Shown here: one piece after another, positions 1 through 64,000 of the stretch
Layout of the letters: the number at the start of each line of letters is the position of its first letter
Numbering within the stretch: the first letter of the stretch is position 1
Virus record (IMG/VR): IMGVR_UViG_3300021137_000001
Span: 62,001-126,000 of that record
Reading direction: 5' to 3' (one strand)
DNA length: 64,000 nucleotides
Translations under genes and position numbers: made by a program
Notes under the pieces: model-generated
Database searches by the model: none
Told to the model about the DNA's origin: nothing
Seen by the model: only the letters and a program-made list of their open reading frames with translations

Positions 1-2
1 AC

Positions 3-1904
3 GCAATCACATTATCGTCGGGCAGTGTTACTTCGACACATACCGGTACTGAGAATCTTGGTAATTTTATATTCTTTAAAGATACTGTTAGAGTTGATAA
101 TGGAATGACAGTAATTACCAACCGTGGAACATTAAATATCGGTACTAATATGGAAATGCCCGGCGTTCCACAACATTTTCATATTGCCTTTGATGGTAGT
201 AATGGCACAGCCCCAACCAGTGACTTATTCTTAGGAGATGATTGGAATTATACAAAAATACCAGCAGGACGTAATGGAGTTATTATTGGTGCTGGTAACT
301 TAGGTGGCAACGCACAACAATGGAACTTTGGTATCGATGGCAATTTAACATTGCCTAACTCTGCTACCATTTCTGACCTTAAGGGTGGAGCAACAGCATT
401 TAGTTCTATAGGCGGCGTACAAATTAACACAGCAGCAGGTACTTGGCAATTTGGTGGTGATGGCAGTTTAACATTACCGGGTGGTGGTACAATCACTTCT
501 GCTCTTGGCTCGCCACAACAAGGACTTTGGTTAGGATGGAATGGACATAAATTATTACTGAACGATGACGGTCAATTTTGGACGGGCGGGGTTCAGCTAG
601 GCGGTAGTGGACACCCAGGTTATGTTGGGTCATATGGCAACATAACGCTAGATACCAATATTGGTGCTACTCCCGGCGATTCAAAATGGGTCTTTGGAAC
701 AGATGGTTTGCTAACATTCCCAGATGGACAACTAATTGGATCTCTAGAAGGCTCTGCTGGTATCTTTGGTCCAAACGGAACAGATTTTTTAATCAATACT
801 CGCTTTGATAACACAGGTTCTTATCAGGCGTGGACATTTGGCACCAATGGTATATTAACATTACCATTTGGTAGCACTATCAATGATACACCGTTAGCCC
901 CAGGTGCAGGCGGTAATGGCCAGGCTGTTGAGATCAAACCAGGCCGCGTCAGCCATAATAATCAACTATTAAGAATATATCCCACAGCTCCTAATCCAGA
1001 CGGCAATCACCTACACTTAACTTCAGGCGATCTCACAGACACTGATTTGTTCCTAGGCGATGACAATCAGTTTGTACAAATTGCTGTTGACGGTAAAGTT
1101 TGTATTGGTACTTATGGTACTGAAGGACATTTCTGGCAGTTTGGCACAGATGGTACAACTTCATTTCCTAACAATGCTATTACCACATCTAATACACCAT
1201 TAACAATACAAACTAAATTACCTGCTACATATGGTCCGTTTTACACAGCGTATTTTGAAAGTGGCAATGGCAGTGTAAACGGTGTTCATCCGGGAACTTA
1301 TGCTGGATATTTTAGTATTACTACTGTCAATATTAACAACGATGGAACATATTCAGTTAGTGGTTACCCAGCATCTATACAGAACGGAACTAATCCAACT
1401 TATACAATATCGGGTGTAGACTTAGGCGGTACTTCCCCTGCCAACGACTGCCTATTAACTGTTACCACAGTCGATGACATTATTACAAATGTAGTAGTAT
1501 CCGGTACTGCGCTTTTACCTAAATGGACCTTTGGCACAGATGGTTCGTTGACATTACCTGGTGCAATTATTACAACTGCAAACACTTCATCATATACCAG
1601 TACAACGGTTACTGTTGATATTACTGCATTAGTTAATAAATTAGTACCACAAGCAACAACAGGTGCCCCACATTATTATATTCCTCCAGGAACTGATGGA
1701 CAAATTATGTATCTTGTTCCGGCAAATATACATAATGACGGCAGTGAATCAACAACGATAAGTTTTGATAATGCTCGTTGGTCAAGTGGCGCAGGTCCAA
1801 TTTATATTAGTGAAGGCGCAAGGCCAAGTTGGCTTCCATTTGCAGCCGGTTCTGCTGTTGTAACAATCATATTCGCTAATGGTGCATGGAATCTTCCATA
1901 CTAG
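3..1904 (+). CDS. Tail fibre / receptor-binding-like protein with W-x-F-G-x-D-G-x-L-T-L-P repeats (5' truncated by window edge)
   Basis: Frame open from nt 3 into ORF 105..1904; about 7 copies of a WQFGTDGxLTLP-like motif; Gly/Thr/Asn-rich. Confidence 0.65.
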   Translation, partial: AITLSSGSVTSTHTGTENLGNFIFFKDTVRVDNGMTVITNRGTLNIGTNMEMPGVPQHFHIAFDGSNGTAPTSDLFLGDDWNYTKIPAGRNGVIIGAGNLGGNAQQWNFGIDGNLTLPNSATISDLKGGATAFSSIGGVQINTAAGTWQFGGDGSLTLPGGGTITSALGSPQQGLWLGWNGHKLLLNDDGQFWTGGVQLGGSGHPGYVGSYGNITLDTNIGATPGDSKWVFGTDGLLTFPDGQLIGSLEGSAGIFGPNGTDFLINTRFDNTGSYQAWTFGTNGILTLPFGSTINDTPLAPGAGGNGQAVEIKPGRVSHNNQLLRIYPTAPNPDGNHLHLTSGDLTDTDLFLGDDNQFVQIAVDGKVCIGTYGTEGHFWQFGTDGTTSFPNNAITTSNTPLTIQTKLPATYGPFYTAYFESGNGSVNGVHPGTYAGYFSITTVNINNDGTYSVSGYPASIQNGTNPTYTISGVDLGGTSPANDCLLTVTTVDDIITNVVVSGTALLPKWTFGTDGSLTLPGAIITTANTSSYTSTTVTVDITALVNKLVPQATTGAPHYYIPPGTDGQIMYLVPANIHNDGSESTTISFDNARWSSGAGPIYISEGARPSWLPFAAGSAVVTIIFANGAWNLPY

Positions 1905-1907
1905 AAC

Positions 1908-2621
1908 GTGATGCAACTATTTTTATATACCTTAATCGTAACACACATTACAATAGTGTGTGTTACGCTTTATCTACACCGTTGCCAAAGTCATAAAGGT
2001 GTTGAGTTCCATCCGGGGCTCGCACACTTTATGCGTTTTTGGTTGTGGATGACTACTGGTATGACTACTAAACAATGGGTAGCAGTACATCGCAAACATC
2101 ATCAATCGACTGACATTATCGGTGATCCACATAGTCCTCATATCTTTGGTATTATGACTGTTATGTTTACTGGTATGTTACTATATAATAACACTTGTAA
2201 AGATGCAACCTTTGTTATGAAATATGGTAAAGGTACACCCAAGGATTGGATCGAGCGTAAATTATACACAGCATATCCGAGACTTGGTCTATTACTAATG
2301 TTACTAATAGATTTAATATTATTTGGTCCTGTGGGTTTGGCAATATGGATTATACAAATATTATGGATACCTGTTGGTGCAGCTGCATTAATTAATGGAT
2401 TGGGTCATTGGGTCGGGTACCGCAATGGTGAAACTAACGATTACAGTCGTAACATTAGTCCAATTGGAATTATTGTAGCTGGCGAAGAATTACATAACAA
2501 TCATCACTTAAATCCAGCAAGTCCAAAGTTTAGTCGTAAGCCTTGGGAATTTGACATAGGCTGGATGTACATTACAATATTTAGATTTTTAGGTTTAGCA
2601 ACACTTAATCAAATCTCTTGA
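1908..2621 (+). CDS. Membrane fatty-acid (delta-9 type) desaturase
   Basis: Three His boxes HRCQSH, HRKHH, HNNHH; hydrophobic segments; C-terminal WEFDIGW. Confidence 0.9.
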   Translation: MMQLFLYTLIVTHITIVCVTLYLHRCQSHKGVEFHPGLAHFMRFWLWMTTGMTTKQWVAVHRKHHQSTDIIGDPHSPHIFGIMTVMFTGMLLYNNTCKDATFVMKYGKGTPKDWIERKLYTAYPRLGLLLMLLIDLILFGPVGLAIWIIQILWIPVGAAALINGLGHWVGYRNGETNDYSRNISPIGIIVAGEELHNNHHLNPASPKFSRKPWEFDIGWMYITIFRFLGLATLNQIS

Positions 2622-2646
2622 CTTAACCTGACAATTAGCATATAAT
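2618..2646 (+). promoter_or_regulatory. Sigma70-type promoter upstream of the primase locus
   Basis: TTGACT-N17-TATAAT. Confidence 0.75.
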
Positions 2647-2653
2647 ATAGTAT

Positions 2654-2710
2654 ATGCTGAATCTTATCTCCAACTATGTAAAAAATTGTTTCAATTGTAA
2701 GTTGACATAA
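2654..2710 (+). pseudogene. Orphan 5' remnant of primase (MLNLISNYVKNCFNCKLT*)
   Basis: MLNLISNY resembles the primase start MINQISDY at 3377; lies directly after the promoter and before the endonuclease. Confidence 0.55.
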
Positions 2711-2718
2711 ATACTTGT

Positions 2719-3396
2719 ATGGAAAAATACATTTATCTTATCACTTCACCATCATTGAAAGTTTACGTAGGTCAGTCAATGATATCAATCGAGAAAAAAA
2801 TTCATTCTTATCGAAAATCGGAAAGGTATGTTAATAAATTAACAGGCCGTAAGATTATTAACGCCATCAGAAAATATGGATGGGATAATATGAAGTTTGA
2901 GATAATTGAGTTGTCGGCTGAATGGACAAAAGCAACACTAAATGAACGAGAAATTTTTTGGATAGCATATTATGATTCAGTAAATATTGGATATAATATG
3001 ACAATTGGCGGAGACGGAGTTGATTCTAAATTAGCTGTACAGTTAGCAACAACACATCATGCAACGATGAGTGCAGAAAAGAAACAACAACGTAGAGATA
3101 ATTGTAGTAAAGGTCAGCTTATTCGATTCGAAAATACTCCAGAGTCTGTGCAAACTAAACAAAGAAAAAGTAATTCTCATAAAGGGATATACCTAATAGA
3201 GGCACCCGATGGCAGAACTTGGGAAACTAATATAGGATTAAAAGAGTTTGCTGAACAATACGGCACAGAATTGGATATTACTTATTGGCAGTTGTTTGGT
3301 GCTTATAGAAAATGTTATAATAATAGAATAGTAACTCGCAATAGAATAGATAATAATAAATGGAAGGTCACGCGAATTGATAAATCAGATATCTGA
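2719..3396 (+). mobile_element. Free-standing GIY-YIG homing endonuclease
   Basis: YIYLI...VYVGQS, REIFWI, GYNMTIGGDG; ATAAATA just upstream. Confidence 0.85.
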
Positions 3397-4372
3397 TTAC
3401 ACTATTGCTCTTTGGAAATCAAGAAAAACTAAAAGTAGTTCTGCTGGATGGATTTCTGGAAATGCGCCTTGTTGCATACACAATGGCGAAAGCGCAGATA
3501 CACGCGGCCGAGGTGGATTGATATACGCCGACAATAAATTAACTTGGCATTGCTTTAACTGTTCCTACAAAGCATCATACATACCGGGTCGCCCATTAAC
3601 ATTTAAGTTTCGTAAACTACTTGGTTGGCTAGGTGCAAGTGATGGTGAAGTTAAGCGTTTAGTAATCGAAGCAATTCGCATTAAAGACTTAGTTGGCCCA
3701 ACAGAACATAAAGAAGAAGTTAAAGAAGAGATTGTAATTAAGGCACGTACATTGCCCGATAACATACAATCATTCACTGAACTAACTACCTTACACCCAG
3801 CCGCAGAATATTGTTACGATAGAAAAATCGACTTAACAAAGTATAACTTTTATGTAACTGAAAGTAAACAACACTCATTATATAAACGTGTAATCATTCC
3901 GTGCTACTGGAAGAACAATGTAATTGGCTATACAGCACGTGCTTTTACCGATGATGTTAAGCCAAAGTATCATAACAACTACGAATCAAATTTTGTGTTT
4001 AACACAGACCAACAGCAACGTGATTGGAAGTTTGTTATTGTATGCGAAGGCCCATTTGACGCAATGGCAATAGATGGTGTTGCAGTATTAGGTAATGACA
4101 TTAGTGAAATACAAGCGGATATTATAGATAGCTTGGGTCGAGAAGTTATTGTTGTTGCTGATACTGATGTTAGTGGTGCTAAAACAATAGATGCGGCAAT
4201 TAAGTATGGCTGGAGTGTAAGTTTCCCGATCTGGCAAGAAGATGCTGACTGTAAAGATATCAGCGCAGCAGTAGTCAAGTACGGCAAACTGTTTGTGCTT
4301 AAAAGCATTATTGATGCTAAAGAAACGAGCAAATTAAAAATAGAATTACTACGAAAAAGAATGTATAATTAA
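3377..4372 (+). CDS. DNA primase (T4 gp61-like; Zn finger + TOPRIM)
   Basis: CC...HCFNC zinc motif, CEGPFDAM, DTD and KD TOPRIM motifs; upstream of helicase. Confidence 0.9.
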   Translation: MINQISDYTIALWKSRKTKSSSAGWISGNAPCCIHNGESADTRGRGGLIYADNKLTWHCFNCSYKASYIPGRPLTFKFRKLLGWLGASDGEVKRLVIEAIRIKDLVGPTEHKEEVKEEIVIKARTLPDNIQSFTELTTLHPAAEYCYDRKIDLTKYNFYVTESKQHSLYKRVIIPCYWKNNVIGYTARAFTDDVKPKYHNNYESNFVFNTDQQQRDWKFVIVCEGPFDAMAIDGVAVLGNDISEIQADIIDSLGREVIVVADTDVSGAKTIDAAIKYGWSVSFPIWQEDADCKDISAAVVKYGKLFVLKSIIDAKETSKLKIELLRKRMYN

Positions 4373-4376
4373 ACAT

Positions 4377-5144
4377 ATGGATAAGTTTACATTTGTTGGA
4401 TGCTCATTTACTGTCGGTGAAGGATTAGAATTTGAAAAAACTGATCCGACTAACTATACTAATATTGTGGTTAAAAAATATTCAGCCGAGGTACTTAATT
4501 TAGCCAAAAAAGGCAATAGTAACTATAATATTTTTATTACGGCATTGAATGAAATATTATTTAATACTCCTAATAAAATATTTATTCAATGGAGTGCGTT
4601 AAATAGGATGTGGCTATATCCAGGACCTGGCACAGAATTAACTGTATCGCATGCTATTAATAATGATTATACATATAGAGACATCGTTTATGCAAAAAAA
4701 GAGTTACAAAAATTTACAGATACATACCATATATTAAATCACGACTATAATAATTTACTAACATTGATTAATTATAGTAGTATATTAACTGAACTTAGTA
4801 AAAATAAAACACAATTAATTTTCATCAATGGATTGGTACCATGGACTAAAGAAATAACAACCTTAGATACATTACAGAATATGTCGAATAATCTAAGCAA
4901 ATATACAAAAGAAATATTAGAATTTGAGTCAAGATCAGATGATGAATTAATTGAATTCTTTACTACATTAAATACCGCAGTAACGGAGTTAAATAAAACA
5001 CTATGGGTTAATATGTTCGAATCAATGATAACTACACGGATTGATGTAGGAAATGATAATGCTCACCCAGGACCAAAAAGTCATGCGCTATATGCAGAGA
5101 TGATAATTAAATATTTAGAAGAGAACAATGGCAAAAGAATATAG
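4377..5144 (+). CDS. SGNH/GDSL-like hypothetical protein
   Basis: GCSFT near the N-terminus, GNSN, C-terminal DNAHPG (DxxH). Confidence 0.6.
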   Translation: MDKFTFVGCSFTVGEGLEFEKTDPTNYTNIVVKKYSAEVLNLAKKGNSNYNIFITALNEILFNTPNKIFIQWSALNRMWLYPGPGTELTVSHAINNDYTYRDIVYAKKELQKFTDTYHILNHDYNNLLTLINYSSILTELSKNKTQLIFINGLVPWTKEITTLDTLQNMSNNLSKYTKEILEFESRSDDELIEFFTTLNTAVTELNKTLWVNMFESMITTRIDVGNDNAHPGPKSHALYAEMIIKYLEENNGKRI

Positions 5145-6537
5145 TCCAGACCTACAACGTTTATTTTTAGAAATGATGTTACAAGATCCAGTGAGCTATA
5201 CCAGGGTAACAAACATCTACAACCCCGAAAACTTCGATAGAAGTCTACGTGATGCTGCTAAATTTATTAAACAACACAGCGATGACTACAGAACCCTGCC
5301 GACGATTGATCAAGTACAAGCAGTAACTACGGTCACACTCAAACACGTACCTGACTTAACAGCAGATCACTATAGTTGGTTTATGACAGAGTTTGAGGGC
5401 TTTACTAAACGACAAGAAATTGAACGTGCAATTCTTGCGGCTGCCGACTTACTTGAGAAGGGCGACTACGACCCAGTTGAGAAACTAATTAAAGACGCTG
5501 TACAAATCTCGCTGACTAAGGACTTAGGTACAGATTACTTTGCTGATCCGCATGGTCGAATCGACAAATACTTTAACAGTGGCGGGCAAGTAAGTACTGG
5601 GTGGCCGCAAATGGATAAGATACTTTACGGTGGCTTTAGTCGCGGTGAACTTAACATTTTTGCTGGCGGATCTGGTTCGGGTAAATCATTGGTTATGATG
5701 AACATTGCACTTAGTTGGTTGCAAATGGGACTTAGTGGTGTGTATGTAACACTTGAACTTAGTGAAGAACTATGTAGTCTACGTACAGATGCGATGCTTA
5801 CTGGTATGAGTACTAAGGACATTAGAAAAGATATTAGCACAACTGAACTTAAAGTTAAGATGGTGGGTAAGAAAGCAGGGCAATATCGTGTTAAAGGCTT
5901 TCCGGCACAAAGTACAGTAAATGACATACGTAGTTTTTTAAAGGAATATCAAATTCAGACTGGTAATAAAGTTGACTTTGTTATGGTAGATTACTTAGAC
6001 TTAGTAATGCCAGTGTCAATTAAAGTTAACCCAAATGATCAGTTTATTAAAGACAAATACGTAGCAGAAGAATTGCGTAACTTAGCAAAAGAACTTAATG
6101 TATTACTTGTAACAGCAAGTCAACTTAATCGTAGTGCAGTTGAAGAAATTGAGTTTGATCACAGTCACATTGCAGGTGGTATTAGTAAGATTAATACAGC
6201 AGATAACGTGTTTGGTATCTTTACTAGCAGAGCAATGAAAGAACGCGGTCGCTATCAGTTACAATGTATGAAGTCACGTAGCTCAACTGGTGTAGGACAT
6301 AAAGTAGACTTAGAATACAGTATTGAAACAATGCGTATTACAGATAACGGTGAAGAATCATCGGGTGATGGTAATGGCGCAAGCAGAAATGTAAATAATG
6401 TACTAAACAATATTAAGCCAAACTCAACAGTTAATAAAGACACTGGCGAAATTACAGACCATCCAAAAATTAATGCAACAGTGGACAGTAGCAAGCTAAA
6501 AAGTATGCTTGCTGGCTTGAAAAATTCCGCAAATTAA
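5128..6537 (+). CDS. Replicative DNA helicase (DnaB / T4 gp41-like)
   Basis: Walker A GGSGSGKS, LEL, VDYLDL, ASQLNR. Confidence 0.95.
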   Translation: MAKEYSPDLQRLFLEMMLQDPVSYTRVTNIYNPENFDRSLRDAAKFIKQHSDDYRTLPTIDQVQAVTTVTLKHVPDLTADHYSWFMTEFEGFTKRQEIERAILAAADLLEKGDYDPVEKLIKDAVQISLTKDLGTDYFADPHGRIDKYFNSGGQVSTGWPQMDKILYGGFSRGELNIFAGGSGSGKSLVMMNIALSWLQMGLSGVYVTLELSEELCSLRTDAMLTGMSTKDIRKDISTTELKVKMVGKKAGQYRVKGFPAQSTVNDIRSFLKEYQIQTGNKVDFVMVDYLDLVMPVSIKVNPNDQFIKDKYVAEELRNLAKELNVLLVTASQLNRSAVEEIEFDHSHIAGGISKINTADNVFGIFTSRAMKERGRYQLQCMKSRSSTGVGHKVDLEYSIETMRITDNGEESSGDGNGASRNVNNVLNNIKPNSTVNKDTGEITDHPKINATVDSSKLKSMLAGLKNSAN

Positions 6538-7131
6538 CTTATTTTTCTCGATTAAATTGCGAGCACGTCGGGCTGTTATTTCGATTCTAGCTTCGATACT
6601 AATTGGCCGTCGATTCCTTGCAGCAATTGACATATTTTGTTTTGCTTGGTCAGATTTCGGAATACGCAGTTTTTCTTTAGTTGATTCGCTACGTTTATTA
6701 CCTAATTGTCCAGCAGATATTTTTGCTTTAGTTTCCACTGAATGTAATCGTGACTCGTGTGTTCTTTGTTTTGCTTGAATAGATATTTTACGTTTTGTTT
6801 CTTCTGAACGGTTGGCTCCAAGATGCACTCCTTGTAGTTTTTGTTTAGTTGAATCTAACATGGCACGGCCAGATGCTCCGTCACCACCATCAGTCATATT
6901 ACGCAATATACCAGTGCCGATATCTTTTCTTCCATGATATGCGATTAATTTGCGTTCGAGTAACATAGATTCGCTTTCTGTTAGCTTATGTGCTATAATT
7001 TGTATTAATTGTTTATCTTTGGGGAGCTTGATTCTGCCATGGTCTATATAGGCTCGTCGTCCTTTTCCTTTACCAATGTAATACGGAGTTAAATCTTCTC
7101 TGAGGTATTGATAGACGTAATAAATATACAT
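6496..7131 (-). mobile_element. GIY-YIG-family homing endonuclease with NUMOD3-like repeats
   Basis: YYVYQYLR...PYYIGKG, LRNMTDGGDG, HSVETKAKIS. Confidence 0.85.
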
Positions 7132-7132
7132 G

Positions 7133-7186
7133 TTGACATAGTCCTTTATGTTAGGGCAGTTGGATATTGACGTATCGCGAACTGCA
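7133..7186 (+). ncRNA. Two-hairpin structured motif, copy 1 (antisense to the endonuclease leader)
   Basis: TGACATA/TATGTTA hairpin followed by GCAGTTG-GATA..TATC-GCG-AACTGC; homologous to 7500-7552. Confidence 0.55.
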
Positions 7187-7237
7187 TAATTTTATTTATC
7201 AATAAATACACTAACAGTGATACATTAAGGACTAATC

Positions 7238-7495
7238 TTGCAAAAGCGTACTCGTGGCATACTTCAGGAACTCGACGAACTCCTTCAGCATAAGGATAAG
7301 GCAAACCTCATTGAGAGCAGAGCCAATAACATCATTAATGGTGCTATCAACCTTATTAATCACATACGTGAAAACTATGATGCAGAACAAGCTGGTGAAT
7401 TAGAACGACGTCTGCTTAATGCAATTAAAGGACAAGACCCTGCAAAATTTGCACGTGGCATACGGAAACTAAAAGATGATTTGGACGATAAATAA
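7238..7495 (+). CDS. Conserved phage hypothetical protein
   Basis: TTG start with AAGGA SD after ATAAATA promoter. Confidence 0.7.
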   Translation: MQKRTRGILQELDELLQHKDKANLIESRANNIINGAINLINHIRENYDAEQAGELERRLLNAIKGQDPAKFARGIRKLKDDLDDK

Positions 7496-7499
7496 TAGT

Positions 7500-7552
7500 G
7501 TAGTTCGCGGAATTGACGTTCCCAACTACTCTAACGTCTTGGAGGACATCAG
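7500..7552 (-). ncRNA. Two-hairpin structured motif, copy 2 (antisense to the endonuclease leader)
   Basis: Minus strand CTGATGTC/GACGTTAG hairpin plus GTAGTTG-GGAA..TTCC-GCG-AACTAC; compensatory changes versus copy 1. Confidence 0.55.
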
Positions 7553-7553
7553 T

Positions 7554-8108
7554 ATGAATATTTATTACGTCTACGCATATCTTAGAAATAAAGACTCTAT
7601 TACTGCAATCGCAGGTACCCCATATTATATCGGCAAAGGAAAACACAATCGAAAATTAGCCAAACATAGTAATGCTCCTGTACCAACAGATCATTATTAT
7701 ATACACATGATAGCAGAAAGATTACGTGAACAAGAAGCGCACTTATTGGAAATTGAATTAATTACAAAATATGGCAGAAAAGATATAGGGACAGGAATAT
7801 TAAATAATAAAACAGCCGGCGGCGAGGGTTCGTCTGGTCGTATTTTGTCGGCAGATACTATAAGAAAAATGAGTAAACCAAAGTCTGAAGAAACTAAGAA
7901 AAAAATGTCAGCTTCACGTACAGGTAGAATATTTAGTGTTGAAACAAAAGCAAAAATGAAGGCTTCTGCGCTAGCAAGACCACCCAAATCAGAAGAGACT
8001 AGAAGAAAATTGTCAGTAGCAGGCACAGGTAAAACACGCTCAAACGAAACTAAAGAAAAAATGAAATTAGCACAACAGCAGAGATGGAATAATAACGATG
8101 AAGATTAA
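7554..8108 (+). mobile_element. GIY-YIG-family homing endonuclease with NUMOD3-like repeats
   Basis: MNIYYVYAYLR...PYYIGKG, LNNKTAGGEG, KSEETKKKMS repeats; start moved to the ATG after GGAGG. Confidence 0.85.
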
Positions 8109-8508
8109 TGAAATATTAGCTGAATCGGAACTTGATCAATTACTCGATCAACCCGAAGCAGACGAACCGCAGGAACCCGAAGCAGACGAATTCGGCCAGA
8201 AACCTACGCCAAAACTTGATAAAGCCACTAAATTTGCAAATGCTACCGCTGGCGCTATTGGGTCGGTATCTAAAGCAATAGCAAATGCACCTGGTAAAAG
8301 TTATGGTAGTTCATTTATTCAACCCGCTGCACAGTCGAGTAAAGTGCAATCAACACCAGTGACAGCACCAACAATTCAGCCAGGTGTAGTTGCACCAGAA
8401 AATGCAAAGTATCTTAGAACACTTGCAAATAATAAAGTTGCAACTAATCCAACCGGCACACCCGAAATTGATGCTGTACTTAGATCTGCAGGCATGTTAA
8501 AACCATAA
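8098..8508 (+). CDS. Putative virion/internal head protein (MKINEILAES leader)
   Basis: N-terminus identical to 8521; low complexity. Confidence 0.5.
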   Translation: MKINEILAESELDQLLDQPEADEPQEPEADEFGQKPTPKLDKATKFANATAGAIGSVSKAIANAPGKSYGSSFIQPAAQSSKVQSTPVTAPTIQPGVVAPENAKYLRTLANNKVATNPTGTPEIDAVLRSAGMLKP

Positions 8509-8520
8509 TAGAGAACATAT

Positions 8521-9108
8521 ATGAAAATTAATGAAATATTAGCAGAAAGTACTGTAGACGAAGGCTTTGTTGACTTTGCAAAAAAAGTAGGTGGTGCATT
8601 CTCAGCTGCAAAACAAGGATATCAAACATCACAGGTATCGAGACAGCAAGCAGATCAAACTACTAAAGTTGTTACTACTGCATTACAGAAATGGATTGCA
8701 ATTAATCAAAATATATTGGCATCAGGTCAACAATCTACACCAACACAAGCAGTACAATGGTATACTAACTTTTCTGGTAAAGCACCGACTGCACCGCCAG
8801 CAAACACAACAGATACAGTAATGAAACAATGGCTTGCAAAAGAGATTTCTAATTTTATGGCAATCCGTGCATTAGGACCAGCTGCAACTCCACCGGCACC
8901 AACTCGCACAGGGGGTAAGGTAGCAGGCAAAGTAAGTCAATCAGCAAGTGCTGTCAGACAACGTCAAGCACGTGCTAATAAAACAACAGTAACACCACAA
9001 CCGAAGGTAACACCACAGCCAACAATAGGTGGCCTAGGACCAAATGATCCTAGATATGCGGCATTAGCGGCTGCAACTAAAAATGCGTCAGCAACTCCAA
9101 CAGTTTAG
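8521..9108 (+). CDS. Putative virion/internal head protein (MKINEILAES leader)
   Basis: Shared leader; Ala/Thr/Gln/Pro-rich. Confidence 0.5.
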   Translation: MKINEILAESTVDEGFVDFAKKVGGAFSAAKQGYQTSQVSRQQADQTTKVVTTALQKWIAINQNILASGQQSTPTQAVQWYTNFSGKAPTAPPANTTDTVMKQWLAKEISNFMAIRALGPAATPPAPTRTGGKVAGKVSQSASAVRQRQARANKTTVTPQPKVTPQPTIGGLGPNDPRYAALAAATKNASATPTV

Positions 9109-9121
9109 ATATGGATATTAA

Positions 9122-9409
9122 ATGAAGTTATTTGAAATTAAAAAAGAAACACCAAAATGGTTACTTGCAGAATTAGGTATTCCGTTTGGTGATACAGCGC
9201 AACAAGCTGGACAACAAGCTGGACAACCAGCACAGCAAGCTGGCAGTACCGGTGTATTTAATAATCCACAGGCACTTGCAGCATCATTTGAACAATTTAT
9301 GTCTGCTGGTGGATCAGTTCCTTCTGCATTCCGTGGTGTGTTAAAAGATATTTTAAGCACAGCATTAAGTAAAGTAGAAAGCAAACAAGTTAAAGGCCGT
9401 AGAATTTAA
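9122..9409 (+). CDS. Hypothetical protein; first 17 aa paralogous to 10148
   Basis: MKLFEIKKETPKWLLAE vs MQLHEIQNKSPSWMLVE; QQAG tandem repeats. Confidence 0.6.
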   Translation: MKLFEIKKETPKWLLAELGIPFGDTAQQAGQQAGQPAQQAGSTGVFNNPQALAASFEQFMSAGGSVPSAFRGVLKDILSTALSKVESKQVKGRRI

Positions 9410-9468
9410 TCCTCTAAATGTTCTATCTATTGTGCTAATTAGATAAATAACTGTATAGGAGATTTTAT

Positions 9469-10173
9469 ATGTACGGTTTCATTTATCTAACAACTTGCAC
9501 TATTAACAATAAAAAATATATAGGATTATGTTCGCATGAATCTATACATAAAGAATTATATTTGGGCAGTGGCAAGATATTAAAAAATGCAGTTAAACGT
9601 TACGGTAAATCTAATTTTACTAGAGTGATATTAGAGGAATGTTCGAGCTGGCAAGAATTATCTGATGCCGAAATTAAATGGATTGCTTACTATAATGCAA
9701 CCACAAATACAGAATTTTACAATATTGACTCAGGCGGGTATGGTGGTGATCCTACTACTATTAAAGAAATTTGGAAAAATAGAACACAAGAACAAAAAGA
9801 TATTATCGGTGACAAAATATCCGCCACTAAGAAACGATTAGGATCAAGTAAAGGTAGTAAAAATTCGATGTACGGTAAACATACGGGTAAATTAGTACAG
9901 GCAGTATGGGATTCGCGCACTAACGAATATAAGAAAGAAATTGGTGCAAAAGTATCAGCTACACGAAAAGAAATGGGATCAGCAAAAGGTGCCAATAATC
10001 CAATGTATGGTAGAAGTGCTATAACTGAAAAAAATCTCAAATGGTATACTAATGGGATAGAAAATAAATACATTACAGAAGGTACACAATCAGATGGTTT
10101 TGTTCGCGGTCGAACTAATTTATCGGGCAACATAGGAAAACGAACAAATGCAACTGCACGAAATACAAAATAA
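9469..10173 (+). mobile_element. GIY-YIG (Seg-like) homing endonuclease
   Basis: GFIYLTT...KKYIG, YLGSG, FYNI; NPMYG repeats. Confidence 0.88.
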
Positions 10174-11395
10174 AAGTCCTAGTTGGATGTTAGTCGAATC
10201 AAAGGCATTATCAATGCATATAGAACACTTAGAAGATTTAATCTTTAATAGTGGCTATGTGGGTGCGCAAGCGGCATTAAACTACGTAGAAAGTTTACGT
10301 GCTATGTTAGCAGAAGGCACAGGAACAACTACACAGCTTACAGTTAAGTGGGACGGTGCCCCAGCAATTATCTGCGGGATTGACCCAAGTGATAGTAAAT
10401 TCTTTGTAGGTACTAAATCAGTATTTGCTAAAGGTGAGCCAAAACGTTGTAAAAATGCAGCAGACATTGAAAAATGGTATGCTCCACAACCAGAGCTTGC
10501 AGCAAAATTAACAGCAGCCTTGCATTATCTCCCTAAACTTGGAATTGGAGGAGTTATTCAAGGCGACTTAATGTTTACTCCGGGCGATGTAAGCACAGTA
10601 TCTATTAATGATGAAGATTGTTATGTGTTTACTCCAAACACAATTACGTATGCAGTACCAGTTGATAGCAACTTAGGTAAACGTATTGCAAAAGCTAAAC
10701 TTGGTATTATATTTCACACTAGCTACGAAGGCACTTCATTAGAAACAATGAAAGCAAACTACGGAGTAAACGTGGGTAGCTTGCATCAAACATCAGCAGT
10801 ATGGTTTGATGATGCAACATATAAAGATTACACTGGTATCGCAAGTTTAACACCGAGTGAAGATGCACAAATTAAACAGCAACTATTGTCTACACTAACT
10901 ACAATGGAAAAGATTGGGCAAGCTCGCTTTGACATTATACTAACTAACAAAGAGTTTGCTCGTAACATCAAGCCATTCATCAATCAAATGATTAGACAAG
11001 GCGAGCACGTTGGCGAACCAATGCAGTTCTTACAAAAGTTTATTGATCATACATCTGCTGAACTAATGAAAGATATTGAAACCTTATCGGGTGGTATTAG
11101 TGGACGTGCGGCACAAGGTCGTATTACTAAGATTAAAGAAAAAGAGCAATGGGTTGCTGATAATGCAAACAATTTGTTAGTTATACTTGCAACATACAAA
11201 AAAGTAATCGAACTTAAACACACGTTAATGCGCAAACTACAACAAGTAGAAAGTATCGGTACATTCCAAAAAACAAACGATGGATATAAAGTAACAACTC
11301 CAGAAGGCTTTGTTGCAATTGGGCACGATGGCGGAGCAATTAAGCTAGTTGATAGACTTGAATTTAGTCGTACTAACTTTGCTCGTAGTGCTTAA
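10148..11395 (+). CDS. Ligase-superfamily nucleotidyltransferase-like protein (DUF6267-like)
   Basis: Motif I KWDG, QGDL, motif IV EGFV, motif V K. Confidence 0.55.
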   Translation: MQLHEIQNKSPSWMLVESKALSMHIEHLEDLIFNSGYVGAQAALNYVESLRAMLAEGTGTTTQLTVKWDGAPAIICGIDPSDSKFFVGTKSVFAKGEPKRCKNAADIEKWYAPQPELAAKLTAALHYLPKLGIGGVIQGDLMFTPGDVSTVSINDEDCYVFTPNTITYAVPVDSNLGKRIAKAKLGIIFHTSYEGTSLETMKANYGVNVGSLHQTSAVWFDDATYKDYTGIASLTPSEDAQIKQQLLSTLTTMEKIGQARFDIILTNKEFARNIKPFINQMIRQGEHVGEPMQFLQKFIDHTSAELMKDIETLSGGISGRAAQGRITKIKEKEQWVADNANNLLVILATYKKVIELKHTLMRKLQQVESIGTFQKTNDGYKVTTPEGFVAIGHDGGAIKLVDRLEFSRTNFARSA

Positions 11396-11485
11396 AAACA
11401 GACACATTACAGTATAGAATTTTGCGCAGATGATAAATAAATGTATGCGCTTAAACACGCAAACTTTAAATTTAGGAGAAATATT

Positions 11486-11794
11486 ATGACTACACCAGCT
11501 CGCGTTAACGGTGGTGCTTTACCAGTAGTAACAACAGGTCGTTCATTACAAATGTTCACTGTTAGTTTAACAAGCGTTGAAACAGGCTATTCAGCTGTTG
11601 ACAGTGACTTTGAAAAATTAGTACGTGCTATCGAAACAATCGGTACAGTTGAAATCTTGGGTACACCAGCTGCAGGCGCATTCCGTGTTGCTATCTCTGG
11701 TTCACAAGTTACAGCAACATCAGGTACAGGTTCTTTACAAGGTATCTGTAATACAGCAGTTACAACTACTACAGTTGCTGACTTCGTATTTTAA
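11486..11794 (+). CDS. Small putative structural protein
   Basis: AGGAG SD before ATG 11486, late promoter upstream, strong codon bias, followed by a terminator. Confidence 0.6.
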   Translation: MTTPARVNGGALPVVTTGRSLQMFTVSLTSVETGYSAVDSDFEKLVRAIETIGTVEILGTPAAGAFRVAISGSQVTATSGTGSLQGICNTAVTTTTVADFVF

Positions 11795-11817
11795 TTTAAA
11801 ACATTAAAATGTAAACT

Positions 11818-11847
11818 AAAAAGGCAGTTTTATTACTGCCTTTTTTT
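11818..11847 (+). terminator. Intrinsic terminator
   Basis: AAAAAGGCAGT-loop-ACTGCCTTTTTTT. Confidence 0.85.
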
Positions 11848-11865
11848 ACGACTATAAATATTGCT

Positions 11866-12288
11866 ATGGAAGCATTATATCAGTATCGAGCATACACCCT
11901 AATAGATATAACCGAAACAAAAGTACTAGCACAATCAGTGGAACAACAGAAGCAACGCAATCAACAACGTAATTGGGAAACAATTAACCAGTTATTAAGT
12001 TTGCGAGCACAGTTAATAGAATTTAACTATCTGACTATGGTTTCTGCTGATGTTGCAGAGTATTCGTTTGGTATTAACTATGTAGGTACACATAACATCT
12101 GGGCATTTGACTTTGCAGTTGAACACGAAGATGTTTATGCACTTAATCACGACAAATTTGGAGTACTTAAAGATGATTTCAAAATTGCCCCAATCATACT
12201 TGGGCTAGACGAAACAGCTCACCCACCATTGCCACTGTTTTACGCTAGTGGCGCAGATAAAAATATCTACTTTAAAACACGTACTTAA
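11866..12288 (+). CDS. Conserved phage hypothetical protein
   Basis: ORF directly after TATAAATA. Confidence 0.65.
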   Translation: MEALYQYRAYTLIDITETKVLAQSVEQQKQRNQQRNWETINQLLSLRAQLIEFNYLTMVSADVAEYSFGINYVGTHNIWAFDFAVEHEDVYALNHDKFGVLKDDFKIAPIILGLDETAHPPLPLFYASGADKNIYFKTRT

Positions 12289-12404
12289 CATATTTCGATT
12301 GTAACTAAATATTAGTTAGATGCAACAACAATAATCATGGCACACATTAAGGCATAAACTAGGCTCAACGAATACGCATCGCTAAACTTAATTGGACAGC
12401 GACA

Positions 12405-12668
12405 ATGGCAAAACCTACAGAAATAGAGAAACAAAATCTAGAAGCTCATGTTGAACTGTGTGCCGTAAGGTATGGTAGTTTGGAAAATAAACTGGACAAT
12501 TTAGAACAGAGAATGGATAAACTCGAGTTACATCTTGTTGACATTAAAAATTCACTGGCTGATAGAGTTGCAGGTAGCGATAAGCAAACAATCAGCATAT
12601 TTACAACAATGATGGGTGTTGTACTAGCTGGACTTATTGGTTTTATTACACATGGTATGTTTAAGTAA
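12405..12668 (+). CDS. Coiled-coil protein with C-terminal transmembrane helix
   Basis: Heptad segment LENKLDNLEQRMDKLE; hydrophobic C-terminus. Confidence 0.6.
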   Translation: MAKPTEIEKQNLEAHVELCAVRYGSLENKLDNLEQRMDKLELHLVDIKNSLADRVAGSDKQTISIFTTMMGVVLAGLIGFITHGMFK

Positions 12669-12679
12669 TAAATACTTGT

Positions 12680-12889
12680 ATGAAAATTGTTGAACTCACA
12701 AGCAAGTTATTACTTGCGATAACAAACGAAGAAGCTGAATTACTAGAAAAATTCATCGGCGAAGATACTATTGCTAAACGTGATCTTAATGAACGCGAAC
12801 AATTAATTGCTGGTCAGCTTACTGTCAAAGACGTACTATTACGCACAAATGATTCCGGAAAACTCTATTACAAAAAACGTATTAACTGA
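12680..12889 (+). CDS. Hypothetical protein
   Basis: ORF after ATAAATA; MKIVEL leader. Confidence 0.6.
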   Translation: MKIVELTSKLLLAITNEEAELLEKFIGEDTIAKRDLNEREQLIAGQLTVKDVLLRTNDSGKLYYKKRIN

Positions 12890-13340
12890 AATCGACGTTG
12901 AAAAAATACGACGATTTACAGAAGCTGAACTTGCTAAACATAGTAAAGGTCCGCTTCCATTCTGCTATCAGCTGGGCGCAGACACACTAATCGTTGGTAA
13001 GTATAAAATAGTAAAGATAACAGATAAAAGCTGGCGTATAACTAAAGATAACGAACAAGTGTTTGACTTCTTTAATCGCAAAGATGCTATATTTTATTGC
13101 ATTGCGCTACATAAGAACAAGTATGATTTAGCACAAGAAGTACGCATTAATGATAACTTAATTGGCATACTTGAATTTGATGCTATACTGTACAGATACC
13201 GTTATAAGCAAGCACAAGAGAAGAATGATGATTGGAAAATTGCATTATATTCAAACAAATACACTGAAACAATGCTTAGAATTGAAGAGTCAAAGAAACA
13301 ATTAAAGAAGTCTATCGTTTTGATAAATAATATTAACTAA
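12807..13340 (+). CDS. Hypothetical protein (true start uncertain, probably downstream)
   Basis: ORF track; fills the operon gap. Confidence 0.55.
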   Translation: MLVSLLSKTYYYAQMIPENSITKNVLTEIDVEKIRRFTEAELAKHSKGPLPFCYQLGADTLIVGKYKIVKITDKSWRITKDNEQVFDFFNRKDAIFYCIALHKNKYDLAQEVRINDNLIGILEFDAILYRYRYKQAQEKNDDWKIALYSNKYTETMLRIEESKKQLKKSIVLINNIN

Positions 13341-13362
13341 TTGAATTCAGGAAGAACTAAAC

Positions 13363-14043
13363 ATGAAACTATCAGAAATGTCATCGACATCTGCAAAAAA
13401 AATTAATAAAGTATTGGAAAGTCGCTTCGGTTTTGCAATTGATTATGATTCATTGTCTATTGCTAAAGCACAACGCTTAGGCGAAACAATTTCATTAAAC
13501 TTAAACAAAATCCGTCATAGTGCAGATTTTCACACTGCGGAAACAAATCCACGTTATATGGAATTGTTAACAGTACAAGAAGGCATTAACACTTGGCTTA
13601 CTGAACAACATCAACAATTAAACGAAGGTGAAGTTGGTAATGCAGAAGTATTATTAGCTGCTAAAGACATGGTTGATAGTGTACAAGATACAATTGAAAA
13701 AGTTGGTAAAATGCAAAATGAACAACTTCCACAGTTGTTAGACAGCATCCGTGATCAAATTGGTTCACAACAAGCTGATGCATTTAAAAATGCTGTAGGT
13801 GCAACATTAGATCAACTAATGCAAAACTTACAATCTGCACGTGAAGGTGTTGACACTGGTGTACGTGTACTAAGCGGTGAACAAGTTGACCAGCCAATGG
13901 AATTAGGCGGCGAGCCAGCTATGGGTGCAGAGCTTCCTCCAGCTCCTGAATCAGATTTTGATACAGAAGAACCAGCTGATGGATTTGCAGCAACTGATGC
14001 TGCTGTCGGCGGAACTGAAACATTAGGTAGAGAATTGCGTTAA
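13363..14043 (+). CDS. Putative prohead core/scaffold-like protein
   Basis: Helical, acidic C-terminus, MKLSEM leader, LNE/LTE motifs, late promoter. Confidence 0.45.
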   Translation: MKLSEMSSTSAKKINKVLESRFGFAIDYDSLSIAKAQRLGETISLNLNKIRHSADFHTAETNPRYMELLTVQEGINTWLTEQHQQLNEGEVGNAEVLLAAKDMVDSVQDTIEKVGKMQNEQLPQLLDSIRDQIGSQQADAFKNAVGATLDQLMQNLQSAREGVDTGVRVLSGEQVDQPMELGGEPAMGAELPPAPESDFDTEEPADGFAATDAAVGGTETLGRELR

Positions 14044-14429
14044 TGCGTTTACGCGAATTTGCAAGTGATGCCGCAACTCCAGAGTCTAACTTAGTTACTG
14101 CTCTGGAATTATTGCGTCACCGTTCACAGGACAAATCAACTCCAGCAACAATTAGTACAAAAAGTCTTATTAATCTAGTATTAAACACAGACAAATCATT
14201 TAGCTATGATGCACTAGTTGATGCTAACGAAAACAATCCAGCAGTAAAAAATCTTATTAAAAGTTTTAATCGAGACCAAGTCATCCTTGCTCCATTAAAT
14301 GATGGCGAAGATTCAACAACTACTAACGTAGGCGATCAACAAGGGCAAGGCCAATTCCAAGCACCAGTCGACGATGTTAGTTCAATGGCAGCACGTGCCG
14401 CTAAATCACGTGGCGCCCCAATAGCATAA
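14043..14429 (+). CDS. Putative virion protein
   Basis: MRLREF leader; coupled to the upstream gene. Confidence 0.5.
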   Translation: MRLREFASDAATPESNLVTALELLRHRSQDKSTPATISTKSLINLVLNTDKSFSYDALVDANENNPAVKNLIKSFNRDQVILAPLNDGEDSTTTNVGDQQGQGQFQAPVDDVSSMAARAAKSRGAPIA

Positions 14430-14529
14430 TAATCAACGCATTGACATCACCACATAAATAGTGTAGTATATTAGTATACTATTGGAGATTAAACTCGCAG
14501 GCTTGTGCGCCAAGACACTAAATACATGT

Positions 14530-15117
14530 ATGAAAAACAAATACGGTATTATTAAAGCATGCTTATATTGTAAGAATGAGTTTGAAACTAAACCTCGTTT
14601 TTTAGAATATTGTTCTCAATCCTGTAAGAATCCTAATAACAGAGCAGGACATACGCCATGGAACAAAGGTGCTAAATTTACAGCGGAACAAAAAGCTAAA
14701 CAAAATACAAGTGGGCTTAAAAAAGGGTGGGGTTGGAATAAAGGTATTCCAAACGAAGCACAAAAACAAAAATGGACAGGCGAAGGTAACCCAAATTGGG
14801 ATGGTAAAGTTAATAATCAACGTCCTAAAAATTATGTAGATGATGAGTTTACTGCATATAAAAGAGAATGTAAGAAAGCAACATATCGTTCTTGGTATGC
14901 CATGAAGAAGGAAGGATTAGTGCCTGTATTAGGCAAAAGAAAAACAGATTGGCAAATGGATCATATTATTCCATTCAAACAAGGATTTGAATTAGGAATA
15001 GATCCTGCGATAATTGGTAGTAGAAAGAATTTAAGATTTATATTAGGTGAAGAAAATAGAAGTAAGTGGGATAAGTTTCAATCGGAAGATATAGTTAAAT
15101 CTATAATAGGAGAATAA
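14530..15117 (+). mobile_element. HNH homing endonuclease with Zn finger
   Basis: CLYC..YCSQSC, PWNKG repeats, MDHIIP...NLRFI...EN. Confidence 0.8.
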
Positions 15118-15118
15118 C

Positions 15119-15235
15119 ATGGCATATTCAGCAGCCGTTTTGGACCATTATGAAAATCCAAGAAATGTGGGATCTTTAGACAAGGAGAATGCGCAAGTTG
15201 GGACCGGAATCGTCGGTGCCCCAGCTTGCGGATGA
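15119..15235 (+). CDS. iscU: IscU N-terminal fragment (MAYSAAVLDHYENPRNVG...GAPACG*), missed by the ORF track
   Basis: AGGAG SD; canonical IscU start; in-frame TGA at 15233 right after Cys-Gly. Confidence 0.85.
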   Translation: MAYSAAVLDHYENPRNVGSLDKENAQVGTGIVGAPACG

Positions 15236-15510
15236 CAGGTGACGTCATGAAGTTACAAATTCAAGTCGAAGACGGTATTATAATTGATGCAAAGTTTAAA
15301 ACTTACGGATGCGGAAGTGCGATTGCTAGTTCGAGCCTCGTCACTGAACTGCTTAAGGGCATGTCGCTTGACCAAGCTCAAGAGATTAAGAATAGCGAGA
15401 TTGCTGAAGAACTTGCGTTACCGCCGGTAAAGATACACTGCAGCGTCCTGGCCGAGGACAGCATCCGTGCTGCAATAGCAGATTACAAAAAGAAAAATAA
15501 TCTAACATAG
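15232..15510 (+). CDS. iscU: IscU C-terminal fragment (MTGDVMKLQI...LPPVKIHC)
   Basis: GDVMKL, FKTYGCGSAIASSS, LPPVKIHCS; its ATG overlaps the upstream TGA (ATGA). Confidence 0.85.
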   Translation: MTGDVMKLQIQVEDGIIIDAKFKTYGCGSAIASSSLVTELLKGMSLDQAQEIKNSEIAEELALPPVKIHCSVLAEDSIRAAIADYKKKNNLT

Positions 15511-15536
15511 AGCAAATAACTTTGATAAATAAAGTT

Positions 15537-16295
15537 ATGAATAACCTTTGCCTATGCGGATGCGGTGTAAAATTAAGAAAAGATAATAGAACAGGTTATC
15601 AAAAAGGACACAAACCTTGTCCTATTTGCGGCACACTAGTAAAAGGATCGGGATTAGAATGTTGCTCCAAAGCATGTTCTGCCAAATTACATTGGCAACG
15701 ACATCCTGAAATGAAAGAAACCCGAAGTTGGAATGCCGCAAGAAACGCTGTTCGTGAATTGCACAGAGATAGTTGGCTTAAGAATTTATCTAATGCTTGT
15801 ATAGGAAGAAGTCCTTGGAACAAAGGCACAAAAAGTATGCAAGTGCCTTGGAACAAAGATCTACCCGCAGCACAACAACCTAGATTTAATGTTAAAAGTC
15901 CCGACGGGTGGTATGAAAAATATAAGAAGACTAATCTAAAAAAATACGGAGTAGAAAATCCAGGTATATTAGCCAAATCGTCACCGAGAAGCAAAAAAGA
16001 AAAGTTGTTAGAACAGTATTTGATTGATTATAAAATTAATCAGAGAATAGGGAATAACAAGCCAGACTATGTTAATGAAGATACTAAACATATAATTGAA
16101 GTTTATGGAGATTATTGGCATTGTAACCCGACCACATTTACAGCAGATTTCTACCATTCACAACTTAAAATGACCGCTAAAGAAAAATGGCAAAAAGATT
16201 TAGTTAGAAAGACAGAATTAGAATCCTTGGGATATACAGTTACTATTGTATGGGAAGGTGAATTAAAAGAGTTTATTAAAGGATTACAAAAATGA
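15537..16295 (+). mobile_element. Vsr/DUF559-like PD-(D/E)XK endonuclease with Zn fingers
   Basis: CLCGC, PWNK repeats, PDY...IIEVYGDYWH, GYTVTIVWE. Confidence 0.8.
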
Positions 16296-16615
16296 TTAGT
16301 TTAACTGAATTAGCCGCAGAGAAGATTAAGAAAAGCATTGATGCACGTGCTACAACAACGCTGGGTATTAAAGTTGGAGTTAAGACTGCTGGATGTAGTG
16401 GTATGAGTTATGTGCTTGAGTTTGTTGAACAACTAACAGCAGACGATATTGAATACAAATGTCACGGAGTTAGCATATTTACAACACCAAAAGACTTAGT
16501 CTACGTAGATGGTTTGCGTATGGACTGGCAACGTCAAGGACTTAACGAAGGCTTTGAGTTTATTAATCCAAATGAAGCAGGTAAATGTGGTTGCGGTGAG
16601 AGTTTTACAGTATGA
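16292..16615 (+). CDS. iscA: Iron-sulfur cluster assembly protein IscA
   Basis: GCSGMSY, FINPN, CGCGESF. Confidence 0.95.
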   Translation: MISLTELAAEKIKKSIDARATTTLGIKVGVKTAGCSGMSYVLEFVEQLTADDIEYKCHGVSIFTTPKDLVYVDGLRMDWQRQGLNEGFEFINPNEAGKCGCGESFTV

Positions 16616-16968
16616 AATTTCCAATAATCGAAATAGTAGATAGATACACTATTGCAATAGTTAAACACAAACAAACAAACGGCGCAAACCAAGAAGAACT
16701 TGATTTTTACATAGAACAAATGCAAGAAGTTAATTTAGATTTACAACATCAATTAATACTCGAATTAATTGCCCATCATGAATATGTTTGGTCATTGGAA
16801 GATGATTTTAAGAAAAATAGAGTCGATGGGTTACCCTTAGAGGAAATCGGCCGCATTGCAATAACAGTACGAGATCAGGGGTATAAACGTACTCATCTTA
16901 AGAATACACTTGCTAAACTATTAAATGATTCTGTTATCGAAATTAAACAAGATCATAGCAGTGAATAG
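16612..16968 (+). CDS. Hypothetical protein
   Basis: ATGA-coupled ORF. Confidence 0.65.
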   Translation: MKFPIIEIVDRYTIAIVKHKQTNGANQEELDFYIEQMQEVNLDLQHQLILELIAHHEYVWSLEDDFKKNRVDGLPLEEIGRIAITVRDQGYKRTHLKNTLAKLLNDSVIEIKQDHSSE

Positions 16969-17004
16969 CTTGACCTTTGCTATCTTATAGTATATACTAA
17001 TAGT

Positions 17005-17688
17005 ATGCTTATACAAAAATATGATTACACCCCCATTTCACGTCAATCCGTAGATGGAAAACGTCTTTACAGTTTGCCAGATGGCAGTAAAGTTCCTTCA
17101 GTAACAACAATTCTCGACAAGACAAAGTCCGCAGAAAGTAAAGCGGCACTTGATAATTGGCGAAAAGCTGTTGGTGAGAAAAAAGCCCAAGAGATTACTA
17201 CAGAAGCCGCCAACCGCGGAACACGTATGCACAAATGGTTGGAAGACTATGTGCGCAACAATCGTGACATGGGCGAGCCCGGCACTAACCCCTACAGTAT
17301 GCAAAGTCATAAGATGGCGCAGATAATTGTAGAACAGGGTTTAGCAAATGTAGATGAAATATGGGGCATCGAAGTGCCATTATACGTAGAAGGTCTGTAT
17401 GCTGGTACAACTGACGCTTGTGGCGTACACAAGGGCAAACCAGCCATTTTAGACTACAAACAGACCAATAAACCAAAGAAAACGGAGTGGGTTCAGGACT
17501 ATTTCCTCCAGTTATGTGCTTATGGACTAGCACACAACGAAACACACGGAACCGACATTAAACAAGGTGTTATTCTGATGTGCAGTCAGGACTTCCAATA
17601 TCAAACGTGGACAGTCGAAGGCGAAGAATGGGATATGTGGACAGAAAAATGGCTTCAGAGAGTGGAACAGTATTATAATCTTAGCTAA
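17005..17688 (+). CDS. PD-(D/E)XK exonuclease (Cas4/RecB-like)
   Basis: PSVTTIL, RGTRMH, AGTTD, ILDYKQ, QLCAY. Confidence 0.85.
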   Translation: MLIQKYDYTPISRQSVDGKRLYSLPDGSKVPSVTTILDKTKSAESKAALDNWRKAVGEKKAQEITTEAANRGTRMHKWLEDYVRNNRDMGEPGTNPYSMQSHKMAQIIVEQGLANVDEIWGIEVPLYVEGLYAGTTDACGVHKGKPAILDYKQTNKPKKTEWVQDYFLQLCAYGLAHNETHGTDIKQGVILMCSQDFQYQTWTVEGEEWDMWTEKWLQRVEQYYNLS

Positions 17689-17714
17689 ATATAAAATATA
17701 GACAGGATAATAAT

Positions 17715-18308
17715 ATGGCAGTTGTACAAATCTCCAAAATACAGTTACGTAGAGGACTGCAAGAAAACTTACCGCAATTAGCATCAGCTGAGATGGGCTG
17801 GTCGGTTGATCAATGCAGACTATTCATCGGTAATGGTACATTAGCAGAAGGTGCACCGTCAACTGGTGTAACCGAAGTACTTACTGCACAAAGCATATAT
17901 AATGAATTAGCTGCCATCACAATTTTACAAGGTAATGTTGCTAACCTCGAAGCAAACGTTACTACGTTACAATCTAACGTATCTAGCCTACAAGCAAACG
18001 CTGCAGTTCACTCATTAACATTCCTTGACAACCAACCAACTGCAACAAATACTGCAATAACACTTAACTCACTGACTTCAAATACATACGATTATACAAT
18101 CGTGCGCGGTACAACTTCTAGAGTTGGCACACTTAAAGTTACTGAACTATTAGGCACAGCGGTATTTGAAGATGACTACGTCGAAACAGCAAGTACTGGT
18201 GTGGTGCTGGGCTTTATAAGCAATGTTAATGCTGCAATAATGACATATACAACAACTAGTACTACTTTACCGGCAACATTCACTTATTACATAAAACCAT
18301 TTATTTAA
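17715..18308 (+). CDS. Putative virion/tail structural protein
   Basis: QLRRG..LPQLASAEMGW..LFIG N-terminal module typical of fibre-like proteins; short coiled coil. Confidence 0.55.
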   Translation: MAVVQISKIQLRRGLQENLPQLASAEMGWSVDQCRLFIGNGTLAEGAPSTGVTEVLTAQSIYNELAAITILQGNVANLEANVTTLQSNVSSLQANAAVHSLTFLDNQPTATNTAITLNSLTSNTYDYTIVRGTTSRVGTLKVTELLGTAVFEDDYVETASTGVVLGFISNVNAAIMTYTTTSTTLPATFTYYIKPFI

Positions 18309-18458
18309 TGAATACGAGCTTGCAAAAGTTCGCAATATCGTGTACACTATGTACTTGAGTGGGATATAAATTTCTACTAGCAGTCAAATAAAAAGTAAAT
18401 ACACAACAACAATCAACAATACAAATTTAGAGCAGTACTAAATTAAGAGGCAATCAAA

Positions 18459-20777
18459 TTGAGTATCATTCAAGTAATAAAACGTAGCGGTAGTCGTGCC
18501 CCACTTGCAGTAGAGAAATGGCAGGCACAGATTGCAAAGGTATGTGCTGGCATTGCAGATGTAAGTCAGTCAATGATTGAAATTAAAGCGCAACCACACT
18601 TTTATGATGGCATTAGCACACGAGAGATTGATGAAATCACTTTACGTGCTATCGTTGACTTAATTGACATCGAACATAATCCAGACATCGGACATACAAA
18701 CTATCAATACGTAGCAGGTAAACAGCGTTTATCGATGTTACGTAAAGACGTCTATGGTGATTACGAAGTTCCTCGCTTATATGAAATTGTTAAAACAAAC
18801 GTAGCAACGGGCTTGTATACAGCAGAGCTACTAGAGTGGTATACTGAAGCAGAATGGGATAAGATGGATGCGTTCATTGACCATACTAAAGACGAAGCAT
18901 ATAGTTACGCGGCGATTGCACAACTAATTGAAAAATATCTTGTACGTAATCGTGCAACACATCAAATTTACGAAACTCCGCAAGTGCGTTATATGGTAGC
19001 GGCCGCAACAGTATTTCACAAAGAAGAGCCAGCAACTGCTCGCTTGAAGTTTATTAAAGAGTATTACATTTGTGCAAGTGACAGCCTTTTCACCCTTGCA
19101 ACACCTGTCCTCGCCGGCCTAGGTACACCAACTAAACAGTTTAGTTCGTGTGTACTAATTAAAGCAGACGATGACTTAGATAGTATTTTTGCTTCTGGTG
19201 AGATGATGGCAAAGTACGCAAGTAAACGTGCTGGTATTGGTCTTGAGATTGGTCGTTTGCGTCCACAGGGCAGTCCGATACGCGGTGGTGAAATTATGCA
19301 CACAGGTATGATTCCATTCTTAAAGAAATGGTTTGGTGATTTGCGTAGTTGTTCACAAGGTGGCATACGTAACGCAAGTGCAACAGTATTCTACCCAATT
19401 TGGCATCACCAGTTTGATGATTTAATTGTACTTAAAAACAATCAAGGCACAGAAGAAACCCGTGTACGTCATATGGACTATGGTGTTGTATTGTCTGCAT
19501 TCTTTTGGAGACGTTTTAAAAATAAAGAAAACATTACATTCTTTGACCCAAATGAAGTACCTGAACTATACGAAGCATTTTACAGCAATACAGAATTATT
19601 TGAAGAACTTTATGTTAAGTATGAAAAACGTAAAGATTTGCGTACTAAAACAATGTCAGCTGAAGAAGTATTTAAAGGTGGCATACTAAAAGAACGTACG
19701 GACACAGGTCGTATCTATCTTGTGTTTATTGATAACGTTATGAAACAAGGACCATTTGATCCAGAATATCATACAATTTATCAGAGTAACTTATGTTGCG
19801 AGATTTTATTACCTACATTACCATTTAAACGCTTGGATGATGCTAGCGGTCGTATTGCACTATGTACACTTGGTAGTATTAATTGGGGATCGTTCCGCAA
19901 CCCAGAAGACATGCGTCGTGCTTGCCGTATCTTACAACGTAGCTTATGCAACATTTTGGATTATCAGGACTTCTTAAGCATACAAAGCAAACTAAGCAAT
20001 GATGAATTACAACCACTTGGCATCGGCATTACTAACTTAGCCTACTGGCATGCTAAACGTTCATTTAAATATGGCGAGAAAGATGCATTAGCAGAAGTTA
20101 AGAGTTGGATGGAACATCAGGCATTTTACTTAACAGAAGCAACAGTTGAACTGGCTAAAGAACGCGGCCCATGTTTAGATTCAGCAAAAACACGTTACGG
20201 TCAAGGACAGTTTCCTTGGGAGAATCGTGCAGATGGTGTTAATGAACTTGCTGACTTTACTCCAGAGCTTGATTGGGAAACGCTACGAGTTAACATGAAA
20301 CAATATGGTGTACGCAATTCAACACTAATGGCAATTGCGCCAGTTGAATCTAGTTCAGTAGTTATTAACAGCACTAACGGTATTGAAATGCCAATGAGTT
20401 TGATTAGTGTTAAAGAAAGTAAAGCTGGGTCATTTACGCAAGTTGTTCCGGAATATCATAAATTGAAAAATAAATATCAATTAATGTGGGAACAGAAAGA
20501 TTGCGATGCGTACTTAAAAACTGCAGCAGTACTTGCGGCTTATGTGGATCAGAGCATAAGTACTAATACATTCTATTCGCCGGCACACTTTCCAGACAGA
20601 AAAGTGCCATCGACATTAATTGCTAAGAATCTAATGCAGGCACATATTTGGGGTCTAAAGACCTTCTATTATAGCCTCGTGAATAAACAAGGTAGTAAGA
20701 TGACAGCAGAAGTGGCCCCGGAAATGGCACCAATAGATTATGATGACGAGGATGATTGTGCCGGATGTAAGCTCTAG
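18459..20777 (+). CDS. nrdA: Class Ia ribonucleotide reductase alpha subunit
   Basis: ATP cone (VIKRSG), SSC, SNLCCEI, LKTFYY, C-terminal CAGC. Confidence 0.97.
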   Translation: MSIIQVIKRSGSRAPLAVEKWQAQIAKVCAGIADVSQSMIEIKAQPHFYDGISTREIDEITLRAIVDLIDIEHNPDIGHTNYQYVAGKQRLSMLRKDVYGDYEVPRLYEIVKTNVATGLYTAELLEWYTEAEWDKMDAFIDHTKDEAYSYAAIAQLIEKYLVRNRATHQIYETPQVRYMVAAATVFHKEEPATARLKFIKEYYICASDSLFTLATPVLAGLGTPTKQFSSCVLIKADDDLDSIFASGEMMAKYASKRAGIGLEIGRLRPQGSPIRGGEIMHTGMIPFLKKWFGDLRSCSQGGIRNASATVFYPIWHHQFDDLIVLKNNQGTEETRVRHMDYGVVLSAFFWRRFKNKENITFFDPNEVPELYEAFYSNTELFEELYVKYEKRKDLRTKTMSAEEVFKGGILKERTDTGRIYLVFIDNVMKQGPFDPEYHTIYQSNLCCEILLPTLPFKRLDDASGRIALCTLGSINWGSFRNPEDMRRACRILQRSLCNILDYQDFLSIQSKLSNDELQPLGIGITNLAYWHAKRSFKYGEKDALAEVKSWMEHQAFYLTEATVELAKERGPCLDSAKTRYGQGQFPWENRADGVNELADFTPELDWETLRVNMKQYGVRNSTLMAIAPVESSSVVINSTNGIEMPMSLISVKESKAGSFTQVVPEYHKLKNKYQLMWEQKDCDAYLKTAAVLAAYVDQSISTNTFYSPAHFPDRKVPSTLIAKNLMQAHIWGLKTFYYSLVNKQGSKMTAEVAPEMAPIDYDDEDDCAGCKL

Positions 20778-20778
20778 T

Positions 20779-21387
20779 ATGAATAATATTCCTGCATATG
20801 TGTACTATATCAAACATATCCCGACAGGTAAATTCTATTATGGATCGAGATATAAACACATAATGAAAAATATTATTCCTGAGAAAGATTTATGGGTTAC
20901 TTATTTTAGTTCATCAAATGAAGTTGCTAAATTAATTAAAGATACGAGTAAAGAATCATTTGAATTTACAATAATTTATACTAATGAAGATACAGATAAA
21001 TGTTTTGAATATGAGCAATCTTTAATTAAGGAGTATATCAGTGATCCGCTATGTATTAATAAACGATATTTTGATTCTGTAAAAGGAGCAAAGGTATTTT
21101 CTATATTTGGTAAAACTTTATCTTCAAAAGGAAAACCAAAAAGTGAAGAAACAAAACAAAATATGTGTAAACCAAAAAGTGAAATGCACAAACAAAATAT
21201 CAGTAAGGCACAAAAGTTAAATGGCGGAAATGGCCCATCAAAACATAAAGAAGAATCGAAAATTAAAAACGGTAATACACACCGATTATTAAAACGAGAA
21301 AAAGTCACTTGCCCGCATTGTTGTAAAACAGGCGGAGCAATAGCAATGCCGCGTTGGCATTTTAATAACTGTAAGGAAAAACAATGA
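20779..21387 (+). mobile_element. GIY-YIG-like homing endonuclease between nrdA and nrdB
   Basis: AYVYYI...FYYGSR, YFSSS, KSEETK, CPHC...WHFNNC tail. Confidence 0.8.
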
Positions 21388-22484
21388 GTAAAGCACAGTA
21401 TGATTTAAGTAAGCCCACTAATTATTTAACACGATCGATGTTTCTAGACCCAGCTGGACCAGTAACGGTACAGAGATTTGAGGAAGTTAAATATCAGAAA
21501 ATTGCTAATTATGAGCAACAACAACGAGGATTTTTTTGGATACCTGAAGAGATTAGTCTGAGTAAAGATAGTAATGATTTTAAAGATGCCAGTGATGCTG
21601 TTAAACATATATTCACAAGTAACTTATTACGTCAAACAGCATTAGATAGCTTACAAGGCCGCGCACCAAATCAGGTGTTCGGCCCAGTTGTAAGTCTACC
21701 AGAGCTAGAGGCGTTAGTTTCGATCTGGTCGATGTTCGAAACTAACATTCATAGTAAGAGTTACAGTCACATCATTCGTAACATTTATAACGTGCCAAAA
21801 GATGTGTTTAATACAATTCATGACACAGCAGAGATTGTAGGAATGGCAAGTACAATCGGCGACTACTATGATAAGTTACACGTAATTAACTGTCAAGCTG
21901 AACTTGGCATCAAAGTTAGTGAAACAGATCACATTAAAGCAATTTGGTTAGCACTACACGCAAGTTATGGATTAGAGGCATTTCGCTTTATGGTTAGCTT
22001 TGCTACATCACTTGCTATGGTTGAGAACAAAATCTTTATGGGCAATGGCAACATTATTCAATTGATTTTACAAGATGAGTTATTACACAAAGAATGGACA
22101 GCTTTCTTAATCAATCAAGTAGTTAAAGAAGACCCACGCTTTGCCGCAATTAAAGCAGAGTGCGAAGCTGAAGTATATCAGATGTACTTAGACGTTATAC
22201 GCGAAGAGAAAGAGTGGGCTGATTATTTGTTCAAAATGGGTCCGGTTATTGGTCTAAACGCCAATATATTGAAGGATTTTGTTGATTATACAGCCGTAGA
22301 TGCACTAAAACAAATTGGTATACGTTACACTAGCCCTGCACCTAAATCAACACCGATTCCGTGGTTTAATAAACATACAGATACAAGTAAGAAACAAACA
22401 GCATTACAAGAGTCGGAAAGCACCAACTATGTATTAGGTATTATGTCTGATGAAATGAACTACAACGAATTACCAACATTATAA
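21384..22484 (+). CDS. nrdB: Ribonucleotide reductase beta subunit
   Basis: FWIPEE, ETNIHSKSY, EAFRF, DELLH di-iron ligands. Confidence 0.97.
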   Translation: MSKAQYDLSKPTNYLTRSMFLDPAGPVTVQRFEEVKYQKIANYEQQQRGFFWIPEEISLSKDSNDFKDASDAVKHIFTSNLLRQTALDSLQGRAPNQVFGPVVSLPELEALVSIWSMFETNIHSKSYSHIIRNIYNVPKDVFNTIHDTAEIVGMASTIGDYYDKLHVINCQAELGIKVSETDHIKAIWLALHASYGLEAFRFMVSFATSLAMVENKIFMGNGNIIQLILQDELLHKEWTAFLINQVVKEDPRFAAIKAECEAEVYQMYLDVIREEKEWADYLFKMGPVIGLNANILKDFVDYTAVDALKQIGIRYTSPAPKSTPIPWFNKHTDTSKKQTALQESESTNYVLGIMSDEMNYNELPTL

Positions 22485-22498
22485 TAAAAGGGGAAACG

Positions 22499-22762
22499 AT
22501 GTTAACTGTGTATTCAAAAGATTCATGCCCGTTCTGTGAGCAAGCAAAGAATCTACTAACAATAAAAAAAATAGCATTTGAAGTAATTAAGATTGATGAA
22601 AATGTAGAAGCACGTGAATTTATTATGAGTGAAGGGCATCGCACAGTACCGCAGATTTATCGAGATGGTAAACTGTTTGTGGCAGGTGGCTTTCAAGGCT
22701 TAAAAAAATTAACTAATGAACAATTAACAGAAATGACTGGAGAAACAATTGCTAGTAACTAA
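22499..22762 (+). CDS. Glutaredoxin
   Basis: CPFC, TVPQI, GGF. Confidence 0.92.
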   Translation: MLTVYSKDSCPFCEQAKNLLTIKKIAFEVIKIDENVEAREFIMSEGHRTVPQIYRDGKLFVAGGFQGLKKLTNEQLTEMTGETIASN

Positions 22763-23042
22763 CCGATACGACAAGGATACATTGGTATCATTTAAGCTAG
22801 TAAACGGCGATGAAGTTATTGCTAAAATTGTAGACGAAACTGCCGCTGAATTTGTAGTATCTAAACCAATGATTGTAGTACCAAGTCAACAAGGTATTGG
22901 CTTGATGCAAAGTCTATTTACATCTGAGTTAAATAAGAGTATACACCTGGATAAGCGTCATGTAATGTTGCATGCGCAAACAAGTAGCGAGTTAGTAAAT
23001 CATTATCTTGAAACTACCTCGGGGTTTACTATAGCAAGATAA
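22749..23042 (+). CDS. Small Sm-like-fold phage protein
   Basis: [12 protein letters not shown] motif; 3' end overlaps the antisense endonuclease. Confidence 0.5.
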
Positions 23043-23659
23043 TTTTTACAATTATCGCCGTGCCAACGAGAAAAACCCGGTTTACTAACAATTTTCTCAC
23101 AATGTTGACATAATACCTTAATATTATTTGGATTATTTTTACGGAAGGCATGACTATTATTCTTTTCCATAGTGGCCTTCCTTTTAGCTTTAACTAATTC
23201 CGAGTTTGGAGTAGTACCATTTTGGTCCATAGTTTCTTTTCGTTTTTGTTGTACTTCTGGTGAACCCATTGTGGTTCCATTTGCAATCATAGTCGTACGA
23301 CGTTTTTCCTCTATATATCTGCTGCCGGGCATGGTGCCGTTAGTTCGTTTAGTTTGTAATTGCAGTTGTATGGATGCGTAACTTCGTTTAGTACCAGATG
23401 GTCCTTCTCCACCATCTGTTCTATTGAGTAATATGCCTGTGTTAATATCTTTCCGTCCCCACCACCGGATTAATCGTCTTTCTAACGCAAACGCACCAAC
23501 TTCGGTTAAATTTGATTCTAATATTATAATTTTGGATTTATCTTTGGGTACCGAAAGACCTTTATGTTTTGCCCAAGCACGATTTTCCTTGCCTTTGCCG
23601 ATATAATACGGAGTTAAGTCAGAATTTCTTATGTATGCATAAATGTAATAAATATTCAT
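23003..23659 (-). mobile_element. GIY-YIG-family homing endonuclease
   Basis: YYIYAYIR...[27 protein letters not shown]. Confidence 0.85.
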
Positions 23660-23758
23660 AGTATGTTATCTTTGTATAAGTATTTACCTAATATCAAAAC
23701 ATACAGACAATAACAGGCATGATATTAGATTTATTAAAATTATTCTTTAGGATTTAGA

Positions 23759-25228
23759 ATGGCAGAACATGATATATCGCTGGTAACAGCCAAGTCAAGC
23801 AATACAGTAATTGAGAGTATGAAGGTTGCATTGGCCACGGCTTCTGCAGCAATTACTCCTGCCACATTAACTGCAATGGTTGGTATTAAAGAAGGTTCTG
23901 CTTTGGCACTTCCAAAAAGTGTAACTGATGCCATGACAATTCTAAACACACACAAAGGATATGCGAATGCAAATGTTGCCGGATGGATTGCTGGTATATC
24001 GGGCCCTACAGGCACGGCTAATGCTGCATTGGCAAATCTAACAACATTACAAGGTCAGATGGGATTTACCGGAAGTCCTGGCTCCGATAATCATGCGGCA
24101 TTTGGCGCTATCTTAAATCAAGCACAAGGTCATATCGGTGATTCGATTGAAATAAACAATGCAACTACATTTATGTCAAGCACATCATTTGAAGAAATGG
24201 GTGCTGGCATTACTAATATGAGTTCAATGGCAACACAAGGATTAGATGGTGCACTGGGCAGTTTAACAAATGCAGCAAGCGCATTTGAAGCCGCTGGTCC
24301 GGTATTTGATCTCAATAAGATATCAAGTCTTGGTTCTACTACTGGATTTGTTGATAAATTAAACAGCGTAAAATTAGGAAATGCAAGTGGTGTTAATGCC
24401 GCAATTGCAGCCGCTGGGCTCGATATGACTAATCCAGAACATGCGCCTGCAATTAGTAAAATTGTCGGGTCAATTAAAGATCCTGCAATTATAGCAACTA
24501 TTCAAGATCAATTAAAAATTAGCCCAGGCGGAGCAATTGGCAATCTAAATGACTTTACTAACCTTAGTAAGTTGGCACCAGCTGGTTCGGCTTTAGCAGC
24601 ATTACCAACAACAGGTATGCCGGATTTATCTGCAATGGCAAGCAAGTTTGGTGATATGGGTGCAAAATTTGCAAACCCAGCTGCTGCGGCAGGATTATTA
24701 AACGGAATACAAATACCAAGCGTACCAAACTTAAATTCATTTGCTCCTACATTGTCGGGATTAACATCTAGTTTATCTTCTAGTATAGCAAACATGACTG
24801 GCAAAGCATCTGGATTGTCTGCACTTAATGGTGCAAATGGTTTACCGAATATAACCGACTTCACACATGCAGTTAGCGGCGGCCCAGAATTATCTGCATT
24901 GGCTAATGTAGGCAATATTGGAATTACAGCAGATCATATTACTGCGCTTACTGATTCGATTACTAAGTCACAAGGGTTAATGGCAACAGCAGGAATTGAT
25001 ATCACGTCTCCGTTGCCATTGCCGAGTTTAGGAAGTGCAATGAGTTTTGCGACAAGTTTACATAAGTTTGGAGCAGATACATCTGGGTCAGGTATTTCTG
25101 ATGTACTTGGTGGAATGGCTAATCCTGGATCTGCATTTGGTGATTCAATCAAAGCAAGTTTGGCAGAAGGAAAAAATAAGGCACTAATGGCGGCACACGG
25201 CATTTCTCCACTAAAATTCGGTAGTTAG
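23759..25228 (+). CDS. Ala/Gly/Ser-rich putative tail/baseplate protein
   Basis: Composition only; 489 aa. Confidence 0.45.
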   Translation: MAEHDISLVTAKSSNTVIESMKVALATASAAITPATLTAMVGIKEGSALALPKSVTDAMTILNTHKGYANANVAGWIAGISGPTGTANAALANLTTLQGQMGFTGSPGSDNHAAFGAILNQAQGHIGDSIEINNATTFMSSTSFEEMGAGITNMSSMATQGLDGALGSLTNAASAFEAAGPVFDLNKISSLGSTTGFVDKLNSVKLGNASGVNAAIAAAGLDMTNPEHAPAISKIVGSIKDPAIIATIQDQLKISPGGAIGNLNDFTNLSKLAPAGSALAALPTTGMPDLSAMASKFGDMGAKFANPAAAAGLLNGIQIPSVPNLNSFAPTLSGLTSSLSSSIANMTGKASGLSALNGANGLPNITDFTHAVSGGPELSALANVGNIGITADHITALTDSITKSQGLMATAGIDITSPLPLPSLGSAMSFATSLHKFGADTSGSGISDVLGGMANPGSAFGDSIKASLAEGKNKALMAAHGISPLKFGS

Positions 25229-25230
25229 CA

Positions 25231-25887
25231 ATGATACTCGATCCCATTGCTGAATATATAATTATTTCAAAATGGGTAACGGCATTGATTGGCAAAAAAA
25301 TTACTCCTCACAATTTCGTTAAACGATTAGGTAAACATCTTAATAAACGACACAGCGTTAAAGTTAAATGCTTTAAAGATAACGATAGTAAACTTAACAA
25401 GGGCGACTTTACTTTCGGCGGCGAATACGACCCAAATTTAGACGAAGACGAAAGAAAACAATTCAAAGTTTATTTCTTAATTAATCATCCTAAAAAATCT
25501 ACCTGGTATGTTACTGAAGAAATGGTAAACAATATCATACTTGACTTAGTTGAAACACTAGTACACGAATACAGACATCAACATCAATACAGAAGCCGAC
25601 AGTTTATGTTAAACAGAGGTTATGTTAGTAAGCATAGAGATGTCGAAACGAAAAACAATCAAGAATATTTAGGTATGCCCGATGAAATAGATGCGTATGC
25701 GGCAAACATTGCGGCACGACTCTATATAAATAAAAGTGTTGTCCACCCAGATAACAGTGCAGACCTTGCATCATATTACACAGCATTTGGAGCGAATCAC
25801 CCAGTAACACGACTACTATTAAAGAAGATTGTACTACATATAAATTATCTAGAGAACAATAATAATGACAATGCAAATAGAAAGTAG
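25231..25887 (+). CDS. Putative zincin metallopeptidase
   Basis: HEYRH (HExxH) with downstream EIDAYA. Confidence 0.55.
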   Translation: MILDPIAEYIIISKWVTALIGKKITPHNFVKRLGKHLNKRHSVKVKCFKDNDSKLNKGDFTFGGEYDPNLDEDERKQFKVYFLINHPKKSTWYVTEEMVNNIILDLVETLVHEYRHQHQYRSRQFMLNRGYVSKHRDVETKNNQEYLGMPDEIDAYAANIAARLYINKSVVHPDNSADLASYYTAFGANHPVTRLLLKKIVLHINYLENNNNDNANRK

Positions 25888-26056
25888 TGCAGAAAATATT
25901 AAGTGTGATGATTATGTATTTGCTATTGACGCAAATGGAGTAGCACGATTTGTTATGCTACCCGAAGAGTGCAACGAAGTACACCCTAAGATTAAACAGA
26001 TATTTGACTTACTTGGCATAGATACTGCAATGCTTGTGAGTCATCGCTTGCAATAA
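25865..26056 (+). CDS. Hypothetical protein
   Basis: Short coupled ORF. Confidence 0.5.
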   Translation: MTMQIESSAENIKCDDYVFAIDANGVARFVMLPEECNEVHPKIKQIFDLLGIDTAMLVSHRLQ

Positions 26057-26332
26057 TTAAATTATCGCTTGTTCTCTAAAATCTGATTGAATATAATCGC
26101 TGTACTTTAGCAGAAACATTGTGTACAACATATCATCCCAAAAGTCCAAGCGCATAGTGTATTGCTTTGTCCATTCGGTTTCTTTCTCATCTTTATGTTG
26201 CCGTAGAGTAAAACCCAATTGTTCTCTTAATCGCCAGCTAATCATAACAGTAGTCCGACCATAGTCTTCGATGATTTGAGATTTTAGTTTGTCCCACTGC
26301 CGATTTGATAATGTAATTGTCTTTGCCATCAT
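26057..26332 (-). CDS. Small FLL(K/R)W-family protein
   Basis: LYTMFLLKYS motif; ATGA overlap. Confidence 0.65.
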   Translation of the reverse strand: MMAKTITLSNRQWDKLKSQIIEDYGRTTVMISWRLREQLGFTLRQHKDEKETEWTKQYTMRLDFWDDMLYTMFLLKYSDYIQSDFREQAII

Positions 26333-26568
26333 GCCCACCTCATTAAAAACATAGTATACGCTTGTTCATCTGGAAATACAATGTACTCCCATCGACCCCA
26401 TCCGGGATTACGTATTACATCACTTACTTTATAATCTTTCTGCCAGAATTCAATCATTTCAGTGAAATGGTAAGCATGACCAATCTCACCACTGTGACTG
26501 GCCACTAATGCCTTGTGCGCATGATCAAACGCTTTTCCCATGTCTTTGATACTAGCAATATAGGTCAT
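26329..26568 (-). CDS. Small FLL(K/R)W-family protein
   Basis: Ends FPDEQAYTMFLMRWA. Confidence 0.65.
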   Translation of the reverse strand: MTYIASIKDMGKAFDHAHKALVASHSGEIGHAYHFTEMIEFWQKDYKVSDVIRNPGWGRWEYIVFPDEQAYTMFLMRWA

Positions 26569-26801
26569 TCGATATACCATTCGATAAGTTTTAATACTTC
26601 TGTGCGATTTGTGCTGTTCCATAGTCGCATTGCATTGCTGTAACTAATATCACCACCTGACTCCATTATGTCAATAATATGCAGAAATGTATTACTAAAT
26701 GCTTGTCCAATTCGATAGTGCGGATTAGCAATAACTTGAAATAAGTATTGCTTCTCAAACTCCTCAAATTCTTCCATTGTTATGCTACTTTGTGAAGACA
26801 T
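26565..26801 (-). CDS. Hypothetical protein
   Basis: YRIGQAF motif; coupled ORF. Confidence 0.55.
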   Translation of the reverse strand: MSSQSSITMEEFEEFEKQYLFQVIANPHYRIGQAFSNTFLHIIDIMESGGDISYSNAMRLWNSTNRTEVLKLIEWYIE

Positions 26802-27903
26802 AAACACCCTCCCACTTCTCACGCCCTGCAACTTTTTCATTACCAACGCCGGGTCTAGTGTTTAGCATCATCTTAATTGTACCTTGATGTTTAAAGCCTA
26901 AGCTCTCAGCAGTAGCAATCCATCGTTCGCATACAGCATACTCTTTATTACCATATGATTTATAGTCTGCAATGTTAGTTGCAAACACACCATCACTGTT
27001 TAAACCTTTGTGTATGTTTCGCATAGTGGGCGCAACATAACCCTCGAACCATTCATCTAACGTAGTGTACCTAACCATACATTGTGTTGGCTCGTCGCTG
27101 TACTTCTCTAAGTTAAAGTATGGCGGACTACTAAATGCTAAGTCAACATCTGTTGGTTCGTATTCTTCACTTACTGATTGTGTAATCAGACCCTTGTTAC
27201 CCACAGCCTGTTCTATTAGCTCACTTAGGTATGTTAGATGCTGAACTGTTTCTGTGTTAGGGTCGATACATTGGTAGTTGTAACGCATATTGCTAGTCGT
27301 TATACCTAACATGCGTCCACCATAGCCCGCACTGTAGTCATAGACATTGCCCCATAGCACAGGACATAAGTGTTCTACTATAGCACGTGCATTAAGCGAC
27401 TTAAAGTTCTGTACATTCTCACCTGTTACTAACTCTAATGCTCTGCGTAATGCAGTTGGGCTGACTAAATTGTTACCTTCCCTGTATTCAAAGCATAAAT
27501 TGATTGCACGTTTTAATTTAGCATCACTTAGGAAGCGATCTTTTAAACTGTTACTGCCACGTCCTTTTGGTTCAGCAGTCATCATGTTTGGGAACAAAAA
27601 TCTATTAATACCTTGTCCTTGATTGTTACCTAAGTTGATAACATTATTCTTAACACTATTGGTTACAGTCTCAGACAAATCTTTAATAGCAGAGATCAAC
27701 CCAGCTTCTGTGTAATAAACAATCGGAGTAATGTTTATACTGCGATAGATGTCAAACACTTGCTGTATTGTGTCAACTGGATCTTTAACCCATTGTTCTT
27801 TAGTAAACGTGTCTAGTTTATCCTGTACTGATTCGTAGCAGGTAAACTGCGGTTGAGTTGCGTACTGCGCCACACCCCATATATTATGTAAATCTGTTAT
27901 CAT
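26785..27903 (-). CDS. SAM-dependent DNA amino-methyltransferase
   Basis: DYSAGYGGR (motif I) and FSSPPY (motif IV). Confidence 0.8.
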   Translation of the reverse strand: MITDLHNIWGVAQYATQPQFTCYESVQDKLDTFTKEQWVKDPVDTIQQVFDIYRSINITPIVYYTEAGLISAIKDLSETVTNSVKNNVINLGNNQGQGINRFLFPNMMTAEPKGRGSNSLKDRFLSDAKLKRAINLCFEYREGNNLVSPTALRRALELVTGENVQNFKSLNARAIVEHLCPVLWGNVYDYSAGYGGRMLGITTSNMRYNYQCIDPNTETVQHLTYLSELIEQAVGNKGLITQSVSEEYEPTDVDLAFSSPPYFNLEKYSDEPTQCMVRYTTLDEWFEGYVAPTMRNIHKGLNSDGVFATNIADYKSYGNKEYAVCERWIATAESLGFKHQGTIKMMLNTRPGVGNEKVAGREKWEGVYVFTK

Positions 27904-28157
27904 TCGCTAAACCTTAATAAAAATAGCATACGGTCTTTTTCTTCTTTAAAATAATACTTGCGGTCACTTGCTATCCATTTAGCATCGTCATACCACCAAC
28001 CGCCCGGTCCGAATGTTTGTGTAAGCCACGCATGATAATGATCAAACGTTGCCTTTGCTTCATAATGCGGCATAGTTGGTATAGTAACATAATCAGCAGG
28101 TTTTGCCCAATGATATTCCATTGTTTTATCATCATACCAAGTTGTTCCAGTTTCCAT
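27900..28157 (-). CDS. Small FLL(K/R)W-family protein
   Basis: Ends FKEEKDRMLFLLRFSE. Confidence 0.65.
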   Translation of the reverse strand: METGTTWYDDKTMEYHWAKPADYVTIPTMPHYEAKATFDHYHAWLTQTFGPGGWWYDDAKWIASDRKYYFKEEKDRMLFLLRFSE

Positions 28158-28405
28158 TATGCCCACCTCAATAATATCATCAGATACTTCTGTTCATCTA
28201 TTACTGTATGCCTATTATAAAATCCATTAACATCTAAGTGTATAGCCATCCCGTATGTATTGCGCATATAAAGTATAAAGTCCTTTGATAGTGCAAATCC
28301 ATTGGGTAGATTATTTTCCCTATTATAAATTCCTTTTATCCTGATAAGCCTAACCGCCATTTCACGGGTGAACCCACTTTTGCTTAATTTAGCCGTAGTT
28401 GCCAC
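28157..28405 (-). CDS. Small FLL(K/R)W-family protein
   Basis: Ends DEQKYLMILLRWA. Confidence 0.65.
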   Translation of the reverse strand: MATTAKLSKSGFTREMAVRLIRIKGIYNRENNLPNGFALSKDFILYMRNTYGMAIHLDVNGFYNRHTVIDEQKYLMILLRWA

Positions 28406-28608
28406 TATGCCCACTTCAATAAAAACATAGTAGCATCTTCTTCTGTGTCAAACGTAACAACGTAATCAACTAAGCCCATGTTATCTCCCACTTGTCCACG
28501 ATATACTTTATAAAACTGTTCGGAAGTAATGTTGTTGAGATAATTTCTATATTCTAACACACTTGCGGCTTTATGCACTGCACGATATGGGACAGTTATA
28601 GTAATCAT
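28405..28608 (-). CDS. Small FLL(K/R)W-family protein
   Basis: Ends FDTEEDATMFLLKWA. Confidence 0.65.
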   Translation of the reverse strand: MITITVPYRAVHKAASVLEYRNYLNNITSEQFYKVYRGQVGDNMGLVDYVVTFDTEEDATMFLLKWA

Positions 28609-28847
28609 TTCACCCACCGTAAAGTAAACATTAAAGCATGCTGTGGGTCGCGAAAGTTAGCTAAGGTGCAATCCCATCCCCAATTAAAATACCACTCACG
28701 CAAGTCACTTGGCAACTTAAATGTTTCGACACACCACTTGTATTCTGGCAGTTTCGTTAAGTCGCCGTCGACTAGATAGTTGTTACTGTTAATTAGTTTA
28801 ACACGTGTGTACTGTGGTATTCCTAATATATCTGGAGTCATAACCAT
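28605..28847 (-). CDS. Small FLL(K/R)W-family protein
   Basis: Ends FRDPQHALMFTLRWVK. Confidence 0.65.
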   Translation of the reverse strand: MVMTPDILGIPQYTRVKLINSNNYLVDGDLTKLPEYKWCVETFKLPSDLREWYFNWGWDCTLANFRDPQHALMFTLRWVK

Positions 28848-29087
28848 TTAACTGTGCTTGAGCAAGAAATAGGTCATGTATTCACGTGCTTCTTGCTCAC
28901 GTCTACCATCCCAATGCCACATATCATATGACATACGCTTGACACCTTTGCGCCCATCTAATTCTTCATTACAAGCGTCCAGTGCCGCGTCCCAACCGAT
29001 AAATTCTCGATACGTTGCATGCGCAACACCCAAGTCGTGTATGCGCATAACCCAGTGATTGTTTTCTTGCTCTAAAGTAATATTCAT
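28848..29087 (-). CDS. Small FLL(K/R)W-family protein
   Basis: Ends EAREYMTYFLLKHS; first gene after the promoter. Confidence 0.65.
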   Translation of the reverse strand: MNITLEQENNHWVMRIHDLGVAHATYREFIGWDAALDACNEELDGRKGVKRMSYDMWHWDGRREQEAREYMTYFLLKHS

Positions 29088-29093
29088 ACATAC

Positions 29094-29164
29094 ATTATAC
29101 ATTCTATAGAGCTAAAAGTCAAGTGGAAATACAGGTTGACTTTTCGGTTAAATGACTGTATAAT
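29094..29164. promoter_or_regulatory. Back-to-back divergent sigma70 (early) promoters
   Basis: Minus strand TTGACT-N17-TATAAT (29122-29094) and plus strand TTGACT-N17-TATAAT (29136-29164). Confidence 0.85.
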
Positions 29165-29195
29165 GTTTACATACACTAAAGCAACGGAGAATAAA

Positions 29196-29381
29196 ATGAA
29201 CAAACAACAACTAATTGAAAAACAAGTTACTGAAATGGTATGTAAGGCATTATTTGATTTGGAAAGTAAATTGGTTACTAAGTTTGACATTGAAAGTTTA
29301 GACGCTTACATTGATGGCGAAAAGTACAACAAGGTAATTGATAAAATGATTAAAATGTATATAACAGCGGCGGTGCAATAA
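29196..29381 (+). CDS. Small early hypothetical protein
   Basis: GGAG SD before ATG 29196. Confidence 0.65.
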   Translation: MNKQQLIEKQVTEMVCKALFDLESKLVTKFDIESLDAYIDGEKYNKVIDKMIKMYITAAVQ

Positions 29382-29596
29382 TGAACATTGAAGAAATGAT
29401 TATTGCAAATAATATTAATCAAGCAATGGATAACGACATTGAGGAAATGATTGATGAGCTGGCAACAATAACAAGCATTGGTGTTTGTAATACAATTGAT
29501 TGGTTGCAAGGTTTTAATTTTACTGATAACGAATTAGAAATGCTTGCTCACGCAGTTATGGTTATGCAACGTGAACGAGATATAGCTAACAAATAG
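29381..29596 (+). CDS. Small acidic early hypothetical protein
   Basis: TAATG-coupled ORF. Confidence 0.6.
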   Translation: MNIEEMIIANNINQAMDNDIEEMIDELATITSIGVCNTIDWLQGFNFTDNELEMLAHAVMVMQRERDIANK

Positions 29597-29659
29597 GTTG
29601 ACAAATGCAGTTTAAGACTGTATAATGTTACACATACACTAACAACAAGGAAGAATAAA

Positions 29660-29833
29660 ATGGCAGGCAAAGCAACTTCAGTTTACTTAACAGTTAGCTA
29701 TACAGGAACACATAAAACTGCCCTGCACAAAATGTTTTTCAATGCAACTGAAATGAATAAATTCACTGCAACAGATGAATTTAAAGAGAAGTATATGACA
29801 CCTGAATTTTATTTAACTAAAGAAGTTTACTAG
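29660..29833 (+). CDS. 57-aa early protein (MAGKATSVYL...TKEVY), not in the ORF track
   Basis: Own TTGACA-N17-TATAAT promoter and AAGGA SD. Confidence 0.7.
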   Translation: MAGKATSVYLTVSYTGTHKTALHKMFFNATEMNKFTATDEFKEKYMTPEFYLTKEVY

Positions 29834-29844
29834 GAGATAGCGTA

Positions 29845-30045
29845 ATGGTATCACAAAAATTTAAGTTATGGTATTTAGATGAAGACAAGAAAAAGCAATA
29901 TCTTGTACCAACTGCAATTAAATATGTACCCGGTGAAGATGTAACTAAGGCGTGTGTATTCGAAGGTGAAGTAGAAAAGATTCGGTGGTTGCTAGAAAAG
30001 AATCACAGTTATGTTAATCTTAGCGTAGATTTGATTGGAGCATAA
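29845..30045 (+). CDS. Hypothetical protein
   Basis: AGGAG SD. Confidence 0.6.
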   Translation: MVSQKFKLWYLDEDKKKQYLVPTAIKYVPGEDVTKACVFEGEVEKIRWLLEKNHSYVNLSVDLIGA

Positions 30046-30046
30046 A

Positions 30047-30256
30047 ATGGTTAATACACTTTATTCGCAACAACAGGCATTTGCTAAACGTAAGTTTGAC
30101 CCAACCAAGAAAGCAGACTTAGCAGTTTACAAAACGTTTATTACAACTGGCTCTTGGGGAGAAACACCCTGTCCATTTGAAGCAGAATGGCCATACTTAA
30201 CAATCCCTGGTATGTTGGCACATAAGATTTCAGAGTATGCAGTGCGTAATATTTAA
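30047..30256 (+). CDS. Hypothetical protein
   Basis: GGAG SD; followed by hairpin at 30278-30304. Confidence 0.6.
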   Translation: MVNTLYSQQQAFAKRKFDPTKKADLAVYKTFITTGSWGETPCPFEAEWPYLTIPGMLAHKISEYAVRNI

Positions 30257-30333
30257 TTAGATTTCTTTCACACTAACAAAAGGCTCTACGGGGCCTTTCA
30301 TTTTGACTATAAATATTGTATTAGGAAACAACA

Positions 30334-30609
30334 ATGGCATCATACTCACTAACTGCTACAAACATAAGTCAACAAAGCCCTGTACTTAAAAAGGGAGTGG
30401 TGATATTATATTCAGCAGTATCGGTTTACTTTATAGTTGGTGAAAATCCAGTAGTTGACCCAACCAAGTGCGCATTGTTACGTGCAGGTGAGAGTAGAGA
30501 AATGCGCTTTCCTGTTAAGTGTAGTAAGATTGCAGTGCAAGCAGTTGGCGCACACGGAGCAGTTACTATAACTGAACAAAGTGGCGGAGTAAAAGCTAGC
30601 TGTATATAG
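30334..30609 (+). CDS. Late hypothetical protein
   Basis: TATAAATA promoter, AGGA SD. Confidence 0.6.
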   Translation: MASYSLTATNISQQSPVLKKGVVILYSAVSVYFIVGENPVVDPTKCALLRAGESREMRFPVKCSKIAVQAVGAHGAVTITEQSGGVKASCI

Positions 30610-30642
30610 TATTATACGCTAAATATTACAAAGAGAACAATT

Positions 30643-31095
30643 ATGTCAGCAAACGGAATTTCAACATTAGCATCAAAACAGCTTAAACAAGAAGGCAAAC
30701 TTGCTATTGCAGAAGCTAAACGTCAAGCCACAACTGTAACTACAAGTGGAACAGGCAAAATTATTGCAGTTACTACATCGCCTGTAGTTAATGCAAATGT
30801 TTCTTTTGCTACTGCATTCTTAACTCAAGCAACTGTTGGTGCATTACTACAAACAACTGGTGCTGTTACTATTGGAACGATATCATCAATTCAATCCGAC
30901 ACACAGCTAACATTAACGGCAAATGCCGCAAGTAATCAAAGCACAATTGCATATAACTTCAATGCAGTTAACAATGGATACAGAACATTAAACACAGCAA
31001 ACATTGATATACTACCAACCAAATATTTTGGTAATGCTATAGTGGATAATATAATCGATGGTAATGTACTAATAACTGGGCGTCCGTGGCAATAA
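30643..31095 (+). CDS. Putative virion protein
   Basis: Thr/Ala-rich; TAAATA upstream; ends GRPW. Confidence 0.5.
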   Translation: MSANGISTLASKQLKQEGKLAIAEAKRQATTVTTSGTGKIIAVTTSPVVNANVSFATAFLTQATVGALLQTTGAVTIGTISSIQSDTQLTLTANAASNQSTIAYNFNAVNNGYRTLNTANIDILPTKYFGNAIVDNIIDGNVLITGRPWQ

Positions 31096-31160
31096 TTGCC
31101 AAAACAGTTGACGGCGGTTGCATTTGCTGTTACGCTGTATATTAACATAGAAACTAACTT

Positions 31161-31475
31161 ATGATATTTGGATTATTAATTCTCGCTGTTGCATTGTTTA
31201 TATCAGCGGTAGCAGCCTTTTACTCGATTGCAGGGCTTTCTGCAATATTTGCCGCGGCAGTAACGCCTATTATCATTATGGGCTTGGCATTAGAGATTGG
31301 TAAAATTGCTGCAACTGTTTGGTTGCACAAATATTGGCATCGTGTTGCTGTACAATTCAAACTATACCTTGTACCTGCTATATTAGTCTTAATGCTAATA
31401 ACATCAATGGGTATATTTGGATTCTTATCAAAAGCACACATGGACCAATCTGTGCCGGCCGGTACTTGGGCATAG
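31161..31475 (+). pseudogene. Truncated 5' paralog of the membrane protein at 36238
   Basis: Aligns with the first ~100 aa of 36238 (KIAATVWLHKYWHR, SMGIFG), then stops. Confidence 0.75.
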
Positions 31476-31562
31476 CAAGTTTACCTAACCAAAACTGTTG
31501 ACAAGTATAAACTACCAGCGTATAATTAATTTATCGCTGGTATTTTTATGAGATAAATAAAA

Positions 31563-31702
31563 ATGCAACGCCACTTATGATAGTGACGTCGGATTTAAAT
31601 TGACGCTTGGAATATTGATTCCTTTACTAATGTTAAAATATTAGAACGCCGACCGTAGGTATCTCCTAAAGAGTACTAGCAGAAAGAATGCTAGTATTTT
31701 CT
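31563..31702. ncRNA. Candidate multi-stem structured RNA with terminator-like hairpin
   Basis: GTCGG/CCGAC closing stem, GGAAT/ATTCC, CTAATGTT/AATATTAG, CGCCAC/GTGACG; then AGTACTAGCA/TGCTAGTATT. Confidence 0.45.
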
Positions 31703-31828
31703 TATCCAAAGTATTAGCATTCCTTTATTAATTCATTTATAATATACAGGACTATCAATTATAATAATTTTATTATTTGAGATTAACCACGAAATGAATA
31801 CAATTATTAATTTAAAGGAGAAGTAAAT

Positions 31829-33010
31829 ATGAAGAGAAATATTTTAAAAGCATTAGTGGCCGCAACTTTAGTATTATCGACTATGAATGCAATGGCAGAT
31901 AGTAATGCTGATTTAATTAATGCATTAGTAAATAAAGGAGTTTTGACTCCAGAAGAAGCAACACCCCTAACTAAAGAGCACATGAAGGAAACAAGCGATC
32001 TTAAAAAATCAATTACTGGTAGTATCGATGATCTTCCGATTAAATTCTATGGTACTATCAGAACATTTTTAGATCATGATTCTGCCAATGTGCCAACACA
32101 TCAACCAGATGCTAAAGTAAGCAATTGGATTAGTAAATTTGGTATTAGCTTCAAAGAGCCGATTACTGCAATTGGTGAAGGCTGGGTAGTTAACGGACAA
32201 TATGAAACTAGCTTCCAAAGTGATAATCCTAAATCAGCGGGAACATATATTGGTGATGTACAAAGTACCATTGGTATTGCTTCTAATTCCGTAGATAGTG
32301 CTGCTGAATATAAACTTGACATTGGCCGTAAACCAAATCTTGTTTGGTTGAATATTAGAGAGTTTGGTATTTTCAATGATGATCCTGCATCACCAATGGG
32401 AGAAATCCATGCTCGCCAAGGTATTTACATGAGTAACGGTATATATGCTCAATATAAACCTCAGTTTGTTCAAGGACTAACATTAAGCACAGATTATAGT
32501 CTAAGCGAAAAAGTCGGTACAAGTAATAAATATGCCGCGTCGGCAAGATATGAATGGGACAGATATATTATTTCTGGAATAAGATTTGATGATCATGCTG
32601 GTAACGAATCTAATTTAATTACTGGTGCAGTTAAAATACCCGAACTTAACTCTCGTGTTACTGCTATTTTCAGTGATGACAAACAATCTGGCGCTCCATT
32701 TGCAACAACCGGTTTAGTTACTAAAGGCTATAGTGCGCAATGGGCGTGGAATGCTATGACTAACGATACAGTATTAGTTGGGTATGGTCATAGAGATGAC
32801 GGTGTGAATGCATATACATTAGGCAACGATTACAAATTGAGTAAACGTGCAACAATACAACTACACTATCAACACGTAGAGTCTGATCGCCCAATAGTAT
32901 TCACTACAATGAATGATATTGGTCCATTGTTTGGTACTAACGGCGGCGCCGCAGCAGCAACGGGCACACGTAGAGATCAACTTGCTCTTGGATTAAAATT
33001 CGTATTTTAA
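31829..33010 (+). CDS. Gram-negative outer-membrane porin
   Basis: Signal peptide, LVNKGVLT N-terminal segment, amphipathic beta strands, C-terminal LGLKFVF. Confidence 0.8.
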   Translation: MKRNILKALVAATLVLSTMNAMADSNADLINALVNKGVLTPEEATPLTKEHMKETSDLKKSITGSIDDLPIKFYGTIRTFLDHDSANVPTHQPDAKVSNWISKFGISFKEPITAIGEGWVVNGQYETSFQSDNPKSAGTYIGDVQSTIGIASNSVDSAAEYKLDIGRKPNLVWLNIREFGIFNDDPASPMGEIHARQGIYMSNGIYAQYKPQFVQGLTLSTDYSLSEKVGTSNKYAASARYEWDRYIISGIRFDDHAGNESNLITGAVKIPELNSRVTAIFSDDKQSGAPFATTGLVTKGYSAQWAWNAMTNDTVLVGYGHRDDGVNAYTLGNDYKLSKRATIQLHYQHVESDRPIVFTTMNDIGPLFGTNGGAAAATGTRRDQLALGLKFVF

Positions 33011-33011
33011 T

Positions 33012-33737
33012 ATGTCTAGGCCACTAATATTTGTAGGTAGTCGGAATGATTTCCCTAATTTAGCATTAATAGCTGAACTTAGGGGAATTGAAGTCCTTGG
33101 AATATTAGATCATCACTATTATGGGAACACTGACACAATGTCGAACATTCCTGTAATAGGAGATGAACGCTGGCTATTGGATGTTAGTAATACACAAGCC
33201 CAAAAATGGTTGAAAACTTGCGATTTCTTTCCAGCTAATTGGTACGATGGTTCACAACCATTTAACAAGATTGATATGCTGAAACTAAGACTCGATAGAA
33301 TTAGTATACTCGAACAGTCGGGTGCAAATATTATCAATCTTATTCATCCTAATGCTAGTGTAGATGGTCTAAACAGCAAATACGCTATTAATTTTAAACT
33401 TGGCCGAGGAATTTTAATCGATGATATGTGTTGGATATCCATCAACAATACACAAATTGGTGATTACAGTCAAATTGCTATTGGGGTTGGTATCGGCCAT
33501 AATGCTATCATCGGTAAAAATGTAGCAGTGGCGCCGTGGGTCACCTTGCCGAGATGCAATATAGGCGATAATACAGTAATTGGAATGCATGCCAAAATTG
33601 ATGTCATTGCCGCTTATCGCCCTGGGACACTAACAATCGGTAGTGGTTCTACTGTATGGGCAAATGCATTAATTAGTAAAGATGTTCCAGACAATTCGAT
33701 ATATACTGACAAAGGCCGTATCTTTAAGAAAAGGTAA
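33012..33737 (+). CDS. NeuD/PglD-like hexapeptide-repeat acyltransferase
   Basis: NLIHP, IGHNAIIG, IGDNTVIG left-handed beta-helix repeats. Confidence 0.8.
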   Translation: MSRPLIFVGSRNDFPNLALIAELRGIEVLGILDHHYYGNTDTMSNIPVIGDERWLLDVSNTQAQKWLKTCDFFPANWYDGSQPFNKIDMLKLRLDRISILEQSGANIINLIHPNASVDGLNSKYAINFKLGRGILIDDMCWISINNTQIGDYSQIAIGVGIGHNAIIGKNVAVAPWVTLPRCNIGDNTVIGMHAKIDVIAAYRPGTLTIGSGSTVWANALISKDVPDNSIYTDKGRIFKKR

Positions 33738-33742
33738 TAATA

Positions 33743-35191
33743 ATGAATAATTTTTCTAAATTTCTTTCAAATAACTTTTTGGGTTATGAAAACAAAACAG
33801 CAATAGTAACAGATTCTGAAACCATCTCGTATATTGAGTTAAATCAACATAGCAGACAATTTGCTTCTACACTTAACGATTTAAATGTAGTTGCAGGCGA
33901 CCGAGTTATTATTATGCTCGAAGATTGCATCGAGTGGGTAGTTGCTTGGTTGGCAATCAATCAATTAGGTGCTGTACCAGTACATATAAGTAATAGATTA
34001 TCGACAGAACAACTACCCAATATATTAAAATCTAGTCAGGCAAAAGTAGTTATCTGTGATATTAATATAAAAACATTATCTGAGGTATTTGCAAATCAAC
34101 TCTGTTTAGGTAAAAGCGATATAATGAAAGACAATCAAACGCATAATGAATATTATGATTTTGCCGATGATGAAATTTGTTTCTGGGTACTAACGTCTGG
34201 CACAGGTGGTGCACAAAAAGTCATTGCACATAGACACGCCTCTATAAAACTTACTATAGATAAGATATCAAAGGCATATAAAATAGATAGCACCAGCATA
34301 TTATATTCAATACCTAAATTAAGTTTTATGTTTGGATTCTTTGATATGATGGCCGCACTAGCACAAAATGCCATTGAACATATATCTAATCAAATACCAA
34401 ATCCGGTAGCCATCCGCACAAGAGTGCGTGAATGCACAGCTACTCATTTATTCAGTGTACCTAGTATTTTAGCTATGATAGCAAGATCAACAAATGACCC
34501 ATCTGATGATTTGGCCTCTATTAAGATGTTATTGTGTGGTGGCGAATCGTTGCCGATTGCTGTCGCTACTGATTTTAAATCAAAATTCGGAGTTGATATA
34601 TTAGATGGACACGGCATGTCGGAGGTGCAACATATGGTTATATCGCAAACTCCTGATGATATAATGATGGGTACTATCGGTCGCCCTCTCGAAGGAGTTA
34701 AAATAGAAATCCGCAGACCTGAAGGTACACTATGCGACGTAGGCGAAGTGGGTGAATTATATATTAATGACCCAAGTATTGCATTATGTTATATCAATGA
34801 CTGGGGATTAACTAAAGATACTTTTGTTGGGCGTTGGCTAAAAACTAATGATCTTGCTTATATCAGATCAGATGGTTATTATGTTTTTAGCGCACGTTCC
34901 GGGGACATAGTAAAAATTAACGGTGAAAAAGTATCTTTAGTCGAAGTTGAGAATGTATTGCTAAAACATACTCAAGTCGAAGATTGTGTTATGCTTAAAT
35001 CATCTGATAAAGAAGGATTTACAAAATTAACAGCTCAAATTGTTCCAAAAAAAGATACTGATATATCTGCCGGAGCAATAAGAAAATATCTTAGAGAGAA
35101 TTTAGAATCATATAAAATTCCTAAGTATATTGAGTTTGTTTCTTCTATTAATAAAACAGTTACCGCTAAGAAGATACGGGTAAAAGTATAA
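33743..35191 (+). CDS. AMP-dependent acyl/aryl-CoA ligase
   Basis: TSGTGGAQK P-loop, GHGMSE, TND, KI A10 motif. Confidence 0.88.
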   Translation: MNNFSKFLSNNFLGYENKTAIVTDSETISYIELNQHSRQFASTLNDLNVVAGDRVIIMLEDCIEWVVAWLAINQLGAVPVHISNRLSTEQLPNILKSSQAKVVICDINIKTLSEVFANQLCLGKSDIMKDNQTHNEYYDFADDEICFWVLTSGTGGAQKVIAHRHASIKLTIDKISKAYKIDSTSILYSIPKLSFMFGFFDMMAALAQNAIEHISNQIPNPVAIRTRVRECTATHLFSVPSILAMIARSTNDPSDDLASIKMLLCGGESLPIAVATDFKSKFGVDILDGHGMSEVQHMVISQTPDDIMMGTIGRPLEGVKIEIRRPEGTLCDVGEVGELYINDPSIALCYINDWGLTKDTFVGRWLKTNDLAYIRSDGYYVFSARSGDIVKINGEKVSLVEVENVLLKHTQVEDCVMLKSSDKEGFTKLTAQIVPKKDTDISAGAIRKYLRENLESYKIPKYIEFVSSINKTVTAKKIRVKV

Positions 35192-35613
35192 TGAATATTA
35201 ATTGGAGCACAGATCATACCAAAGACAAATTGCCTTTTTCTTATGAAATAGTAGAAGTTATTGATAGCAAAAAGGTTAATATTAAAATTCATTTAACCGA
35301 CAAATGTATTAATCATTTTGGTATTCTACACGGTGGTATGCATGCGTTGATTATAGATGAAATTGGTATGACTACATTCCAAAAGATATTATATCCAAAT
35401 GACAATTATCTAACATCTAAACTGACAGTTGACTATATTAAACCGTCGAGAAATTTAGAATTATTGGGTGAGGTCGAACTGACAGAACTGACAGATACAG
35501 TGGGCAAAATAACAGTAACTCTAACAAGTACAAATGGAACCATTAGGAGTAAGGGTACTTTGGAATTTCAAGTTAGACAAAAATTTAAAATGGTTGACAA
35601 CGATAAACTATAG
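35191..35613 (+). CDS. PaaI-family hotdog thioesterase
   Basis: NHFGILHGG...IID motif. Confidence 0.88.
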   Translation: MNINWSTDHTKDKLPFSYEIVEVIDSKKVNIKIHLTDKCINHFGILHGGMHALIIDEIGMTTFQKILYPNDNYLTSKLTVDYIKPSRNLELLGEVELTELTDTVGKITVTLTSTNGTIRSKGTLEFQVRQKFKMVDNDKL

Positions 35614-35649
35614 TGTTATGCTTGTAGTTAACTCGATAAATACTTAACT

Positions 35650-36241
35650 ATGAAGAAAGCATGGCTATACATAACAACTAATCTGATCAACGGTAAAAAA
35701 TATATCGGACAGACTACAAGCACACGATCTAACTATGTTGGATCGGGCAATGCTATTATGGCCGCTATTAAAAAATATGGCAGAGAAAACTTTGTTCGTA
35801 CAAACATATTTGAGGGTGAATGGGAATTAGTGGATTTGCTTGAATATGAGTTCATTGAAAAATACGATGCGGTTAATTCGTTATTGTATTACAATCAAAA
35901 ACCTGGTGGACACACAGGCACACAGCGACATATCTAGAAAGATAATGAGTGAGAAAGCGACTGGTAGAAAAGCATCGGAAGAGTCAAAGCAACAACGCTC
36001 AACAAGAATGAAAGGTACAGGTAATCATTTTTTCAATAAAGCACATACAGAAGATAGTATTAACAAGATTAAAGAAAAACGAGCACAACAAGTAATCACC
36101 GAAGAATCTAATAAAAAACGATCAGAAAAAATTAAAAGTTTACCTAAATTTCAATGTACTAATTGTGGCGGATGGTATTTCAACAGAAATCTTATTCAAT
36201 ATCATAATGAAAAATGTAAAAAAGCAAGGATAATTCAATGA
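35650..36241 (+). pseudogene. Frameshifted GIY-YIG homing endonuclease
   Basis: Catalytic domain 35650-35937 (KKYIGQ, YVGSG) and NUMOD3/Zn tail in a different frame; shift near 35915-35925. Confidence 0.75.
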
Positions 36242-37842
36242 TATTTGCTATAATAATTTTATTAACCGCACTTCTGTTATCAAGTGTGGCTGCAGTTTAT
36301 TCTGTTACAGGATTAATTGCTATATTCCCGGGATCAGTATGGGCCATTATTATTATGGGTGGCACACTCGAAGTTTCAAAAATTGCCGCAACTGTTTGGT
36401 TGCACAAATATTGGCATAGAGCCACGATACAGTTCAAACTTTATCTAGTACCAGCTATTGTAGTATTAATGATTATAACTTCGATGGGTATTTTTGGATA
36501 TTTGTCGGCTTCTCATGTATCACAATCGGCATCAGTTACTGATATCACAGCACAAGTACAAATATTTGACGAAAAAATAACAACTGAACGTGCTAACATC
36601 GATGCAAACAAAAAAGCATTAACTCAAATGGATGCGCAAGTAGATCAATTACTTGGTCGTACAACTGATGACAAAGGTGCAACTAAAGCCGCACAATTAC
36701 GTAAGAGTCAATCAAAAGAACGCAAGGCATTACAAGATGATATTGCTAGATCACAAAAGAACATTGTAGCTATACAAGCAGAACGTACTCCGATTGCATC
36801 ACAAGCACGTAAGGCAACTGCCGATGTTGGACCAGTTTTATACATAGCGGCACTTATCTACGGCGACAATCCAGATGCTAACTTACTTGAACGTGCTGTA
36901 CGTTGGGTAATTATATTGCTAGTGTTTGTATTTGACCCACTTGCTATTGTATTAATACTTGCCGCAGACCAAACGTTTATATGGATAAAAGAAGATAAGC
37001 AAAAGAAGAAAGATGACGAGCCTGCATACGAAGCAGATGATAGTCCGTTAACTGATGAACAGATAGAAACTATTAAAGAAGCATCTGGAGTCGAACAAGA
37101 CCAAACTATGGGCCAAACATTGTTTGATACAGAAGAAGAGTTTTTCGCTCGCGGCAGAGAAATAGCAAAAGAATTAGACACACAATCATATATGGATAAG
37201 CCGTGGACGTGGATGAAAAATTCAGAAGGTCCAATTGGATTAGTTCCACAACAAGAAGAAATAACTACTGCCGACATCTCACCAGACGAACTATATGATT
37301 ATATAGACGAAGGACGTAAAGAAGATCCAGAAACAGATAGTGCTAAACAAGACTTAGATAATGCTATTGGTTTAATTGCAGAAATGCAGACTAAATTAGA
37401 TACATTGCAAGCAGAACATGATGCAAAACACGCAGAGCTCGAGCAGATTAAATCTGTTGATCCAGTTATGCTTAAAGATCATTTAGGCAATCCAATAACA
37501 TTATACTATCCACCAGCCCAACAGGTTACTGCACCAGATTTATCTATTAATGCTGAATTAACTGGTAATAGTGTTAATGCAGGGTTTGGTATAGCGTTTC
37601 CAAAAACTCCAGTTAAAGGTGATTTATACTTAAGAGTTGATTACTTACCGAGCAAACTATACAAGTGGAATGACATTAAATGGATTGATGTAGATAAAGC
37701 TACCGATATATATTCGTATGATAAAGAATACATTAAACACCTAGTAACTAAATTAGCATCGGGCGAATATGATCCCGAAGAGCTTACACTATCGGAACAA
37801 GAACAAATTCAAAAGTATGTAGATGACAGCAAACAAACTTAA
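36238..37842 (+). CDS. Multi-pass membrane protein with coiled coils
   Basis: Three N-terminal TM helices, coiled coil, VFDPLA TM segment, acidic tail. Confidence 0.75.
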   Translation: MIFAIIILLTALLLSSVAAVYSVTGLIAIFPGSVWAIIIMGGTLEVSKIAATVWLHKYWHRATIQFKLYLVPAIVVLMIITSMGIFGYLSASHVSQSASVTDITAQVQIFDEKITTERANIDANKKALTQMDAQVDQLLGRTTDDKGATKAAQLRKSQSKERKALQDDIARSQKNIVAIQAERTPIASQARKATADVGPVLYIAALIYGDNPDANLLERAVRWVIILLVFVFDPLAIVLILAADQTFIWIKEDKQKKKDDEPAYEADDSPLTDEQIETIKEASGVEQDQTMGQTLFDTEEEFFARGREIAKELDTQSYMDKPWTWMKNSEGPIGLVPQQEEITTADISPDELYDYIDEGRKEDPETDSAKQDLDNAIGLIAEMQTKLDTLQAEHDAKHAELEQIKSVDPVMLKDHLGNPITLYYPPAQQVTAPDLSINAELTGNSVNAGFGIAFPKTPVKGDLYLRVDYLPSKLYKWNDIKWIDVDKATDIYSYDKEYIKHLVTKLASGEYDPEELTLSEQEQIQKYVDDSKQT

Positions 37843-37895
37843 TTTAACCACTCGTAATAACACTTATAAATACTCAACAAGGAAGATTGTAATCA

Positions 37896-38132
37896 ATGGC
37901 AAATCATGAATCAATGGTAAAAGGCACTACAGTTTACGTTAAGAACGATAACGTAGAACAAGCAATGCGTAAGTTTAAAAAGAACATACAGGACAGTGGT
38001 CTAATCTTAGATCTACGTGCTCGTGAATCTTACGAAAAGCCAACACTTAAACGCAAACGTAAAGCGGCAGCGGCAAAACAACGTTGGAAAAAGAAATTAT
38101 CTAGCCAAATGCTTCCAGCAAAACTTTATTAA
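37896..38132 (+). CDS. rpsU: Ribosomal protein bS21
   Basis: AMRKFKK...RESYEKPTLKRKRKAAAAKQR. Confidence 0.9.
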   Translation: MANHESMVKGTTVYVKNDNVEQAMRKFKKNIQDSGLILDLRARESYEKPTLKRKRKAAAAKQRWKKKLSSQMLPAKLY

Positions 38133-38195
38133 GAATTAGTTGTCAAAATACTTGACAAATAATGTAATACCCTGTAGTATATAATAAATAGTAAC

Positions 38196-38253
38196 GTAGA
38201 TGCCTGATTAGGGTCTACGGCTATTACTTGCTTTTTAAAAGGAGAAATATATG
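38196..38253 (+). promoter_or_regulatory. ROSE-like RNA thermometer candidate in the dnaK 5' UTR
   Basis: GTAGA..TCTAC hairpin, then CTTGCT pairing with the SD AGGAG around a bulged G. Confidence 0.55.
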
Positions 38254-40167
38254 AGCAAAAATATCGTTCTAGGAATCGACCTCGGAACTACAAATAGTTG
38301 CGTCGCAATTTATGAAAATAACAAACCCCGTATAATTGAAAATAATGAAGGCGCACGTACTACACCATCAATCGTTGCTTATGGCGATGAGATTATTGTT
38401 GGCGCAAGTGCTAAACGTCAGTCAGTTACCAATCCAAAGAACACAATTTACGCAAGCAAACGACTTATTGGTCGCAAGTTTGACGAAGAAGCAGTACAAA
38501 AAGACATTGGCTTAATGCCATACAGTATCGTTAAGAACGTTAACGGTGATGCATGGGTAGAAGTTAACGGAGAGAAATTAGCACCTCCACAAATCTCAGC
38601 AGAAGTATTGCGCAAAATGAAATCAACCGCAGAAGACTATTTGGGTTATGCAGTAACGCAAGCAGTTATTACAGTACCAGCTTACTTCAATGATGCACAA
38701 CGTCAAGCAACTAAAGATGCAGGTCGTATTGCAGGCTTAGAAGTATTGCGTATTATTAACGAACCAACTGCAGCGGCATTAGCATTTGGTTGTGATAAAG
38801 GTGATAAAAAAGATCGCAAGATTGCTGTATATGACTTAGGTGGTGGTACATTTGACATTAGTATTATTGAAATTAGTGATGTAGATGGAGAGAAACAGTT
38901 TGAAGTACTTTCAACTAATGGCGATACATTCTTAGGTGGTGAAGACTTTGACCAACGTGTAATGGAATACTTAATCAGCGAGTTTAAGAAAGACTCTGGT
39001 ATTGATATTACTAAAGATATACTTGCACTACAACGCTTAAAAGAAGCCGCAGAGAAAGCAAAGATTGAGTTATCAAGCTCAACGCAAACAGAAGTAAATC
39101 TTCCATACATTACTGCTGACGCAACTGGTCCTAAGCATTTAGTTGTAAAACTTACCCGTGCTAAGTTCGAGAGTTTAGTTGAAGAACTAATTAAACGTTC
39201 AATTGATCCATGTAAGATTGCAGTTAAAGATTCTGGCATTAAAGTTAGCGACATTGATGATGTTATTCTTGTTGGCGGGCAAACACGTATGCCTAAAGTA
39301 CAAGAAGCTGTTGAAGCATTCTTTGGCAAAGCACCACGCAAAGACGTTAACCCAGATGAAGCAGTTGCAGTGGGTGCGGCAATTCAGGGTGCAGTGCTAG
39401 GTGGTGACAAAACAGACGTATTATTGCTTGATGTAACACCATTATCACTGGGAATTGAAACAATGGGTGGTATTATGACTAAGTTAATTAAGAAAAATAC
39501 AACTATCCCAACTAAAGCAAGCCAAACATTCTCTACAGCAGAGGATAATCAACCAGCTGTTACTGTTATGGTAGCACAAGGTGAGCGTGAATTTGTTAAA
39601 GACAACAAAGTACTTGGGCAGTTTAATTTAGAAGGTATCGCTCCAGCAATGCGCGGTGCTCCACAAATTGAAATTACACTAGACATTGATGCTAATGGTA
39701 TCTTAAAAGTAAGTGCTAAAGATAAAGCAACTGGCAAAGAAAACAAGATTACTATTAAAGCAAACAGTGGACTTACTGAAGCTGAAATTGAAGCAATGGT
39801 ACATGATGCAGAAGTTAATGCAGAAGCAGATACTAAGGCACGTGTAGTAGTCGAAGCAAAGAACGCGGCAGAAGCGCAAATCAATACAGTTAACAAAAAT
39901 CTTAAAGAACACGGCGATAAAATTACTGCTGAACAAAAGATTGAAATCGAAACTGCTATTACTGCGGCAGAAGCAACGTACACATCAGATGATGCAGAAG
40001 CAATTACTGCGGCAGTTGGTAAGGTATTTGAAGTTGCTAAACCATTGTTTGAAATTACTCAAGCACAAGAGTCGGCAACAGTTGAGCCAGGTGCGCAAAC
40101 AGAAACAGCGGCACAAGAAGGTGTTGTTGATGCAGAGTTTACGGAAGTTGATAAGGAGGCGAAATAA
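38251..40167 (+). CDS. dnaK: Hsp70 chaperone DnaK
   Basis: [32 protein letters not shown]. Confidence 0.98.
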
Positions 40168-40598
40168 TGCCAACAGTAGTGACCCCACCTGACATACGTA
40201 GATTTGCAGTAGGCTTTGAGAGTATTTTTATTAACTTAAATCGTACTGCTGGTACATTAAATGCAACTAACTATCCACCATACAATATTGTACGTTATAG
40301 TGAAACTGCATATACTGTTGAAATTGCAGTGGCTGGCTTTGCAGAAGATGAGCTCGATGTTGAAGTAATTAATCATGAGCTTGTTGTACACGGTGCAAGC
40401 AAGATAGTTGATGATCCAAATGTTGAATATATACATCGTGGCATTGCAACACGTAACTTTGTTCGTAGTTTTGCACTAGCAGAGAACGTTGAAGTAAAAG
40501 GTGCAGTTGTAAAGAATGGAATACTAACAGTAATGTTAGAGCATATCATTCCCGAAACTGCCAAGCCAAGAAAGGTTGCAATTTCCTTTCAACCGTAG
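40167..40598 (+). CDS. Small heat-shock protein (IbpA-like)
   Basis: YPPYNI, AVAGF, HRGIA, NGILTV. Confidence 0.93.
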   Translation: MPTVVTPPDIRRFAVGFESIFINLNRTAGTLNATNYPPYNIVRYSETAYTVEIAVAGFAEDELDVEVINHELVVHGASKIVDDPNVEYIHRGIATRNFVRSFALAENVEVKGAVVKNGILTVMLEHIIPETAKPRKVAISFQP

Positions 40599-40659
40599 TA
40601 TAATAGTATTAAGGGTAGCAGAAATGCTACCCTCCCATAACATAATAAAGAGAAAACAC

Positions 40660-40968
40660 ATGGCAAAAGCAATTGCAAAAGTTAAAACAACTCCAAACTT
40701 GGCTATTAAAGAGCCGAGTATGTACAAAGTCATTTACATTAATGATGATGTTACAACAATGGAATTTGTAATCGAAAGTTTGCTTGTGGTATTTGATATG
40801 GCGCATGATACAGCCACTGATATTACTATTACAATTCATAATGAAGGTAGTGCTGTTGTTGCGCTGTTACCGTATGAGATGGCAGAACAGAAAGGCGTCG
40901 AAGCAACACAACTTGCACGTGCATCTGGCTTCCCACTTGTAGTGAAATTAGAGGCTGACACAAAATGA
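40660..40968 (+). CDS. clpS: ClpS adaptor
   Basis: YKVIYINDDVTTMEFV, IHNEG, AEQK. Confidence 0.92.
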   Translation: MAKAIAKVKTTPNLAIKEPSMYKVIYINDDVTTMEFVIESLLVVFDMAHDTATDITITIHNEGSAVVALLPYEMAEQKGVEATQLARASGFPLVVKLEADTK

Positions 40969-41031
40969 TTAAGTCAGTTTAATAGGTTAAATTGACAGTA
41001 TGTGATAAATATCTATACAAGGGATATTTAT

Positions 41032-41721
41032 ATGTATACAGGATATATTTACATTACTACTAATTTAATTAACAGCCGAGCATATATTGGTAAAAAAAAT
41101 AAATCGACTTTAGATTATTCTTATTATGGATCTGGTACTGTTTTAAAGACAGCAATTAAAAAATATGGTAAAGAAAATTTTAATATCAAAGTATTATATT
41201 GGGCGCAATCAGTAGAAGAACTTGATCTTAAAGAAATCGAATTAATAGAATTATATAGTAAAACTGTTAATTTGTATAATATTGCTAAAGGTGGCACAGG
41301 TGGCGATACGCTAACTAATCACCCAGATCTAAAACAGATACGAGATAAGCAAATTATCGGACTAACGAATTGGCATCATAATATGTCCGAGGATGAAAGA
41401 TCCGAGCACGGAAAAAAAATAAGCAATGCAAAAAAGAATAAATCTAATGGGCACACTGGATTAACTCATAATGCTGCCACAAAAGAAAAAATGTCGCAAG
41501 CATCAAAAGATTATACTAAAACACCAGAATGGAAACTTGCTCATGCTGTTGCCGCTGCAAAACGAAAAAATGTTCCGTTGACAGCAAAATATAAATCTGT
41601 TATAATAGATAATATAGAATACGAATCAGTTGGGCATGCAATGATCGCATTAAATATAAAACATCGAGCAACATTTTATAAATTGATTAAACAACAAAAA
41701 CTACAGGTTGTATACAAATGA
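41032..41721 (+). mobile_element. GIY-YIG (Seg-like) homing endonuclease
   Basis: GYIYITTN...YIG, YYGSG, YNIAKGGTGG. Confidence 0.88.
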
Positions 41722-42176
41722 TTTTTAATAAAATTAAAGAATTAAAAGGGCTAGGACTTAAAATTGGCATAACCTTCTCGTCTTTCGATTTATTGCATGC
41801 GGGTCATATTGCTATGTTAAGCGAAGCAAAGAATCATTGCGATTACTTAATTGCCGGCTTACAAAATAATGCATCGTGGGATAGACCAGAGAAGAACGCA
41901 CCAATACAAAGTATTGTTGAACGACAAATACAACTTGCCGCAACACGTTATGTTGACGAAGTTGTAGTTTACAATACAGAAAGCGACCTCGAAGACATCT
42001 TACTAGCATTACCAATTGATGTACGTGTATTAGGTATTGAATACAGAGATAAAGAATTTACTGGACGCGATATTTGTATTGCTCGCGACATTGAATTAGT
42101 GTATAATAAACGTGATCACTCATTTAGTTCGAGCAGTTTACGTAAACGTATTGCAGAAGCGGAGAGTAAAAAATGA
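41718..42176 (+). CDS. Cytidylyltransferase (TagD-like)
   Basis: FDLLHAGH (HxGH), SSSSLR. Confidence 0.88.
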   Translation: MIFNKIKELKGLGLKIGITFSSFDLLHAGHIAMLSEAKNHCDYLIAGLQNNASWDRPEKNAPIQSIVERQIQLAATRYVDEVVVYNTESDLEDILLALPIDVRVLGIEYRDKEFTGRDICIARDIELVYNKRDHSFSSSSLRKRIAEAESKK

Positions 42177-42328
42177 TTTATTTTATAATGTGGGCTATAT
42201 TTGTTGCATTGTTTATATTGTTTATGATGGGCGCATCAAAGATTAATGGCGGCTGTTCAGGTTGCACTTGTGGCAAAGTACAAAAAGAACAATGTGAAGA
42301 AAAGAGTGAAGAAAAGAGTAAAGAATGA
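42173..42328 (+). CDS. Small Cys-rich membrane peptide, not in the ORF track
   Basis: TM helix then GGCSGCTCG; ATGA-coupled at both ends. Confidence 0.55.
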   Translation: MIYFIMWAIFVALFILFMMGASKINGGCSGCTCGKVQKEQCEEKSEEKSKE

Positions 42329-42516
42329 AGATAAGTGGAAATCTAATTGAAATAATTTCAGTTATATTACTAGTAGCGGCACTACTGTTTATGTATATCG
42401 ATCGTGATGAAACGAACACGGGGGTTGTGTATGACTGTAGACTTGCTGAGATTAGTGTAGATTATCCGCTAGCAGTTAAAGAACAATGTAGAAAACTATT
42501 GGAAGGTAAGAAATAA
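42325..42516 (+). CDS. Small membrane-anchored protein
   Basis: N-terminal TM helix, two Cys. Confidence 0.55.
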   Translation: MKISGNLIEIISVILLVAALLFMYIDRDETNTGVVYDCRLAEISVDYPLAVKEQCRKLLEGKK

Positions 42517-43055
42517 TGTCAGAAATTATGATGGATATCGAAACACTTAGCACACGTCCGGACGCTGTTATTTTAACAGTAGGCGCATGTAAGTTTGACC
42601 CGTACACACAAACAGAAACAACTGGTGACTTCTATCTTAGAATTAACGTAGATGAACAAGCACAACTTGGCAGACATATTGACGAAAACACAGTTGCATG
42701 GTGGGGTCAACAAGCCGCTGATGTACGTGATGAAGCACTAAGTGATAGTAACAGAGTAAGTCTCGAAGAGTTTACAGCACAGCTAAACAAGTTTATGGTA
42801 GGTGCAGGTAATATTTGGTGTCAAGGCCCGGTGTTTGATATTGTAATTCTTGAGAATTTATATCGTCAACTCGGCAAACCAGCACCGTGGTCATATTGGC
42901 AAGTACGTGATAGCAGAACACTATTTGGTACACACGGCGACCCACGCGAAAAAGGCAAAGCAGGTCTGCACAATGCGTTAGAAGATTGTAAATCACAGGC
43001 AGGTGCAGTACAGACAGTATACAAGAACTTAAATGTACAAAAACAATCACGATGA
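42516..43055 (+). CDS. DEDDh 3'-5' exonuclease (DexA-like)
   Basis: DIET, FD, RDSRT, HNALED. Confidence 0.88.
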   Translation: MSEIMMDIETLSTRPDAVILTVGACKFDPYTQTETTGDFYLRINVDEQAQLGRHIDENTVAWWGQQAADVRDEALSDSNRVSLEEFTAQLNKFMVGAGNIWCQGPVFDIVILENLYRQLGKPAPWSYWQVRDSRTLFGTHGDPREKGKAGLHNALEDCKSQAGAVQTVYKNLNVQKQSR

Positions 43056-43321
43056 ATGAATTAAATCGCGAAGCACTAGTTATATTACAAGAAGAATGTG
43101 CTGAAGTTATTCAAGCGACAAGTAAATGCTTTCGCTTTGGTTTAGACAATGCGCATAAGTCAGGTGCAACACAGCGAGCTAACTTAGAAATGGAAATTGG
43201 CGATATGTTGGCACTTGTTGATATTTTAGTTAATCAAGGTGTAGTTAATACTGCTAATATAAACACAGCTAAAGCAAACAAGATTGAAAAATTAAAGATA
43301 TGGTCATATTTATACGACTAA
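43052..43321 (+). CDS. MazG-like NTP pyrophosphohydrolase
   Basis: EECAEV...EIGD. Confidence 0.8.
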   Translation: MNELNREALVILQEECAEVIQATSKCFRFGLDNAHKSGATQRANLEMEIGDMLALVDILVNQGVVNTANINTAKANKIEKLKIWSYLYD

Positions 43322-43330
43322 AGGACAGTT

Positions 43331-43654
43331 ATGGAAATTATATTCGGACGTGAGAACGCAACTAAATTACGTGAGAAGTACACAGTATTAGATTTAGAAA
43401 CAGTTGAGAAAGATGGCGCAAGTATAGAAGTTTTTTGTTTGATTCCAGCTGATAAAATTAGTTTAGGCGACTTGCCTACGTTAGAACAATATACTAATCT
43501 ACATGCGGAATTTCTTGAAGGATATAAGAATAAGCATTATGATTACTGTCGCCAATGTATTACTTACTTAATGGGTAAGTTTTCTGGTGAAGTCGATACA
43601 TTTTATGAAGAAATACTACGCAGAATAAATGATATAGATCCACAAGAAGTTTAA
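43331..43654 (+). CDS. Hypothetical protein resembling the C-terminal tail of CHASE2-type cyclases
   Basis: Resemblance by eye only. Confidence 0.4.
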   Translation: MEIIFGRENATKLREKYTVLDLETVEKDGASIEVFCLIPADKISLGDLPTLEQYTNLHAEFLEGYKNKHYDYCRQCITYLMGKFSGEVDTFYEEILRRINDIDPQEV

Positions 43655-43722
43655 TTCAGAGCAAACTACTCAGTTAATTTTCACAGGCAACTTAGTAAAT
43701 AATATTACTAGGAGCCTAGCCA

Positions 43723-44181
43723 GTGAAAAAAACAATAATAATATTCACACTGCTTGTGGCAATACCCGCACAAGCCGCACCACTACCCGACTTTCAGTTC
43801 AAAAGTCCAAGTTTCAACGGCAACGGGTATGGCACCTACGTTCTAACTATACAGAACGAAGAATATACACGTGCGCAGGCAATACAACAGGCATTAGAAG
43901 CGGCTAAACAAGCGGCAGCCACTGCGGCCAGCAATACTCCACTTAATCAATTCTTAACTAACTTAGAATCACGTGTTCTGGCACAGGTAAGTCAAAACCT
44001 AGCTACAGCTATGTTTGCGGGTGGATCTAGTACCAGCGGCACCTTTAACTTCCAAGGCAATACTATATTCTGGCAAAACAATGGCAGTAATATTAGCCTA
44101 CAGGTCACAGACAACTTAGGTAATGTTACTACTATTAATGTTCCATTGGGTTCATTTAATCTAACGGGATCGACACCATAA
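43723..44181 (+). CDS. csgF: Curli assembly protein CsgF-like
   Basis: Signal peptide, FKSPSFNG, F..NLESR; adjacent to csgG. Confidence 0.8.
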   Translation: MKKTIIIFTLLVAIPAQAAPLPDFQFKSPSFNGNGYGTYVLTIQNEEYTRAQAIQQALEAAKQAAATAASNTPLNQFLTNLESRVLAQVSQNLATAMFAGGSSTSGTFNFQGNTIFWQNNGSNISLQVTDNLGNVTTINVPLGSFNLTGSTP

Positions 44182-44996
44182 TGAAACAACTATTGGTATT
44201 ATTATCATTATTGGCATTAACTGGCTGTGCCACTGTTCAGAAAGCTGGGTATGAGCACGAACCTGAATTGGCAAAAAACAAGATGGTAAAAGAGTTTGAT
44301 GCTATTCCAGCACCAGCAGGTCCAAAGATCACTGTAGCAGTCTACAGTTTCCAAGACAAAACAGGGCAACGTAAAAACTCACCTAACATAGCCAGCTTTA
44401 GCACTGCGGTTACACAAGGCGCCGAGCCGTTCTTAATCTCAGCACTACAAGAAGTAGGACATGGACAGTGGTTTGATGTTGTAGAACGTGTAAACGTAGA
44501 CAACTTGATTAAAGAACGCACTATTATTAAACAGATGCGTGACGCTTATGAAGGCACAGCGGCCAAACCATTGGTACCATTACAGTTTGCTGGTATCATT
44601 ATGGAAGGCGGTATTGTAGGCTACGATAGCAGCACAGAATCAGGCGGAATTGCTTATAAATGGTTGGGTATTGGACCACAAACACAGTATAGTAAGGACA
44701 TTGTAACAGTTAGTCTACGAGCAGTGAGTGTTAGCACAGGTAAGGTATTAACCACAGTAACAGTTACTAAGACAGTATATAGCACAGCAGACAGCGTGGC
44801 GGTACTTAAGTTCTTTAGAGGAGGCACATCAGCGTTTGAATTTGAAAGCGGCCTAACTATAAATGAACCCGGTACATTGGCAGTTAAAGCCACTGTTGAA
44901 GCGGCTGTGGTAGAGTTGATCCGTCAAGGTCAACAAAAAGGAATTTGGGACTACAAAGTCTCAGATAATAAGAGTCCGGAACAAACGGACCATTAA
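44181..44996 (+). CDS. csgG: Curli secretion channel lipoprotein CsgG
   Basis: Lipobox LTGC, AVYSFQDKTGQRK, STAVTQG, WFDVVER. Confidence 0.92.
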   Translation: MKQLLVLLSLLALTGCATVQKAGYEHEPELAKNKMVKEFDAIPAPAGPKITVAVYSFQDKTGQRKNSPNIASFSTAVTQGAEPFLISALQEVGHGQWFDVVERVNVDNLIKERTIIKQMRDAYEGTAAKPLVPLQFAGIIMEGGIVGYDSSTESGGIAYKWLGIGPQTQYSKDIVTVSLRAVSVSTGKVLTTVTVTKTVYSTADSVAVLKFFRGGTSAFEFESGLTINEPGTLAVKATVEAAVVELIRQGQQKGIWDYKVSDNKSPEQTDH

Positions 44997-45023
44997 GACC
45001 GTAAAGGTCAAGGAGTAAGACAA

Positions 45024-45863
45024 ATGAAAAAGTTAATAGGACTTTGGAGTTTAGCGTTAATGATGGTAGCTAACGTGGCCATTGCGGCGGACAATAGTAT
45101 CTATATTGACCAAAGCGGCAACACATCTAGTATTTCAGTTACACAAGATGGCGCAGGCAACGTAGTGCGTGGTATACAGGGCACAGGTAGTGATAATACT
45201 ACTCCAGCAACAATTTATGGTAACAGCAACACCGTTACAGTTCAACAGATTGGTACTGGTGATACATTGAGCTTTGGTATACAAACAACTGTAGGCACTG
45301 GCGTTGGTACACTAACTAATGGTGATACTTATCTATACACTGTAAATGGTAATAATGCCACAGCGGTTATTGATAGTAATAACAAAGGTACTGGAACAAG
45401 TGTCAGCAACTACTTAAGCGTAACACAAACTGGCAACAGTGCTAACTTAAATGCTAACATTTTAGGCAGTAATAACAGTATCACAGCCTCTACCGCAGGT
45501 GGTGATAGTAATAGTCTTGTAACAACTGTTAATGGTAACAGCAACTCACAAAATATTACTGTGTCGGGTGGTGGTAGCAATAGCATTACAGTTAACCAAG
45601 GCGTAGGTGGAAGTGCTTTATCAGGTGGTGCTACAGCAACAACTAACAACAACGGTGTAGTTACTCTATCAGTAACTGGCGCAAGCAACACAGTTGGTAT
45701 TAGTCAAACCAGTGCTGGCTTTGCGGACACTACTGTGGTCAGTCTAACTGGTAGCAGCAACGTAGCAAGTATCACACAAAATGCTGTCGCAGGTAACACA
45801 ACTGTAAACTTAACCAGTGTGGGATCAAGTAACCATTTTACAATTAACTCTAACGCACATTAA
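45024..45863 (+). CDS. Curlin-repeat secreted protein
   Basis: Signal peptide; IxQxGxxN repeats; Asn/Gly/Ser/Thr-rich. Confidence 0.8.
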   Translation: MKKLIGLWSLALMMVANVAIAADNSIYIDQSGNTSSISVTQDGAGNVVRGIQGTGSDNTTPATIYGNSNTVTVQQIGTGDTLSFGIQTTVGTGVGTLTNGDTYLYTVNGNNATAVIDSNNKGTGTSVSNYLSVTQTGNSANLNANILGSNNSITASTAGGDSNSLVTTVNGNSNSQNITVSGGGSNSITVNQGVGGSALSGGATATTNNNGVVTLSVTGASNTVGISQTSAGFADTTVVSLTGSSNVASITQNAVAGNTTVNLTSVGSSNHFTINSNAH

Positions 45864-45871
45864 GAGAGCTT

Positions 45872-47002
45872 GTGAAGATATGTCAATTAATACTAACCAT
45901 ACTGTTAGGGATTATGTCCTTGAACAGTATGGCTTCAATCGGTACGGTAACTGAACAAACTGCCGTTCCCGGCAACATCACACGATCAACTAAGACAGTA
46001 CCTGCGTCCAAGGGCACAGGGGTTGAAATGAACGACGCGGTTAATACCACTAAAGGTAAGGTGGGTATTACATTCCAAGATGACACACGTGTCGAGGTCA
46101 ATGAAAATAGCAAATTAGTCATCGATGACTTTGTCTACGACCCTAAACAAGGCACAGGCAAGTTGGCCATGAAGTTTGCTTCAGGCACAGTTCGTTACGC
46201 ATCGGGTGCTATAGCACACAGTAACCCTAATGCCGTGGCCTTAAACACCCCTAGCGCGACCATAGCAGTGCGCGGCACTGACTTTAGTGCTACAGTCGAC
46301 GAAGCTGGCGCAAGTACCATTATCCTACTGCCAAGTTGCCCTAAGAATTGGGTAGATATAGATCGCGACTGTAAAACAGGCGCAATTGAAGTCATGAATG
46401 AAGCAGGCAGTGTCCTACTTAATAAACCATTCCAGGGCACTAAAGTAGAATCGCGCAACATACCTCCAATGAAACCTGCTATATTAAACCTAAGTCTAGA
46501 TACTATTAATAATCTATTGATTGTTGATGTGCCTAGACAAATTGACCGAAGCAAAATAGAACAACAGCAGGCGCAGGCCAAAGAAGCAGGCAACATGCTG
46601 GATCAAAACTTCTTAAAACAAAACTTTTTAGAAAATGAATTTGACAAAGAAGGCCCAGTCTGGGATAACCCATTGGCACAACCACTACTACAACAATATT
46701 TCCTAGAGAATATTTTTAACATTCTAGCAGATCAATTACAACAAGAAACAGCGGCACTGTTACAGAATGTTCTAGCACCGCAGAATCAATTATTACCTGA
46801 CTATAAAAAATCCACAGGTGTAACAGTTCAACAAGATCCTACCATGGTTGAGCTATGTCGTCCAGATGGCGGCAGTAACATAGAATGTGTTAAGACACCG
46901 CATGATCAAAACTCAACGGTGTATATGACACAGGACAGTGTTACTATTAAGAATCGTATTAACACAGGTGGTAATACTATTATTACCCTAAAACAAAACT
47001 AA
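45872..47002 (+). CDS. FecR-domain secreted protein
   Basis: ITFQDDTRVEVNENS, TPSATIAVRGTDF. Confidence 0.85.
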   Translation: MKICQLILTILLGIMSLNSMASIGTVTEQTAVPGNITRSTKTVPASKGTGVEMNDAVNTTKGKVGITFQDDTRVEVNENSKLVIDDFVYDPKQGTGKLAMKFASGTVRYASGAIAHSNPNAVALNTPSATIAVRGTDFSATVDEAGASTIILLPSCPKNWVDIDRDCKTGAIEVMNEAGSVLLNKPFQGTKVESRNIPPMKPAILNLSLDTINNLLIVDVPRQIDRSKIEQQQAQAKEAGNMLDQNFLKQNFLENEFDKEGPVWDNPLAQPLLQQYFLENIFNILADQLQQETAALLQNVLAPQNQLLPDYKKSTGVTVQQDPTMVELCRPDGGSNIECVKTPHDQNSTVYMTQDSVTIKNRINTGGNTIITLKQN

Positions 47003-48438
47003 TGCGTAAATTTCTATTACTACTATTATTAGTCTGTAACGCGGCCTGGGCTGATATAACTCAGGAACACTTTAGTTTCGCACAGGTATTTGACGTTCAA
47101 TGGTATATCAGTGGCAGTACCTTAAATGCCAGTGGATTTAATTACTTGTATGCCAGCGTGGATGCCAGTGGTAATCAAAATGCTGCACGCTTAACATCTG
47201 GACAAACATCTGCCTATGCTGGGGCTGGTGACTACTTGGCCTTTTTTCACAGCTCAAACTATCCTGGAACCTACGGACTTGGTGTTTACAGTAGCAGTGG
47301 CACATTGGTGCGAGTGTTAGACTACACTGGTTCATTTGTGGCTCTAGCCAATGGTGCTATATTTTATAATGGTAATAATTCGTGGGGCACCTTGTTTACC
47401 ACAGCACAGGGCTATAACTATGGGCAAGGTGGATCCTGGACTATTACACAAAGTTATCCTAGCACATCCTATATGACCAGCTATACTCCGCCTAATACTA
47501 CTCCCTTGGCGGCAGGACAATCAGCACCTCCCGCTGTTACTGTAACCAGCAGAGTAAACTCAACAATTACCACAACAGCCACGAGTGGAGCAACTGTCTA
47601 CACATATAGTCAACCTATAACCACTACCTACTACAGTGACGGCTCACAGACAGTGGCCAACAACGGATCAGCAACATTAATCAGCACCACTGTCACTGGC
47701 ACCAGTGGCGGCATTACCACAGGGCAACAGGCTGACGTAACTGTATTCAACAATAACGTAATTAACGGCTCTAGCGTCTACATTCAACAAAGTGGCAACA
47801 ATGATAATATCAATATACAGCAGATTGGTACGCACAATCAAATTGGTGGTATTGGCTCACAGTTTGCTCAGATACAAAACGGCAATAATAACATTATTAT
47901 TAAGCAGGGTAATGGCAATGCTGGACAAAATGAAATCGACTTGAGTGTAGCGGGCGGTAGCAATACATTGACCATCACACAGGCCAATGACACTGCGGGT
48001 ATAAGTGCTGGCAGTAACTATCAACTGATAAATGTAAATGGAGTAGGCAATAACATAACCACCACACAGACCAACGATGGTGGGTTAGTTGGACACTTTG
48101 CTGAAATAAATGTCACTGGCAGCAGTGATACTGTTGGTCTAACACAGGCCAACAATGGACAAAAACAAGCATTTGTCACAGTAGTTGGCAATAACAACTC
48201 AGTTACAGCAAGTCAATCTGGTCTAGGACAGCACTATCTAAGCATTGGTGAGTCAGGCAATGGTAATAGTGCTACTGTTACACAAACAGGATCAACAGCC
48301 AATTCAGCAACTATAACGCTGATCAACGCTGGTTCACCAGCAAGTGTAAACTTAACACAGACTGGCGGACAAAGTTATAGTATAACCCAATCATGCGTGA
48401 CCAACTGCGGAACAGTAACAGTCAGACAGGGTAATTAA
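47002..48438 (+). CDS. Secreted protein with C-terminal curlin repeats
   Basis: Signal peptide; YIQQSGNND, QIGTHNQ, QTG repeats. Confidence 0.78.
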   Translation: MRKFLLLLLLVCNAAWADITQEHFSFAQVFDVQWYISGSTLNASGFNYLYASVDASGNQNAARLTSGQTSAYAGAGDYLAFFHSSNYPGTYGLGVYSSSGTLVRVLDYTGSFVALANGAIFYNGNNSWGTLFTTAQGYNYGQGGSWTITQSYPSTSYMTSYTPPNTTPLAAGQSAPPAVTVTSRVNSTITTTATSGATVYTYSQPITTTYYSDGSQTVANNGSATLISTTVTGTSGGITTGQQADVTVFNNNVINGSSVYIQQSGNNDNINIQQIGTHNQIGGIGSQFAQIQNGNNNIIIKQGNGNAGQNEIDLSVAGGSNTLTITQANDTAGISAGSNYQLINVNGVGNNITTTQTNDGGLVGHFAEINVTGSSDTVGLTQANNGQKQAFVTVVGNNNSVTASQSGLGQHYLSIGESGNGNSATVTQTGSTANSATITLINAGSPASVNLTQTGGQSYSITQSCVTNCGTVTVRQGN

Positions 48439-48510
48439 TCATATTGTAATCTAAATTGTAATCTGTTATTGATCAATATGTTATAAATATCTTACAAGGA
48501 GGACAACGTG

Positions 48511-48669
48511 ATGAAACAACGTAAATTAATTACCAAGTTATATCAGGCTTGTCTCGACCACGATACACAAACAATTAACGAACTACGTAAAAAAGAGTTT
48601 AAGAAAATTGTGAAACATAAGGCCGAAGGTAAGCCATTTGATAGCAAGTGGTCTGTAGTTAAGTTTTAA
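48511..48669 (+). CDS. 52-aa basic late protein, not in the ORF track
   Basis: TATAAATA promoter, AGGAGG SD, terminator downstream. Confidence 0.7.
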
Positions 48670-48679
48670 CTACGTCAAT

Positions 48680-48705
48680 AAAAAGCCCCAATTAAGGGGC
48701 TTTTT
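48680..48705. terminator. Bidirectional intrinsic terminator
   Basis: AAAAAGCCCC-AATTAA-GGGGCTTTTT. Confidence 0.85.
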
Positions 48706-48725
48706 GTTATGCGTATGTATCTGTT

Positions 48726-49166
48726 GTGATTGGCAATGTAGTTACAAGTGATAGCAATGCAGTTACTATAACACAACAAGGTACTGGTATTAAAACTGCT
48801 GGTGTTGAGATACAATCAGGCATCAACAATGGAGTAACTATCAATCAGGATGGTAGTGGTAATCACGTTTCTAATATACAGAACTTAAATGGTAGTGCTA
48901 ATAATATTACTGTTGGGCAAACAGGAGATGGTAATCATACATTTAATTTACTAGGCGGCATTGGTACTACTAACAGTGGTAACACAGTAACAGCAATACA
49001 AAGTGGCGGAACTGGTGCAGATAAAAACTTTACACTTAACATGAACGGAACGGGTGGTGCTAATGTAAATATTCAGCAGACTAATCCTACTCAAGCAAAC
49101 ACAGGTAATATGTCTATTACTTGTAACACTGGTAGTTGCGGTACATATAATTATACCAGACAATAA
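48726..49166 (+). pseudogene. Orphan C-terminal curlin fragment
   Basis: Curlin repeats and an ending (ITCNTGSCGTYNYTRQ) like 47002; no signal peptide or SD; frame closed upstream within the terminator. Confidence 0.6.
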
Positions 49167-49406
49167 ATACATTTATGTACACATGGCGCGAATATTTTAT
49201 TTTTACTGAAATTGTATTATTTTTCTTTCTGGTATTTGCCACGCCGTGGATAGAAAGGATAATACTGTGAGTTGGTATAAACATACTCCACATCCAAAGA
49301 ACCCTCCAGAACCACCCAGTCCATCCACCCCAAGCGTTAATTAACTTTCTGTAATATTACTGTAACATGAATATGCTTAAATAATAGTATAGCCGGGGGA
49401 TTAGTA

Positions 49407-50207
49407 GTGAATACAACAGTCACAAAATATAAAACGATCTGCATATCCGATTGTCATCTTGGCACTAAAGATGCGCAAGCAGACATACTCAACAACTTTC
49501 TTAAACATCATACTTGCGAAGACTTATTTTTAGTGGGTGATATTATTGATGGCTGGAAGATACAGCAAAACAAATGGCGTTGGAAACAAAGTCACACTAA
49601 CGTAATACGTAGACTACTTGGCTTTGCTAAACATGGAGTACGAGTTACATTTGTTACGGGCAATCACGATGAGTTTATTCGCCCATTTGTTGCGCATGGA
49701 TTAACATTTGACGGCATTTATGTATGCAATCAAGCAGAATACAGAAGTATAGATGGCAAATTGTTTTTAATAACACACGGTGATATGTTTGATGGTATTA
49801 CACGACTTGCTCCGTGGTTAAACTTCCTCGGCGACAAGGCATACGATGCTGTACTGTGGATTAATACACGCTTTAATTACCTCAGACATAGAATGGGATT
49901 TGGTTACTGGAGTCTTAGTAAGTACCTTAAACATAAAGTGAAGAAAGCGATTGATTTCGTGTTCAAATTTGAAGAAACCATTACCGATTACTGTGCAAAA
50001 CGTGGATTTGATGGCGTTATTTGCGGACATATACATACACCAGAGATTAAAACAATGCCGAATGGTATTATATACATGAATGACGGCGACTGGGTAGAAA
50101 CATGCAGTGCGCTAGTTGAACACTATGATGGACGATGGGAAATAATTTATTGGACAAAGGCAAGCGACAATGTGGATACTACTCCTGTTAGCCGTAAACG
50201 TAAGTGA
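49407..50207 (+). CDS. LpxH-like metallophosphoesterase
   Basis: SDCHLG, GDIID, GNHD, HGD, GHIH. Confidence 0.88.
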   Translation: MNTTVTKYKTICISDCHLGTKDAQADILNNFLKHHTCEDLFLVGDIIDGWKIQQNKWRWKQSHTNVIRRLLGFAKHGVRVTFVTGNHDEFIRPFVAHGLTFDGIYVCNQAEYRSIDGKLFLITHGDMFDGITRLAPWLNFLGDKAYDAVLWINTRFNYLRHRMGFGYWSLSKYLKHKVKKAIDFVFKFEETITDYCAKRGFDGVICGHIHTPEIKTMPNGIIYMNDGDWVETCSALVEHYDGRWEIIYWTKASDNVDTTPVSRKRK

Positions 50208-50343
50208 CCCAACAGATATACCGGGTCGAGCAACAATACAATTTCGTTCACAGCAAGAATGTGAACAAGCAAGAGCAACAGTAACAAGCTGGTTAAAATT
50301 TGAGTCTTTTAAGGTAACAACACAATGTCAAAAATCCTCATAG
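50170..50343 (+). CDS. Small secreted peptide (MWILLLLAV...QECEQA), not in the ORF track
   Basis: Hydrophobic N-terminus, two Cys; fills the operon gap. Confidence 0.55.
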   Translation: MWILLLLAVNVSDPTDIPGRATIQFRSQQECEQARATVTSWLKFESFKVTTQCQKSS

Positions 50344-51323
50344 TAACAGATAACTTACGGAGTCAGATTAATGGAGTCAACACAACCTACAAAAATATCG
50401 AACCGTATGCTTATCGTGATGGGTATAGTGTTGTTTATATTGATCCCGGGCAGTTCTCTTATATTGATAGCCCTGGTTATCCTGAAGTCAAACTTTCCTG
50501 GGCTTGGTCAATTGGCGAAAAGATTGAGAAGATACAGCCGGATTATATTCATATACAAACGGAAGGCCCACTTGGACTAGCGGCACGTTTATATTGTAAT
50601 CGACACAATTTAAAATACAATACAAGTTATCATACCAAGTTCCCAGAGTTCTTAAAGAAAATATATCACATACCAGAGTTTTTAACTTACGCATACGTGC
50701 GTTGGTTTCATAAAGATTCTTATAAAATACTAACAACAACACAAACAATGGTTAACGAACTTAAAGCACATGAATTCGTTGCTCCAATTACTTCGTGGAC
50801 ACGTGGAGTTGATAGAGATAACTTAAAGCCATCTATTGTACATGAAGAATATACAATTAAACCAACAGTACTTTACGCAGGACGAGTAAGCAAAGAGAAA
50901 GGACTTGAAGATTTATGCAAGTTACAAGCACACTATAATATTGAGATTGTAGGTGATGGTCCATTTAGAGAATATTTGTATCACACATACAAAGACGTTA
51001 AGTTTTTAGGGTATCAGTCTGGTGAAGAACTAGCCAACAGTTATACACGTGCCGATGTGTTTGCCTTTCCAAGTAGAACAGATACGTTTGGCATTGTTAT
51101 TATTGAAGCGTTAAGTTGCGGTACTCCGGTTGCGGGTTATCCGGTACCAGGACCAATCGATATACTTGAGCAAGGTGTCAATGGTTATATGAATAATGAT
51201 TTAATGGTGGCGATAGAATTATGCTTGCCACTAGATAGAGCAATAGTACAAAAATCAAGTTTAACTTGGACTTGGTTAAACTGTTGGAATGTGTTTAGAA
51301 ACAACTTGATTAAAACTAAATAG
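50325..51323 (+). CDS. GT4 glycosyltransferase
   Basis: YHTKFPE, GRVSKEK, DTFGIVIIEALSCGTPV. Confidence 0.92.
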   Translation: MSKILIVTDNLRSQINGVNTTYKNIEPYAYRDGYSVVYIDPGQFSYIDSPGYPEVKLSWAWSIGEKIEKIQPDYIHIQTEGPLGLAARLYCNRHNLKYNTSYHTKFPEFLKKIYHIPEFLTYAYVRWFHKDSYKILTTTQTMVNELKAHEFVAPITSWTRGVDRDNLKPSIVHEEYTIKPTVLYAGRVSKEKGLEDLCKLQAHYNIEIVGDGPFREYLYHTYKDVKFLGYQSGEELANSYTRADVFAFPSRTDTFGIVIIEALSCGTPVAGYPVPGPIDILEQGVNGYMNNDLMVAIELCLPLDRAIVQKSSLTWTWLNCWNVFRNNLIKTK

Positions 51324-51356
51324 TAGTATATAATGATATTATAGAAAAGGGTGTGT

Positions 51357-51380
51357 ATGAAGATTGGAATTATCGGATAA
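51357..51380 (+). pseudogene. Orphan start of the nucleotide-sugar dehydrogenase (MKIGIIG*)
   Basis: Rossmann-type start; GGAATTATCGG duplicated at 52155-52165. Confidence 0.75.
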
Positions 51381-51387
51381 ATACTTT

Positions 51388-52143
51388 ATGCATAATTCTT
51401 CTCAACCTTATACCTATCTTATTGGATGGAGCAAATATAAAAAATATTATTACGGAGTTAGGTACGCTAAAAATTGTTTACCAACTGATTTATGGATTAA
51501 ATATTTCACCTCATCATTGATTGTTGCATCGACCCGAGTAGAACTCGGCGAGCCGGATATTATACAAGTTCGAAAAATATTTGTAACTAAAGAACAAGCA
51601 AGAAACTGGGAAACAAAGGTATTGAAACGAATGAAGGTAGTTGTTAGCGAAATGTTTCTTAATAAGAATGATAGACCTGCGCCACCAATAAGTAATCGAC
51701 CTATGTCAGAATATAATAAGAAAAAATTATTAGAAGCTAAATTAGGCAAACCTAGATCTGAAGTAACTAAACAAAAAATTAAAGAAGCAAGAGTTAACCA
51801 AGATATGAATTGCCGACTGGGGCATATTGTATCAGTAGAAACAAGACAAAAAATTCGTGATGCAAATTTAGGTAAAACAATGTCAGCTGACACAAAAGAC
51901 AAAATTTCAGCAGGCAACAAAGGAAAACATTTTGATAAACGATCAGTAGAAACAAGACAAAAAATTCGTGATGCAAATTTAGGTAAAACAATGTCAGCTG
52001 ACACAAAAGACAAAATTTCAGCAGGCAACAAAGGGAAACCAAAACCAATCACACAATGCCCGCATTGTTTAAAATTTGGTGGAGTTTCACAAATGCAACA
52101 GTGGCATTTTAATAAATGTAAACTTTTTAAGAAGGAAGTATAA
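51388..52143 (+). mobile_element. GIY-YIG-like homing endonuclease with NUMOD3 repeats
   Basis: PYTYLIGW...YYYGVR, YFTSS, CPHC..WHFNKC. Confidence 0.82.
51831..52034 (+). repeat. Exact 93-bp direct repeat (period 111 nt) inside the endonuclease
   Basis: 51831-51923 equals 51942-52034. Confidence 0.9.
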
Positions 52144-52934
52144 TGGCAATTATCGGAATTATCGGGTTTGGGTATGTCGGTGGCGCAGTAGCAAGTAGCT
52201 ATGCTGAAGAGAAATTATTAATCAACGACCCTATTGTTCATCCAGCATCGTCAGTTAGTTACGCAACAATGATGAAAAAATGTCGTGCAATATTTGTATG
52301 TGTGCCAACTCCGGAATCAGAGGATGGCACTTGTAATATAAGCATTATGACATCAGTATTAAATGGATTAAAAGGTTACGATGGTTTAGTAATCTGCAAA
52401 TGTACTGCTCCTCCCGATATATATAAACAATTAGAACACGACTTAGATCTTAAACTTGTACATGTTCCAGAGTTTTTAACGCAAGCACGTGCAAATGATG
52501 ATTATATCAACCCACATAAAATAGTAGTTGGCTGTAAGAAAAAATTACGCGAAGAAGTTGCTGATGTGATAATGGCAAGTGCTGTTAACTTTGACAGAGA
52601 TAATATCGAATACTGTGATATTGCTACTGCAAGTTTCTTTAAGTACTTCGCTAACAATATGCTGGCTATCAAAGTTGTATTGAACAACGAGTTTTCTGTA
52701 TTAGCAGGTGCGATGGGTGTTAAGTGGGAAGATATTGCTAGCATAGCATCAACCGATTCGAGACTCGGTGACACACATTGGTCAGTACCGGGCCCAGACG
52801 GACAAGTTGGCTTTGGTGGTGCTTGCTTTCCAAAAGATACAGAAGCATTTGCAAAACTTGCGAAGCCACATAATGTAAAATTATCTGTGCTTAATGCCGC
52901 AATACTGGCTAATAAACTAATGCGTGACGAATAA
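52143..52934 (+). CDS. UDP-glucose/GDP-mannose dehydrogenase-like protein
   Basis: GFGYVG, CVPTP, PEFL, GFGGACFPKD. Confidence 0.9.
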   Translation: MAIIGIIGFGYVGGAVASSYAEEKLLINDPIVHPASSVSYATMMKKCRAIFVCVPTPESEDGTCNISIMTSVLNGLKGYDGLVICKCTAPPDIYKQLEHDLDLKLVHVPEFLTQARANDDYINPHKIVVGCKKKLREEVADVIMASAVNFDRDNIEYCDIATASFFKYFANNMLAIKVVLNNEFSVLAGAMGVKWEDIASIASTDSRLGDTHWSVPGPDGQVGFGGACFPKDTEAFAKLAKPHNVKLSVLNAAILANKLMRDE

Positions 52935-52962
52935 TAAATATAAGATAATTAAGAGAAACTCG

Positions 52963-54018
52963 ATGAACAAGATATTATTCGTACTCAAACGTAAAGACAA
53001 CTTTAACGCAGTTGTTGACTCGCACGTCGGGGTGTCGACTGGACTTTATAACTCTGCAAGTTTTATGAACAACATGCTTAACGATAGCGGAGTTGAAAGC
53101 AAGATGGTTGTTGTTCCAGATAACAACGCCATCGATAGAGAAGTAACAGCATATCGCCCAACACATGTAATCATCGAAGCACTTTGGGTAGTGCCAGAAA
53201 AGTTTATTATTCTAAGCAAACTCCACCCGACAGTAACATGGATTATTAGACTACATAGTGAAATGCCATTCTTAGCAGGTGAAGGTATGGCAATGGATTG
53301 GATTGGCGAATACGCAAGTTTTAAAAATATTGTTATTGCCGCCAACGCACCACGTATGTTAAGTGAAGTACGTTTCTTCTTGCAATGTAAGAATGGTTGG
53401 ACAGACGAGAAAACAAACAGCAAAGTAATTTATTTTCCTAATTATTATCCAACAGAGTTTGTACAAAAACCTTATATGGCCGCCGACAAAGAATTTATTG
53501 ACATTGGCTGCTTTGGTGCAGTCCGTCCGTTAAAGAATCATATGCTACAAGCATTTGCTTCACTTAAATTTGCAAATAAGATAGGTAAGAAATTACGCTT
53601 TCATATTAACTCTGGCAGATTAGAAATGAAAGGCGAACCAGTGTTAAACAACTTACGTGGACTGTTTCAACACTTAGCAGAAAAAGGTCATGTAGTTATC
53701 AGTCATGGTTGGACACATAGAGATGACTTCTTATTGCTATGTGCGCAGATGGATATTGGTATGCAAGTTAGTTTCTCTGAAACATTTAACATAGTTGGAG
53801 CTGACTTTATTAGTCAAGGTGTTCCGCTATTGGGAAGTAGTGAGATTCCGTGGTCGAGTAATACATTTAATAGTGACCCAACAAGTAGTGATGATATATT
53901 TCAGAAGTTAATGCTAACACATAACAATCCTGAGAAGAATATTATGCAACATCAGGGATTATTAACTAAGTATGTAAGTGAAACACAAGGTATATGGCAA
54001 GACTATTTTAAAGGGTAA
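52963..54018 (+). CDS. Glycosyltransferase-like protein (GT-B)
   Basis: GAVRPLKN, SETFNIVGAD. Confidence 0.65.
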   Translation: MNKILFVLKRKDNFNAVVDSHVGVSTGLYNSASFMNNMLNDSGVESKMVVVPDNNAIDREVTAYRPTHVIIEALWVVPEKFIILSKLHPTVTWIIRLHSEMPFLAGEGMAMDWIGEYASFKNIVIAANAPRMLSEVRFFLQCKNGWTDEKTNSKVIYFPNYYPTEFVQKPYMAADKEFIDIGCFGAVRPLKNHMLQAFASLKFANKIGKKLRFHINSGRLEMKGEPVLNNLRGLFQHLAEKGHVVISHGWTHRDDFLLLCAQMDIGMQVSFSETFNIVGADFISQGVPLLGSSEIPWSSNTFNSDPTSSDDIFQKLMLTHNNPEKNIMQHQGLLTKYVSETQGIWQDYFKG

Positions 54019-54022
54019 CAAA

Positions 54023-54241
54023 ATGAGCGTACATCACAAGAAACATCATGTAAAGATACACAAATGGATACACGGGATATTAGAAGTAGTACATCACAAT
54101 TTTGAATCATTGGAAGAAGCATTAGGATTTGCTGATGAACATTCTGCTAACAAAGAACATTCCGGACATCAAGTTAAAGTGTACAACGAAGATAACGAAT
54201 TAGTACATACTACTAACTGCTATCACGATACTTACGCATAA
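54023..54241 (+). CDS. His-rich small protein
   Basis: 72 aa, His-rich. Confidence 0.55.
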   Translation: MSVHHKKHHVKIHKWIHGILEVVHHNFESLEEALGFADEHSANKEHSGHQVKVYNEDNELVHTTNCYHDTYA

Positions 54242-54356
54242 ATTAGATGTCTTTAATGGTTTTACGTATGTTAAATGGTGGTTTTCGGTGCTACTATAGT
54301 TATAAGTACTAGTAACAACACAACGTTGTTTTAGACTTTTATCTAGGAGAATTATT

Positions 54357-54428
54357 ATGTGGACTACACCAGCAGTTACTGAAATGAGATTTGGTATGGA
54401 AATTTGTATGTATGTGATGAACAAATAA
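54357..54428 (+). CDS. pqqA: PQQ precursor peptide PqqA (MWTTPAVTEMRFGMEICMYVMNK), not in the ORF track
   Basis: W-x-x-P...R-F-G-x-E-x-x-x-Y pattern; AGGAG SD; own terminator. Confidence 0.88.
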   Translation: MWTTPAVTEMRFGMEICMYVMNK

Positions 54429-54446
54429 TTATTGTTCTAAGTATAG

Positions 54447-54470
54447 AAAAGACACTCCGGTGTCTTTTTT
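54447..54470 (+). terminator. Intrinsic terminator after pqqA
   Basis: AAAAGACAC-TCCG-GTGTCTTTTTT. Confidence 0.85.
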
Positions 54471-54546
54471 AATGGCTAAATAATCATTGACAGTAGAACA
54501 ATTTAGTGTTATAATAGTACTTTAAATAATAACTTAGGTACATATT

Positions 54547-54810
54547 ATGTCAAAAATAGCTTCAGTTGAGCAATACAATATCGATAACTGCGACGCAGTA
54601 TTTGATGGTAATCGATTCCAATTAATTTTAGCCGCAGGCGTTCGAGCGCATGAGATTGCAACAGCTCGTGTGACTGCATCACGTAATGCTGGCGCGACCG
54701 GAGTTCAAGTAAGGCATGATAATCTTGCTGTAGTTGCGGCACTACTTGAAGTTGACACTGGCAAGTTTGGTAAAGAGTATTTAAACAAAGTAGGCAAGAC
54801 AGGTAAGTAA
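54547..54810 (+). CDS. rpoZ: RNA polymerase omega subunit-like protein
   Basis: NRFQLILAAGVRAHEI...VVAALLEVDTG. Confidence 0.7.
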   Translation: MSKIASVEQYNIDNCDAVFDGNRFQLILAAGVRAHEIATARVTASRNAGATGVQVRHDNLAVVAALLEVDTGKFGKEYLNKVGKTGK

Positions 54811-54860
54811 CAATTTTATCCGGTTAAGGCATAAATACTCTACTAGGGGTGCTTTAACCA

Positions 54861-55280
54861 ATGACTAAAAAAGATAAGATTTATAAATGTTTAAATTGTG
54901 ATGCTATAATTCCGTTTAAAGGATATACATATACACACAAATACTGTAATAATAAATGTCAAAGTGAGTTAAGAGCAAAAGATGCGCTCGATAAACACAA
55001 AGTGGCATTTTTTGAAGGAAGTTGTAAAAGTAGGCCGAGAATTAGGCAGATACTTGCAGAAATTCGCGGATATAAATGTGAATGCTGTGGATTGTCGGAG
55101 TGGCAAGGTAATTCGATTGTGTTGCAAGTGGATCATATTAATGGTGATCCATATAATGACAATCCGGATAACTTGAGACTTATTTGTCCTAATTGTCATA
55201 GCCAAACCGATACATTTGCTGGAGCCAATAGAGGTAACGGTAGATGGAGTAAAGAAGGACTTGCAAGGTATTACAAGTAA
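54861..55280 (+). mobile_element. HNH endonuclease upstream of tRNAs
   Basis: CECC, LQVDHING, NLRLICPNCH. Confidence 0.88.
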
Positions 55281-55293
55281 TTTAATTTTAATT

Positions 55294-55369
55294 GGGTCGA
55301 TAACTCACTCGGCGAGAGTACTGTGCTCATAACGCAGAAGGCAGGGATCATAACCCTGGCGACCCACCA
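55294..55369 (+). tRNA. tRNA-Met/Ile2 (CAT) with atypical T-loop
   Basis: Cloverleaf, loop CTCATAA, CCA; T-loop ATCATAA. Confidence 0.75.
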
Positions 55370-55374
55370 ACAAA

Positions 55375-55452
55375 GCGTCCGTAGCTCATCTGGACTAGAG
55401 CATGGGATTTCTACTCCCAGGGTAGCTGGTTCGAATCCAGCCGGGCGCACCA
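55375..55452 (+). tRNA. tRNA-Arg (TCT)
   Basis: TGGGA-TTTCTAC-TCCCA, GGTTCGAATCC, CCA. Confidence 0.92.
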
Positions 55453-55473
55453 CTTTTTATATAAGGAAACACA

Positions 55474-55665
55474 ATGAGAACAAAGTCAGAATTTGATATT
55501 GCAATGGAAGAATTTTTAGCCAACGGTGGCGAAGTAAAACAAATAGCACGTGGCGTACAAAGTGAAACAGCAACAACAAACTTCTGGGGCGCACCAAAGA
55601 AAAAAGCCGCAGTAGAAGCAGTAAATGAGTTAGGCGCAACAGGTATTGACGTAATAGAAGAATAA
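55474..55665 (+). CDS. Small hypothetical protein
   Basis: AAGGA SD; EEFLANGGEVKQI motif. Confidence 0.65.
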   Translation: MRTKSEFDIAMEEFLANGGEVKQIARGVQSETATTNFWGAPKKKAAVEAVNELGATGIDVIEE

Positions 55666-55722
55666 TAATATCAGTTCAAAAATAAAATATAAATATATTA
55701 GTAATAATGGAGGTAACTCGAC

Positions 55723-56370
55723 TTGCACAATCCTGTAGAAAAACCAACTTGGTTATATAAACCTATCGATGATATCCCTGAATTGAATAAAATTCAAAAG
55801 GAATGTTTTCGAATCTATTCGGCTGTAAAGAAAGATATATGCAAAGATGTTGGCTGGGCCATTGCTGGAATAGAATTAGATATAATGAAAAAACTTGCAC
55901 CAAATTATATTAATTTTTTAAAAAAATTAGGGTTATACGAGATTTATGCCGGTACAGCATTTTCTGCTAGTATAGGGATACAAAAATATCCTTGTCCTGT
56001 ACACGTTGATTGTAAAGACTGGCGCCAATTACCATTTTCACTTAATATACCAGTTGTTGGATGTGAGGATAGTTATACTGTTTTTTATGATGTTGATGAA
56101 TCATCCGATCCTGCAAACGCATTACCAGATACATGGGATAATAATTATATGAAAATGAATAAAATTGAAGGAGTGGTCGGATATTCCGAAAAAACAGCAA
56201 AAGAAATTGGCAGAATGCCTGCTACCCAACCTGCATTTGTAAACATTGGTATTCCTCACCGCCCTGTGACAAATCATACTAATCTAAGATTAGTTATGTT
56301 ATCGAGATTTACACCTGACATATTTGATTATGTAAATAATGACATATTTAAAACTAAATTATCAGAATAA
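55723..56370 (+). CDS. Putative 2OG-Fe(II)/cupin-like protein
   Basis: HVD...SLNIP...H pattern. Confidence 0.5.
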   Translation: MHNPVEKPTWLYKPIDDIPELNKIQKECFRIYSAVKKDICKDVGWAIAGIELDIMKKLAPNYINFLKKLGLYEIYAGTAFSASIGIQKYPCPVHVDCKDWRQLPFSLNIPVVGCEDSYTVFYDVDESSDPANALPDTWDNNYMKMNKIEGVVGYSEKTAKEIGRMPATQPAFVNIGIPHRPVTNHTNLRLVMLSRFTPDIFDYVNNDIFKTKLSE

Positions 56371-56411
56371 TACCAGTTCAAAAATAAATGATAAATAATT
56401 AGATAAAGTGC

Positions 56412-56440
56412 TTGACAAGAGTATAAATAGAATATATAAT
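56412..56440 (+). promoter_or_regulatory. Promoter of the tRNA array (sigma70 with nested late box)
   Basis: TTGACA-N17-TATAAT with TATAAATA inside the spacer. Confidence 0.85.
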
Positions 56441-56474
56441 AGTTGTATAAGTTAATAAGGAAGTGAGAAAACAA

Positions 56475-56600
56475 ATGTTCAAATCGTTACATCAGTTTAA
56501 GATATCAACACTCGTGCAGTTATGCGGCGTGTCTTCTTATTGGTCAGCGATTGAGATGAATACGAGTGATCGCGCACCGAATAGAAAGGGTTTAAGTTAA
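56475..56600 (+). CDS. Putative attenuator leader peptide (41 aa, all 20 amino acids)
   Basis: MFKSLHQFKISTLVQLCGVSSYWSAIEMNTSDRAPNRKGLS*; last codons form the antiterminator 5' arm. Confidence 0.65.
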   Translation: MFKSLHQFKISTLVQLCGVSSYWSAIEMNTSDRAPNRKGLS

Positions 56601-56661
56601 CGTTTATTATTATATATGAATTTTTACTTAAACCTTAGAATTAAAAACTCTAAGGTTTTTT
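56587..56661 (+). terminator. Antiterminator/terminator switch ahead of the tRNA array
   Basis: 56587-56597 pairs with 56626-56636; alternative terminator CCTTAGA/TCTAAGG plus T6. Confidence 0.75.
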
Positions 56662-56775
56662 GCTTTTAGCAGTAAGTGTTTTGGAAACGAGGTCCATAAC
56701 TAAACACTATAAAGATTGTAAGTTGAACGGGCGGAACTAGGGATGAAGCACCTTGTGTGGTGTGAAAAATCTAGC

Positions 56776-56856
56776 ATAATAAAGTACATTAATCGGCAAC
56801 TAGGTCCCACGCAATGTGGATTATGTCAGAGGCGAGTAATTAGTGTGCTTTATTAT
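56776..56856 (+). ncRNA. Long-stem small RNA unit 1
   Basis: 18-bp closing stem with two G-U pairs. Confidence 0.5.
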
Positions 56857-56900
56857 ACGCATTCACATGAGTGCGGTACACAATTTGTAGTGCATTTTGT

Positions 56901-56975
56901 CAGGGTATAGCTCAGCCTGGCCAGAGTCCTCGGTTTGGAACCGAGTTGTCGTAAGTTCGAATCTTACTACCCTGA
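56901..56975 (+). tRNA. tRNA-Pro (TGG), no encoded CCA
   Basis: CTCGG-TTTGGAA-CCGAG; acceptor stem extended by a flanking inverted repeat. Confidence 0.88.
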
Positions 56976-57080
56976 CAAAATGCATTACTTAAAAAGAGGT
57001 TAACACATACGGTAATTGGTAGTATAATAGCTACTTGAAGTTAAGTAATACGCTCTTTAACAGTTTGGAAGTTTTACAAT

Positions 57081-57153
57081 ATCGCATTCATCTAGTGGCC
57101 TAAGATACTGCCCTTTCACGGCAGGTACACGGATTCGAATTCCGTATGCGATA
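57081..57153 (+). tRNA. tRNA-Glu (TTC), no encoded CCA
   Basis: CTGCC-CTTTCAC-GGCAG; ATCGCAT/ATGCGAT acceptor. Confidence 0.88.
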
Positions 57154-57182
57154 CACATAGTAAATTTTGTATAAATACAAGT

Positions 57183-57794
57183 ATGACATATTACTACTTG
57201 TATCAAATCACTAATTTAGTGAATGCAAAAATTTACGTTGGAGTACATAAAACGAAATCATTAGATGACGGATATATGGGCTCTGGAAAAATTATTCAAT
57301 GTGCAATTAAAAAACACGGAATTGATAATTTTAAAAAAGACATACTTGAGACTTTTGACACATCAGAAGCTATGTATGCACGTGAGAAAGAAATAGTAAC
57401 AGATCAGTTTCTGTTACGCGAAGATACCTATAACTTACGTAGAGGCGGAACTGGCGGATTTGATTATATAAACAAGCAACCATGGGTGCATACTACAAAC
57501 AGGATAATAGGAGATATAAAGAAAAGTAAAACATTAAAAGGTAGACGCCCTTCTGAAAATACGTTAATAGCAGTAAGGTTAATGCATCAAGACGGAAGAG
57601 TAAAGTATGATACGTTTACTGGTAAACAGCATACCATCGAAACTAAACAAAAAATGTCAATTGCGAAAAAAGGAAAAGGATGCAATCAGCATAACAGTCA
57701 ATTCGGTACTATATGGATAACGGATGGTATAAGTAACAAAAAAATAAAGAAAGATGTTACTATTCCAGAAGGATGGAATAGAGGTAGAAGTTAA
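57183..57794 (+). mobile_element. GIY-YIG (SegB-like) homing endonuclease in the tRNA array
   Basis: YLYQITN...IYVGVH, YMGSG, YNLRRGG. Confidence 0.88.
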
Positions 57795-57798
57795 GACC

Positions 57799-57904
57799 AT
57801 ATTAAAACATATTTGACCAAGTCGGTGTTCCTTGATGCTAGGATTAGAGCGGACAGCAGTCCGCGAGATGTAGTTGCGATATTACAGCAAGTGTGTTTTA
57901 ATAT
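57799..57904 (+). ncRNA. Long-stem small RNA unit 2
   Basis: 17-bp closing stem with G-U pairs; internal GCGGAC/GTCCGC hairpin. Confidence 0.5.
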
Positions 57905-57915
57905 AGTAAGTCTAT

Positions 57916-57989
57916 TGGCTCATGGTGTAGTGGTAGCACAACAGGTTTTGATCCTGTTAGTTGTAGTTCGATTCTACATGGGCCTGCCA
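57916..57989 (+). tRNA. tRNA-Gln (TTG)
   Basis: ACAGG-TTTTGAT-CCTGT, CCA. Confidence 0.9.
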
Positions 57990-58058
57990 AGTTTTAATGG
58001 AGTGGAAATACCATACTATCAGTCCGTTATGTATAAATACATATATAGGAGAACTGAT

Positions 58059-58457
58059 ATGTTTAAGAACAGTAAGAAACAAGGTGACGCTGGATTAGGG
58101 CAAGCAATAGCATATTTTACAATGAAAGGATATGATGTTGCGTTGCCACTAACAGATAGCGCAGACTGGGATATGATTGTTGAGATAGATGGTGAACTTA
58201 AAAGAGTCCAAGTTAAAACATCTAAACAACTATCTAAAACGGGTATAATGATGTTTAATGCTAATGTAAATGGCGGCAACATGTCATTTAATAAAAAACC
58301 TAAACTTATACCAGAACAACAATGGGATTTATTGTTCTTACATCACTTAGTGACAAATAAGCAAGCATTGATTCCTAAAGAAGCACTAACTACAAAAGGT
58401 CAAGTGAACTTAGGTAGTAGTCAATGTAAGTATAAAGATTTTATGATTAATGGATGA
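58059..58457 (+). mobile_element. PD-(D/E)XK endonuclease (I-Ssp6803I-like family)
   Basis: KQGD..., WDMIVE..RVQVKT; AGGAG SD; stop overlaps tRNA-Tyr. Confidence 0.75.
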
Positions 58458-58537
58458 GCGGCGCAGTTGGAGAGGCGCGGGAGACTGTAAATCTCTTTTC
58501 CCTGAATGAGTAGGTTCGAATCTTACCTCATCCACCA
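58452..58537 (+). tRNA. tRNA-Tyr (GTA)
   Basis: GGAGA-CTGTAAA-TCTCT, long variable arm, CCA. Confidence 0.9.
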
Positions 58538-58542
58538 ATTTA

Positions 58543-58619
58543 GTTGTGTCGTCGGTTCGAAGCCAACCTGTAATCAAGCGAAATAGCAGTTACAGTAGTT
58601 TACTTGGTAAAACAACAAC
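58543..58619 (+). ncRNA. Circularly permuted, anticodon-less tRNA-like element
   Basis: T-arm and 3' acceptor strand precede the 5' acceptor strand and D-arm; ends pair GTTGT/ACAAC. Confidence 0.65.
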
Positions 58620-58651
58620 AATTTTTGTAGTAAATTTAATAGGAGCAACAC

Positions 58652-58672
58652 ATGAAGCGAGTTAAACTTTAG
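58652..58672 (+). CDS. Mini-ORF MKRVKL* upstream of tRNA-Lys
   Basis: AGGAG SD 6 nt before ATG; AAG and AAA codons. Confidence 0.65.
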   Translation: MKRVKL

Positions 58673-58743
58673 TGTCGTCTTTAATCCCATTGTACTGTAT
58701 TAAAGGTAACGGCACGTTAAATCTTTAATACAGTACAATGGGA
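58672..58743 (+). promoter_or_regulatory. Two-state RNA switch overlapping the tRNA-Lys 5' end
   Basis: Perfect 21-bp inverted repeat 58685-58705/58723-58743 versus alternative 58672-58685/58699-58715. Confidence 0.7.
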
Positions 58744-58815
58744 GTATGGTGAAATTGGTTATCACATGGGACTTTTAATCCTTCGTTCAGAGTTCAAGTC
58801 TCTGTGCTCCTACCA
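58740..58815 (+). tRNA. tRNA-Lys (TTT)
   Basis: Loop CTTTTAA; weak anticodon stem TGGGA/TCCTT; CCA. Confidence 0.85.
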
Positions 58816-58922
58816 TAAGAAAGTACATTGCTAACGCCTCTGAGAAGGGTTCCGGTAGTCCTGTATCAATTAATAGCTAAGTCAGCAGATGGGTTCGCTG
58901 AATGTAGTGTACTTCCTTATGG
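58813..58922 (+). ncRNA. Long-stem small RNA unit 3
   Basis: About 18-bp closing stem beginning at the tRNA-Lys CCA. Confidence 0.5.
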
Positions 58923-58929
58923 TTTCAAT

Positions 58930-59004
58930 GTTGTTTATAGTGTAGCGATAACACCCCATCCTGTGAAGATGGTATCACGAGTTTGAACCTCGTTAGACAA
59001 CCCA
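58930..59004 (+). tRNA. tRNA-His (GTG)
   Basis: G-1:C73, CCATC-CTGTGAA-GATGG, CCA. Confidence 0.88.
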
Positions 59005-59062
59005 ACTTTTAATATGGCTTCCGTCCGTAGAATACTGCTTGCAGTCGGCCCGGAAGTTCTTT

Positions 59063-59137
59063 GGCCGATTCGTATAATGATCATTACACGGGATTGTCTA
59101 TCCTGCTATGAGAGTTTGATTCTCTCATCGGTCGCCA
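59063..59137 (+). tRNA. tRNA-Asp (GTC)
   Basis: CGGGA-TTGTCTA-TCCTG, G73, CCA. Confidence 0.88.
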
Positions 59138-59200
59138 AGTTTTAAAATAATAGTTGACAGTGTGTATTAGAACTGTTACACTATGTAGATAGTAACAAAT

Positions 59201-59329
59201 AAGTATTTGGAAGAAAGTCGCAACTTAATGTATTCGTGGGAAGGAGAGTGCGACATCCCGTCCGAAAGAGTAGGTGATGCTACGGTGTAACTCCGTCATT
59301 TGAATTACTGTATGATTCTGCACATACTT
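59201..59329 (+). ncRNA. Candidate structured RNA after an internal promoter
   Basis: AAGTAT/ATACTT closure, GTCGCA/TGCGAC, possible GGGA/TCCC pseudoknot, ACGG/CCGT hairpin. Confidence 0.4.
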
Positions 59330-59360
59330 AACAGGCATGTATTTGCCGCAGAACTTATAT

Positions 59361-59435
59361 CGCGGAGTGGGGAAGTGGCAACCCGGAAGGCTCATAACCT
59401 TTAGATCGGCAGTTCGAATCTGTCCTCCGCAACCA
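59361..59435 (+). tRNA. Initiator tRNA-fMet (CAT)
   Basis: C1xA72 mismatch, CTCATAA loop, CCA. Confidence 0.88.
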
Positions 59436-59440
59436 GTAAT

Positions 59441-59515
59441 GCCGCCTTAGCTCATTTGGTAGAGCAACGCACTTGTAATGCGTAGGCGCCCAGTTCGAAC
59501 CCGGGAGGCGGACCA
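59441..59515 (+). tRNA. tRNA-Thr (TGT), acceptor 3' strand one nt short
   Basis: ACGCA-CTTGTAA-TGCGT; ends AGGCGGACCA. Confidence 0.8.
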
Positions 59516-59523
59516 ATTTTAAT

Positions 59524-59597
59524 GCGGCTATGATGTAATGGTAACCTAAAACTTTGCCAAAGTTTAATCGCGAGTTCGATTCTCGCTAGCCGCTCCA
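59524..59597 (+). tRNA. tRNA-Gly (GCC)
   Basis: AAACT-TTGCCAA-AGTTT, U73, CCA. Confidence 0.9.
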
Positions 59598-59661
59598 AAT
59601 TTTGCTTGACAAAATGTCAAAACGAATGTATAATACACTTAATTAAAAAAAGGAGGCTGAC

Positions 59662-60054
59662 ATGTACTACGATGAAGTAAAGTTTGAAGAATTAAAAGGT
59701 AAGGTATTAGTTAGTGCAACAGTCTCTGACTATAAAGATGAAATGAAGTTTGTAACAACAGACGGCGAAATATATACTTTGTATCACGCACAAGATTGTT
59801 GTGAATCAGTGGAAATTGAATCTATCGTTGGTGACTTAGCTGATTTAGTTGGCGAAGAAATCTTAATGGCAGAAGAAGCACAAAACTTATTTGACTTGAT
59901 TAAATCTGCAGGAGTCGAAGAAGAAGATGAATACGGTTCACACACTTGGACATTTTACAAACTAGCAACTCGCAAAGGGTACGTTGACATCAGATGGTAT
60001 GGTTCGAGCAACGGGTACTATTCAGAGGAAGTTTCTTTTAAAAGAGAGAAATAA
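59662..60054 (+). CDS. Conserved phage hypothetical protein
   Basis: HAQDCCESV, WTFYKL, SNGYYSE; sigma70 promoter and AGGAGG SD. Confidence 0.75.
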   Translation: MYYDEVKFEELKGKVLVSATVSDYKDEMKFVTTDGEIYTLYHAQDCCESVEIESIVGDLADLVGEEILMAEEAQNLFDLIKSAGVEEEDEYGSHTWTFYKLATRKGYVDIRWYGSSNGYYSEEVSFKREK

Positions 60055-60055
60055 T

Positions 60056-60217
60056 ATGACTTCTAAAAAACCACAGTGGGTTAAAGATAAAGAAGCACTG
60101 CAAACTGCGCCCCCAGAGACAATTATTATAATTGGCAAAATGGGCGCAGATGGTGTTATTAACGGTCGGCTACCGAGCGGTGAAATCTATCATCGCAATA
60201 AAAGGCAACATAGATAA
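60056..60217 (+). CDS. Hypothetical protein
   Basis: Short ORF in operon. Confidence 0.5.
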   Translation: MTSKKPQWVKDKEALQTAPPETIIIIGKMGADGVINGRLPSGEIYHRNKRQHR

Positions 60218-60588
60218 TGGACTTTACAATTGACCCAGAGTACTTAACAAGTGTAACTATTCGCGATGAGTGGAACACGTATACACGTAATGGTCGTGTA
60301 CCTACAGCAGAAGAACTTATTTTAATTATTCAAGGCAAGGGTGAGTGCTCGACTACTAGTTCAGCCGACCACCCAGAGTTTGCTAAGTTACGTGAGGAAC
60401 TAGGTTTGCTACGTTATATTCATATACAGCGTAGTTGGTGGAATGGCGATAGTGTATTAAAACCATTCACACTTAACGGAAGAAAGTTTAAGGTAGGAGC
60501 ACAGTTTAGCAGTGGTAGTGCAATGGGTACACACCTTATTGTACGTGCTAAACACCCAGAATATTATAAGGATGAATATGATGATTAA
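60217..60588 (+). CDS. Hypothetical protein
   Basis: Coupled ORF. Confidence 0.65.
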   Translation: MDFTIDPEYLTSVTIRDEWNTYTRNGRVPTAEELILIIQGKGECSTTSSADHPEFAKLREELGLLRYIHIQRSWWNGDSVLKPFTLNGRKFKVGAQFSSGSAMGTHLIVRAKHPEYYKDEYDD

Positions 60589-61066
60589 ACCATGGATTGA
60601 AAACGTTAGTATGAAAGACGTACAAGTAGGCGAGCACTTTGATGCTGGCACTAACTCTATGCTTATTCAAATCGTTGACCCTATTACTCTTTTTCCAACA
60701 CCAAAGTTTGCATTTAAAGAAGTGCATCAGTTTAAGTTTTTAGATGCAGAAGATACTGACGTTGCAGAGTACGGCGAAGAGCCATTGATTAGCGATCAGC
60801 AAGCAGAAGCAATTTTACAGTTGCTACAACGTGCGCTAGCCGACAATATGAACATTGTTGTACATTGTCACGCTGGTTTATGTCGTAGTGGTGCAGTAGT
60901 AGAAATTGGTGTTATGATGGGCTTTAGAGATACTGAAAAGTTTCGCAGTCCTAACCTACGTGTTAAACACAAACTAATGAAATTGCTTGGGCTAACACAT
61001 AACCCAGATGAGCAACACAACTGGCGTGATGATTATAGACATCACTTAACTAAAAGCAATATGTAA
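60578..61066 (+). CDS. Protein-tyrosine/dual-specificity phosphatase-like protein
   Basis: VHCHAGLCRS (CX5R). Confidence 0.85.
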   Translation: MMIKPWIENVSMKDVQVGEHFDAGTNSMLIQIVDPITLFPTPKFAFKEVHQFKFLDAEDTDVAEYGEEPLISDQQAEAILQLLQRALADNMNIVVHCHAGLCRSGAVVEIGVMMGFRDTEKFRSPNLRVKHKLMKLLGLTHNPDEQHNWRDDYRHHLTKSNM

Positions 61067-61077
61067 AGGAGTAGTAC

Positions 61078-61272
61078 ATGATTAAGTTATCCCCAACGGG
61101 TAAGATATCCAAAAATGCTAACAAAGAACTTTGTCTTAACACCGAGTTCAAAGTTAGCATTGATGTACGTAATGTAACGTACGATAACATTGATGAAAAG
61201 ATTGCTGAGCTTATTGCAGAGGCACACAAAGTCAAACAAGTACTCGAACAAAACATAGTAACATCAAATTAA
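61078..61272 (+). CDS. Hypothetical protein
   Basis: AAGGAG SD. Confidence 0.6.
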   Translation: MIKLSPTGKISKNANKELCLNTEFKVSIDVRNVTYDNIDEKIAELIAEAHKVKQVLEQNIVTSN

Positions 61273-61280
61273 AAGAATAC

Positions 61281-61356
61281 GCAACCTTAGCTCATCTGGT
61301 AGAGCACCTGCTTGAAGCGCAGGGTGTGTTTGGTTCAAGTCCAAGAGGTTGCACCA
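61281..61356 (+). tRNA. tRNA-Phe (GAA)
   Basis: CCTGC-TTGAAGC-GCAGG, CCA. Confidence 0.9.
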
Positions 61357-61383
61357 AACAGTAAATACATAAAAGGGCAGTAT

Positions 61384-61878
61384 ATGAAAAAACTGAATTT
61401 CGATGAAGTAAGTGAATTTATCAATGCACAAAGTGATGAAACTAAAATCTACATTGGCGGTGATAGCACACGCTTTCGTAAGAATGGTGTATGGCATGCA
61501 GAATACACTATGGCAATTGTAGTACACATTGATGGCAAACATGGTTGTAAAATCTTTGGCGAAAGCTCAACTGAAATTGATTACGACCAAAAACGTAATC
61601 GCCCAAGTATGCGTCTAATGAATGAAGTGTACAAAATTAGTGAACTATACTTAAAACTACACGAAGTATTAGAAGGGCGTGATGTTGCTGTACACTTAGA
61701 TATTAACCCAAACGAAGCACACGGTTCAAGCTGTGTTGTGTCACAAGCAATAGGCTACATTCGTGGTACTTGCAACGTTATCCCAATGGTTAAACCTCAT
61801 GCGTGGGCTGCATCGTATTGTGCGGACCGCTTGAAGGAAGTTATGGCAATGCAGGAAAATCAACGCAAAATAGCCTAA
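61384..61878 (+). CDS. RNase H-like YkuK/DUF458 protein
   Basis: IYIGGDS, RLMNEV, VHLDIN, KP..AAS..AD. Confidence 0.78.
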   Translation: MKKLNFDEVSEFINAQSDETKIYIGGDSTRFRKNGVWHAEYTMAIVVHIDGKHGCKIFGESSTEIDYDQKRNRPSMRLMNEVYKISELYLKLHEVLEGRDVAVHLDINPNEAHGSSCVVSQAIGYIRGTCNVIPMVKPHAWAASYCADRLKEVMAMQENQRKIA

Positions 61879-61993
61879 AGTGCTGTGTTATTTGTTGATA
61901 AAGTTCTTGACTTTGCACCACTGATTATGCTATAATACATTTTTATATAGTTGTTATTAAACATTTTATTTCTCTTAAAGGATACTTTTATTT

Positions 61994-62896
61994 ATGCTTA
62001 GACTCTGTATTGCATCAGATATACATTTGGAGTTTGGTAGCATTGAATTAACCAATACCTCTAATGCTGACGTGCTAATCTTAGCTGGCGATATATGTGT
62101 TGCTCGTGACATTGAATTAGCTGGCAAGAATATGTACAGCAATCGTAAACGTGCTGATCGTTATATTGAATTCTTTCAGCAGGTAAGTCGTGCGTTCCCT
62201 AAAGTTATTTACGTAGTGGGCAATCACGAGCACTATGATGGTGATGTTAAGTACACAAACGGCATTCTTAAACGTGCATTAGCAGAGTTTGAAAACATTC
62301 ATATACTTGAAAAAGAAACATTGGAACTTGGTGACGTTACATTTATCGGTGCTACTATGTGGACTGATATGAATGGGGGCGATCCACTTACACTAGCGGG
62401 CATTAAAAATGCAATGAATGACTTTAGGTGCATTGATAACAGCAACAACATGGTTCAACGTAAAGTCCCATTATACGATGAAGGTGGTGAATTTAATAGT
62501 GTACGTAATGTTATTGGGTTTAAGTTTAAAGAAGAAGCAAGCAAGTTTACACCAACTGATGCTATGGATGATCACAAGCAGGCAATAGATTATATCAATC
62601 ATGTTGTTACTAATGATACAACTAAGAAATATGTAGTTGTGGGACATCACGCACCAAGTATGCAAAGCTGTGCTGATAGATTTCGTGGCGACAGGATTAT
62701 GAACGGCGGGTTCTATACAGAGCTCGGTGACTTTATGGCATACCGCCCTCAGATTGCCTGCTGGATTCACGGTCACACTCACGATCCATACGATTATGTC
62801 ATTGGGGAAACACGTGTTGTATGTAATCCACGTGGTTATATTGGATACGAAGCACAAGCAGTTGATTTTGAGTTAAAATACATAGATGTTGCATAA
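61994..62896 (+). CDS. Calcineurin-like metallophosphoesterase
   Basis: SDIHLE, AGD, GNHE, HHAP, HGHTH, NPRGY. Confidence 0.9.
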   Translation: MLRLCIASDIHLEFGSIELTNTSNADVLILAGDICVARDIELAGKNMYSNRKRADRYIEFFQQVSRAFPKVIYVVGNHEHYDGDVKYTNGILKRALAEFENIHILEKETLELGDVTFIGATMWTDMNGGDPLTLAGIKNAMNDFRCIDNSNNMVQRKVPLYDEGGEFNSVRNVIGFKFKEEASKFTPTDAMDDHKQAIDYINHVVTNDTTKKYVVVGHHAPSMQSCADRFRGDRIMNGGFYTELGDFMAYRPQIACWIHGHTHDPYDYVIGETRVVCNPRGYIGYEAQAVDFELKYIDVA

Positions 62897-63030
62897 AAAC
62901 AACACTTTTATTATTTTTATATCAAAAAACAACAAAAAGATTGACAGGGTTGATAAATACATATACACTATACACTATACAAATACTATAACTTATAGTG
63001 TATCAATTATTAATTAAGGAACTAAATCAA

Positions 63031-63624
63031 ATGAGTAAAATTTTATTAGCATTAGTATTAGCAGCATCAGTATTAACAGCATCAGTGGCACAAGCTGATG
63101 AATCAACATCGGTATCAGGTACATTTGATGTTAAAGACAAACAACATTCACCATTAAATCATGAAGTATTTGGCTTAAACGTCGGACACAACTTCGGTAA
63201 CACATGGTCAGTTGAAGGTCGTATGGAAGATGAACGTGTTGTAGGTAACGGCGGGTCACACGAAGGCCTTGTTCAACTTAAAGTAAACAAAGACATTGGT
63301 ACTTGGTATGGTTTCACTCCATATGCAGGTGTTGCAATTGGTGAGAAATCTAAATCAACAACTAACTTTGCTTACTATGTAGCAGAAGTTGGCGCAAAAT
63401 ATGTAGTAACTCCAAGTTTAACATTAAATGTACAAGAACGTTTACGTACACCATTTAATGAAAACTTTGATAGTCATACTGGTTATAACTACAAAACATG
63501 GGAAACACAAATTGGTGCAAAATACGCAATTAACAAAAACAACATTGTTGGGGTTAAGTATGCAGTTGAGCGCGGTGATTCAACATACAATACAACTGGT
63601 GGGAGCTATACATACAAGTTCTAA
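63031..63624 (+). CDS. Outer-membrane beta-barrel protein
   Basis: Signal peptide, amphipathic strands, C-terminal YTYKF. Confidence 0.78.
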   Translation: MSKILLALVLAASVLTASVAQADESTSVSGTFDVKDKQHSPLNHEVFGLNVGHNFGNTWSVEGRMEDERVVGNGGSHEGLVQLKVNKDIGTWYGFTPYAGVAIGEKSKSTTNFAYYVAEVGAKYVVTPSLTLNVQERLRTPFNENFDSHTGYNYKTWETQIGAKYAINKNNIVGVKYAVERGDSTYNTTGGSYTYKF

Positions 63625-63635
63625 TTTGAACTAAT

Positions 63636-63660
63636 AAAAAGGCACTTTGGTGCCTTTTTT
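63636..63660 (+). terminator. Intrinsic terminator
   Basis: AAAAAGGCAC-TTTG-GTGCCTTTTTT. Confidence 0.85.
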
Positions 63661-63696
63661 GTTGACTTTATTTTCTGTGTGCTATATACTAGTACT

Positions 63697-64000
63697 ATGA
63701 TTAAAAAATTTGTACTCTCACCGTGGACAGCGTTACTCACGTTAGTCCTTATTATCGCTGTTAAAAATGCAGACTTTACATTTGTCGAAAGCGTAAAACT
63801 ACGTTACTTTGATACATTAATTACACACGAACCCGTACAAAACTCTGGTGTACATACAGTAAACATTGATGAAGCAACACTAAACAAATATGGGCAATGG
63901 CCATTTAGTCGAGACATATATGCAAAACTAATTGAAGATACATTTGCACATGGTGCAGGATTGGTTGTGTTTAATGTTATGATGCCAGAGAAAGATCGCT
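63697..64000 (+). CDS. CHASE2-domain protein, probably an adenylate/guanylate cyclase (3' truncated)
   Basis: N-terminal TM, VNIDEATLNKYGQWPFSR, VFNVMMPEKDR. Confidence 0.8.
   Translation, partial: MIKKFVLSPWTALLTLVLIIAVKNADFTFVESVKLRYFDTLITHEPVQNSGVHTVNIDEATLNKYGQWPFSRDIYAKLIEDTFAHGAGLVVFNVMMPEKDR

What the first reader, a model, noticed from the sequence alone, without database searches (positions are those of the whole stretch)
54340..54470. Stand-alone phage pqqA
Seen: a 23-aa ORF below the track cut-off with SD and terminator, keeping the Glu-x3-Tyr pair that is cross-linked into PQQ. Known: PqqA is consumed stoichiometrically and PQQ is the cofactor of methanol dehydrogenases. From memory the peptide resembles Methylophilaceae PqqA. 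Inference: the phage boosts (or, with EICMY in place of the usual EVTMY, modulates) PQQ supply, and the host is a methylotroph. No other pqq genes are in the window.
Basis: partly seen in the sequence, partly recalled or inferred. Interest (0 to 1): 0.65.

Follow-up and report, generated by a model that had tools for sequence, protein, structure and literature searches.

The report
Jumbo phage carries lone PQQ precursor gene
A complete 329-kb phage of methanol-eating bacteria carries only the tiny pqqA gene, whose peptide is consumed to make the cofactor PQQ; phage pqqA was reported once before, is common in aquatic phages, and this copy has an odd core.

Summary
Window 54357-54428 (+) is a 23-codon ORF with an AGGAG Shine-Dalgarno site 7 nt upstream and a strong hairpin plus T-run after it. 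It scores above the curated cut-offs of both PqqA models (PF08042 34.3/21.1 bits; TIGR02107 38.7/20).

- **Genome:** a complete 329,321-bp jumbo myophage with terminal repeats. It has no pqqB, C, D or E and no PQQ alcohol dehydrogenase.
- **Nearest relative:** the peptide matches the operon-linked PqqA of Methylotenera-type Methylophilaceae at 20 of 23 residues. Leader 1-13 and tail 18-23 are identical.
- **Odd core:** all three changes (F14M, V16I, T17C) flank the cross-linked Glu15. This core occurs in none of 361 Methylophilaceae genomes, and Cys at Glu+2 is unique among 189 distinct PqqA peptides gathered here.
- **Selection:** outside the core, synonymous sites are near saturation with no residue change, so the peptide is under purifying selection.
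- **Best reading:** the phage supplies the consumed precursor to the host's own PqqBCDE. This is inferred, not shown.
- **Novelty:** a Lake Baikal phage PqqA was reported in 2020. I found pqqA in at least 237 IMG/VR contigs and, unannotated, in the cultured OM43 phage Melnitz.

Whether the variant core still yields PQQ is open.

The parts
54345..54349 (+). Shine-Dalgarno AGGAG, 7 nt before the ATG. The 11 nt before the ATG (GGAGAATTATT) are identical to those before a stand-alone pqqA of a Methylotenera MAG (L126).
54357..54428 (+). pqqA: 23 codons plus TAA. Leader residues 1-13, cross-link pair Glu15/Tyr19, variant core G-M-E-I-C-M-Y.
54444..54471 (+). Intrinsic-terminator-like hairpin (12-bp stem, TCCG loop) ending in six T. 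It closes the transcription unit.
54242..54344 (+). Upstream spacer with no recognisable sigma-70 or T4-type late promoter (only CATAAATT at 54237-54244, one mismatch). pqqA is probably read through from the upstream glycosyltransferase cluster; the nearest upstream late-type motif is at 52934.
54487..54515 (+). Context, not part of pqqA: perfect TTGACA-17-TATAAT promoter with TG, starting the next unit (RNAP-omega-like ORF 54547-54810).
54200..54424 (-). 74-aa antisense ORF over pqqA, with no convincing family match. This is the kind of frame a gene caller picks instead of the 23-codon gene, as happened in the Melnitz record.

Best explanation
The ORF is a phage-borne pqqA, an auxiliary metabolic gene. 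Its ancestor was a stand-alone pqqA of a Methylophilaceae host, taken up together with its ribosome-binding site and terminator architecture. During infection the 23-aa peptide is made from phage transcripts. Its host-identical leader is bound by the host chaperone PqqD and presented to the radical-SAM enzyme PqqE, which links Glu15 to Tyr19. Host peptidases, PqqB and PqqC then finish PQQ. Each PQQ molecule consumes one peptide, whereas the enzymes are catalytic. The phage therefore needs to supply only the consumable to keep the periplasmic PQQ methanol dehydrogenase, and hence energy supply, running after host transcription fades. Shown here: family membership, the phage context, absence of the other pqq genes, host-family match, purifying selection on leader and tail, and recurrence in many phages. 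Inferred: expression, PqqD/PqqE processing, and the benefit to the phage.
For: - HMM membership above curated cut-offs.
- A real, complete phage: 329,321 bp with direct terminal repeats; major head, prohead protease, portal and baseplate hub genes; major capsid protein 65-67% identical to jumbo myophages such as PA5oct.
- Nothing else of the pathway and no PQQ alcohol dehydrogenase in the genome.
- 20 of 23 residues identical to the pqqA heading the pqqABCDE operon in Methylotenera-type genomes, with leader 1-13 and tail 18-23 identical.
- The RBS-to-ATG stretch is identical to a Methylotenera stand-alone copy, and host copies also end in a hairpin plus T-run.
- 121 of 121 Methylophilaceae genomes searched hold 1-12 pqqA copies, so extra stand-alone copies are the family's own way of raising supply. 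This agrees with the literature: PqqA protein about 20-fold over PqqC/E in Klebsiella (PMC2294125); stand-alone copies among the most expressed in Hyphomicrobium (PMC9851590).
- Outside the core, pS is 0.55-0.83 and pN 0.02.
- At least 237 IMG/VR contigs carry pqqA next to portal, capsid, endolysin and recombination genes. These include related jumbo phages and the cultured OM43 phage Melnitz.
- Earlier report of the same idea: PMC7678222.
Against:
- No dedicated promoter is recognisable.
- The core differs from every other PqqA gathered. Cys at Glu+2 occurs in 1 of 189 distinct peptides. G-F-E-[VI]-T-M-Y is invariant in 116 type-1 viral loci whose pattern left those positions free. 0 of 361 Methylophilaceae genomes hold G-M-E-I-C-M-Y.
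- The three replacements need about 5-6 nucleotide changes and are clustered (p about 0.035). The core may therefore have been reshaped by selection for something other than plain substrate supply, or may be impaired.
- Only one phage population carries it: L003 and L004 are DNA-identical to the window.
- Unlike the Baikal phages, this genome has no methanol dehydrogenase.
Confidence: 0.6

Rival explanations
1. Modulator or decoy. The host-identical leader still docks on PqqD/PqqE, but the altered core (Met before Glu, Ile and Cys after it) is processed poorly or differently. It could quench the Glu radical or form another cross-link. The peptide would then throttle or redirect host PQQ synthesis rather than feed it.
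For: All three replacements flank Glu15 while 20 other residues are untouched despite near-saturated synonymous change. Cys at Glu+2 is unique among 189 peptides, and the core is absent from 361 host-family genomes and from the other phage contigs. From own knowledge: PqqE belongs to the SPASM radical-SAM group, which includes thioether-forming maturases.
Against: There is no obvious benefit to a phage of lowering its host's energy cofactor. More than 230 other phage copies keep the canonical host core. Met at Glu-1 and Ile at Glu+1 occur in ordinary PqqAs of other lineages. The three linker residues are cut away and vary between lineages.
Confidence: 0.13
2. Decaying passenger. A host pqqA picked up with other DNA, possibly moved with the neighbouring homing endonucleases, is no longer useful and its core has begun to drift.
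For: Unique core substitutions at positions that are invariant in the host family. Homing-endonuclease genes flank the locus. pqqA sits at different places in related jumbo phages. No own promoter was found.
Against: The ORF, Glu/Tyr pair, SD and terminator are intact. There is no residue change in 20 non-core codons against pS 0.55-0.83. Drift would not confine three multi-nucleotide replacements to a 4-residue span (p about 0.035). Phages shed useless DNA, yet the gene recurs in hundreds of phage contigs.
Confidence: 0.15
3. Precursor of a different small product. The peptide would be matured by host or phage enzymes, for example the phage's B12-binding radical SAM protein, into something other than PQQ.
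For: The phage encodes a radical SAM enzyme elsewhere (G000:C1:31471-33063). The core holds an extra Cys.
Against: That enzyme lies 84 kb away, is of the B12-binding class without a SPASM match, and no PqqD-like recognition domain exists in the genome. The leader is exactly the host's PqqD-binding leader.
Confidence: 0.04
4. Chance small ORF, or the real gene is the 74-aa antisense frame.
For: The ORF is below gene-caller cut-offs, and an antisense ORF of 74 aa exists.
Against: E 3e-9 over the whole genome. SD and terminator are in place. All neighbouring genes are on the + strand. The antisense frame has no credible family match.
Confidence: 0.01

Closest known systems
PqqA of Methylophilaceae (operon-linked copy of Methylotenera sp. 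and Methylophilaceae MAGs, e.g. NCBI PKO46424.1 / MDO9150348.1; loci L125-L127, L406)
   Same: 23 aa. Residues 1-13 and 18-23 are identical. Glu-x3-Tyr, the RBS-ATG spacing, and a hairpin plus T-run after the stop are shared.
   Different: F14M, V16I and T17C. About 79% nucleotide identity with near-saturated synonymous change. The gene is on a phage with no pqqBCDE beside or anywhere near it.
PqqA of the Lake Baikal T4-like phage population VP_266 (Coutinho et al. 2020, Microbiome 8:163, PMC7678222)
   Same: Phage-borne pqqA, a predicted Methylophilaceae host, GC about 35-37%, and the proposed role of supporting methanol oxidation.
   Different: Those phages also carry a methanol dehydrogenase gene; this genome has none. 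This one is a 329-kb jumbo phage. The sequences could not be compared because the Baikal contigs are not held under that name.
Unannotated pqqA of the cultured OM43 phage Melnitz EXVC044M (MZ577097.1, 76134-76208, + strand)
   Same: Stand-alone 24-codon pqqA with the E-M-R-F-G leader end, next to tRNA genes, on a myophage whose host is a known Methylophilaceae-related methylotroph.
   Different: Melnitz keeps the canonical G-F-E-V-T-M-Y core. It has a 141-kb genome of Kyanoviridae. The record annotates a hypothetical CDS on the opposite strand instead.
Cyanophage psbA (D1 protein), as an analogy from own knowledge and not a relative
   Same: Same logic: the phage carries only the rapidly consumed component of a host energy system and relies on the host for the rest.
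   Different: Unrelated protein and pathway. For psbA, expression and function during infection are experimentally shown; here they are not.

Membership tests
PqqA (PF08042 / TIGR02107) | Profile match above the curated cut-off | tested here: met
   34.3 bits against 21.1; 38.7 bits against 20; the only match in the genome, E 3e-9.
PqqA (PF08042 / TIGR02107) | Short peptide (about 20-40 aa) with the Glu-X-X-X-Tyr pair that becomes PQQ | tested here: met
   23 aa with Glu15 and Tyr19. The motif is defined in PMC2294125.
PqqA (PF08042 / TIGR02107) | N-terminal leader (W-x-x-P ...) recognised by PqqD | tested here: inconclusive
   Residues 1-13 are identical to the operon PqqA of Methylotenera-type genomes, so recognition is expected. 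Binding itself cannot be tested here, and the peptide is below the 30-residue guide of complex prediction.
PqqA (PF08042 / TIGR02107) | Core residues around Glu as conserved in the nearest lineage (G-F-E-V/I-T-M-Y) | tested here: not met
   The core is G-M-E-I-C-M-Y. It is found in 0 of 361 Methylophilaceae genomes. Cys at Glu+2 occurs in 1 of 189 distinct peptides. This is a lineage feature and not a family-defining one, since other lineages use M, L / I / N here.
PqqA (PF08042 / TIGR02107) | Genomic link to pqqBCDE | tested here: not met
   None in the 329-kb genome. This is not disqualifying: Methylophilaceae keep 1-12 copies, most of them dispersed away from the operon.
PqqA (PF08042 / TIGR02107) | Conversion to PQQ by PqqE/D, peptidase, PqqB and PqqC | not testable with these tools
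   Needs biochemistry or complementation.
Phage auxiliary metabolic gene | Located inside a bona fide, complete phage genome rather than host contamination | tested here: met
   Direct terminal repeats and 100% completeness. Head, portal, protease and baseplate genes. T4-type late motif enriched 10-12 fold upstream of genes. Phage genes and tRNAs lie on both sides.
Phage auxiliary metabolic gene | Host possesses the pathway that the gene plugs into | tested here: met
   pqqA-B-C-D-E operon in G004; PqqC in G002, G003 and G004. The host assignment itself is an inference.
Phage auxiliary metabolic gene | Expressed during infection | not testable with these tools

The most novel reading that the evidence does not exclude
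The phage peptide is not a plain substrate. It keeps the host's PqqD-binding leader but carries a re-engineered core, with a Cys two residues after the radical-bearing Glu that no other PqqA gathered here has. It may act as a leader-competent decoy or alternative substrate of the host PqqD/PqqE machinery, so that the phage tunes PQQ synthesis, or a different cross-linked product, rather than simply topping it up.
Probability: 0.13. Interest if true: 0.75.

Novelty: new member of a known kind. Interest (0 to 1): 0.5.

Why it matters
PQQ methanol dehydrogenase is the entry point of methanol carbon and energy in Methylophilaceae, which are abundant in lakes and coastal seas. If phages keep PQQ synthesis running by supplying only the consumable precursor, that is a very economical form of metabolic takeover: 72 bases.

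It also shows how such genes are missed. The ORF is under gene-caller length limits, is absent from PHROGs, and is annotated on the wrong strand in a cultured phage.

The survey made here shows the gene in at least 237 viral contigs of two host-matched sequence types. It is also in Melnitz, whose OM43 host is in culture, so the hypothesis can be tested at the bench. The unique core of this copy offers a natural variant for asking what PqqE tolerates between Glu and Tyr.

Tried and rejected

- The search for related loci, the search for homologous proteins and the look-up of encoding contigs refuse a 23-24-aa query. I used degenerate DNA patterns and an exact-sequence look-up instead.
- Complex prediction was not used. 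The peptide is shorter than the 30 residues the tool asks for, and the leader is identical to the host's anyway.
I repeated it with a wildcard regular expression and locus ids only.
- Three papers were not held or not informative.

**Searches that gave nothing or were not decisive**
- Megablast of the locus against INPHARED phages found no match.
- L003 and L004 looked like independent relatives carrying the same peptide but are DNA-identical to the window, so they give no evolutionary information.
- The phage DnaK as a host marker is 70-73% identical to all Methylophilaceae DnaKs. That is as good as the best of a 201-genome Pseudomonadota sample but not specific.

**Ideas rejected**
- I considered that phages with the marine (type-2) peptide infect hosts lacking the pathway, which would have undermined the supply model. 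The same core heads pqqBCDE operons on low-GC marine contigs.
- I considered the phage radical SAM protein as a PqqE substitute. It is a B12-binding class enzyme with only an 11.6-bit PqqE match.

Full report
**What is there.** Window 54357-54428 on the + strand is a 23-codon ORF with an ATG start and TAA stop. AGGAG lies at 54345-54349, seven bases before the ATG. Sixteen bases after the stop codon a 12-bp hairpin begins (54444-54471, core GACAC-TCCG-GTGTC) that ends in six T. It folds at -14.5 kcal/mol, z = -4.2, and none of 200 shuffles folds as well. The simple terminator scan does not list it, apparently because the stem runs into the T tract. The peptide scores 34.3 bits against Pfam PqqA (gathering cut-off 21.1) and 38.7 bits against TIGR02107 (cut-off 20). 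It is the only such match in the whole genome (E 3e-9). The Glu-x3-Tyr pair is Glu15 and Tyr19.

**The genome around it.**
- The window is bases 62001-126000 of an IMG/VR record of 329,321 bp with direct terminal repeats, rated complete.
- It is a real tailed phage. Major head protein, prohead protease, portal and baseplate hub genes lie at 314-323 kb.
- The capsid protein is 65-67% identical to those of jumbo myophages such as Vibrio phage 2.275.O, Sinorhizobium phage Phosso and Pseudomonas phage PA5oct.
- The genome has 75 near-perfect sigma-70 promoters, and a T4-type late motif (NATAAATA) is enriched 10-12 fold upstream of genes.
- GC content is 37.4%.
- The whole genome has no PqqD, PqqC or PqqB. 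For PqqE there is only an 11.6-bit match, inside a B12-binding radical SAM protein. There is no PQQ-dependent alcohol dehydrogenase. The gene truly stands alone.
- Upstream lie glycosyltransferase and UDP-glucose-dehydrogenase-like genes. Downstream lie an RNAP-omega-like ORF behind a perfect promoter, an HNH endonuclease, and a 13-tRNA array interleaved with homing endonucleases.
- The 115-nt spacer before pqqA holds no recognisable promoter. The gene is probably the last cistron of the upstream unit, which ends at the hairpin.

**Whose PqqA it resembles.**
- A strict degenerate pattern for the leader end and core hit only five of the GTDB species-representative genomes. All are Methylophilaceae, Methylotenera or an unclassified betaproteobacterial MAG.
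- Their peptide is named PqqA of Methylotenera sp. and Methylophilaceae in NCBI. It matches the phage peptide at 20 of 23 positions.
- In two of those genomes this copy heads a pqqA-B-C-D-E operon, confirmed with NCBIfam equivalogs.
- Low-GC, 1.2-1.4-Mb members of the family match at 19 of 23.
- All 121 family genomes searched hold pqqA, at 1-12 copies each, mostly dispersed.
- The 11 bases before the ATG are identical between the phage and a stand-alone Methylotenera copy, and host copies also end in a hairpin plus T-run.
- The phage DnaK is 70-73% identical to all Methylophilaceae DnaKs. That equals the best found in a 201-genome sample of the phylum, so it is consistent but not specific.
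- The host inference (a Methylophilaceae, hence a methylotroph) is well supported but indirect.

**The odd core.**
- The three differences from the host peptide are F14M, V16I and T17C, all flanking Glu15.
- Among 189 distinct PqqA peptides pooled from phage contigs, host genomes and metagenomes, Glu+2 is Thr (68), Asn (120) or Cys (this phage only). Met at Glu-1 and Ile at Glu+1 occur in other lineages.
- In 116 viral loci found with a pattern that left these positions free, G-F-E-[V/I]-T-M-Y is invariant.
- None of the 361 Methylophilaceae genomes held contains G-M-E-I-C-M-Y.
- The exact peptide is not in the 15-billion-protein collection.
- Two other IMG/VR contigs with the peptide are DNA-identical to the window, so they are the same phage population.
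- Codon by codon against six nearest copies, the 19 non-core codons show pS 0.55-0.83 and pN 0.02 with no residue change. The three core codons show pN 0.68-0.78.
- Three replacements falling within a span of four residues has a chance of about 0.035.
- The leader and tail are therefore under strong purifying selection, and the core has been specifically altered. Whether that happened in the phage or in an unsampled donor cannot be told.

**How common phage pqqA is.**
Together they gave 237 contigs, every one translating to a PqqA-like small ORF.
- There are two main sequence types. Type 1, the Methylophilaceae type, is in 136 contigs. Type 2, an alphaproteobacterial-style core G-L-E-I-N-C/S-Y-A-C-A-E, is in 91 mostly low-GC contigs.
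- The commonest flanking gene clusters are phage genes: portal, major head, endolysin, RecE-like exonuclease, Sak annealing protein, nucleotide kinase and GroES. Several clusters are shared by both types.
- Relatives of this jumbo phage with capsid protein 78% identical also carry pqqA with the canonical core, but at other genome positions. This points to repeated gain or movement.
- A type-2 contig is most like the phages Melnitz and HTVC008M.
- The cultured OM43 phage Melnitz has a 24-codon pqqA at MZ577097.1 76134-76208 (+), scoring 31.6 bits, between two tRNA genes. The record does not annotate it and instead lists a hypothetical CDS on the opposite strand. HTVC008M has none.
- The type-2 core also heads pqqBCDE operons on low-GC marine metagenome contigs, so those hosts own the pathway too.
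- PHROGs has no family for the peptide.

**Literature.**
- Coutinho et al. 2020 (PMC7678222) reported PqqA together with methanol dehydrogenase in Lake Baikal T4-like phages predicted to infect Methylophilaceae, and proposed the same role.
- A 2026 survey lists viral pqqA among phosphorus-cycling genes (PMC13188868).
- The Melnitz paper mentions PQQ only as a medium additive (PMC9004378).
- PMC2294125 gives the Glu-X-X-X-Tyr motif, loss of PQQ on Glu-to-Asp or Tyr-to-Phe replacement, and PqqA at about 20-fold the level of PqqC/E.
- PMC9851590 describes five pqqA copies in Hyphomicrobium, with stand-alone copies among the most expressed.

**Mechanism and rivals.**
- Best reading (0.6): the phage supplies the stoichiometrically consumed precursor to the host's PqqD/E/B/C to sustain PQQ and methanol oxidation during infection.
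- Rivals: a leader-competent modulator or decoy (0.13); a decaying passenger (0.15); a precursor of another product (0.04); a chance ORF (0.01).

**Verdict.** This is a genuine stand-alone phage pqqA from a probable Methylophilaceae jumbo phage. It is a new member of a kind already reported once, with a unique and possibly meaningful core. The wider picture is of moderate interest: the gene is widespread, under-annotated, and present in a culturable phage-host pair.

Noticed in passing
MZ577097.1 76134-76208 (+) = L162:1495-1569: The cultured OM43 phage Melnitz carries a 24-codon PqqA-family ORF (31.6 bits, cut-off 20) between tRNA-Arg and tRNA-Leu. The record does not annotate it and has a hypothetical CDS on the opposite strand instead. 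Pelagibacter phage HTVC008M has none.
   Followed up: yes
IMG/VR loci L005-L123 (e.g. L073, L020, L006, L047); metagenome loci L300, L305, L337, L340: At least 91 viral contigs, mostly low-GC, carry a second PqqA type with an invariant core G-L-E-I-N-C/S-Y-A-C-A-E and a variable leader. The same core heads pqqBCDE operons on 29-37% GC marine contigs. NCBI MAGs holding these peptides are labelled Pelagibacterales, Rickettsiales and even Euryarchaeota, possibly mis-binned phage DNA. The host was not identified.
   Followed up: partly
window 38251-40164 and 40167-40595: The phage encodes a full-length DnaK (Hsp70), 70-73% identical to betaproteobacterial DnaK, followed directly by an Hsp20 small heat-shock protein.
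   Followed up: partly
window 54487-54810 and 55474-55665: A perfect TTGACA-17-TATAAT promoter drives an 87-aa ORF with a sub-threshold RNA polymerase omega (Rpb6) match (23.3 bits against 26). A 63-aa ORF nearby has a borderline SutA RNAP-binding-domain match (28.8 against 29.3). These may be host-polymerase modifiers.
   Followed up: no
window 55294-61356: An array of 13 tRNA genes starts 870 bases after pqqA and is interleaved with homing-endonuclease ORFs (54861-55280 HNH, 57183-57794). Melnitz also has its pqqA among tRNA genes.
   Followed up: partly
window 51364-52931: The UDP-glucose/GDP-mannose dehydrogenase-like ORF (52143-52931) lacks about the first 66 positions of the NAD-binding domain and sits directly after a homing-endonuclease ORF (51364-52143). 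This may be a gene split by a mobile element.
   Followed up: no
G000:C1:31471-33063 (L002:850-2442), outside the window: A 531-aa B12-binding-domain radical SAM protein. It is the only weak 'PqqE' match in the genome and is not a PqqE.
   Followed up: partly
L036 (IMGVR_UViG_3300017957_000348) and G565 (IMGVR_UViG_3300023174_000036, 356 kb): Two relatives of this jumbo phage (major capsid protein 78% identical) also carry pqqA with the canonical core, but at other positions. In L036 it lies directly downstream of the capsid gene. In G565 its flanks are unrelated to those here.
   Followed up: partly
whole genome G000: A T4-type late-promoter motif (C/G-ATAAATA) is enriched 10-12 fold in the 120 nt upstream of ORFs, and there are 75 near-perfect sigma-70 promoters. 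This suggests a T4-like early/late programme in a PA5oct-like jumbo phage.
   Followed up: partly
PHROGs v4 library: The 23-aa PqqA gets no PHROG match at E up to 1. Standard phage annotation therefore cannot name this gene even if it is called.
   Followed up: yes

What the first reader, a model, noticed from the sequence alone, without database searches (positions are those of the whole stretch)
55294..61356. The tRNA region reads as an integrated, regulated anti-tRNA-depletion module
Thirteen tRNAs are interleaved with an attenuator, a Lys switch, a permuted mimic, long-stem small RNAs and endonucleases. Several tRNAs deviate from consensus: Lys anticodon stem with U-U and G-U, fMet with only two of the three anticodon-stem G-C pairs, Phe with G37, Met/Ile2 with T-loop ATCATAA, Thr one nt short. 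Known: anticodon-arm variants let phage tRNAs evade host anticodon nucleases. Inference: a sensing plus resistant-replacement system.
Basis: inference. Interest (0 to 1): 0.65.

Follow-up and report, generated by a model that had tools for sequence, protein, structure and literature searches.

The report
Eroded phage tRNA island with novel RNAs
This is the tRNA gene island of an uncultured 329-kb freshwater jumbo phage, cut down to 13 tRNAs from the roughly 25 its relatives carry and invaded by selfish endonuclease genes. It holds three conserved structured RNAs that match no described family, and nothing in the sequence shows it senses tRNA depletion.

Summary
All 13 tRNAs and all five quoted deviations are real. 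Contigs from four independent freshwater runs reproduce them, so they are not assembly errors.

Compared with about 180 related viral contigs, the deviations fall into two groups:
- **Conserved, selected variants.** Phe G37 occurs in 28 of 29 distinct relatives and in cultured Klebsiella and Ralstonia phages.
- **Private lesions.** Thr has lost C72. Pro has A37 where all 26 distinct relative sequences have G37, and no encoded CCA.

Relatives carry 20-31 tRNAs here, so this island is an eroded mosaic, not a purpose-built module. The two endonucleases are homing-type genes, like SegB in the T4 tRNA cluster.

The spacers hold real RNAs:
- a 214-nt RNA before tRNA-Pro (23 of 52 pairs covary);
- a 55-nt pseudoknot motif that sits in tRNA slots of 57 viral contig stretches (P1, P2 and the pseudoknot all covary);
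- a permuted tRNA-like element resembling the tRNA domain of YrlA, but below Rfam's threshold and without a Ro gene.

No lysine riboswitch or T-box is present. The "attenuator" is a conserved promoter, small ORF and terminator of unproven function. The host is unknown, so resistance to anticodon nucleases could not be tested.

The parts
55294..55369 (+). tRNA with CAT anticodon, probably tRNA-Ile2 (AUA reader). T-loop is ATCATAA; A7.G66 mismatch.
   Evidence: (40.4 bits). L024/26/27 carry a 97%-identical copy with the same T-loop and a compensatory 4:69 change. The Ile2 call rests on synteny (Ser-CAT-Arg(TCT)) and is an inference.
55375..55452 (+). tRNA-Arg(TCT), canonical, CCA encoded
   Evidence: (62.3 bits)
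55474..55665 (+). 63-aa ORF with a borderline match to the SutA RNA-polymerase-binding domain
   Evidence: Pfam PF20661, E = 8e-7, 28.8 bits against a cut-off of 29.3. Conserved in 19 related loci.
55723..56370 (+). 215-aa ORF found only in this phage; HxD motif, possibly a 2OG-Fe(II) oxygenase-like cupin
   Evidence: No Pfam or PHROG hit. No non-self locus. The atlas search gives viral hypothetical clusters and one Asp_Arg_Hydrox lead at 0.93.
56412..56440 (+). Perfect sigma-70 promoter (TTGACA, 17 nt, TATAAT), conserved in relatives
   Evidence: 12 of 12 matches; alignment
56475..56600 (+). Small ORF of 41 codons with a Shine-Dalgarno site. It stays open in 11 relatives and all its indels are in frame.
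   Evidence: Variable sites show no third-position excess (19/22/20), so the act of translation may matter more than the peptide (inference).
56631..56661 (+). Intrinsic terminator (8-bp stem plus a T run), with compensatory changes among relatives
56667..56880 (+). R2: a conserved structured RNA of about 214 nt (7 helices) just upstream of tRNA-Pro. No Rfam family matches it.
   Evidence: Across 15 distinct sequences, 96.2% of cells are paired, 23 of 52 pairs change on both sides, 0 of 500 shuffles reach this, and slid controls give 7 or fewer. The overlapping ORF is broken in relatives. Single copy in the genome.
56901..56976 (+). tRNA-Pro(TGG) with A37 and no encoded CCA. The flanks (56889-56900 and 56974-56986) pair and extend the acceptor stem by 12-13 pairs (a perfect 10-bp inverted repeat plus the discriminator and neighbouring pairs).
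   Evidence: -48.5 kcal/mol, z = -6.1. All 26 distinct relative Pro(TGG) sequences have G37. An independent contig matches with 0 differences.
57000..57028 (+). Sigma-70 promoter (11 of 12 matches) ahead of tRNA-Glu
57081..57154 (+). tRNA-Glu(TTC), A1-U72, no encoded CCA
57183..57794 (+). GIY-YIG / NUMOD3 homing endonuclease gene (Seg-like)
   Evidence: Pfam PF19835, PF07460, PF01541. PHROG 314, E = 2e-44. Its flanking spacers are unique to this phage, and its relatives elsewhere in the arrays are only about 50% identical.
57916..57989 (+). tRNA-Gln(TTG), U1.U72. It is 97% identical to the Gln that sits at a different array position in L012/13.
58059..58457 (+). PD-(D/E)XK endonuclease gene (PDDEXK_5), found only in this phage
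   Evidence: Pfam PF11645, E = 2e-13. No non-self locus.
58452..58537 (+). tRNA-Tyr(GTA), long variable arm, canonical anticodon loop
58537..58623 (+). Permuted tRNA-like element. Order: outer stem, T-arm, hairpin with an invariant 16-nt loop, then UA and a D-arm.
   Evidence: Aligns to the tRNA-like domain of Rfam YrlA (model positions 17-92, 24.1 bits, local E = 0.0024; gathering score 69 not met). The L017 homologue also aligns. Helix changes are compensatory, but only 3 distinct sequences exist.
58652..58672 (+). Six-codon mini-ORF (MKRVKL) behind an AGGAG site, conserved in three phages
   Evidence: No evidence of function.
58686..58742 (+).
   Evidence: -35.3 kcal/mol, z = -10. L005 and L204 carry imperfect versions. 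The only Rfam matches are chance miRNA-type hairpin hits.
58740..58815 (+). tRNA-Lys(TTT), U27.U43 and G28.U42; 3' side of the anticodon arm reads U36-A-A-U-C-C41
   Evidence: The same variant occurs in L204.
58930..59004 (+). tRNA-His(GTG) with G-1 encoded opposite C73
59005..59062 (+). His-Asp spacer containing a hairpin; 98% identical in L005 and L009
59063..59137 (+). tRNA-Asp(GTC) with U37 (loop TTGTCTA)
   Evidence: 7 of 25 distinct relative Asp tRNAs carry a pyrimidine at 37, with compensatory stem changes.
59154..59182 (+). Sigma-70 promoter (TTGACA, 17 nt, TACACT, preceded by TG), conserved in 8 relatives
59196..59360 (+). R1: a structured leader RNA upstream of tRNA-fMet
   Evidence: 93.9% of cells paired, 17 of 41 pairs change on both sides, 0 of 500 shuffles reach this.
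59207..59265 (+). Core of R1: a roughly 55-nt pseudoknot motif. P1, AGAAA, P2, a conserved loop (GUAUUCG..AGGAGAG), and a pseudoknot that is GGGA/UCCC here.
   Evidence: 57 IMG/VR stretches matched the pattern; 32 distinct sequences (with the window's own) were aligned. P1, P2 and the pseudoknot all covary; the pseudoknot is paired in 100% of sequences as GGUU/AACC, GCAU/AUGC or GGGA/UCCC. In other phages it fills tRNA-array slots 5-15 nt from its neighbours.
59361..59435 (+). Initiator tRNA (C1xA72) with A29-U41 and two G-C pairs
   Evidence: Shared with L005/7, L009 and L019/20. L010/12/24/30 keep the canonical three G-C pairs.
59441..59514 (+). tRNA-Thr(TGT) lacking C72 (G1 unpaired or opposite A); A52.C62 mismatch in the T-stem
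   Evidence: Close relatives read GGCGGCACCA. Confirmed in independent runs.
59524..59597 (+). tRNA-Gly(GCC), 99% identical to L005
59606..59634 (+). Perfect sigma-70 promoter for the protein-and-tRNA-Phe unit
59662..61272 (+). Five ORFs: DUF7448 (59662-60054), 53 aa (60056-60217), 123 aa (60217-60588), a Cys-phosphatase of the DSP/PTP type with an HCX5R motif (60572-61066), and 64 aa (61078-61272)
   Evidence: The phosphatase is conserved in 36 related loci and the 123-aa ORF in 24.
61281..61356 (+). tRNA-Phe(GAA) with G37
   Evidence: 28 of 29 distinct relatives have G37. Also G37 in Klebsiella phage VLCpiM5b and Ralstonia phage RsoM2USA.
61384..61878 (+). RNase H-like protein (PF04308/DUF458), starting 27 nt after tRNA-Phe
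   Evidence: Pfam E = 4e-15. In 50 of 76 loci a tRNA ends 13-46 nt upstream of the gene. The same arrangement is seen in cultured Stenotrophomonas phage DLP_6. The model has an RNase H-like fold.

Best explanation
The region is the tRNA gene island of an uncultured freshwater jumbo phage (329 kb, 37% G+C, distantly related to the PA5oct / Atu_ph07 group). It is a mosaic, partly eroded version of a roughly 25-tRNA island that this phage clade keeps around an RNase H-like gene. Host-type sigma-70 promoters drive at least four transcription units that mix tRNAs, small proteins and structured RNAs. Host RNase P, 3' trimming enzymes and the host CCA-adding enzyme would release the tRNAs, and as a by-product the tRNA-sized structured RNAs lying between them. 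The tRNAs mainly read the A-ending codons the phage prefers and keep translation going when host tRNAs run short, which may include attack by tRNA-cleaving defences. Two free-standing homing endonuclease genes are selfish passengers that shuffle tRNA cassettes between co-infecting phages. Shown here: the genes, promoters, terminator, RNA structures and their conservation. Inferred: expression, processing, charging and any role in defence evasion.
For: 13 tRNAs, all in this cluster. Relatives carry 20-31 tRNAs in the same place. This phage lacks Trp and the whole Leu-to-Arg block between Thr and Gly(GCC), and the junction fits a single deletion. The helicase places it near PA5oct, Atu_ph07 and XaC1. 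The phage prefers A-ending codons (GAA 0.79, AAA 0.74, CAA 0.80, CCA 0.54, ACA 0.49), and its U34 tRNAs read exactly these; 52% of all codons are readable by the 13 tRNAs. Consensus promoters lie at 56412, 57000, 59154, 59606 and 61907, two of them aligned and conserved in relatives. Compensatory changes in the orthologues of the CAT, fMet, Asp and Phe tRNAs argue that these are working molecules. The endonuclease genes are GIY-YIG/NUMOD3 and PD-(D/E)XK, with flanks unique to this phage. This matches SegB in the T4 tRNA cluster and the general segB-tRNA association (PMC2330249, PMC13096335). R2, R1 and the pseudoknot motif show strong covariation, and the motif sits in tRNA-like slots 5-15 nt from neighbouring tRNAs. 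The genome encodes no CCA-adding enzyme, Rnl1, RtcB or TilS, so maturation must rely on the host.
Against: No RNA data exist for this phage, so transcription, processing and charging are unproven. Codon supply alone does not explain the losses: tRNAs for the heavily used TTA, GCA and GTA codons are gone while rarer readers remain. Clade-wide oddities (Phe G37, Asp with a pyrimidine at 37) suggest selection beyond plain codon supply. The conserved small ORF plus terminator ahead of R2 and tRNA-Pro, and the hairpin overlapping tRNA-Lys, could be regulatory.
Confidence: 0.7

Rival explanations
1. One reading: an integrated module that senses tRNA depletion (through the attenuator, Lys switch and mimic) and answers by supplying nuclease-resistant replacement tRNAs.
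For: The set includes known nuclease targets (Lys-UUU, Thr-UGU, Tyr, fMet; PMC10264068, PMC12409363). tRNA-Lys carries C41 at the AriB cleavage site, a change that lowers cleavage of the E. coli tRNA (PMC12409363). A conserved promoter, small ORF and terminator precede R2 and tRNA-Pro. A hairpin and mini-ORF precede tRNA-Lys in three phages.
Against: No T-box, lysine riboswitch or other known sensor is present. The small ORF has no run of regulatory codons, and no mutually exclusive antiterminator emerges from the alignment. The island is a deletion-reduced mosaic. Thr minus C72 and Pro A37 are private to this phage and look damaging. tRNA-Lys keeps U39, the position whose change abolishes AriB cleavage. 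The host is unknown, so no host-versus-phage comparison was possible.
Confidence: 0.08
2. The embedded structured RNAs (pseudoknot motif, permuted tRNA-like element, R2) are themselves the counter-defence or takeover agents. They would act as decoys or inhibitors that bind tRNA-recognising host proteins such as nucleases, modification enzymes or RNase P.
For: The motif occupies tRNA slots in many phages and pairs variable stems with about 30 near-invariant unpaired bases, typical of a binding surface. The permuted element copies the T-arm, acceptor-like hairpin and D-arm order of YrlA, an RNA that tRNA enzymes recognise (PMC4201824).
Against: No binding partner is known. The permuted element has only three distinct sequences and scores far below YrlA's threshold. 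Junctions between adjacent tRNAs can imitate YrlA (PMC4201824). No Ro gene is present.
Confidence: 0.15
3. The pseudoknot motif is a ligand-binding aptamer or a self-cleaving ribozyme that controls or processes the tRNA transcripts.
For: It is compact and pseudoknotted with many invariant bases. In this phage it lies about 20 nt after a transcription start and is followed by further hairpins and a stem plus a U-rich tail just before tRNA-fMet.
Against: In most other phages it lies 5-13 nt from the next tRNA with no expression platform. No Rfam riboswitch or ribozyme model matches it.
Confidence: 0.12
4. Parts of the island are dead. At least tRNA-Thr (no C72) and tRNA-Pro (A37, no CCA, acceptor stem locked in a roughly 20-bp helix) are pseudogenes in a decaying cluster.
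For: Both lesions are unique to this phage, while close relatives are canonical. More than ten neighbouring tRNAs have already been lost. G1-C72 is a ThrRS identity pair and m1G37 prevents frameshifting on tRNA-Pro in E. coli (textbook knowledge).
Against: The same sequence persists unchanged in runs from 2012 and 2016. Both still score 51 and 61 bits as tRNAs. CCA repair could yield a tRNA-Thr with a G1.A72 mismatch.
Confidence: 0.3

Closest known systems
tRNA gene clusters of phages T4 and T5, with SegB or HNH homing endonucleases and, in T4, the stable species 1 and 2 RNAs
   Same: Clustered tRNA genes are co-transcribed from early promoters. Some lack an encoded CCA and depend on host enzymes. 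Free-standing GIY-YIG homing endonuclease genes sit among them (PMC2330249, PMC13096335). Non-tRNA small RNAs are embedded in the cluster; for T4 this last point is from my own knowledge.
   Different: This is an unrelated jumbo phage lineage with no detectable sequence similarity to cultured phages. The embedded RNAs match no Rfam family (the T4 stable RNAs themselves were not compared). No tRNA repair enzymes are encoded.
Nuclease-insensitive phage tRNAs (van den Berg 2023 hypothesis; T5 tRNA-Lys/Thr/Asn against PARIS AriB; T5 tRNA-Tyr against retron effectors)
   Same: The same isoacceptors are present (Lys-UUU, Thr-UGU, Tyr-GUA, fMet). Anticodon-arm bases differ from the E. coli type, including C41 in Lys.
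   Different: The host and its defences are unknown and no cleavage data exist. The strongest conserved deviations (Phe G37, Asp pyrimidine-37) are in tRNAs not known to be nuclease targets. tRNA-Lys keeps U39.
YrlA (Y RNA-like, Rfam RF02553)
   Same: The order is outer stem, T-arm, closed acceptor-like hairpin, then D-arm. The T-loop UUCGA and the D-loop GG are conserved.
   Different: It scores 24 bits against a gathering score of 69. It has no Ro-binding helix, and there is no Ro60 gene in the genome. It lies inside a tRNA array rather than beside rsr.
Large ornate or tRNA-associated phage RNAs (GOLLD, ROOL) and recently described bacterial tRNA mimics (skipping-rope and others)
   Same: Structured non-coding RNAs lie next to tRNA genes in phage DNA.
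   Different: There is no Rfam match to any of these families. R2 (214 nt) and the 55-nt pseudoknot are much smaller and unrelated in sequence.

Membership tests
Phage tRNA gene island | Several clustered tRNA genes with cloverleaf scores above threshold | tested here: met
   13 genes at 40-62 bits against a gathering score of 29
Phage tRNA gene island | Island conserved in related phages | tested here: met
   Of 182 related contigs found, the 80 fetched mostly carry 20-31 tRNAs around the same RNase H-like gene
Phage tRNA gene island | tRNAs expressed, matured and aminoacylated | not testable with these tools
   No RNA run holds the sequence
Nuclease-resistant replacement tRNAs | Phage tRNA differs from the host tRNA at the nuclease recognition or cleavage site | tested here: inconclusive
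   The host is unknown; the Phe-G37 scan of bacterial genomes did not identify it. Against the E. coli AriB site, tRNA-Lys has C41 but keeps U39 (PMC12409363).
Nuclease-resistant replacement tRNAs | Variant maintained by selection rather than drift | tested here: inconclusive
   Met for Phe G37, Asp pyrimidine-37, the CAT T-loop and the fMet 29:41 pair. Not met for Thr minus C72 and Pro A37, which are unique to this phage.
Nuclease-resistant replacement tRNAs | Resistance to cleavage demonstrated | not testable with these tools
   Needs in vitro or in vivo cleavage assays
Lysine riboswitch / T-box | Match to the family covariance model | tested here: not met
   No hit at E up to 5 across 55200-61500
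Leader-peptide transcription attenuator | Promoter, translated leader ORF and downstream intrinsic terminator | tested here: met
   All three are conserved in 10-11 relatives
Leader-peptide transcription attenuator | Run of regulatory codons in the leader, and a mutually exclusive antiterminator | tested here: not met
   No codon run. The consensus fold keeps only the terminator. A second hairpin is adjacent to it or only partly overlaps it (by eye).
YrlA / bacterial Y RNA | Rfam gathering score | tested here: not met
   24.1 and 21.7 bits against 69
YrlA / bacterial Y RNA | tRNA-like domain in the order T-arm, acceptor-like hairpin, D-arm | tested here: met
   Aligns to model positions 17-92. 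Compensatory changes seen across 3 sequences.
YrlA / bacterial Y RNA | Ro-binding helix and a neighbouring Ro60 (TROVE) gene | tested here: not met
   Model ends 1-16 and 93-114 are unmatched. No TROVE domain in the genome.
Seg-type GIY-YIG homing endonuclease | GIY-YIG catalytic domain plus a NUMOD DNA-binding motif | tested here: met
   PF19835, PF01541, PF07460; PHROG 314 at E = 2e-44
Seg-type GIY-YIG homing endonuclease | Free-standing gene, sporadic among relatives, located in a tRNA cluster | tested here: met
   Flanks are unique to this phage; homologues elsewhere in the arrays are about 50% identical
Seg-type GIY-YIG homing endonuclease | Site-specific cleavage and homing | not testable with these tools
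   Needs enzyme assays or co-infection crosses

The most novel reading that the evidence does not exclude
The tRNA arrays of this freshwater jumbo-phage clade carry a set of tRNA-sized non-tRNA RNAs: the 55-nt pseudoknot motif, the Ro-less permuted tRNA mimic and R2. These would be released by the tRNA-processing machinery and act on the host's tRNA-recognising proteins, for example as decoys for tRNA-cleaving defence nucleases. They would work alongside tRNAs whose position 37 has been re-coded (Phe G37, Asp U37) to escape host modification or cleavage.
Probability: 0.15. Interest if true: 0.8.

Novelty: new variant of a known kind. Interest (0 to 1): 0.5.

Why it matters
Phage tRNA islands are well known, and their role against tRNA-cleaving immunity is an active topic. 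The region as a whole is therefore expected biology.

What is new lies inside it:
- Two RNA families match nothing in Rfam and have strong covariation support. One is a compact pseudoknot that repeatedly takes the place of a tRNA in phage tRNA arrays.
- A YrlA-like permuted tRNA mimic occurs without any Ro partner.
- Conserved changes at position 37 break the usual bacterial rules. Phe G37 also occurs in Klebsiella and Ralstonia phages; Klebsiella's own tRNA-Phe should carry A37 like E. coli's (my own knowledge), and neither host's tRNA was checked here. A sub-family of tRNA-Asp carries a pyrimidine at 37.
- An RNase H-like gene (DUF458) and a Cys-phosphatase are consistently tied to phage tRNA arrays.

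Each of these gives a concrete handle for experiments on how large phages manage tRNA supply and processing.

Tried and rejected
- **Close relatives among deposited phages.** None found for the region or for either RNA.
- **Known RNA families.** The Rfam scan at permissive E-values found no T-box, lysine riboswitch, ribozyme, GOLLD/ROOL or Drum. The only hits were chance miRNA-type hairpin matches on the Lys hairpin and the weak YrlA match.
- **Y RNA reading.** Rejected as a family membership: below threshold, no Ro-binding stem, no TROVE gene.
- **Spacers as tRNA remnants.** Only short matches of 22-26 nt at E about 0.03. Relaxed ARAGORN gave implausible minus-strand calls.
- **tRNA repair or maturation enzymes.** Searches of the genome for a CCA-adding enzyme, Rnl1, RtcB and TilS all found nothing. 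The Rnl1 control rang in no reference genome, so that negative result is weak.
- **Host inference.** G37 is normal in CPR bacteria, Mollicutes, Lactobacillales and Staphylococcus, and scattered elsewhere, so it gave no host call.
- **Expression.** No RNA run holds the sequence.
- **Lys-His spacer 'long stem'.** Its energy is no better than shuffled sequence (z = -0.4).
- **Coding test on the small ORF.** No third-position bias.
- **Antiterminator search.** The consensus fold keeps only the terminator.
- **More copies of the permuted element.** The 16-mer scan gave mostly chance hits in coding DNA. The metagenome scan added one new variant.
- **PF04308 protein.** The fold search returned only generic RNase H-like folds (NurA, EndoV, RNase HI, PIWI) at TM 0.3-0.4. 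No sequence match to any solved structure.
- **First pattern scan for the pseudoknot motif.** It found nothing because I mis-counted a spacer. The corrected scan is.

Full report
**Source and setting**

The window is bases 62001-126000 of a 329,321-bp virus record with direct terminal repeats, at 37.4% G+C. The same sequence is metagenome contig Ga0214165_1000003. It is a freshwater phage: 24 DNA runs from lake and sediment metagenomes in 17 named studies hold all or part of the region, and none is an RNA run. Its replicative helicase is closest (46-50% identity) to those of jumbo phages PA5oct, Atu_ph07, Phosso and XaC1. No deposited phage shares nucleotide similarity beyond single tRNAs. The host is unknown. 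Perfect TTGACA-17-TATAAT promoters and a DnaK gene 66% identical to gammaproteobacterial DnaK point weakly to a proteobacterium.

ARAGORN and Rfam agree on 13 tRNA genes at 55294-61356, all on the + strand, and these are the only tRNAs in the genome.
- Lys has U27.U43 and G28.U42.
- The initiator (C1xA72) has A29-U41 and so only two G-C pairs.
- Phe has loop UUGAAGC, which is G37.
- The first CAT tRNA has T-loop AUCAUAA.
- Thr has acceptor 3' strand AGGCGG followed directly by ACCA, leaving G1 without its C72.

- Asp has U37.
- Pro has A37, no encoded CCA, and flanks that prolong its acceptor helix by 12-13 pairs (a perfect 10-bp inverted repeat plus the discriminator and neighbouring pairs; -48.5 kcal/mol, z = -6.1).
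- Glu starts A1-U72 and has no CCA.

These are not assembly errors. Contigs from four runs, dated 2012 and 2016, cover Pro and the His-Asp-fMet-Thr-Gly block with no differences and no gaps.

**What the relatives show**

The RNase H-like protein at 61384-61878 has relatives on 182 viral contigs, of which 80 were fetched. Most of those with enough flank carry 20-31 tRNAs around that gene, covering nearly all amino acids. This phage has 13. It lacks the Trp gene that relatives have between Asp and fMet. It also lacks the whole block (Leu, Leu, Gly-TCC, Ala, Val, Asn, Ile, Ser, Ser, Cys, Met, Arg) that relatives have between Thr and Gly-GCC. Here Thr and Gly-GCC are 9 nt apart, and the junction fits one deletion.

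The order is mosaic:
- The spacers around the two endonuclease genes exist only in this phage.
- Its tRNA-Gln is 97% identical to a Gln that sits elsewhere in the L012/13 array.
- Its Pro and Lys differ from those of L005, even though the adjoining spacers are 90-93% identical.

**Sorting the deviations**

Conserved variants:
- Phe G37 is found in 28 of 29 distinct relative sequences. It also occurs in cultured Klebsiella phage VLCpiM5b and Ralstonia jumbo phage RsoM2USA, but not in Stenotrophomonas phage DLP_6.
- The CAT tRNA with the odd T-loop has a 97%-identical copy in L024/26/27 with a compensatory 4:69 change. Similar AUCGUAA loops occur in L008 and L030. By synteny with Ser-CAT-Arg(TCT), it is probably the AUA-reading tRNA-Ile2 (inference).
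- The initiator's A29-U41 is shared by a sub-clade (L005/7, L009, L019/20). More distant relatives keep three G-C pairs, so the change is a compensated substitution.
- tRNA-Asp with a pyrimidine at 37 makes up 7 of 25 distinct relative sequences and has compensatory stem changes. No other isoacceptor in about 700 distinct sequences has a pyrimidine there.
- The Lys stem variant recurs in one other phage.

Private changes:
- Thr lacks the C72 that its closest relatives have (they read GGCGGCACCA).
- Pro A37 stands against G37 in all 26 distinct relative sequences.

G37 in bacterial tRNA-Phe is not unique. It is the rule in CPR bacteria, Mollicutes, Lactobacillales and Staphylococcus, and it is scattered elsewhere, including phage-like tRNA arrays in Rhodoferax and Thiodiazotropha contigs. 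It may therefore mirror a host, or it may be a phage trait.

**Codon use**

The phage strongly prefers A-ending codons (GAA 0.79, AAA 0.74, CAA 0.80, CCA 0.54, ACA 0.49; ATA is 0.28 of Ile and AGA 0.27 of Arg). Its U34 tRNAs and the putative Ile2 read exactly these, and 52% of all codons are readable by the 13 tRNAs. This fits codon supply. However, readers of the heavily used TTA, GCA and GTA codons have been lost, so retention is not explained by codon use alone. A single deletion is the simpler account.

**The proteins in the island**

- 57183-57794 is a GIY-YIG/NUMOD3 homing endonuclease (PHROG 314, E = 2e-44).
- 58059-58457 is a PD-(D/E)XK endonuclease.

Both are absent from the same positions in relatives. 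This matches SegB in the T4 tRNA cluster (PMC2330249) and the general segB-tRNA association. SegB has recently been shown to amplify tRNA-Tyr so that the phage escapes Septu (PMC13096335).

Conserved island genes are:
- a Cys-phosphatase with an HCX5R loop (36 loci);
- a 123-aa protein (24 loci);
- a small protein with a borderline SutA RNA-polymerase-binding match (19 loci);
- the DUF458 RNase H-like protein.

In 50 of 76 loci a tRNA of varying identity ends 13-46 nt before the DUF458 start codon. The same arrangement holds in cultured phage DLP_6. The DUF458 model (pLDDT 77) has an RNase H-like fold with invariant acidic residues, and nothing more specific emerged.

The genome encodes no CCA-adding enzyme, RtcB, TilS or Ro60. 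An Rnl1 search was also negative, though its control was uninformative.

**The non-coding elements**

1. *Region 56412-56661.* It holds a perfect promoter, a 41-codon ORF with a Shine-Dalgarno site, and an intrinsic terminator, all conserved in 10-11 relatives. The ORF stays open and all its indels are in frame, but variable sites are spread evenly over codon positions. The layout resembles an attenuator. It has no regulatory codon run and no demonstrable antiterminator.

2. *R2, 56667-56880.* Seven helices. Across 15 distinct sequences, 96.2% of cells are paired and 23 of 52 pairs change on both sides. None of 500 shuffles reaches this, and slid controls give 7 or fewer. The ORF overlapping it is broken in relatives. 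It precedes tRNA-Pro, or in distant relatives the first tRNA of an array.

3. *R1, 59196-59360.* It follows a conserved promoter and precedes tRNA-fMet. Its core is a roughly 55-nt pseudoknot: P1, AGAAA, a 6-bp P2, a loop holding GUAUUCG and AGGAGAG, and four loop bases that pair just 3' of P2.

   A pattern that fixes only unpaired bases matched 57 IMG/VR stretches; with the window's own copy, 32 distinct sequences were aligned. All three helices covary. P2 is 97.9% paired with five of six pairs changing on both sides. The pseudoknot is 100% paired and takes three forms (GGUU/AACC, GCAU/AUGC, and GGGA/UCCC here). The covariation score is 0.62 against 0.18 in shuffles.

   In other phages the motif lies 5-15 nt from flanking tRNAs, for example between Tyr and Pro, Phe and Ser, or Ser and Ser. 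It therefore occupies a tRNA slot and would be freed by tRNA processing (inference).

4. *Permuted tRNA-like element, 58537-58623.* It aligns to the tRNA-like domain of Rfam YrlA: T-arm, closed acceptor-like hairpin, then UA and a D-arm, inside an outer stem. It scores 24.1 bits. Its homologue in L016-18 scores 21.7 bits. Compensatory changes occur in three helices, but only three distinct sequences exist.

It is far below the gathering score of 69, lacks the Ro-binding helix and has no Ro gene nearby. Junctions between adjacent tRNAs are a known source of false YrlA hits (PMC4201824).

5. *Hairpin at 58686-58742.* A perfect 23-bp hairpin overlaps G1-G3 of tRNA-Lys and follows a six-codon mini-ORF (MKRVKL). 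Imperfect versions exist in two other phages. Nothing identifies it as a switch.

6. *Other spacers.* The His-Asp spacer hairpin is 98% conserved. The Lys-His 'long stem' is not significant.

**Interpretation**

The best-supported reading is an ordinary kind of object in an unusual lineage. It is a phage tRNA island, eroded and shuffled, transcribed from host-type promoters and matured by host enzymes. It carries selfish endonuclease genes and several conserved structured RNAs of unknown function.

That phage tRNAs can neutralise tRNA-cleaving immunity is established for T5 (PMC12409363, PMC11555353) and proposed more generally (PMC10264068). It may well apply here. It cannot be tested without the host, and the two most striking private variants look like damage. 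Nothing supports a sensing function.

**Limits**

- There are no expression data and the host is unknown.
- Covariation counts can be inflated by shared ancestry, although the slid controls argue against that here.
- The Ile2 assignment, the processing model and all functional roles of the RNAs are inferences.

Noticed in passing
window 61384-61878; L001-L080; L209 3492-3974: The DUF458 (PF04308) RNase H-like gene is tied to phage tRNA arrays. In 50 of 76 related loci a tRNA of varying identity ends 13-46 nt before its start codon. The same holds in cultured Stenotrophomonas phage DLP_6. Its function is unknown; it has invariant acidic residues and an RNase H-like fold.
   Followed up: partly
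window 60572-61066: A Cys-phosphatase of the DSP/PTP type (loop HCHAGLCR) is conserved inside the tRNA island in 36 related loci, next to a conserved 123-aa protein of unknown function (60217-60588).
   Followed up: partly
window 55474-55665: A 63-aa ORF directly after tRNA-Arg has a borderline match to the RNA-polymerase-binding domain of Pseudomonas SutA (28.8 bits against a cut-off of 29.3). It is conserved in 19 relatives.
   Followed up: partly
L259 54-128 (Ralstonia phage RsoM2USA); L260 54-129 (Klebsiella phage VLCpiM5b): Cultured phages of Proteobacteria also encode tRNA-Phe with G37. Klebsiella's own tRNA-Phe should be the E. coli type with A37 (my own knowledge); neither host's tRNA was examined here. 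I found no paper discussing this.
   Followed up: partly
L056 11178, L057 11178, L059 11180, L067 12972: Several related phages carry a tRNA with anticodon CUA (an amber suppressor, which ARAGORN labels Pyl). This hints at TAG read-through or recoding in part of the clade. This phage has none.
   Followed up: no
L024 about 8500-8630; also L014 and L020: Between R2 and tRNA-Pro, some relatives hold an extra element of about 85 nt with a T-arm (TGGGTTCGATTCCCA) and an acceptor-like stem. ARAGORN does not call it a tRNA.
   Followed up: no
L134 (Rhodoferax antarcticus ANT.BR contig) 246-2939; L159 (Thiodiazotropha MAG): Dense tRNA arrays (21 and 8 genes), including Phe with G37, lie on bacterial contigs. 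They look like prophage or other mobile tRNA arrays.
   Followed up: no
window 38251-40167: The phage encodes a full-length DnaK (Hsp70) that is 66% identical to gammaproteobacterial DnaK. The window also holds a ribonucleotide reductase large subunit (18459-20777) and a DnaB-like helicase (5128-6537).
   Followed up: partly
L005 1183-1311; L009, L010, L014: Some relatives have an extra 42-aa ORF with heptad-like repeats (MDKK...LLKKLSK) inserted between the terminator and R2. This means transcription must pass the terminator in those phages.
   Followed up: no
window 55723-56370: A 215-aa ORF with an HxD motif is unique to this phage and sits inside the island. Atlas features link it loosely to Asp/Arg hydroxylase-type cupins.
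   Followed up: partly

Follow-up and report, generated by a model that had tools for sequence, protein, structure and literature searches.

In the 64,000-nt stretch of phage DNA analysed here (positions 62,001 to 126,000 of IMG/VR record IMGVR_UViG_3300021137_000001; hereafter the window), a consensus sigma-70-type promoter is followed by a short open reading frame (ORF) and by two alternative, predicted RNA hairpins, the second of which ends in a U tract. The features of this region are as follows:

56412..56440 (+): sigma-70-type promoter (TTGACA, 17 nt, TATAAT), a 12/12 consensus match preceded by an A+T-rich stretch; inferred transcript start near 56447
56458..56464 (+): Shine-Dalgarno-like AAGGAAG, with its AGGA core ending 12 nt before the ATG
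56475..56600 (+): leader ORF of 41 codons plus TAA, containing all 20 amino acids
56478..56576 (+): predicted sensing zone (codons 2-34), in which a stalled ribosome would leave the antiterminator free
56535..56556 (+): 22-nt core TCTTATTGGTCAGCGATTGAGA (codons S Y W S A I E), able to form a local hairpin or to pair with 56568-56584
56577..56579 (+): invariant Pro codon (CCG), marking the boundary between the predicted read-through and termination zones
56587..56636 (+): predicted antiterminator hairpin P2, whose 5' arm comprises the last four codons, the stop codon and 7 nt beyond, and whose 3' arm ends in ACCTT, part of the 5' arm of the terminator
56631..56661 (+): predicted intrinsic terminator P3 (AACCTTAGA / TCTAAGGTT, 9-nt loop) with a U6 tract at 56656-56661
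56673..56884 (+): conserved structured RNA of unknown kind, the first product downstream of the terminator
56901..56976 (+): tRNA-Pro (UGG), the first tRNA gene downstream of the element
57000..57028 (+): next promoter (TTAACA, 17 nt, TATAAT), an 11/12 match preceded by the same AAAGAGGT motif that precedes the leader promoters in homologues

These data confirm the observation made in an earlier note based on the sequence alone. The promoter, the 41-codon ORF with 20 different amino acids and 31 different codons, the 11-bp pairing of 56587-56597 with 56626-56636 (one of the pairs being G.U) and the CCTTAGA/TCTAAGG hairpin (56633-39 and 56649-55) with its T6 tract are all present. These features exceed what would be expected by chance. 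All 20 amino acids occur in only 0.24% of the 41-residue windows of the phage's own proteins (0.64% for independent draws), and the presence of 31 or more distinct codons places the ORF in the top 1.4% of such windows. Its codon adaptation is in the lowest 1.5% of windows from the phage's own genes, and the codons that the note had considered uncommon (TCG, CTC, GCG, ACG, CCG and CGC) each make up 4-17% of their synonymous family. The antiterminator hairpin (-15.4 kcal/mol) has a z-score of -4.5 and the terminator hairpin (-10.2 kcal/mol) a z-score of -3.9, with 0 of 200 shuffles folding as well as either of them.

Several details nevertheless require correction. The antiterminator is larger than the 11-bp helix described in the note, because it also includes the stop codon and the spacer, and it overlaps only 4 nt (56633-36) of the 7-nt core 5' arm of the terminator, or 6 of 9 nt if the A-A/U-U extension is counted. 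The predicted terminator of the window is weak (-9 to -10 kcal/mol, 2 G-C pairs, 9-nt loop) and was not called by a scan for consensus terminators. Moreover, the element does not lie directly before the tRNA array, as the note had stated, but inside it: tRNA-Met and tRNA-Arg are located upstream (55294-55452), whereas the 239 nt between the U tract and tRNA-Pro are filled by the structured RNA. The promoter at 57000 probably limits how much of the array in the window depends on the element.

Conservation of the leader and its alternative hairpins

We identified about 55 related loci with 31 distinct leader peptides in metagenomic and IMG/VR contigs of uncultured phages, forming a family of giant freshwater phages, whereas no relative was found in the GTDB genome set. 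DNA searches of the region and of 14 kb around it against GenBank phages returned only tRNA-level matches. A search anchored on the upstream 215-aa gene led to unrelated phage contexts, because this gene is a mobile insertion in the window. A degenerate DNA pattern for the core additionally hit three unrelated contigs, which were discarded after inspection, and the other hits obtained with the peptide among representative sequences were long repetitive proteins rather than relatives. The peptide matches no PHROG, Pfam or NCBIfam model, including Tna_leader and other leader families at E <= 10, and a search of 54000-62000 against Rfam at E <= 1 returned only tRNAs and weak chance hits, with no match for the leader, the downstream RNA or a T-box.

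In every homologue with upstream sequence, TTGACA is invariant and a -10-like hexamer is present. A conserved TAAAGGA/TAAGGAA motif is aligned in all homologues, although it ends 12-13 nt from the conserved ATG, further than usual, and its role in initiation is putative; a comparison with the spacing in other genes was uninformative, because mechanically assigned ORF starts are unreliable. The reading frame is open in all 31 variants over 41-50 codons despite about 45% peptide divergence, every indel within the frame is a multiple of three, and dN/dS outside the core is roughly 0.24-2.2, as expected for a regulatory ORF rather than a folded protein. Wherever enough downstream sequence is available, tRNA-Pro(UGG) is the first tRNA gene and is followed by a tRNA array. 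For the RNA that precedes it, RNAalifold predicts 39 pairs on the basis of 14 loci, 14 of them with compensatory changes, including an 18-bp long-range helix. The analysis also exposes a new, covariation-supported structured RNA of about 200 nt that would be co-transcribed with the tRNAs.

Both alternative hairpins are kept at every locus and show compensatory changes. For P2, 91% of cells are paired across 21 sequences, 4-5 pairs show changes on both sides (4 in this set), one pair displays a G-C, G.U, A-U series and 0 of 500 shuffles match, whereas slid registers give only 29-60%. For P3, 93% of cells are paired, 5 of 9 pairs show changes on both sides and, again, 0 of 500 shuffles match. 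A hairpin followed by U5-6 is present in all homologues, which have stronger stems (-12 to -16 kcal/mol) than the window. Four different ORF 3' ends, including a 48-50-codon type whose stop lies 21 nt further on, all keep a 5' arm inside the ORF that pairs with the 5' arm of the terminator.

To determine how a ribosome would affect this choice, we folded the RNA with a masked ribosome footprint. In the window, the terminator probability is 0.19 without a ribosome, 0.17 with a ribosome stalled at codon 15 and 0.98 with a ribosome at the stop codon. It is 0.07-0.70 across the predicted sensing zone and, in five homologues of four 3'-end types, rises to 0.8-1.0 at the invariant Pro codon or within the next two codons. 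However, in three homologous loci (L009, L020 and L021), the terminator is favoured at equilibrium even without a ribosome, so that regulation would have to be kinetic. Similarly, in the 48-50-codon type, a ribosome resting at the stop codon no longer masks the 5' arm (terminator probability 0.10), so that timing rather than occupancy of the stop must decide.

Of the 31 peptides, 25 contain all 20 amino acids and six lack only Cys. The first 35-37 codons hold 19-20 amino acids in all 19 variants examined for this property (20 through Pro35 in the window), against a null of 0.7% for 19 or more and 0.04% for 20. When lost, His (twice), Val (once) and Cys (several times) move to other positions. 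A simulation on the same tree with the same number of changes per column expects 4.7-7.5 complete tips, against 17 observed (P = 0.0003-0.002), although the homologues are not independent lineages, recombination is evident and the tree was built from the same region.

Contrary to the expectation in the note that the peptide sequence would be free to vary, the core SYWSAIE-x(4,5)-NDRxP is invariant. At the nucleotide level, the 22-nt segment is unchanged in 18 of the 19 distinct sequences aligned (the remaining one, L042, has two synonymous changes), and the Pro codon is CCG in 18 of 19 and CCA in one. The segment occurs once in the window, with none expected by chance. Two alternative hairpins involve this core. 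The one within the ORF proposed by RNAalifold has a z-score of only -1.4 and competes with a local hairpin, whose flanking pairs covary in 1-2 sequences. They are adjacent to P2 but do not overlap it, so no anti-antiterminator is evident. The core may act as a pause hairpin, an arrest peptide or a binding site.

A proposed translation-dependent switch and its alternatives

We conclude, with reasonable though not full confidence, that the element is a ribosome-mediated (leader-peptide) transcription attenuator placed in front of a phage stable-RNA operon. In this view, a strong host-type promoter starts a transcript in which 126 nt encode the leader, followed by RNA that can fold in two mutually exclusive ways: into a long A/U-rich hairpin (P2) or into an intrinsic terminator (P3) whose 5' arm is sequestered by P2. 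If a ribosome translates past the invariant Pro codon and reaches the stop while RNA polymerase is making the terminator, it would cover the 5' arm of P2, so that P3 forms and transcription ends at 56661. If it is delayed anywhere in the first ~34 codons, P2 would form first and polymerase would read on into the structured RNA, tRNA-Pro and, in many relatives, further tightly packed tRNA genes. Because the ~35 codons concerned contain 19-20 different amino acids, many encoded by codons that are rare in the phage, the delay could come from a shortage of almost any charged tRNA, and the element would act as a feedback switch that raises phage tRNA output when the decoding capacity of the infected cell drops. 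Our analysis establishes the sequence features, their conservation, the covariation of both helices, the retention of amino-acid completeness and the predicted fold switch. By contrast, transcription from the promoter, translation of the leader, termination at P3, the direction of regulation and the physiological trigger, including any link to anticodon nucleases or starvation, are inferred from sequence alone.

The interpretation offered in the note, a general sensor of the tRNA pool that deploys phage tRNAs on demand, is supported only in part. The checks it had proposed mostly came out in its favour, since homologues keep the ORF, its length class, its amino-acid diversity and the pairing between its 3' end and the 5' side of the terminator, and masking of the stop codon switches the predicted fold. 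However, codons after the invariant Pro lie where a stall should cause termination. As the only Cys codon is found there in many variants, at most 19 amino acids would be sensed in these cases. In addition, what would be gated is the structured RNA plus tRNA-Pro and whatever follows before the next promoter, rather than the whole array. The simple any-codon model also neither needs nor explains the invariant core.

It is tempting to speculate that the leader is a deliberately complete codon test strip, which holds one or two codons for each of 19-20 amino acids in the zone where a stall gives antitermination and thereby lets a giant phage measure the whole charged-tRNA pool of its host with a single RNA. 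The phage would then switch on its tRNA operon and the structured RNA only when any one decoding species becomes limiting, be it through its own codon demand, host tRNA degradation or tRNA-cleaving defence nucleases. This reading is possible but tentative, and we consider it slightly less likely than not. If correct, it would represent the first multivalent all-amino-acid attenuator and the first known regulated deployment of phage tRNAs; our literature searches found no description of such an element. Phage tRNA genes are currently debated as codon-usage supplements or as countermeasures to host tRNA degradation and tRNA-cleaving defences (PMC10264068, PMC11555353), and how their expression is controlled is essentially unknown. 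A conserved attenuator whose leader samples nearly every amino acid would show that some phages regulate tRNA supply by feedback from translation itself, extending classical attenuation from single-pathway sensing to the whole decoding pool. As the element is compact (about 250 nt) and uses a consensus sigma-70 promoter and an intrinsic terminator, it should be testable in laboratory E. coli or in a reconstituted system and could also serve as a general reporter of tRNA charging or translation stress.

Among the alternatives, the best-surviving one, although unlikely, is an attenuator of the same architecture that senses overall translation capacity or transcription-translation coupling (ribosome availability, host shut-off, translation inhibitors) rather than the charged-tRNA pool. 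The 19-20 amino acids would then be inherited from an ancestor and kept mainly because the core is conserved for other reasons. Indeed, the rare residues W, Y, E, D, R and P all lie in the core, so that part of the completeness could be a by-product of its conservation, Cys is dispensable, only a few relocations carry the completeness signal, and leader ORFs reporting general translation stress are known, for example toiL (PMC12121999). However, the phylogeny-aware simulation preserves per-column conservation and still supports retained completeness, the diversity is concentrated exactly in the predicted sensing zone, rare codons are enriched, and the regulated genes are tRNAs, which fits a tRNA-supply signal.

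It is very unlikely that the ORF is an ordinary small phage protein gene with its own promoter and terminator, whose 3' pairing is incidental or serves mRNA stability. Its invariant 7+5-residue core, the shared length class of its homologues, the abundance of small ORFs with consensus promoters in this region and the three homologues whose terminator forms at equilibrium regardless of the ribosome could be taken to support this view. Yet, outside the core the peptide evolves nearly neutrally, four unrelated C-terminal sequences all keep the alternative pairing, with compensatory changes inside the coding sequence, the core is conserved at synonymous sites too, no protein family matches, and the element always sits upstream of the same RNA genes.

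Similarly improbable is the notion that the core is a nascent-chain arrest sequence that stalls the ribosome at the invariant Pro in response to a specific ligand or condition, in the manner of TnaC or SecM, so that this programmed stall, not tRNA supply, sets the choice of hairpin. The core residues are invariant, the W-to-P spacing of 12-13 residues, with an acidic residue at W+4 and D at P-3, superficially recalls TnaC, the Pro codon sits exactly at the predicted switch point, and the two synonymous changes in L042 weaken the RNA hairpins but keep the peptide. However, the resemblance to TnaC, noticed by eye, has no statistical support, conservation of the core at the nucleotide level and its ability to form hairpins are enough to explain it, and a stall at or after Pro is predicted to favour termination, the same outcome as unhindered translation, so that it would add no regulation on this model; nor would it explain the amino-acid completeness. 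Finally, although long A/U-rich helices and the 18-bp helix in the downstream RNA resemble processing stalks and tRNA operons are heavily processed, a role of the hairpins as processing or stability signals (for example RNase III or RNase E sites) is the least likely, as P3 has the canonical form of an intrinsic terminator in every homologue (a G+C-rich stem base immediately followed by U5-6), P2 and P3 are mutually exclusive and both covary, and a conserved ORF ending inside P2 is not needed for processing.

Relationship to known leader-based regulators

T-box riboswitches likewise couple the expression of translation-supply genes to the charging state of tRNA by a choice between terminator and antiterminator. 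However, a T-box binds one specific uncharged tRNA directly and needs no translation, whereas here no T-box was matched by Rfam and a conserved ORF ends inside the antiterminator. The TnaC leader of the tryptophanase operon is short and has conserved Trp, acidic and Pro residues at similar spacing. It senses free tryptophan and acts by arrest at the stop codon, which blocks Rho, whereas the present element has no HMM match to it, carries a predicted intrinsic terminator and a covarying antiterminator, and is predicted to terminate upon a stall at Pro. Leader or upstream ORFs that sense general translation stress include toiL of E. coli topAI-yjhQ (PMC12121999). The bmrCD and erm leaders are antibiotic-responsive attenuators. 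In these systems, as proposed here, a short ORF whose translation can be slowed at many positions reports a broad class of translation problems to downstream gene expression. However, they respond to ribosome-targeting drugs, with toiL acting through translation and Rho-dependent termination, they control protein-coding genes, amino-acid completeness is not a known feature of them, and there is no homology. With toiL, only the concept is shared.

The closest parallels are the leader-peptide attenuators of amino-acid biosynthesis operons in enterobacteria (trp, his, leu, thr, pheA, ilvGMEDA and ilvBN). As in these systems, a short ORF, here inferred to be translated, lies after the promoter, a predicted intrinsic terminator lies before the regulated genes, a competing antiterminator would be masked by a ribosome that reaches the end of the leader, an upstream stall would give read-through, and a possible in-ORF hairpin sits where the pause hairpin would be. 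However, there is no sequence relationship to these leaders and no clear region-1/region-2 pairing that would give termination in the absence of translation. In addition, there is no run of codons for one or a few amino acids: the most frequent residue, Ser (7), is scattered, and 19-20 different amino acids occur mostly once or twice each, whereas the broadest known classical case, ilvGMEDA, senses three. Finally, the genes placed under control are stable RNAs of a phage, namely tRNAs and a structured RNA, rather than biosynthetic enzymes.

A promoter, leader ORF and hairpins inside a tRNA array

Inspection of positions 56200-57000, together with scans for promoters, ORFs, tRNA genes and RNA hairpins, confirmed each literal statement of the earlier note, so that the observation itself holds. 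The following elements, all on the plus strand, are relevant to the analysis:

56412-56440 (+), sigma-70 promoter matching the consensus at 12/12 positions
56475-56600 (+), ORF starting with ATG, with 41 sense codons, 20 different amino acids and 31 different codons
56535-56556 (+), 22-nt conserved core within the ORF (codons S Y W S A I E)
56587-56636 (+), predicted antiterminator hairpin (P2), containing the 11-bp complementarity (one pair of it G.U) between 56587-97 and 56626-36
up to 56661 (+), predicted terminator (P3), a hairpin of CCTTAGA with TCTAAGG followed by T6 ending at 56661
56673-56884 (+), conserved predicted structured RNA, followed by tRNA-Pro
57000 (+), promoter matching the consensus at 11/12 positions, downstream of tRNA-Pro

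To determine how unusual the leader is, we used 45 long ORFs of the window as a reference set. All 20 amino acids occur in 0.24% of the 41-residue windows and 31 or more distinct codons in 1.4%, while the codon adaptation of the leader falls into the lowest 1.5%. The codons that the note had singled out as apparently uncommon (TCG, CTC, GCG, ACG, CCG and CGC) each make up 4-17% of their synonymous family. The two hairpins fold far better than shuffled sequences, with z = -4.5 for P2 and z = -3.9 for P3. However, several details need to be corrected. The antiterminator, previously described as an 11-bp pairing with the last codons of the ORF, is a 50-nt hairpin that also contains the stop codon, and it overlaps only 4 nt of the core arm of the terminator, or 6 nt if the A-A/U-U extension is included. 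The terminator of the window is weak and was missed by the consensus scan. Moreover, the element is not located directly before the tRNA array, as the note had proposed, because two tRNA genes lie upstream of it, 239 nt separate the U tract from tRNA-Pro, and an additional promoter follows tRNA-Pro at 57000.

The window is part of a 329-kb uncultured phage contig from IMG/VR without a DNA relative among GenBank phages. Its NrdA is 55-59% identical to those of Xanthomonas, Ralstonia and Stenotrophomonas phages. The surroundings of the element contain further features:

54487, 56412, 57000, 59606 and 61907 (+), near-consensus sigma-70 promoters
54547-54810 and 55474-55665 (+), genes of small proteins next to the tRNA region
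54861-55280, 57183-57794 and 58035-58457 (+), three different nuclease genes (HNH, GIY-YIG homing endonuclease, PD-(D/E)XK)
55723-56370 (+), gene of a 215-aa protein without an assigned function
58520-58648 (+), weak YrlA (Y RNA-like) match just after tRNA-Tyr

The near-consensus promoters recur through the array, and in relatives most are preceded by a shared AAAGAGG motif immediately upstream of TTGACA, which is also seen before the promoter at 57000 in the window. The small proteins in the window and at positions 7142-7549 of the related contig L009 (see below) give sub-threshold matches to RNA polymerase omega/Rpb6 (23.3 bits against a cut-off of 26) and to the SutA RNA-polymerase-binding domain (28.8 against 29.3), and a relative has a weak ribosomal L12-like gene. 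Thus, the neighbourhood may be devoted to transcription and translation take-over. The nuclease genes are interspersed among the tRNA genes, suggesting that homing elements reshuffle the array. The YrlA match (25.9 bits, E = 0.037) is far below the gathering score and probably due to chance, although it sits in a stable-RNA cluster.

A family of related loci in uncultured phages

The 215-aa gene upstream of the leader proved to be a false anchor in the search for relatives. Its homologues, which are 68-78% identical, sit next to a clamp-loader-like AAA gene in otherwise unrelated phage contigs (L005-L008), and nothing else in those contigs matches the window. In relatives of this phage (L009 and an ENA contig), by contrast, the gene is absent and the SutA-like gene directly precedes the leader, identifying the 215-aa gene as a recent mobile insertion. 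An exhaustive search with the 41-residue peptide, on the other hand, found a 98% identical copy and a 55% identical 41-residue homologue on the 32-kb contig L009, which shows the same layout of promoter, ORF, hairpin plus U tract, conserved non-coding block, tRNA-Pro and further tRNAs. A search with a DNA pattern from the downstream block, followed by a peptide-profile scan of metagenomes and of IMG/VR, gave about 55 loci with 31 distinct leader peptides, whereas the GTDB genome set contained none. In every locus with enough downstream sequence, tRNA-Pro(UGG) and a tRNA array follow, often with the tRNAs only 5-10 nt apart, which leaves no room for separate promoters. The TTGACA promoter is invariant.

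The ORF behaves like a regulatory leader. Its frame is open in all variants (41-50 codons), and every indel within it is a multiple of three. Outside the conserved core, pairwise dN/dS is about 0.24-2.2, which indicates little constraint on the peptide itself, and no protein family matches it.

The 22 nucleotides of the core (56535-56556) and the codons N D R x P are almost invariant, even at synonymous sites. These sequences can form either a local hairpin or a longer hairpin between the two blocks. Flanking pairs of the local hairpin covary in one or two sequences, but the energy is not exceptional, and one homologue, L042, has two synonymous changes that weaken both hairpins. The core may be a pause hairpin analogous to the trp 1:2 structure, a nascent-chain signal or a binding site. 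A resemblance to TnaC that was seen by eye is not supported by the profile searches.

Immediately after the terminator lies an RNA of ~200 nt (window 56673-56884; L009 8341-8553) that is conserved in these two and 12 other loci. It has 39 predicted pairs, 14 of them with compensatory changes, and an 18-bp long-range helix that encloses a variable insert, but no Rfam match. In some lineages (L009 8205-8336; the loci L034 and L035 and several IMG/VR loci), a 43-residue ORF with a strong AAGGAG ribosome-binding site is inserted precisely between the terminator and this RNA, whereas it is absent in the window. In some homologues (L031 at ~3440-3530, also L024, L028, L037, L039, L040 and L042), an extra tRNA-like segment lies between the structured RNA and tRNA-Pro. 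It has a GGTTCGAGTCC T-arm, a long variable arm and possibly a UAA anticodon, but is not called by ARAGORN. Since the next promoter of the window only comes at 57000, the attenuator would control at least the structured RNA, predicted to be co-transcribed with the tRNAs, and tRNA-Pro, and add to the transcription of what follows. In several relatives, three or more tRNAs follow without gaps.

Alternative RNA structures and amino-acid completeness

Folding of the individual sequences showed that P2 is a long A/U-rich hairpin whose base, GGGG with CCC(U), sequesters most of the 5' arm of the terminator. Four different ORF 3' ends exist (..GLS, ..GDLS/N, ..GVRS and a longer ..REGWDGY), each of which keeps a 5' arm inside the ORF. 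In the long type, this arm, UAGGGUUC, lies 25-32 nt before the stop and pairs with GAACCCUA. An anchored count of our own and an automated count on a 21-sequence alignment agreed on the conservation of both helices. For P2, 91% of cells are paired, 4-5 pairs show changes on both sides and 0 of 500 shuffles reach the covariation score, with slid registers giving 29-60%. For P3, 93% of cells are paired, 5 of 9 pairs show changes on both sides and 0 of 500 shuffles match. At the pair next to the last codon, the series G-C, G.U, A-U is seen among close relatives.

To predict the effect of translation, we folded the whole leader transcript with a ribosome footprint masked, assumed to extend from 12 nt before to 15 nt after the first base of the P-site codon. 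For the window, the equilibrium probability of the terminator stem is 0.19 with no ribosome, 0.17 with a stall at codon 15 and 0.98 with the ribosome at the stop. A scan of every A-site position revealed a sharp step. The probability is mostly low (0.07-0.70 in the window, near zero in the homologues L040, L042 and L024) up to the codon before an invariant Pro (CCG), and it is about 0.8-1.0 from that codon, or one to two codons later, onward. However, in the homologues L009, L020 and L021 the terminator is favoured at equilibrium in all states, so that the antiterminator could act only co-transcriptionally, and in the long type a ribosome parked on the stop no longer masks the 5' arm (terminator probability 0.10). 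The step appears in five homologues representing four of the 3'-end types.

Of the 31 distinct peptides, 25 contain all 20 amino acids, and the other six lack only Cys. In all 19 variants examined for this purpose, the 35-37 codons up to and including the invariant Pro, which represent the predicted sensing zone, contain 19-20 different amino acids. In the phage's own proteins, 19 or more occur in 0.7% and 20 in 0.04% of 35-residue windows. Rare residues move rather than disappear, with Cys occupying six alignment columns, His being lost at its usual place in two lineages but present elsewhere in both, and the single Val behaving likewise in L009. W, Y, E, D, R and P lie in the invariant core, so part of the completeness is carried by its conservation, and in many variants the only Cys is in the tail, where a stall should terminate. 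A column shuffle gives a mean of 10.6 complete peptides out of 19, against 17 observed. A simulation on the family tree that keeps the number of changes per column, although based on a tree from the same short region in which recombinants exist, expects 4.7-7.5 complete tips (P = 0.0003-0.002).

Interpretation and relation to known systems

Collectively, the sequence features and their conservation are established by our analysis, whereas the regulatory function is inferred from sequence comparison and predicted folds alone. The best explanation is a ribosome-mediated attenuator of a phage tRNA and stable-RNA operon, with a leader built to contain nearly every amino acid. We consider an attenuator of this kind likely, whereas the stronger claim that completeness is the selected sensing principle remains tentative. 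The interpretation offered in the earlier note, a general sensor of the tRNA pool that deploys phage tRNAs on demand, is supported only in part. The element is small and should work in standard laboratory systems.

Recent work on phage tRNAs as countermeasures to tRNA-targeting defences provides the biological context (PMC10264068, PMC11555353), while full-text literature searches found no description of a leader of this type or of attenuation of phage tRNA genes. The architecture, consisting of an ORF, an antiterminator and a terminator, is that of classical leader-peptide attenuation, but the element lacks the defining run of regulatory codons and is predicted to regulate RNA genes. The idea of a leader ORF that reports broad translation stress has a precedent in toiL (PMC12121999), which, however, works differently and is unrelated.
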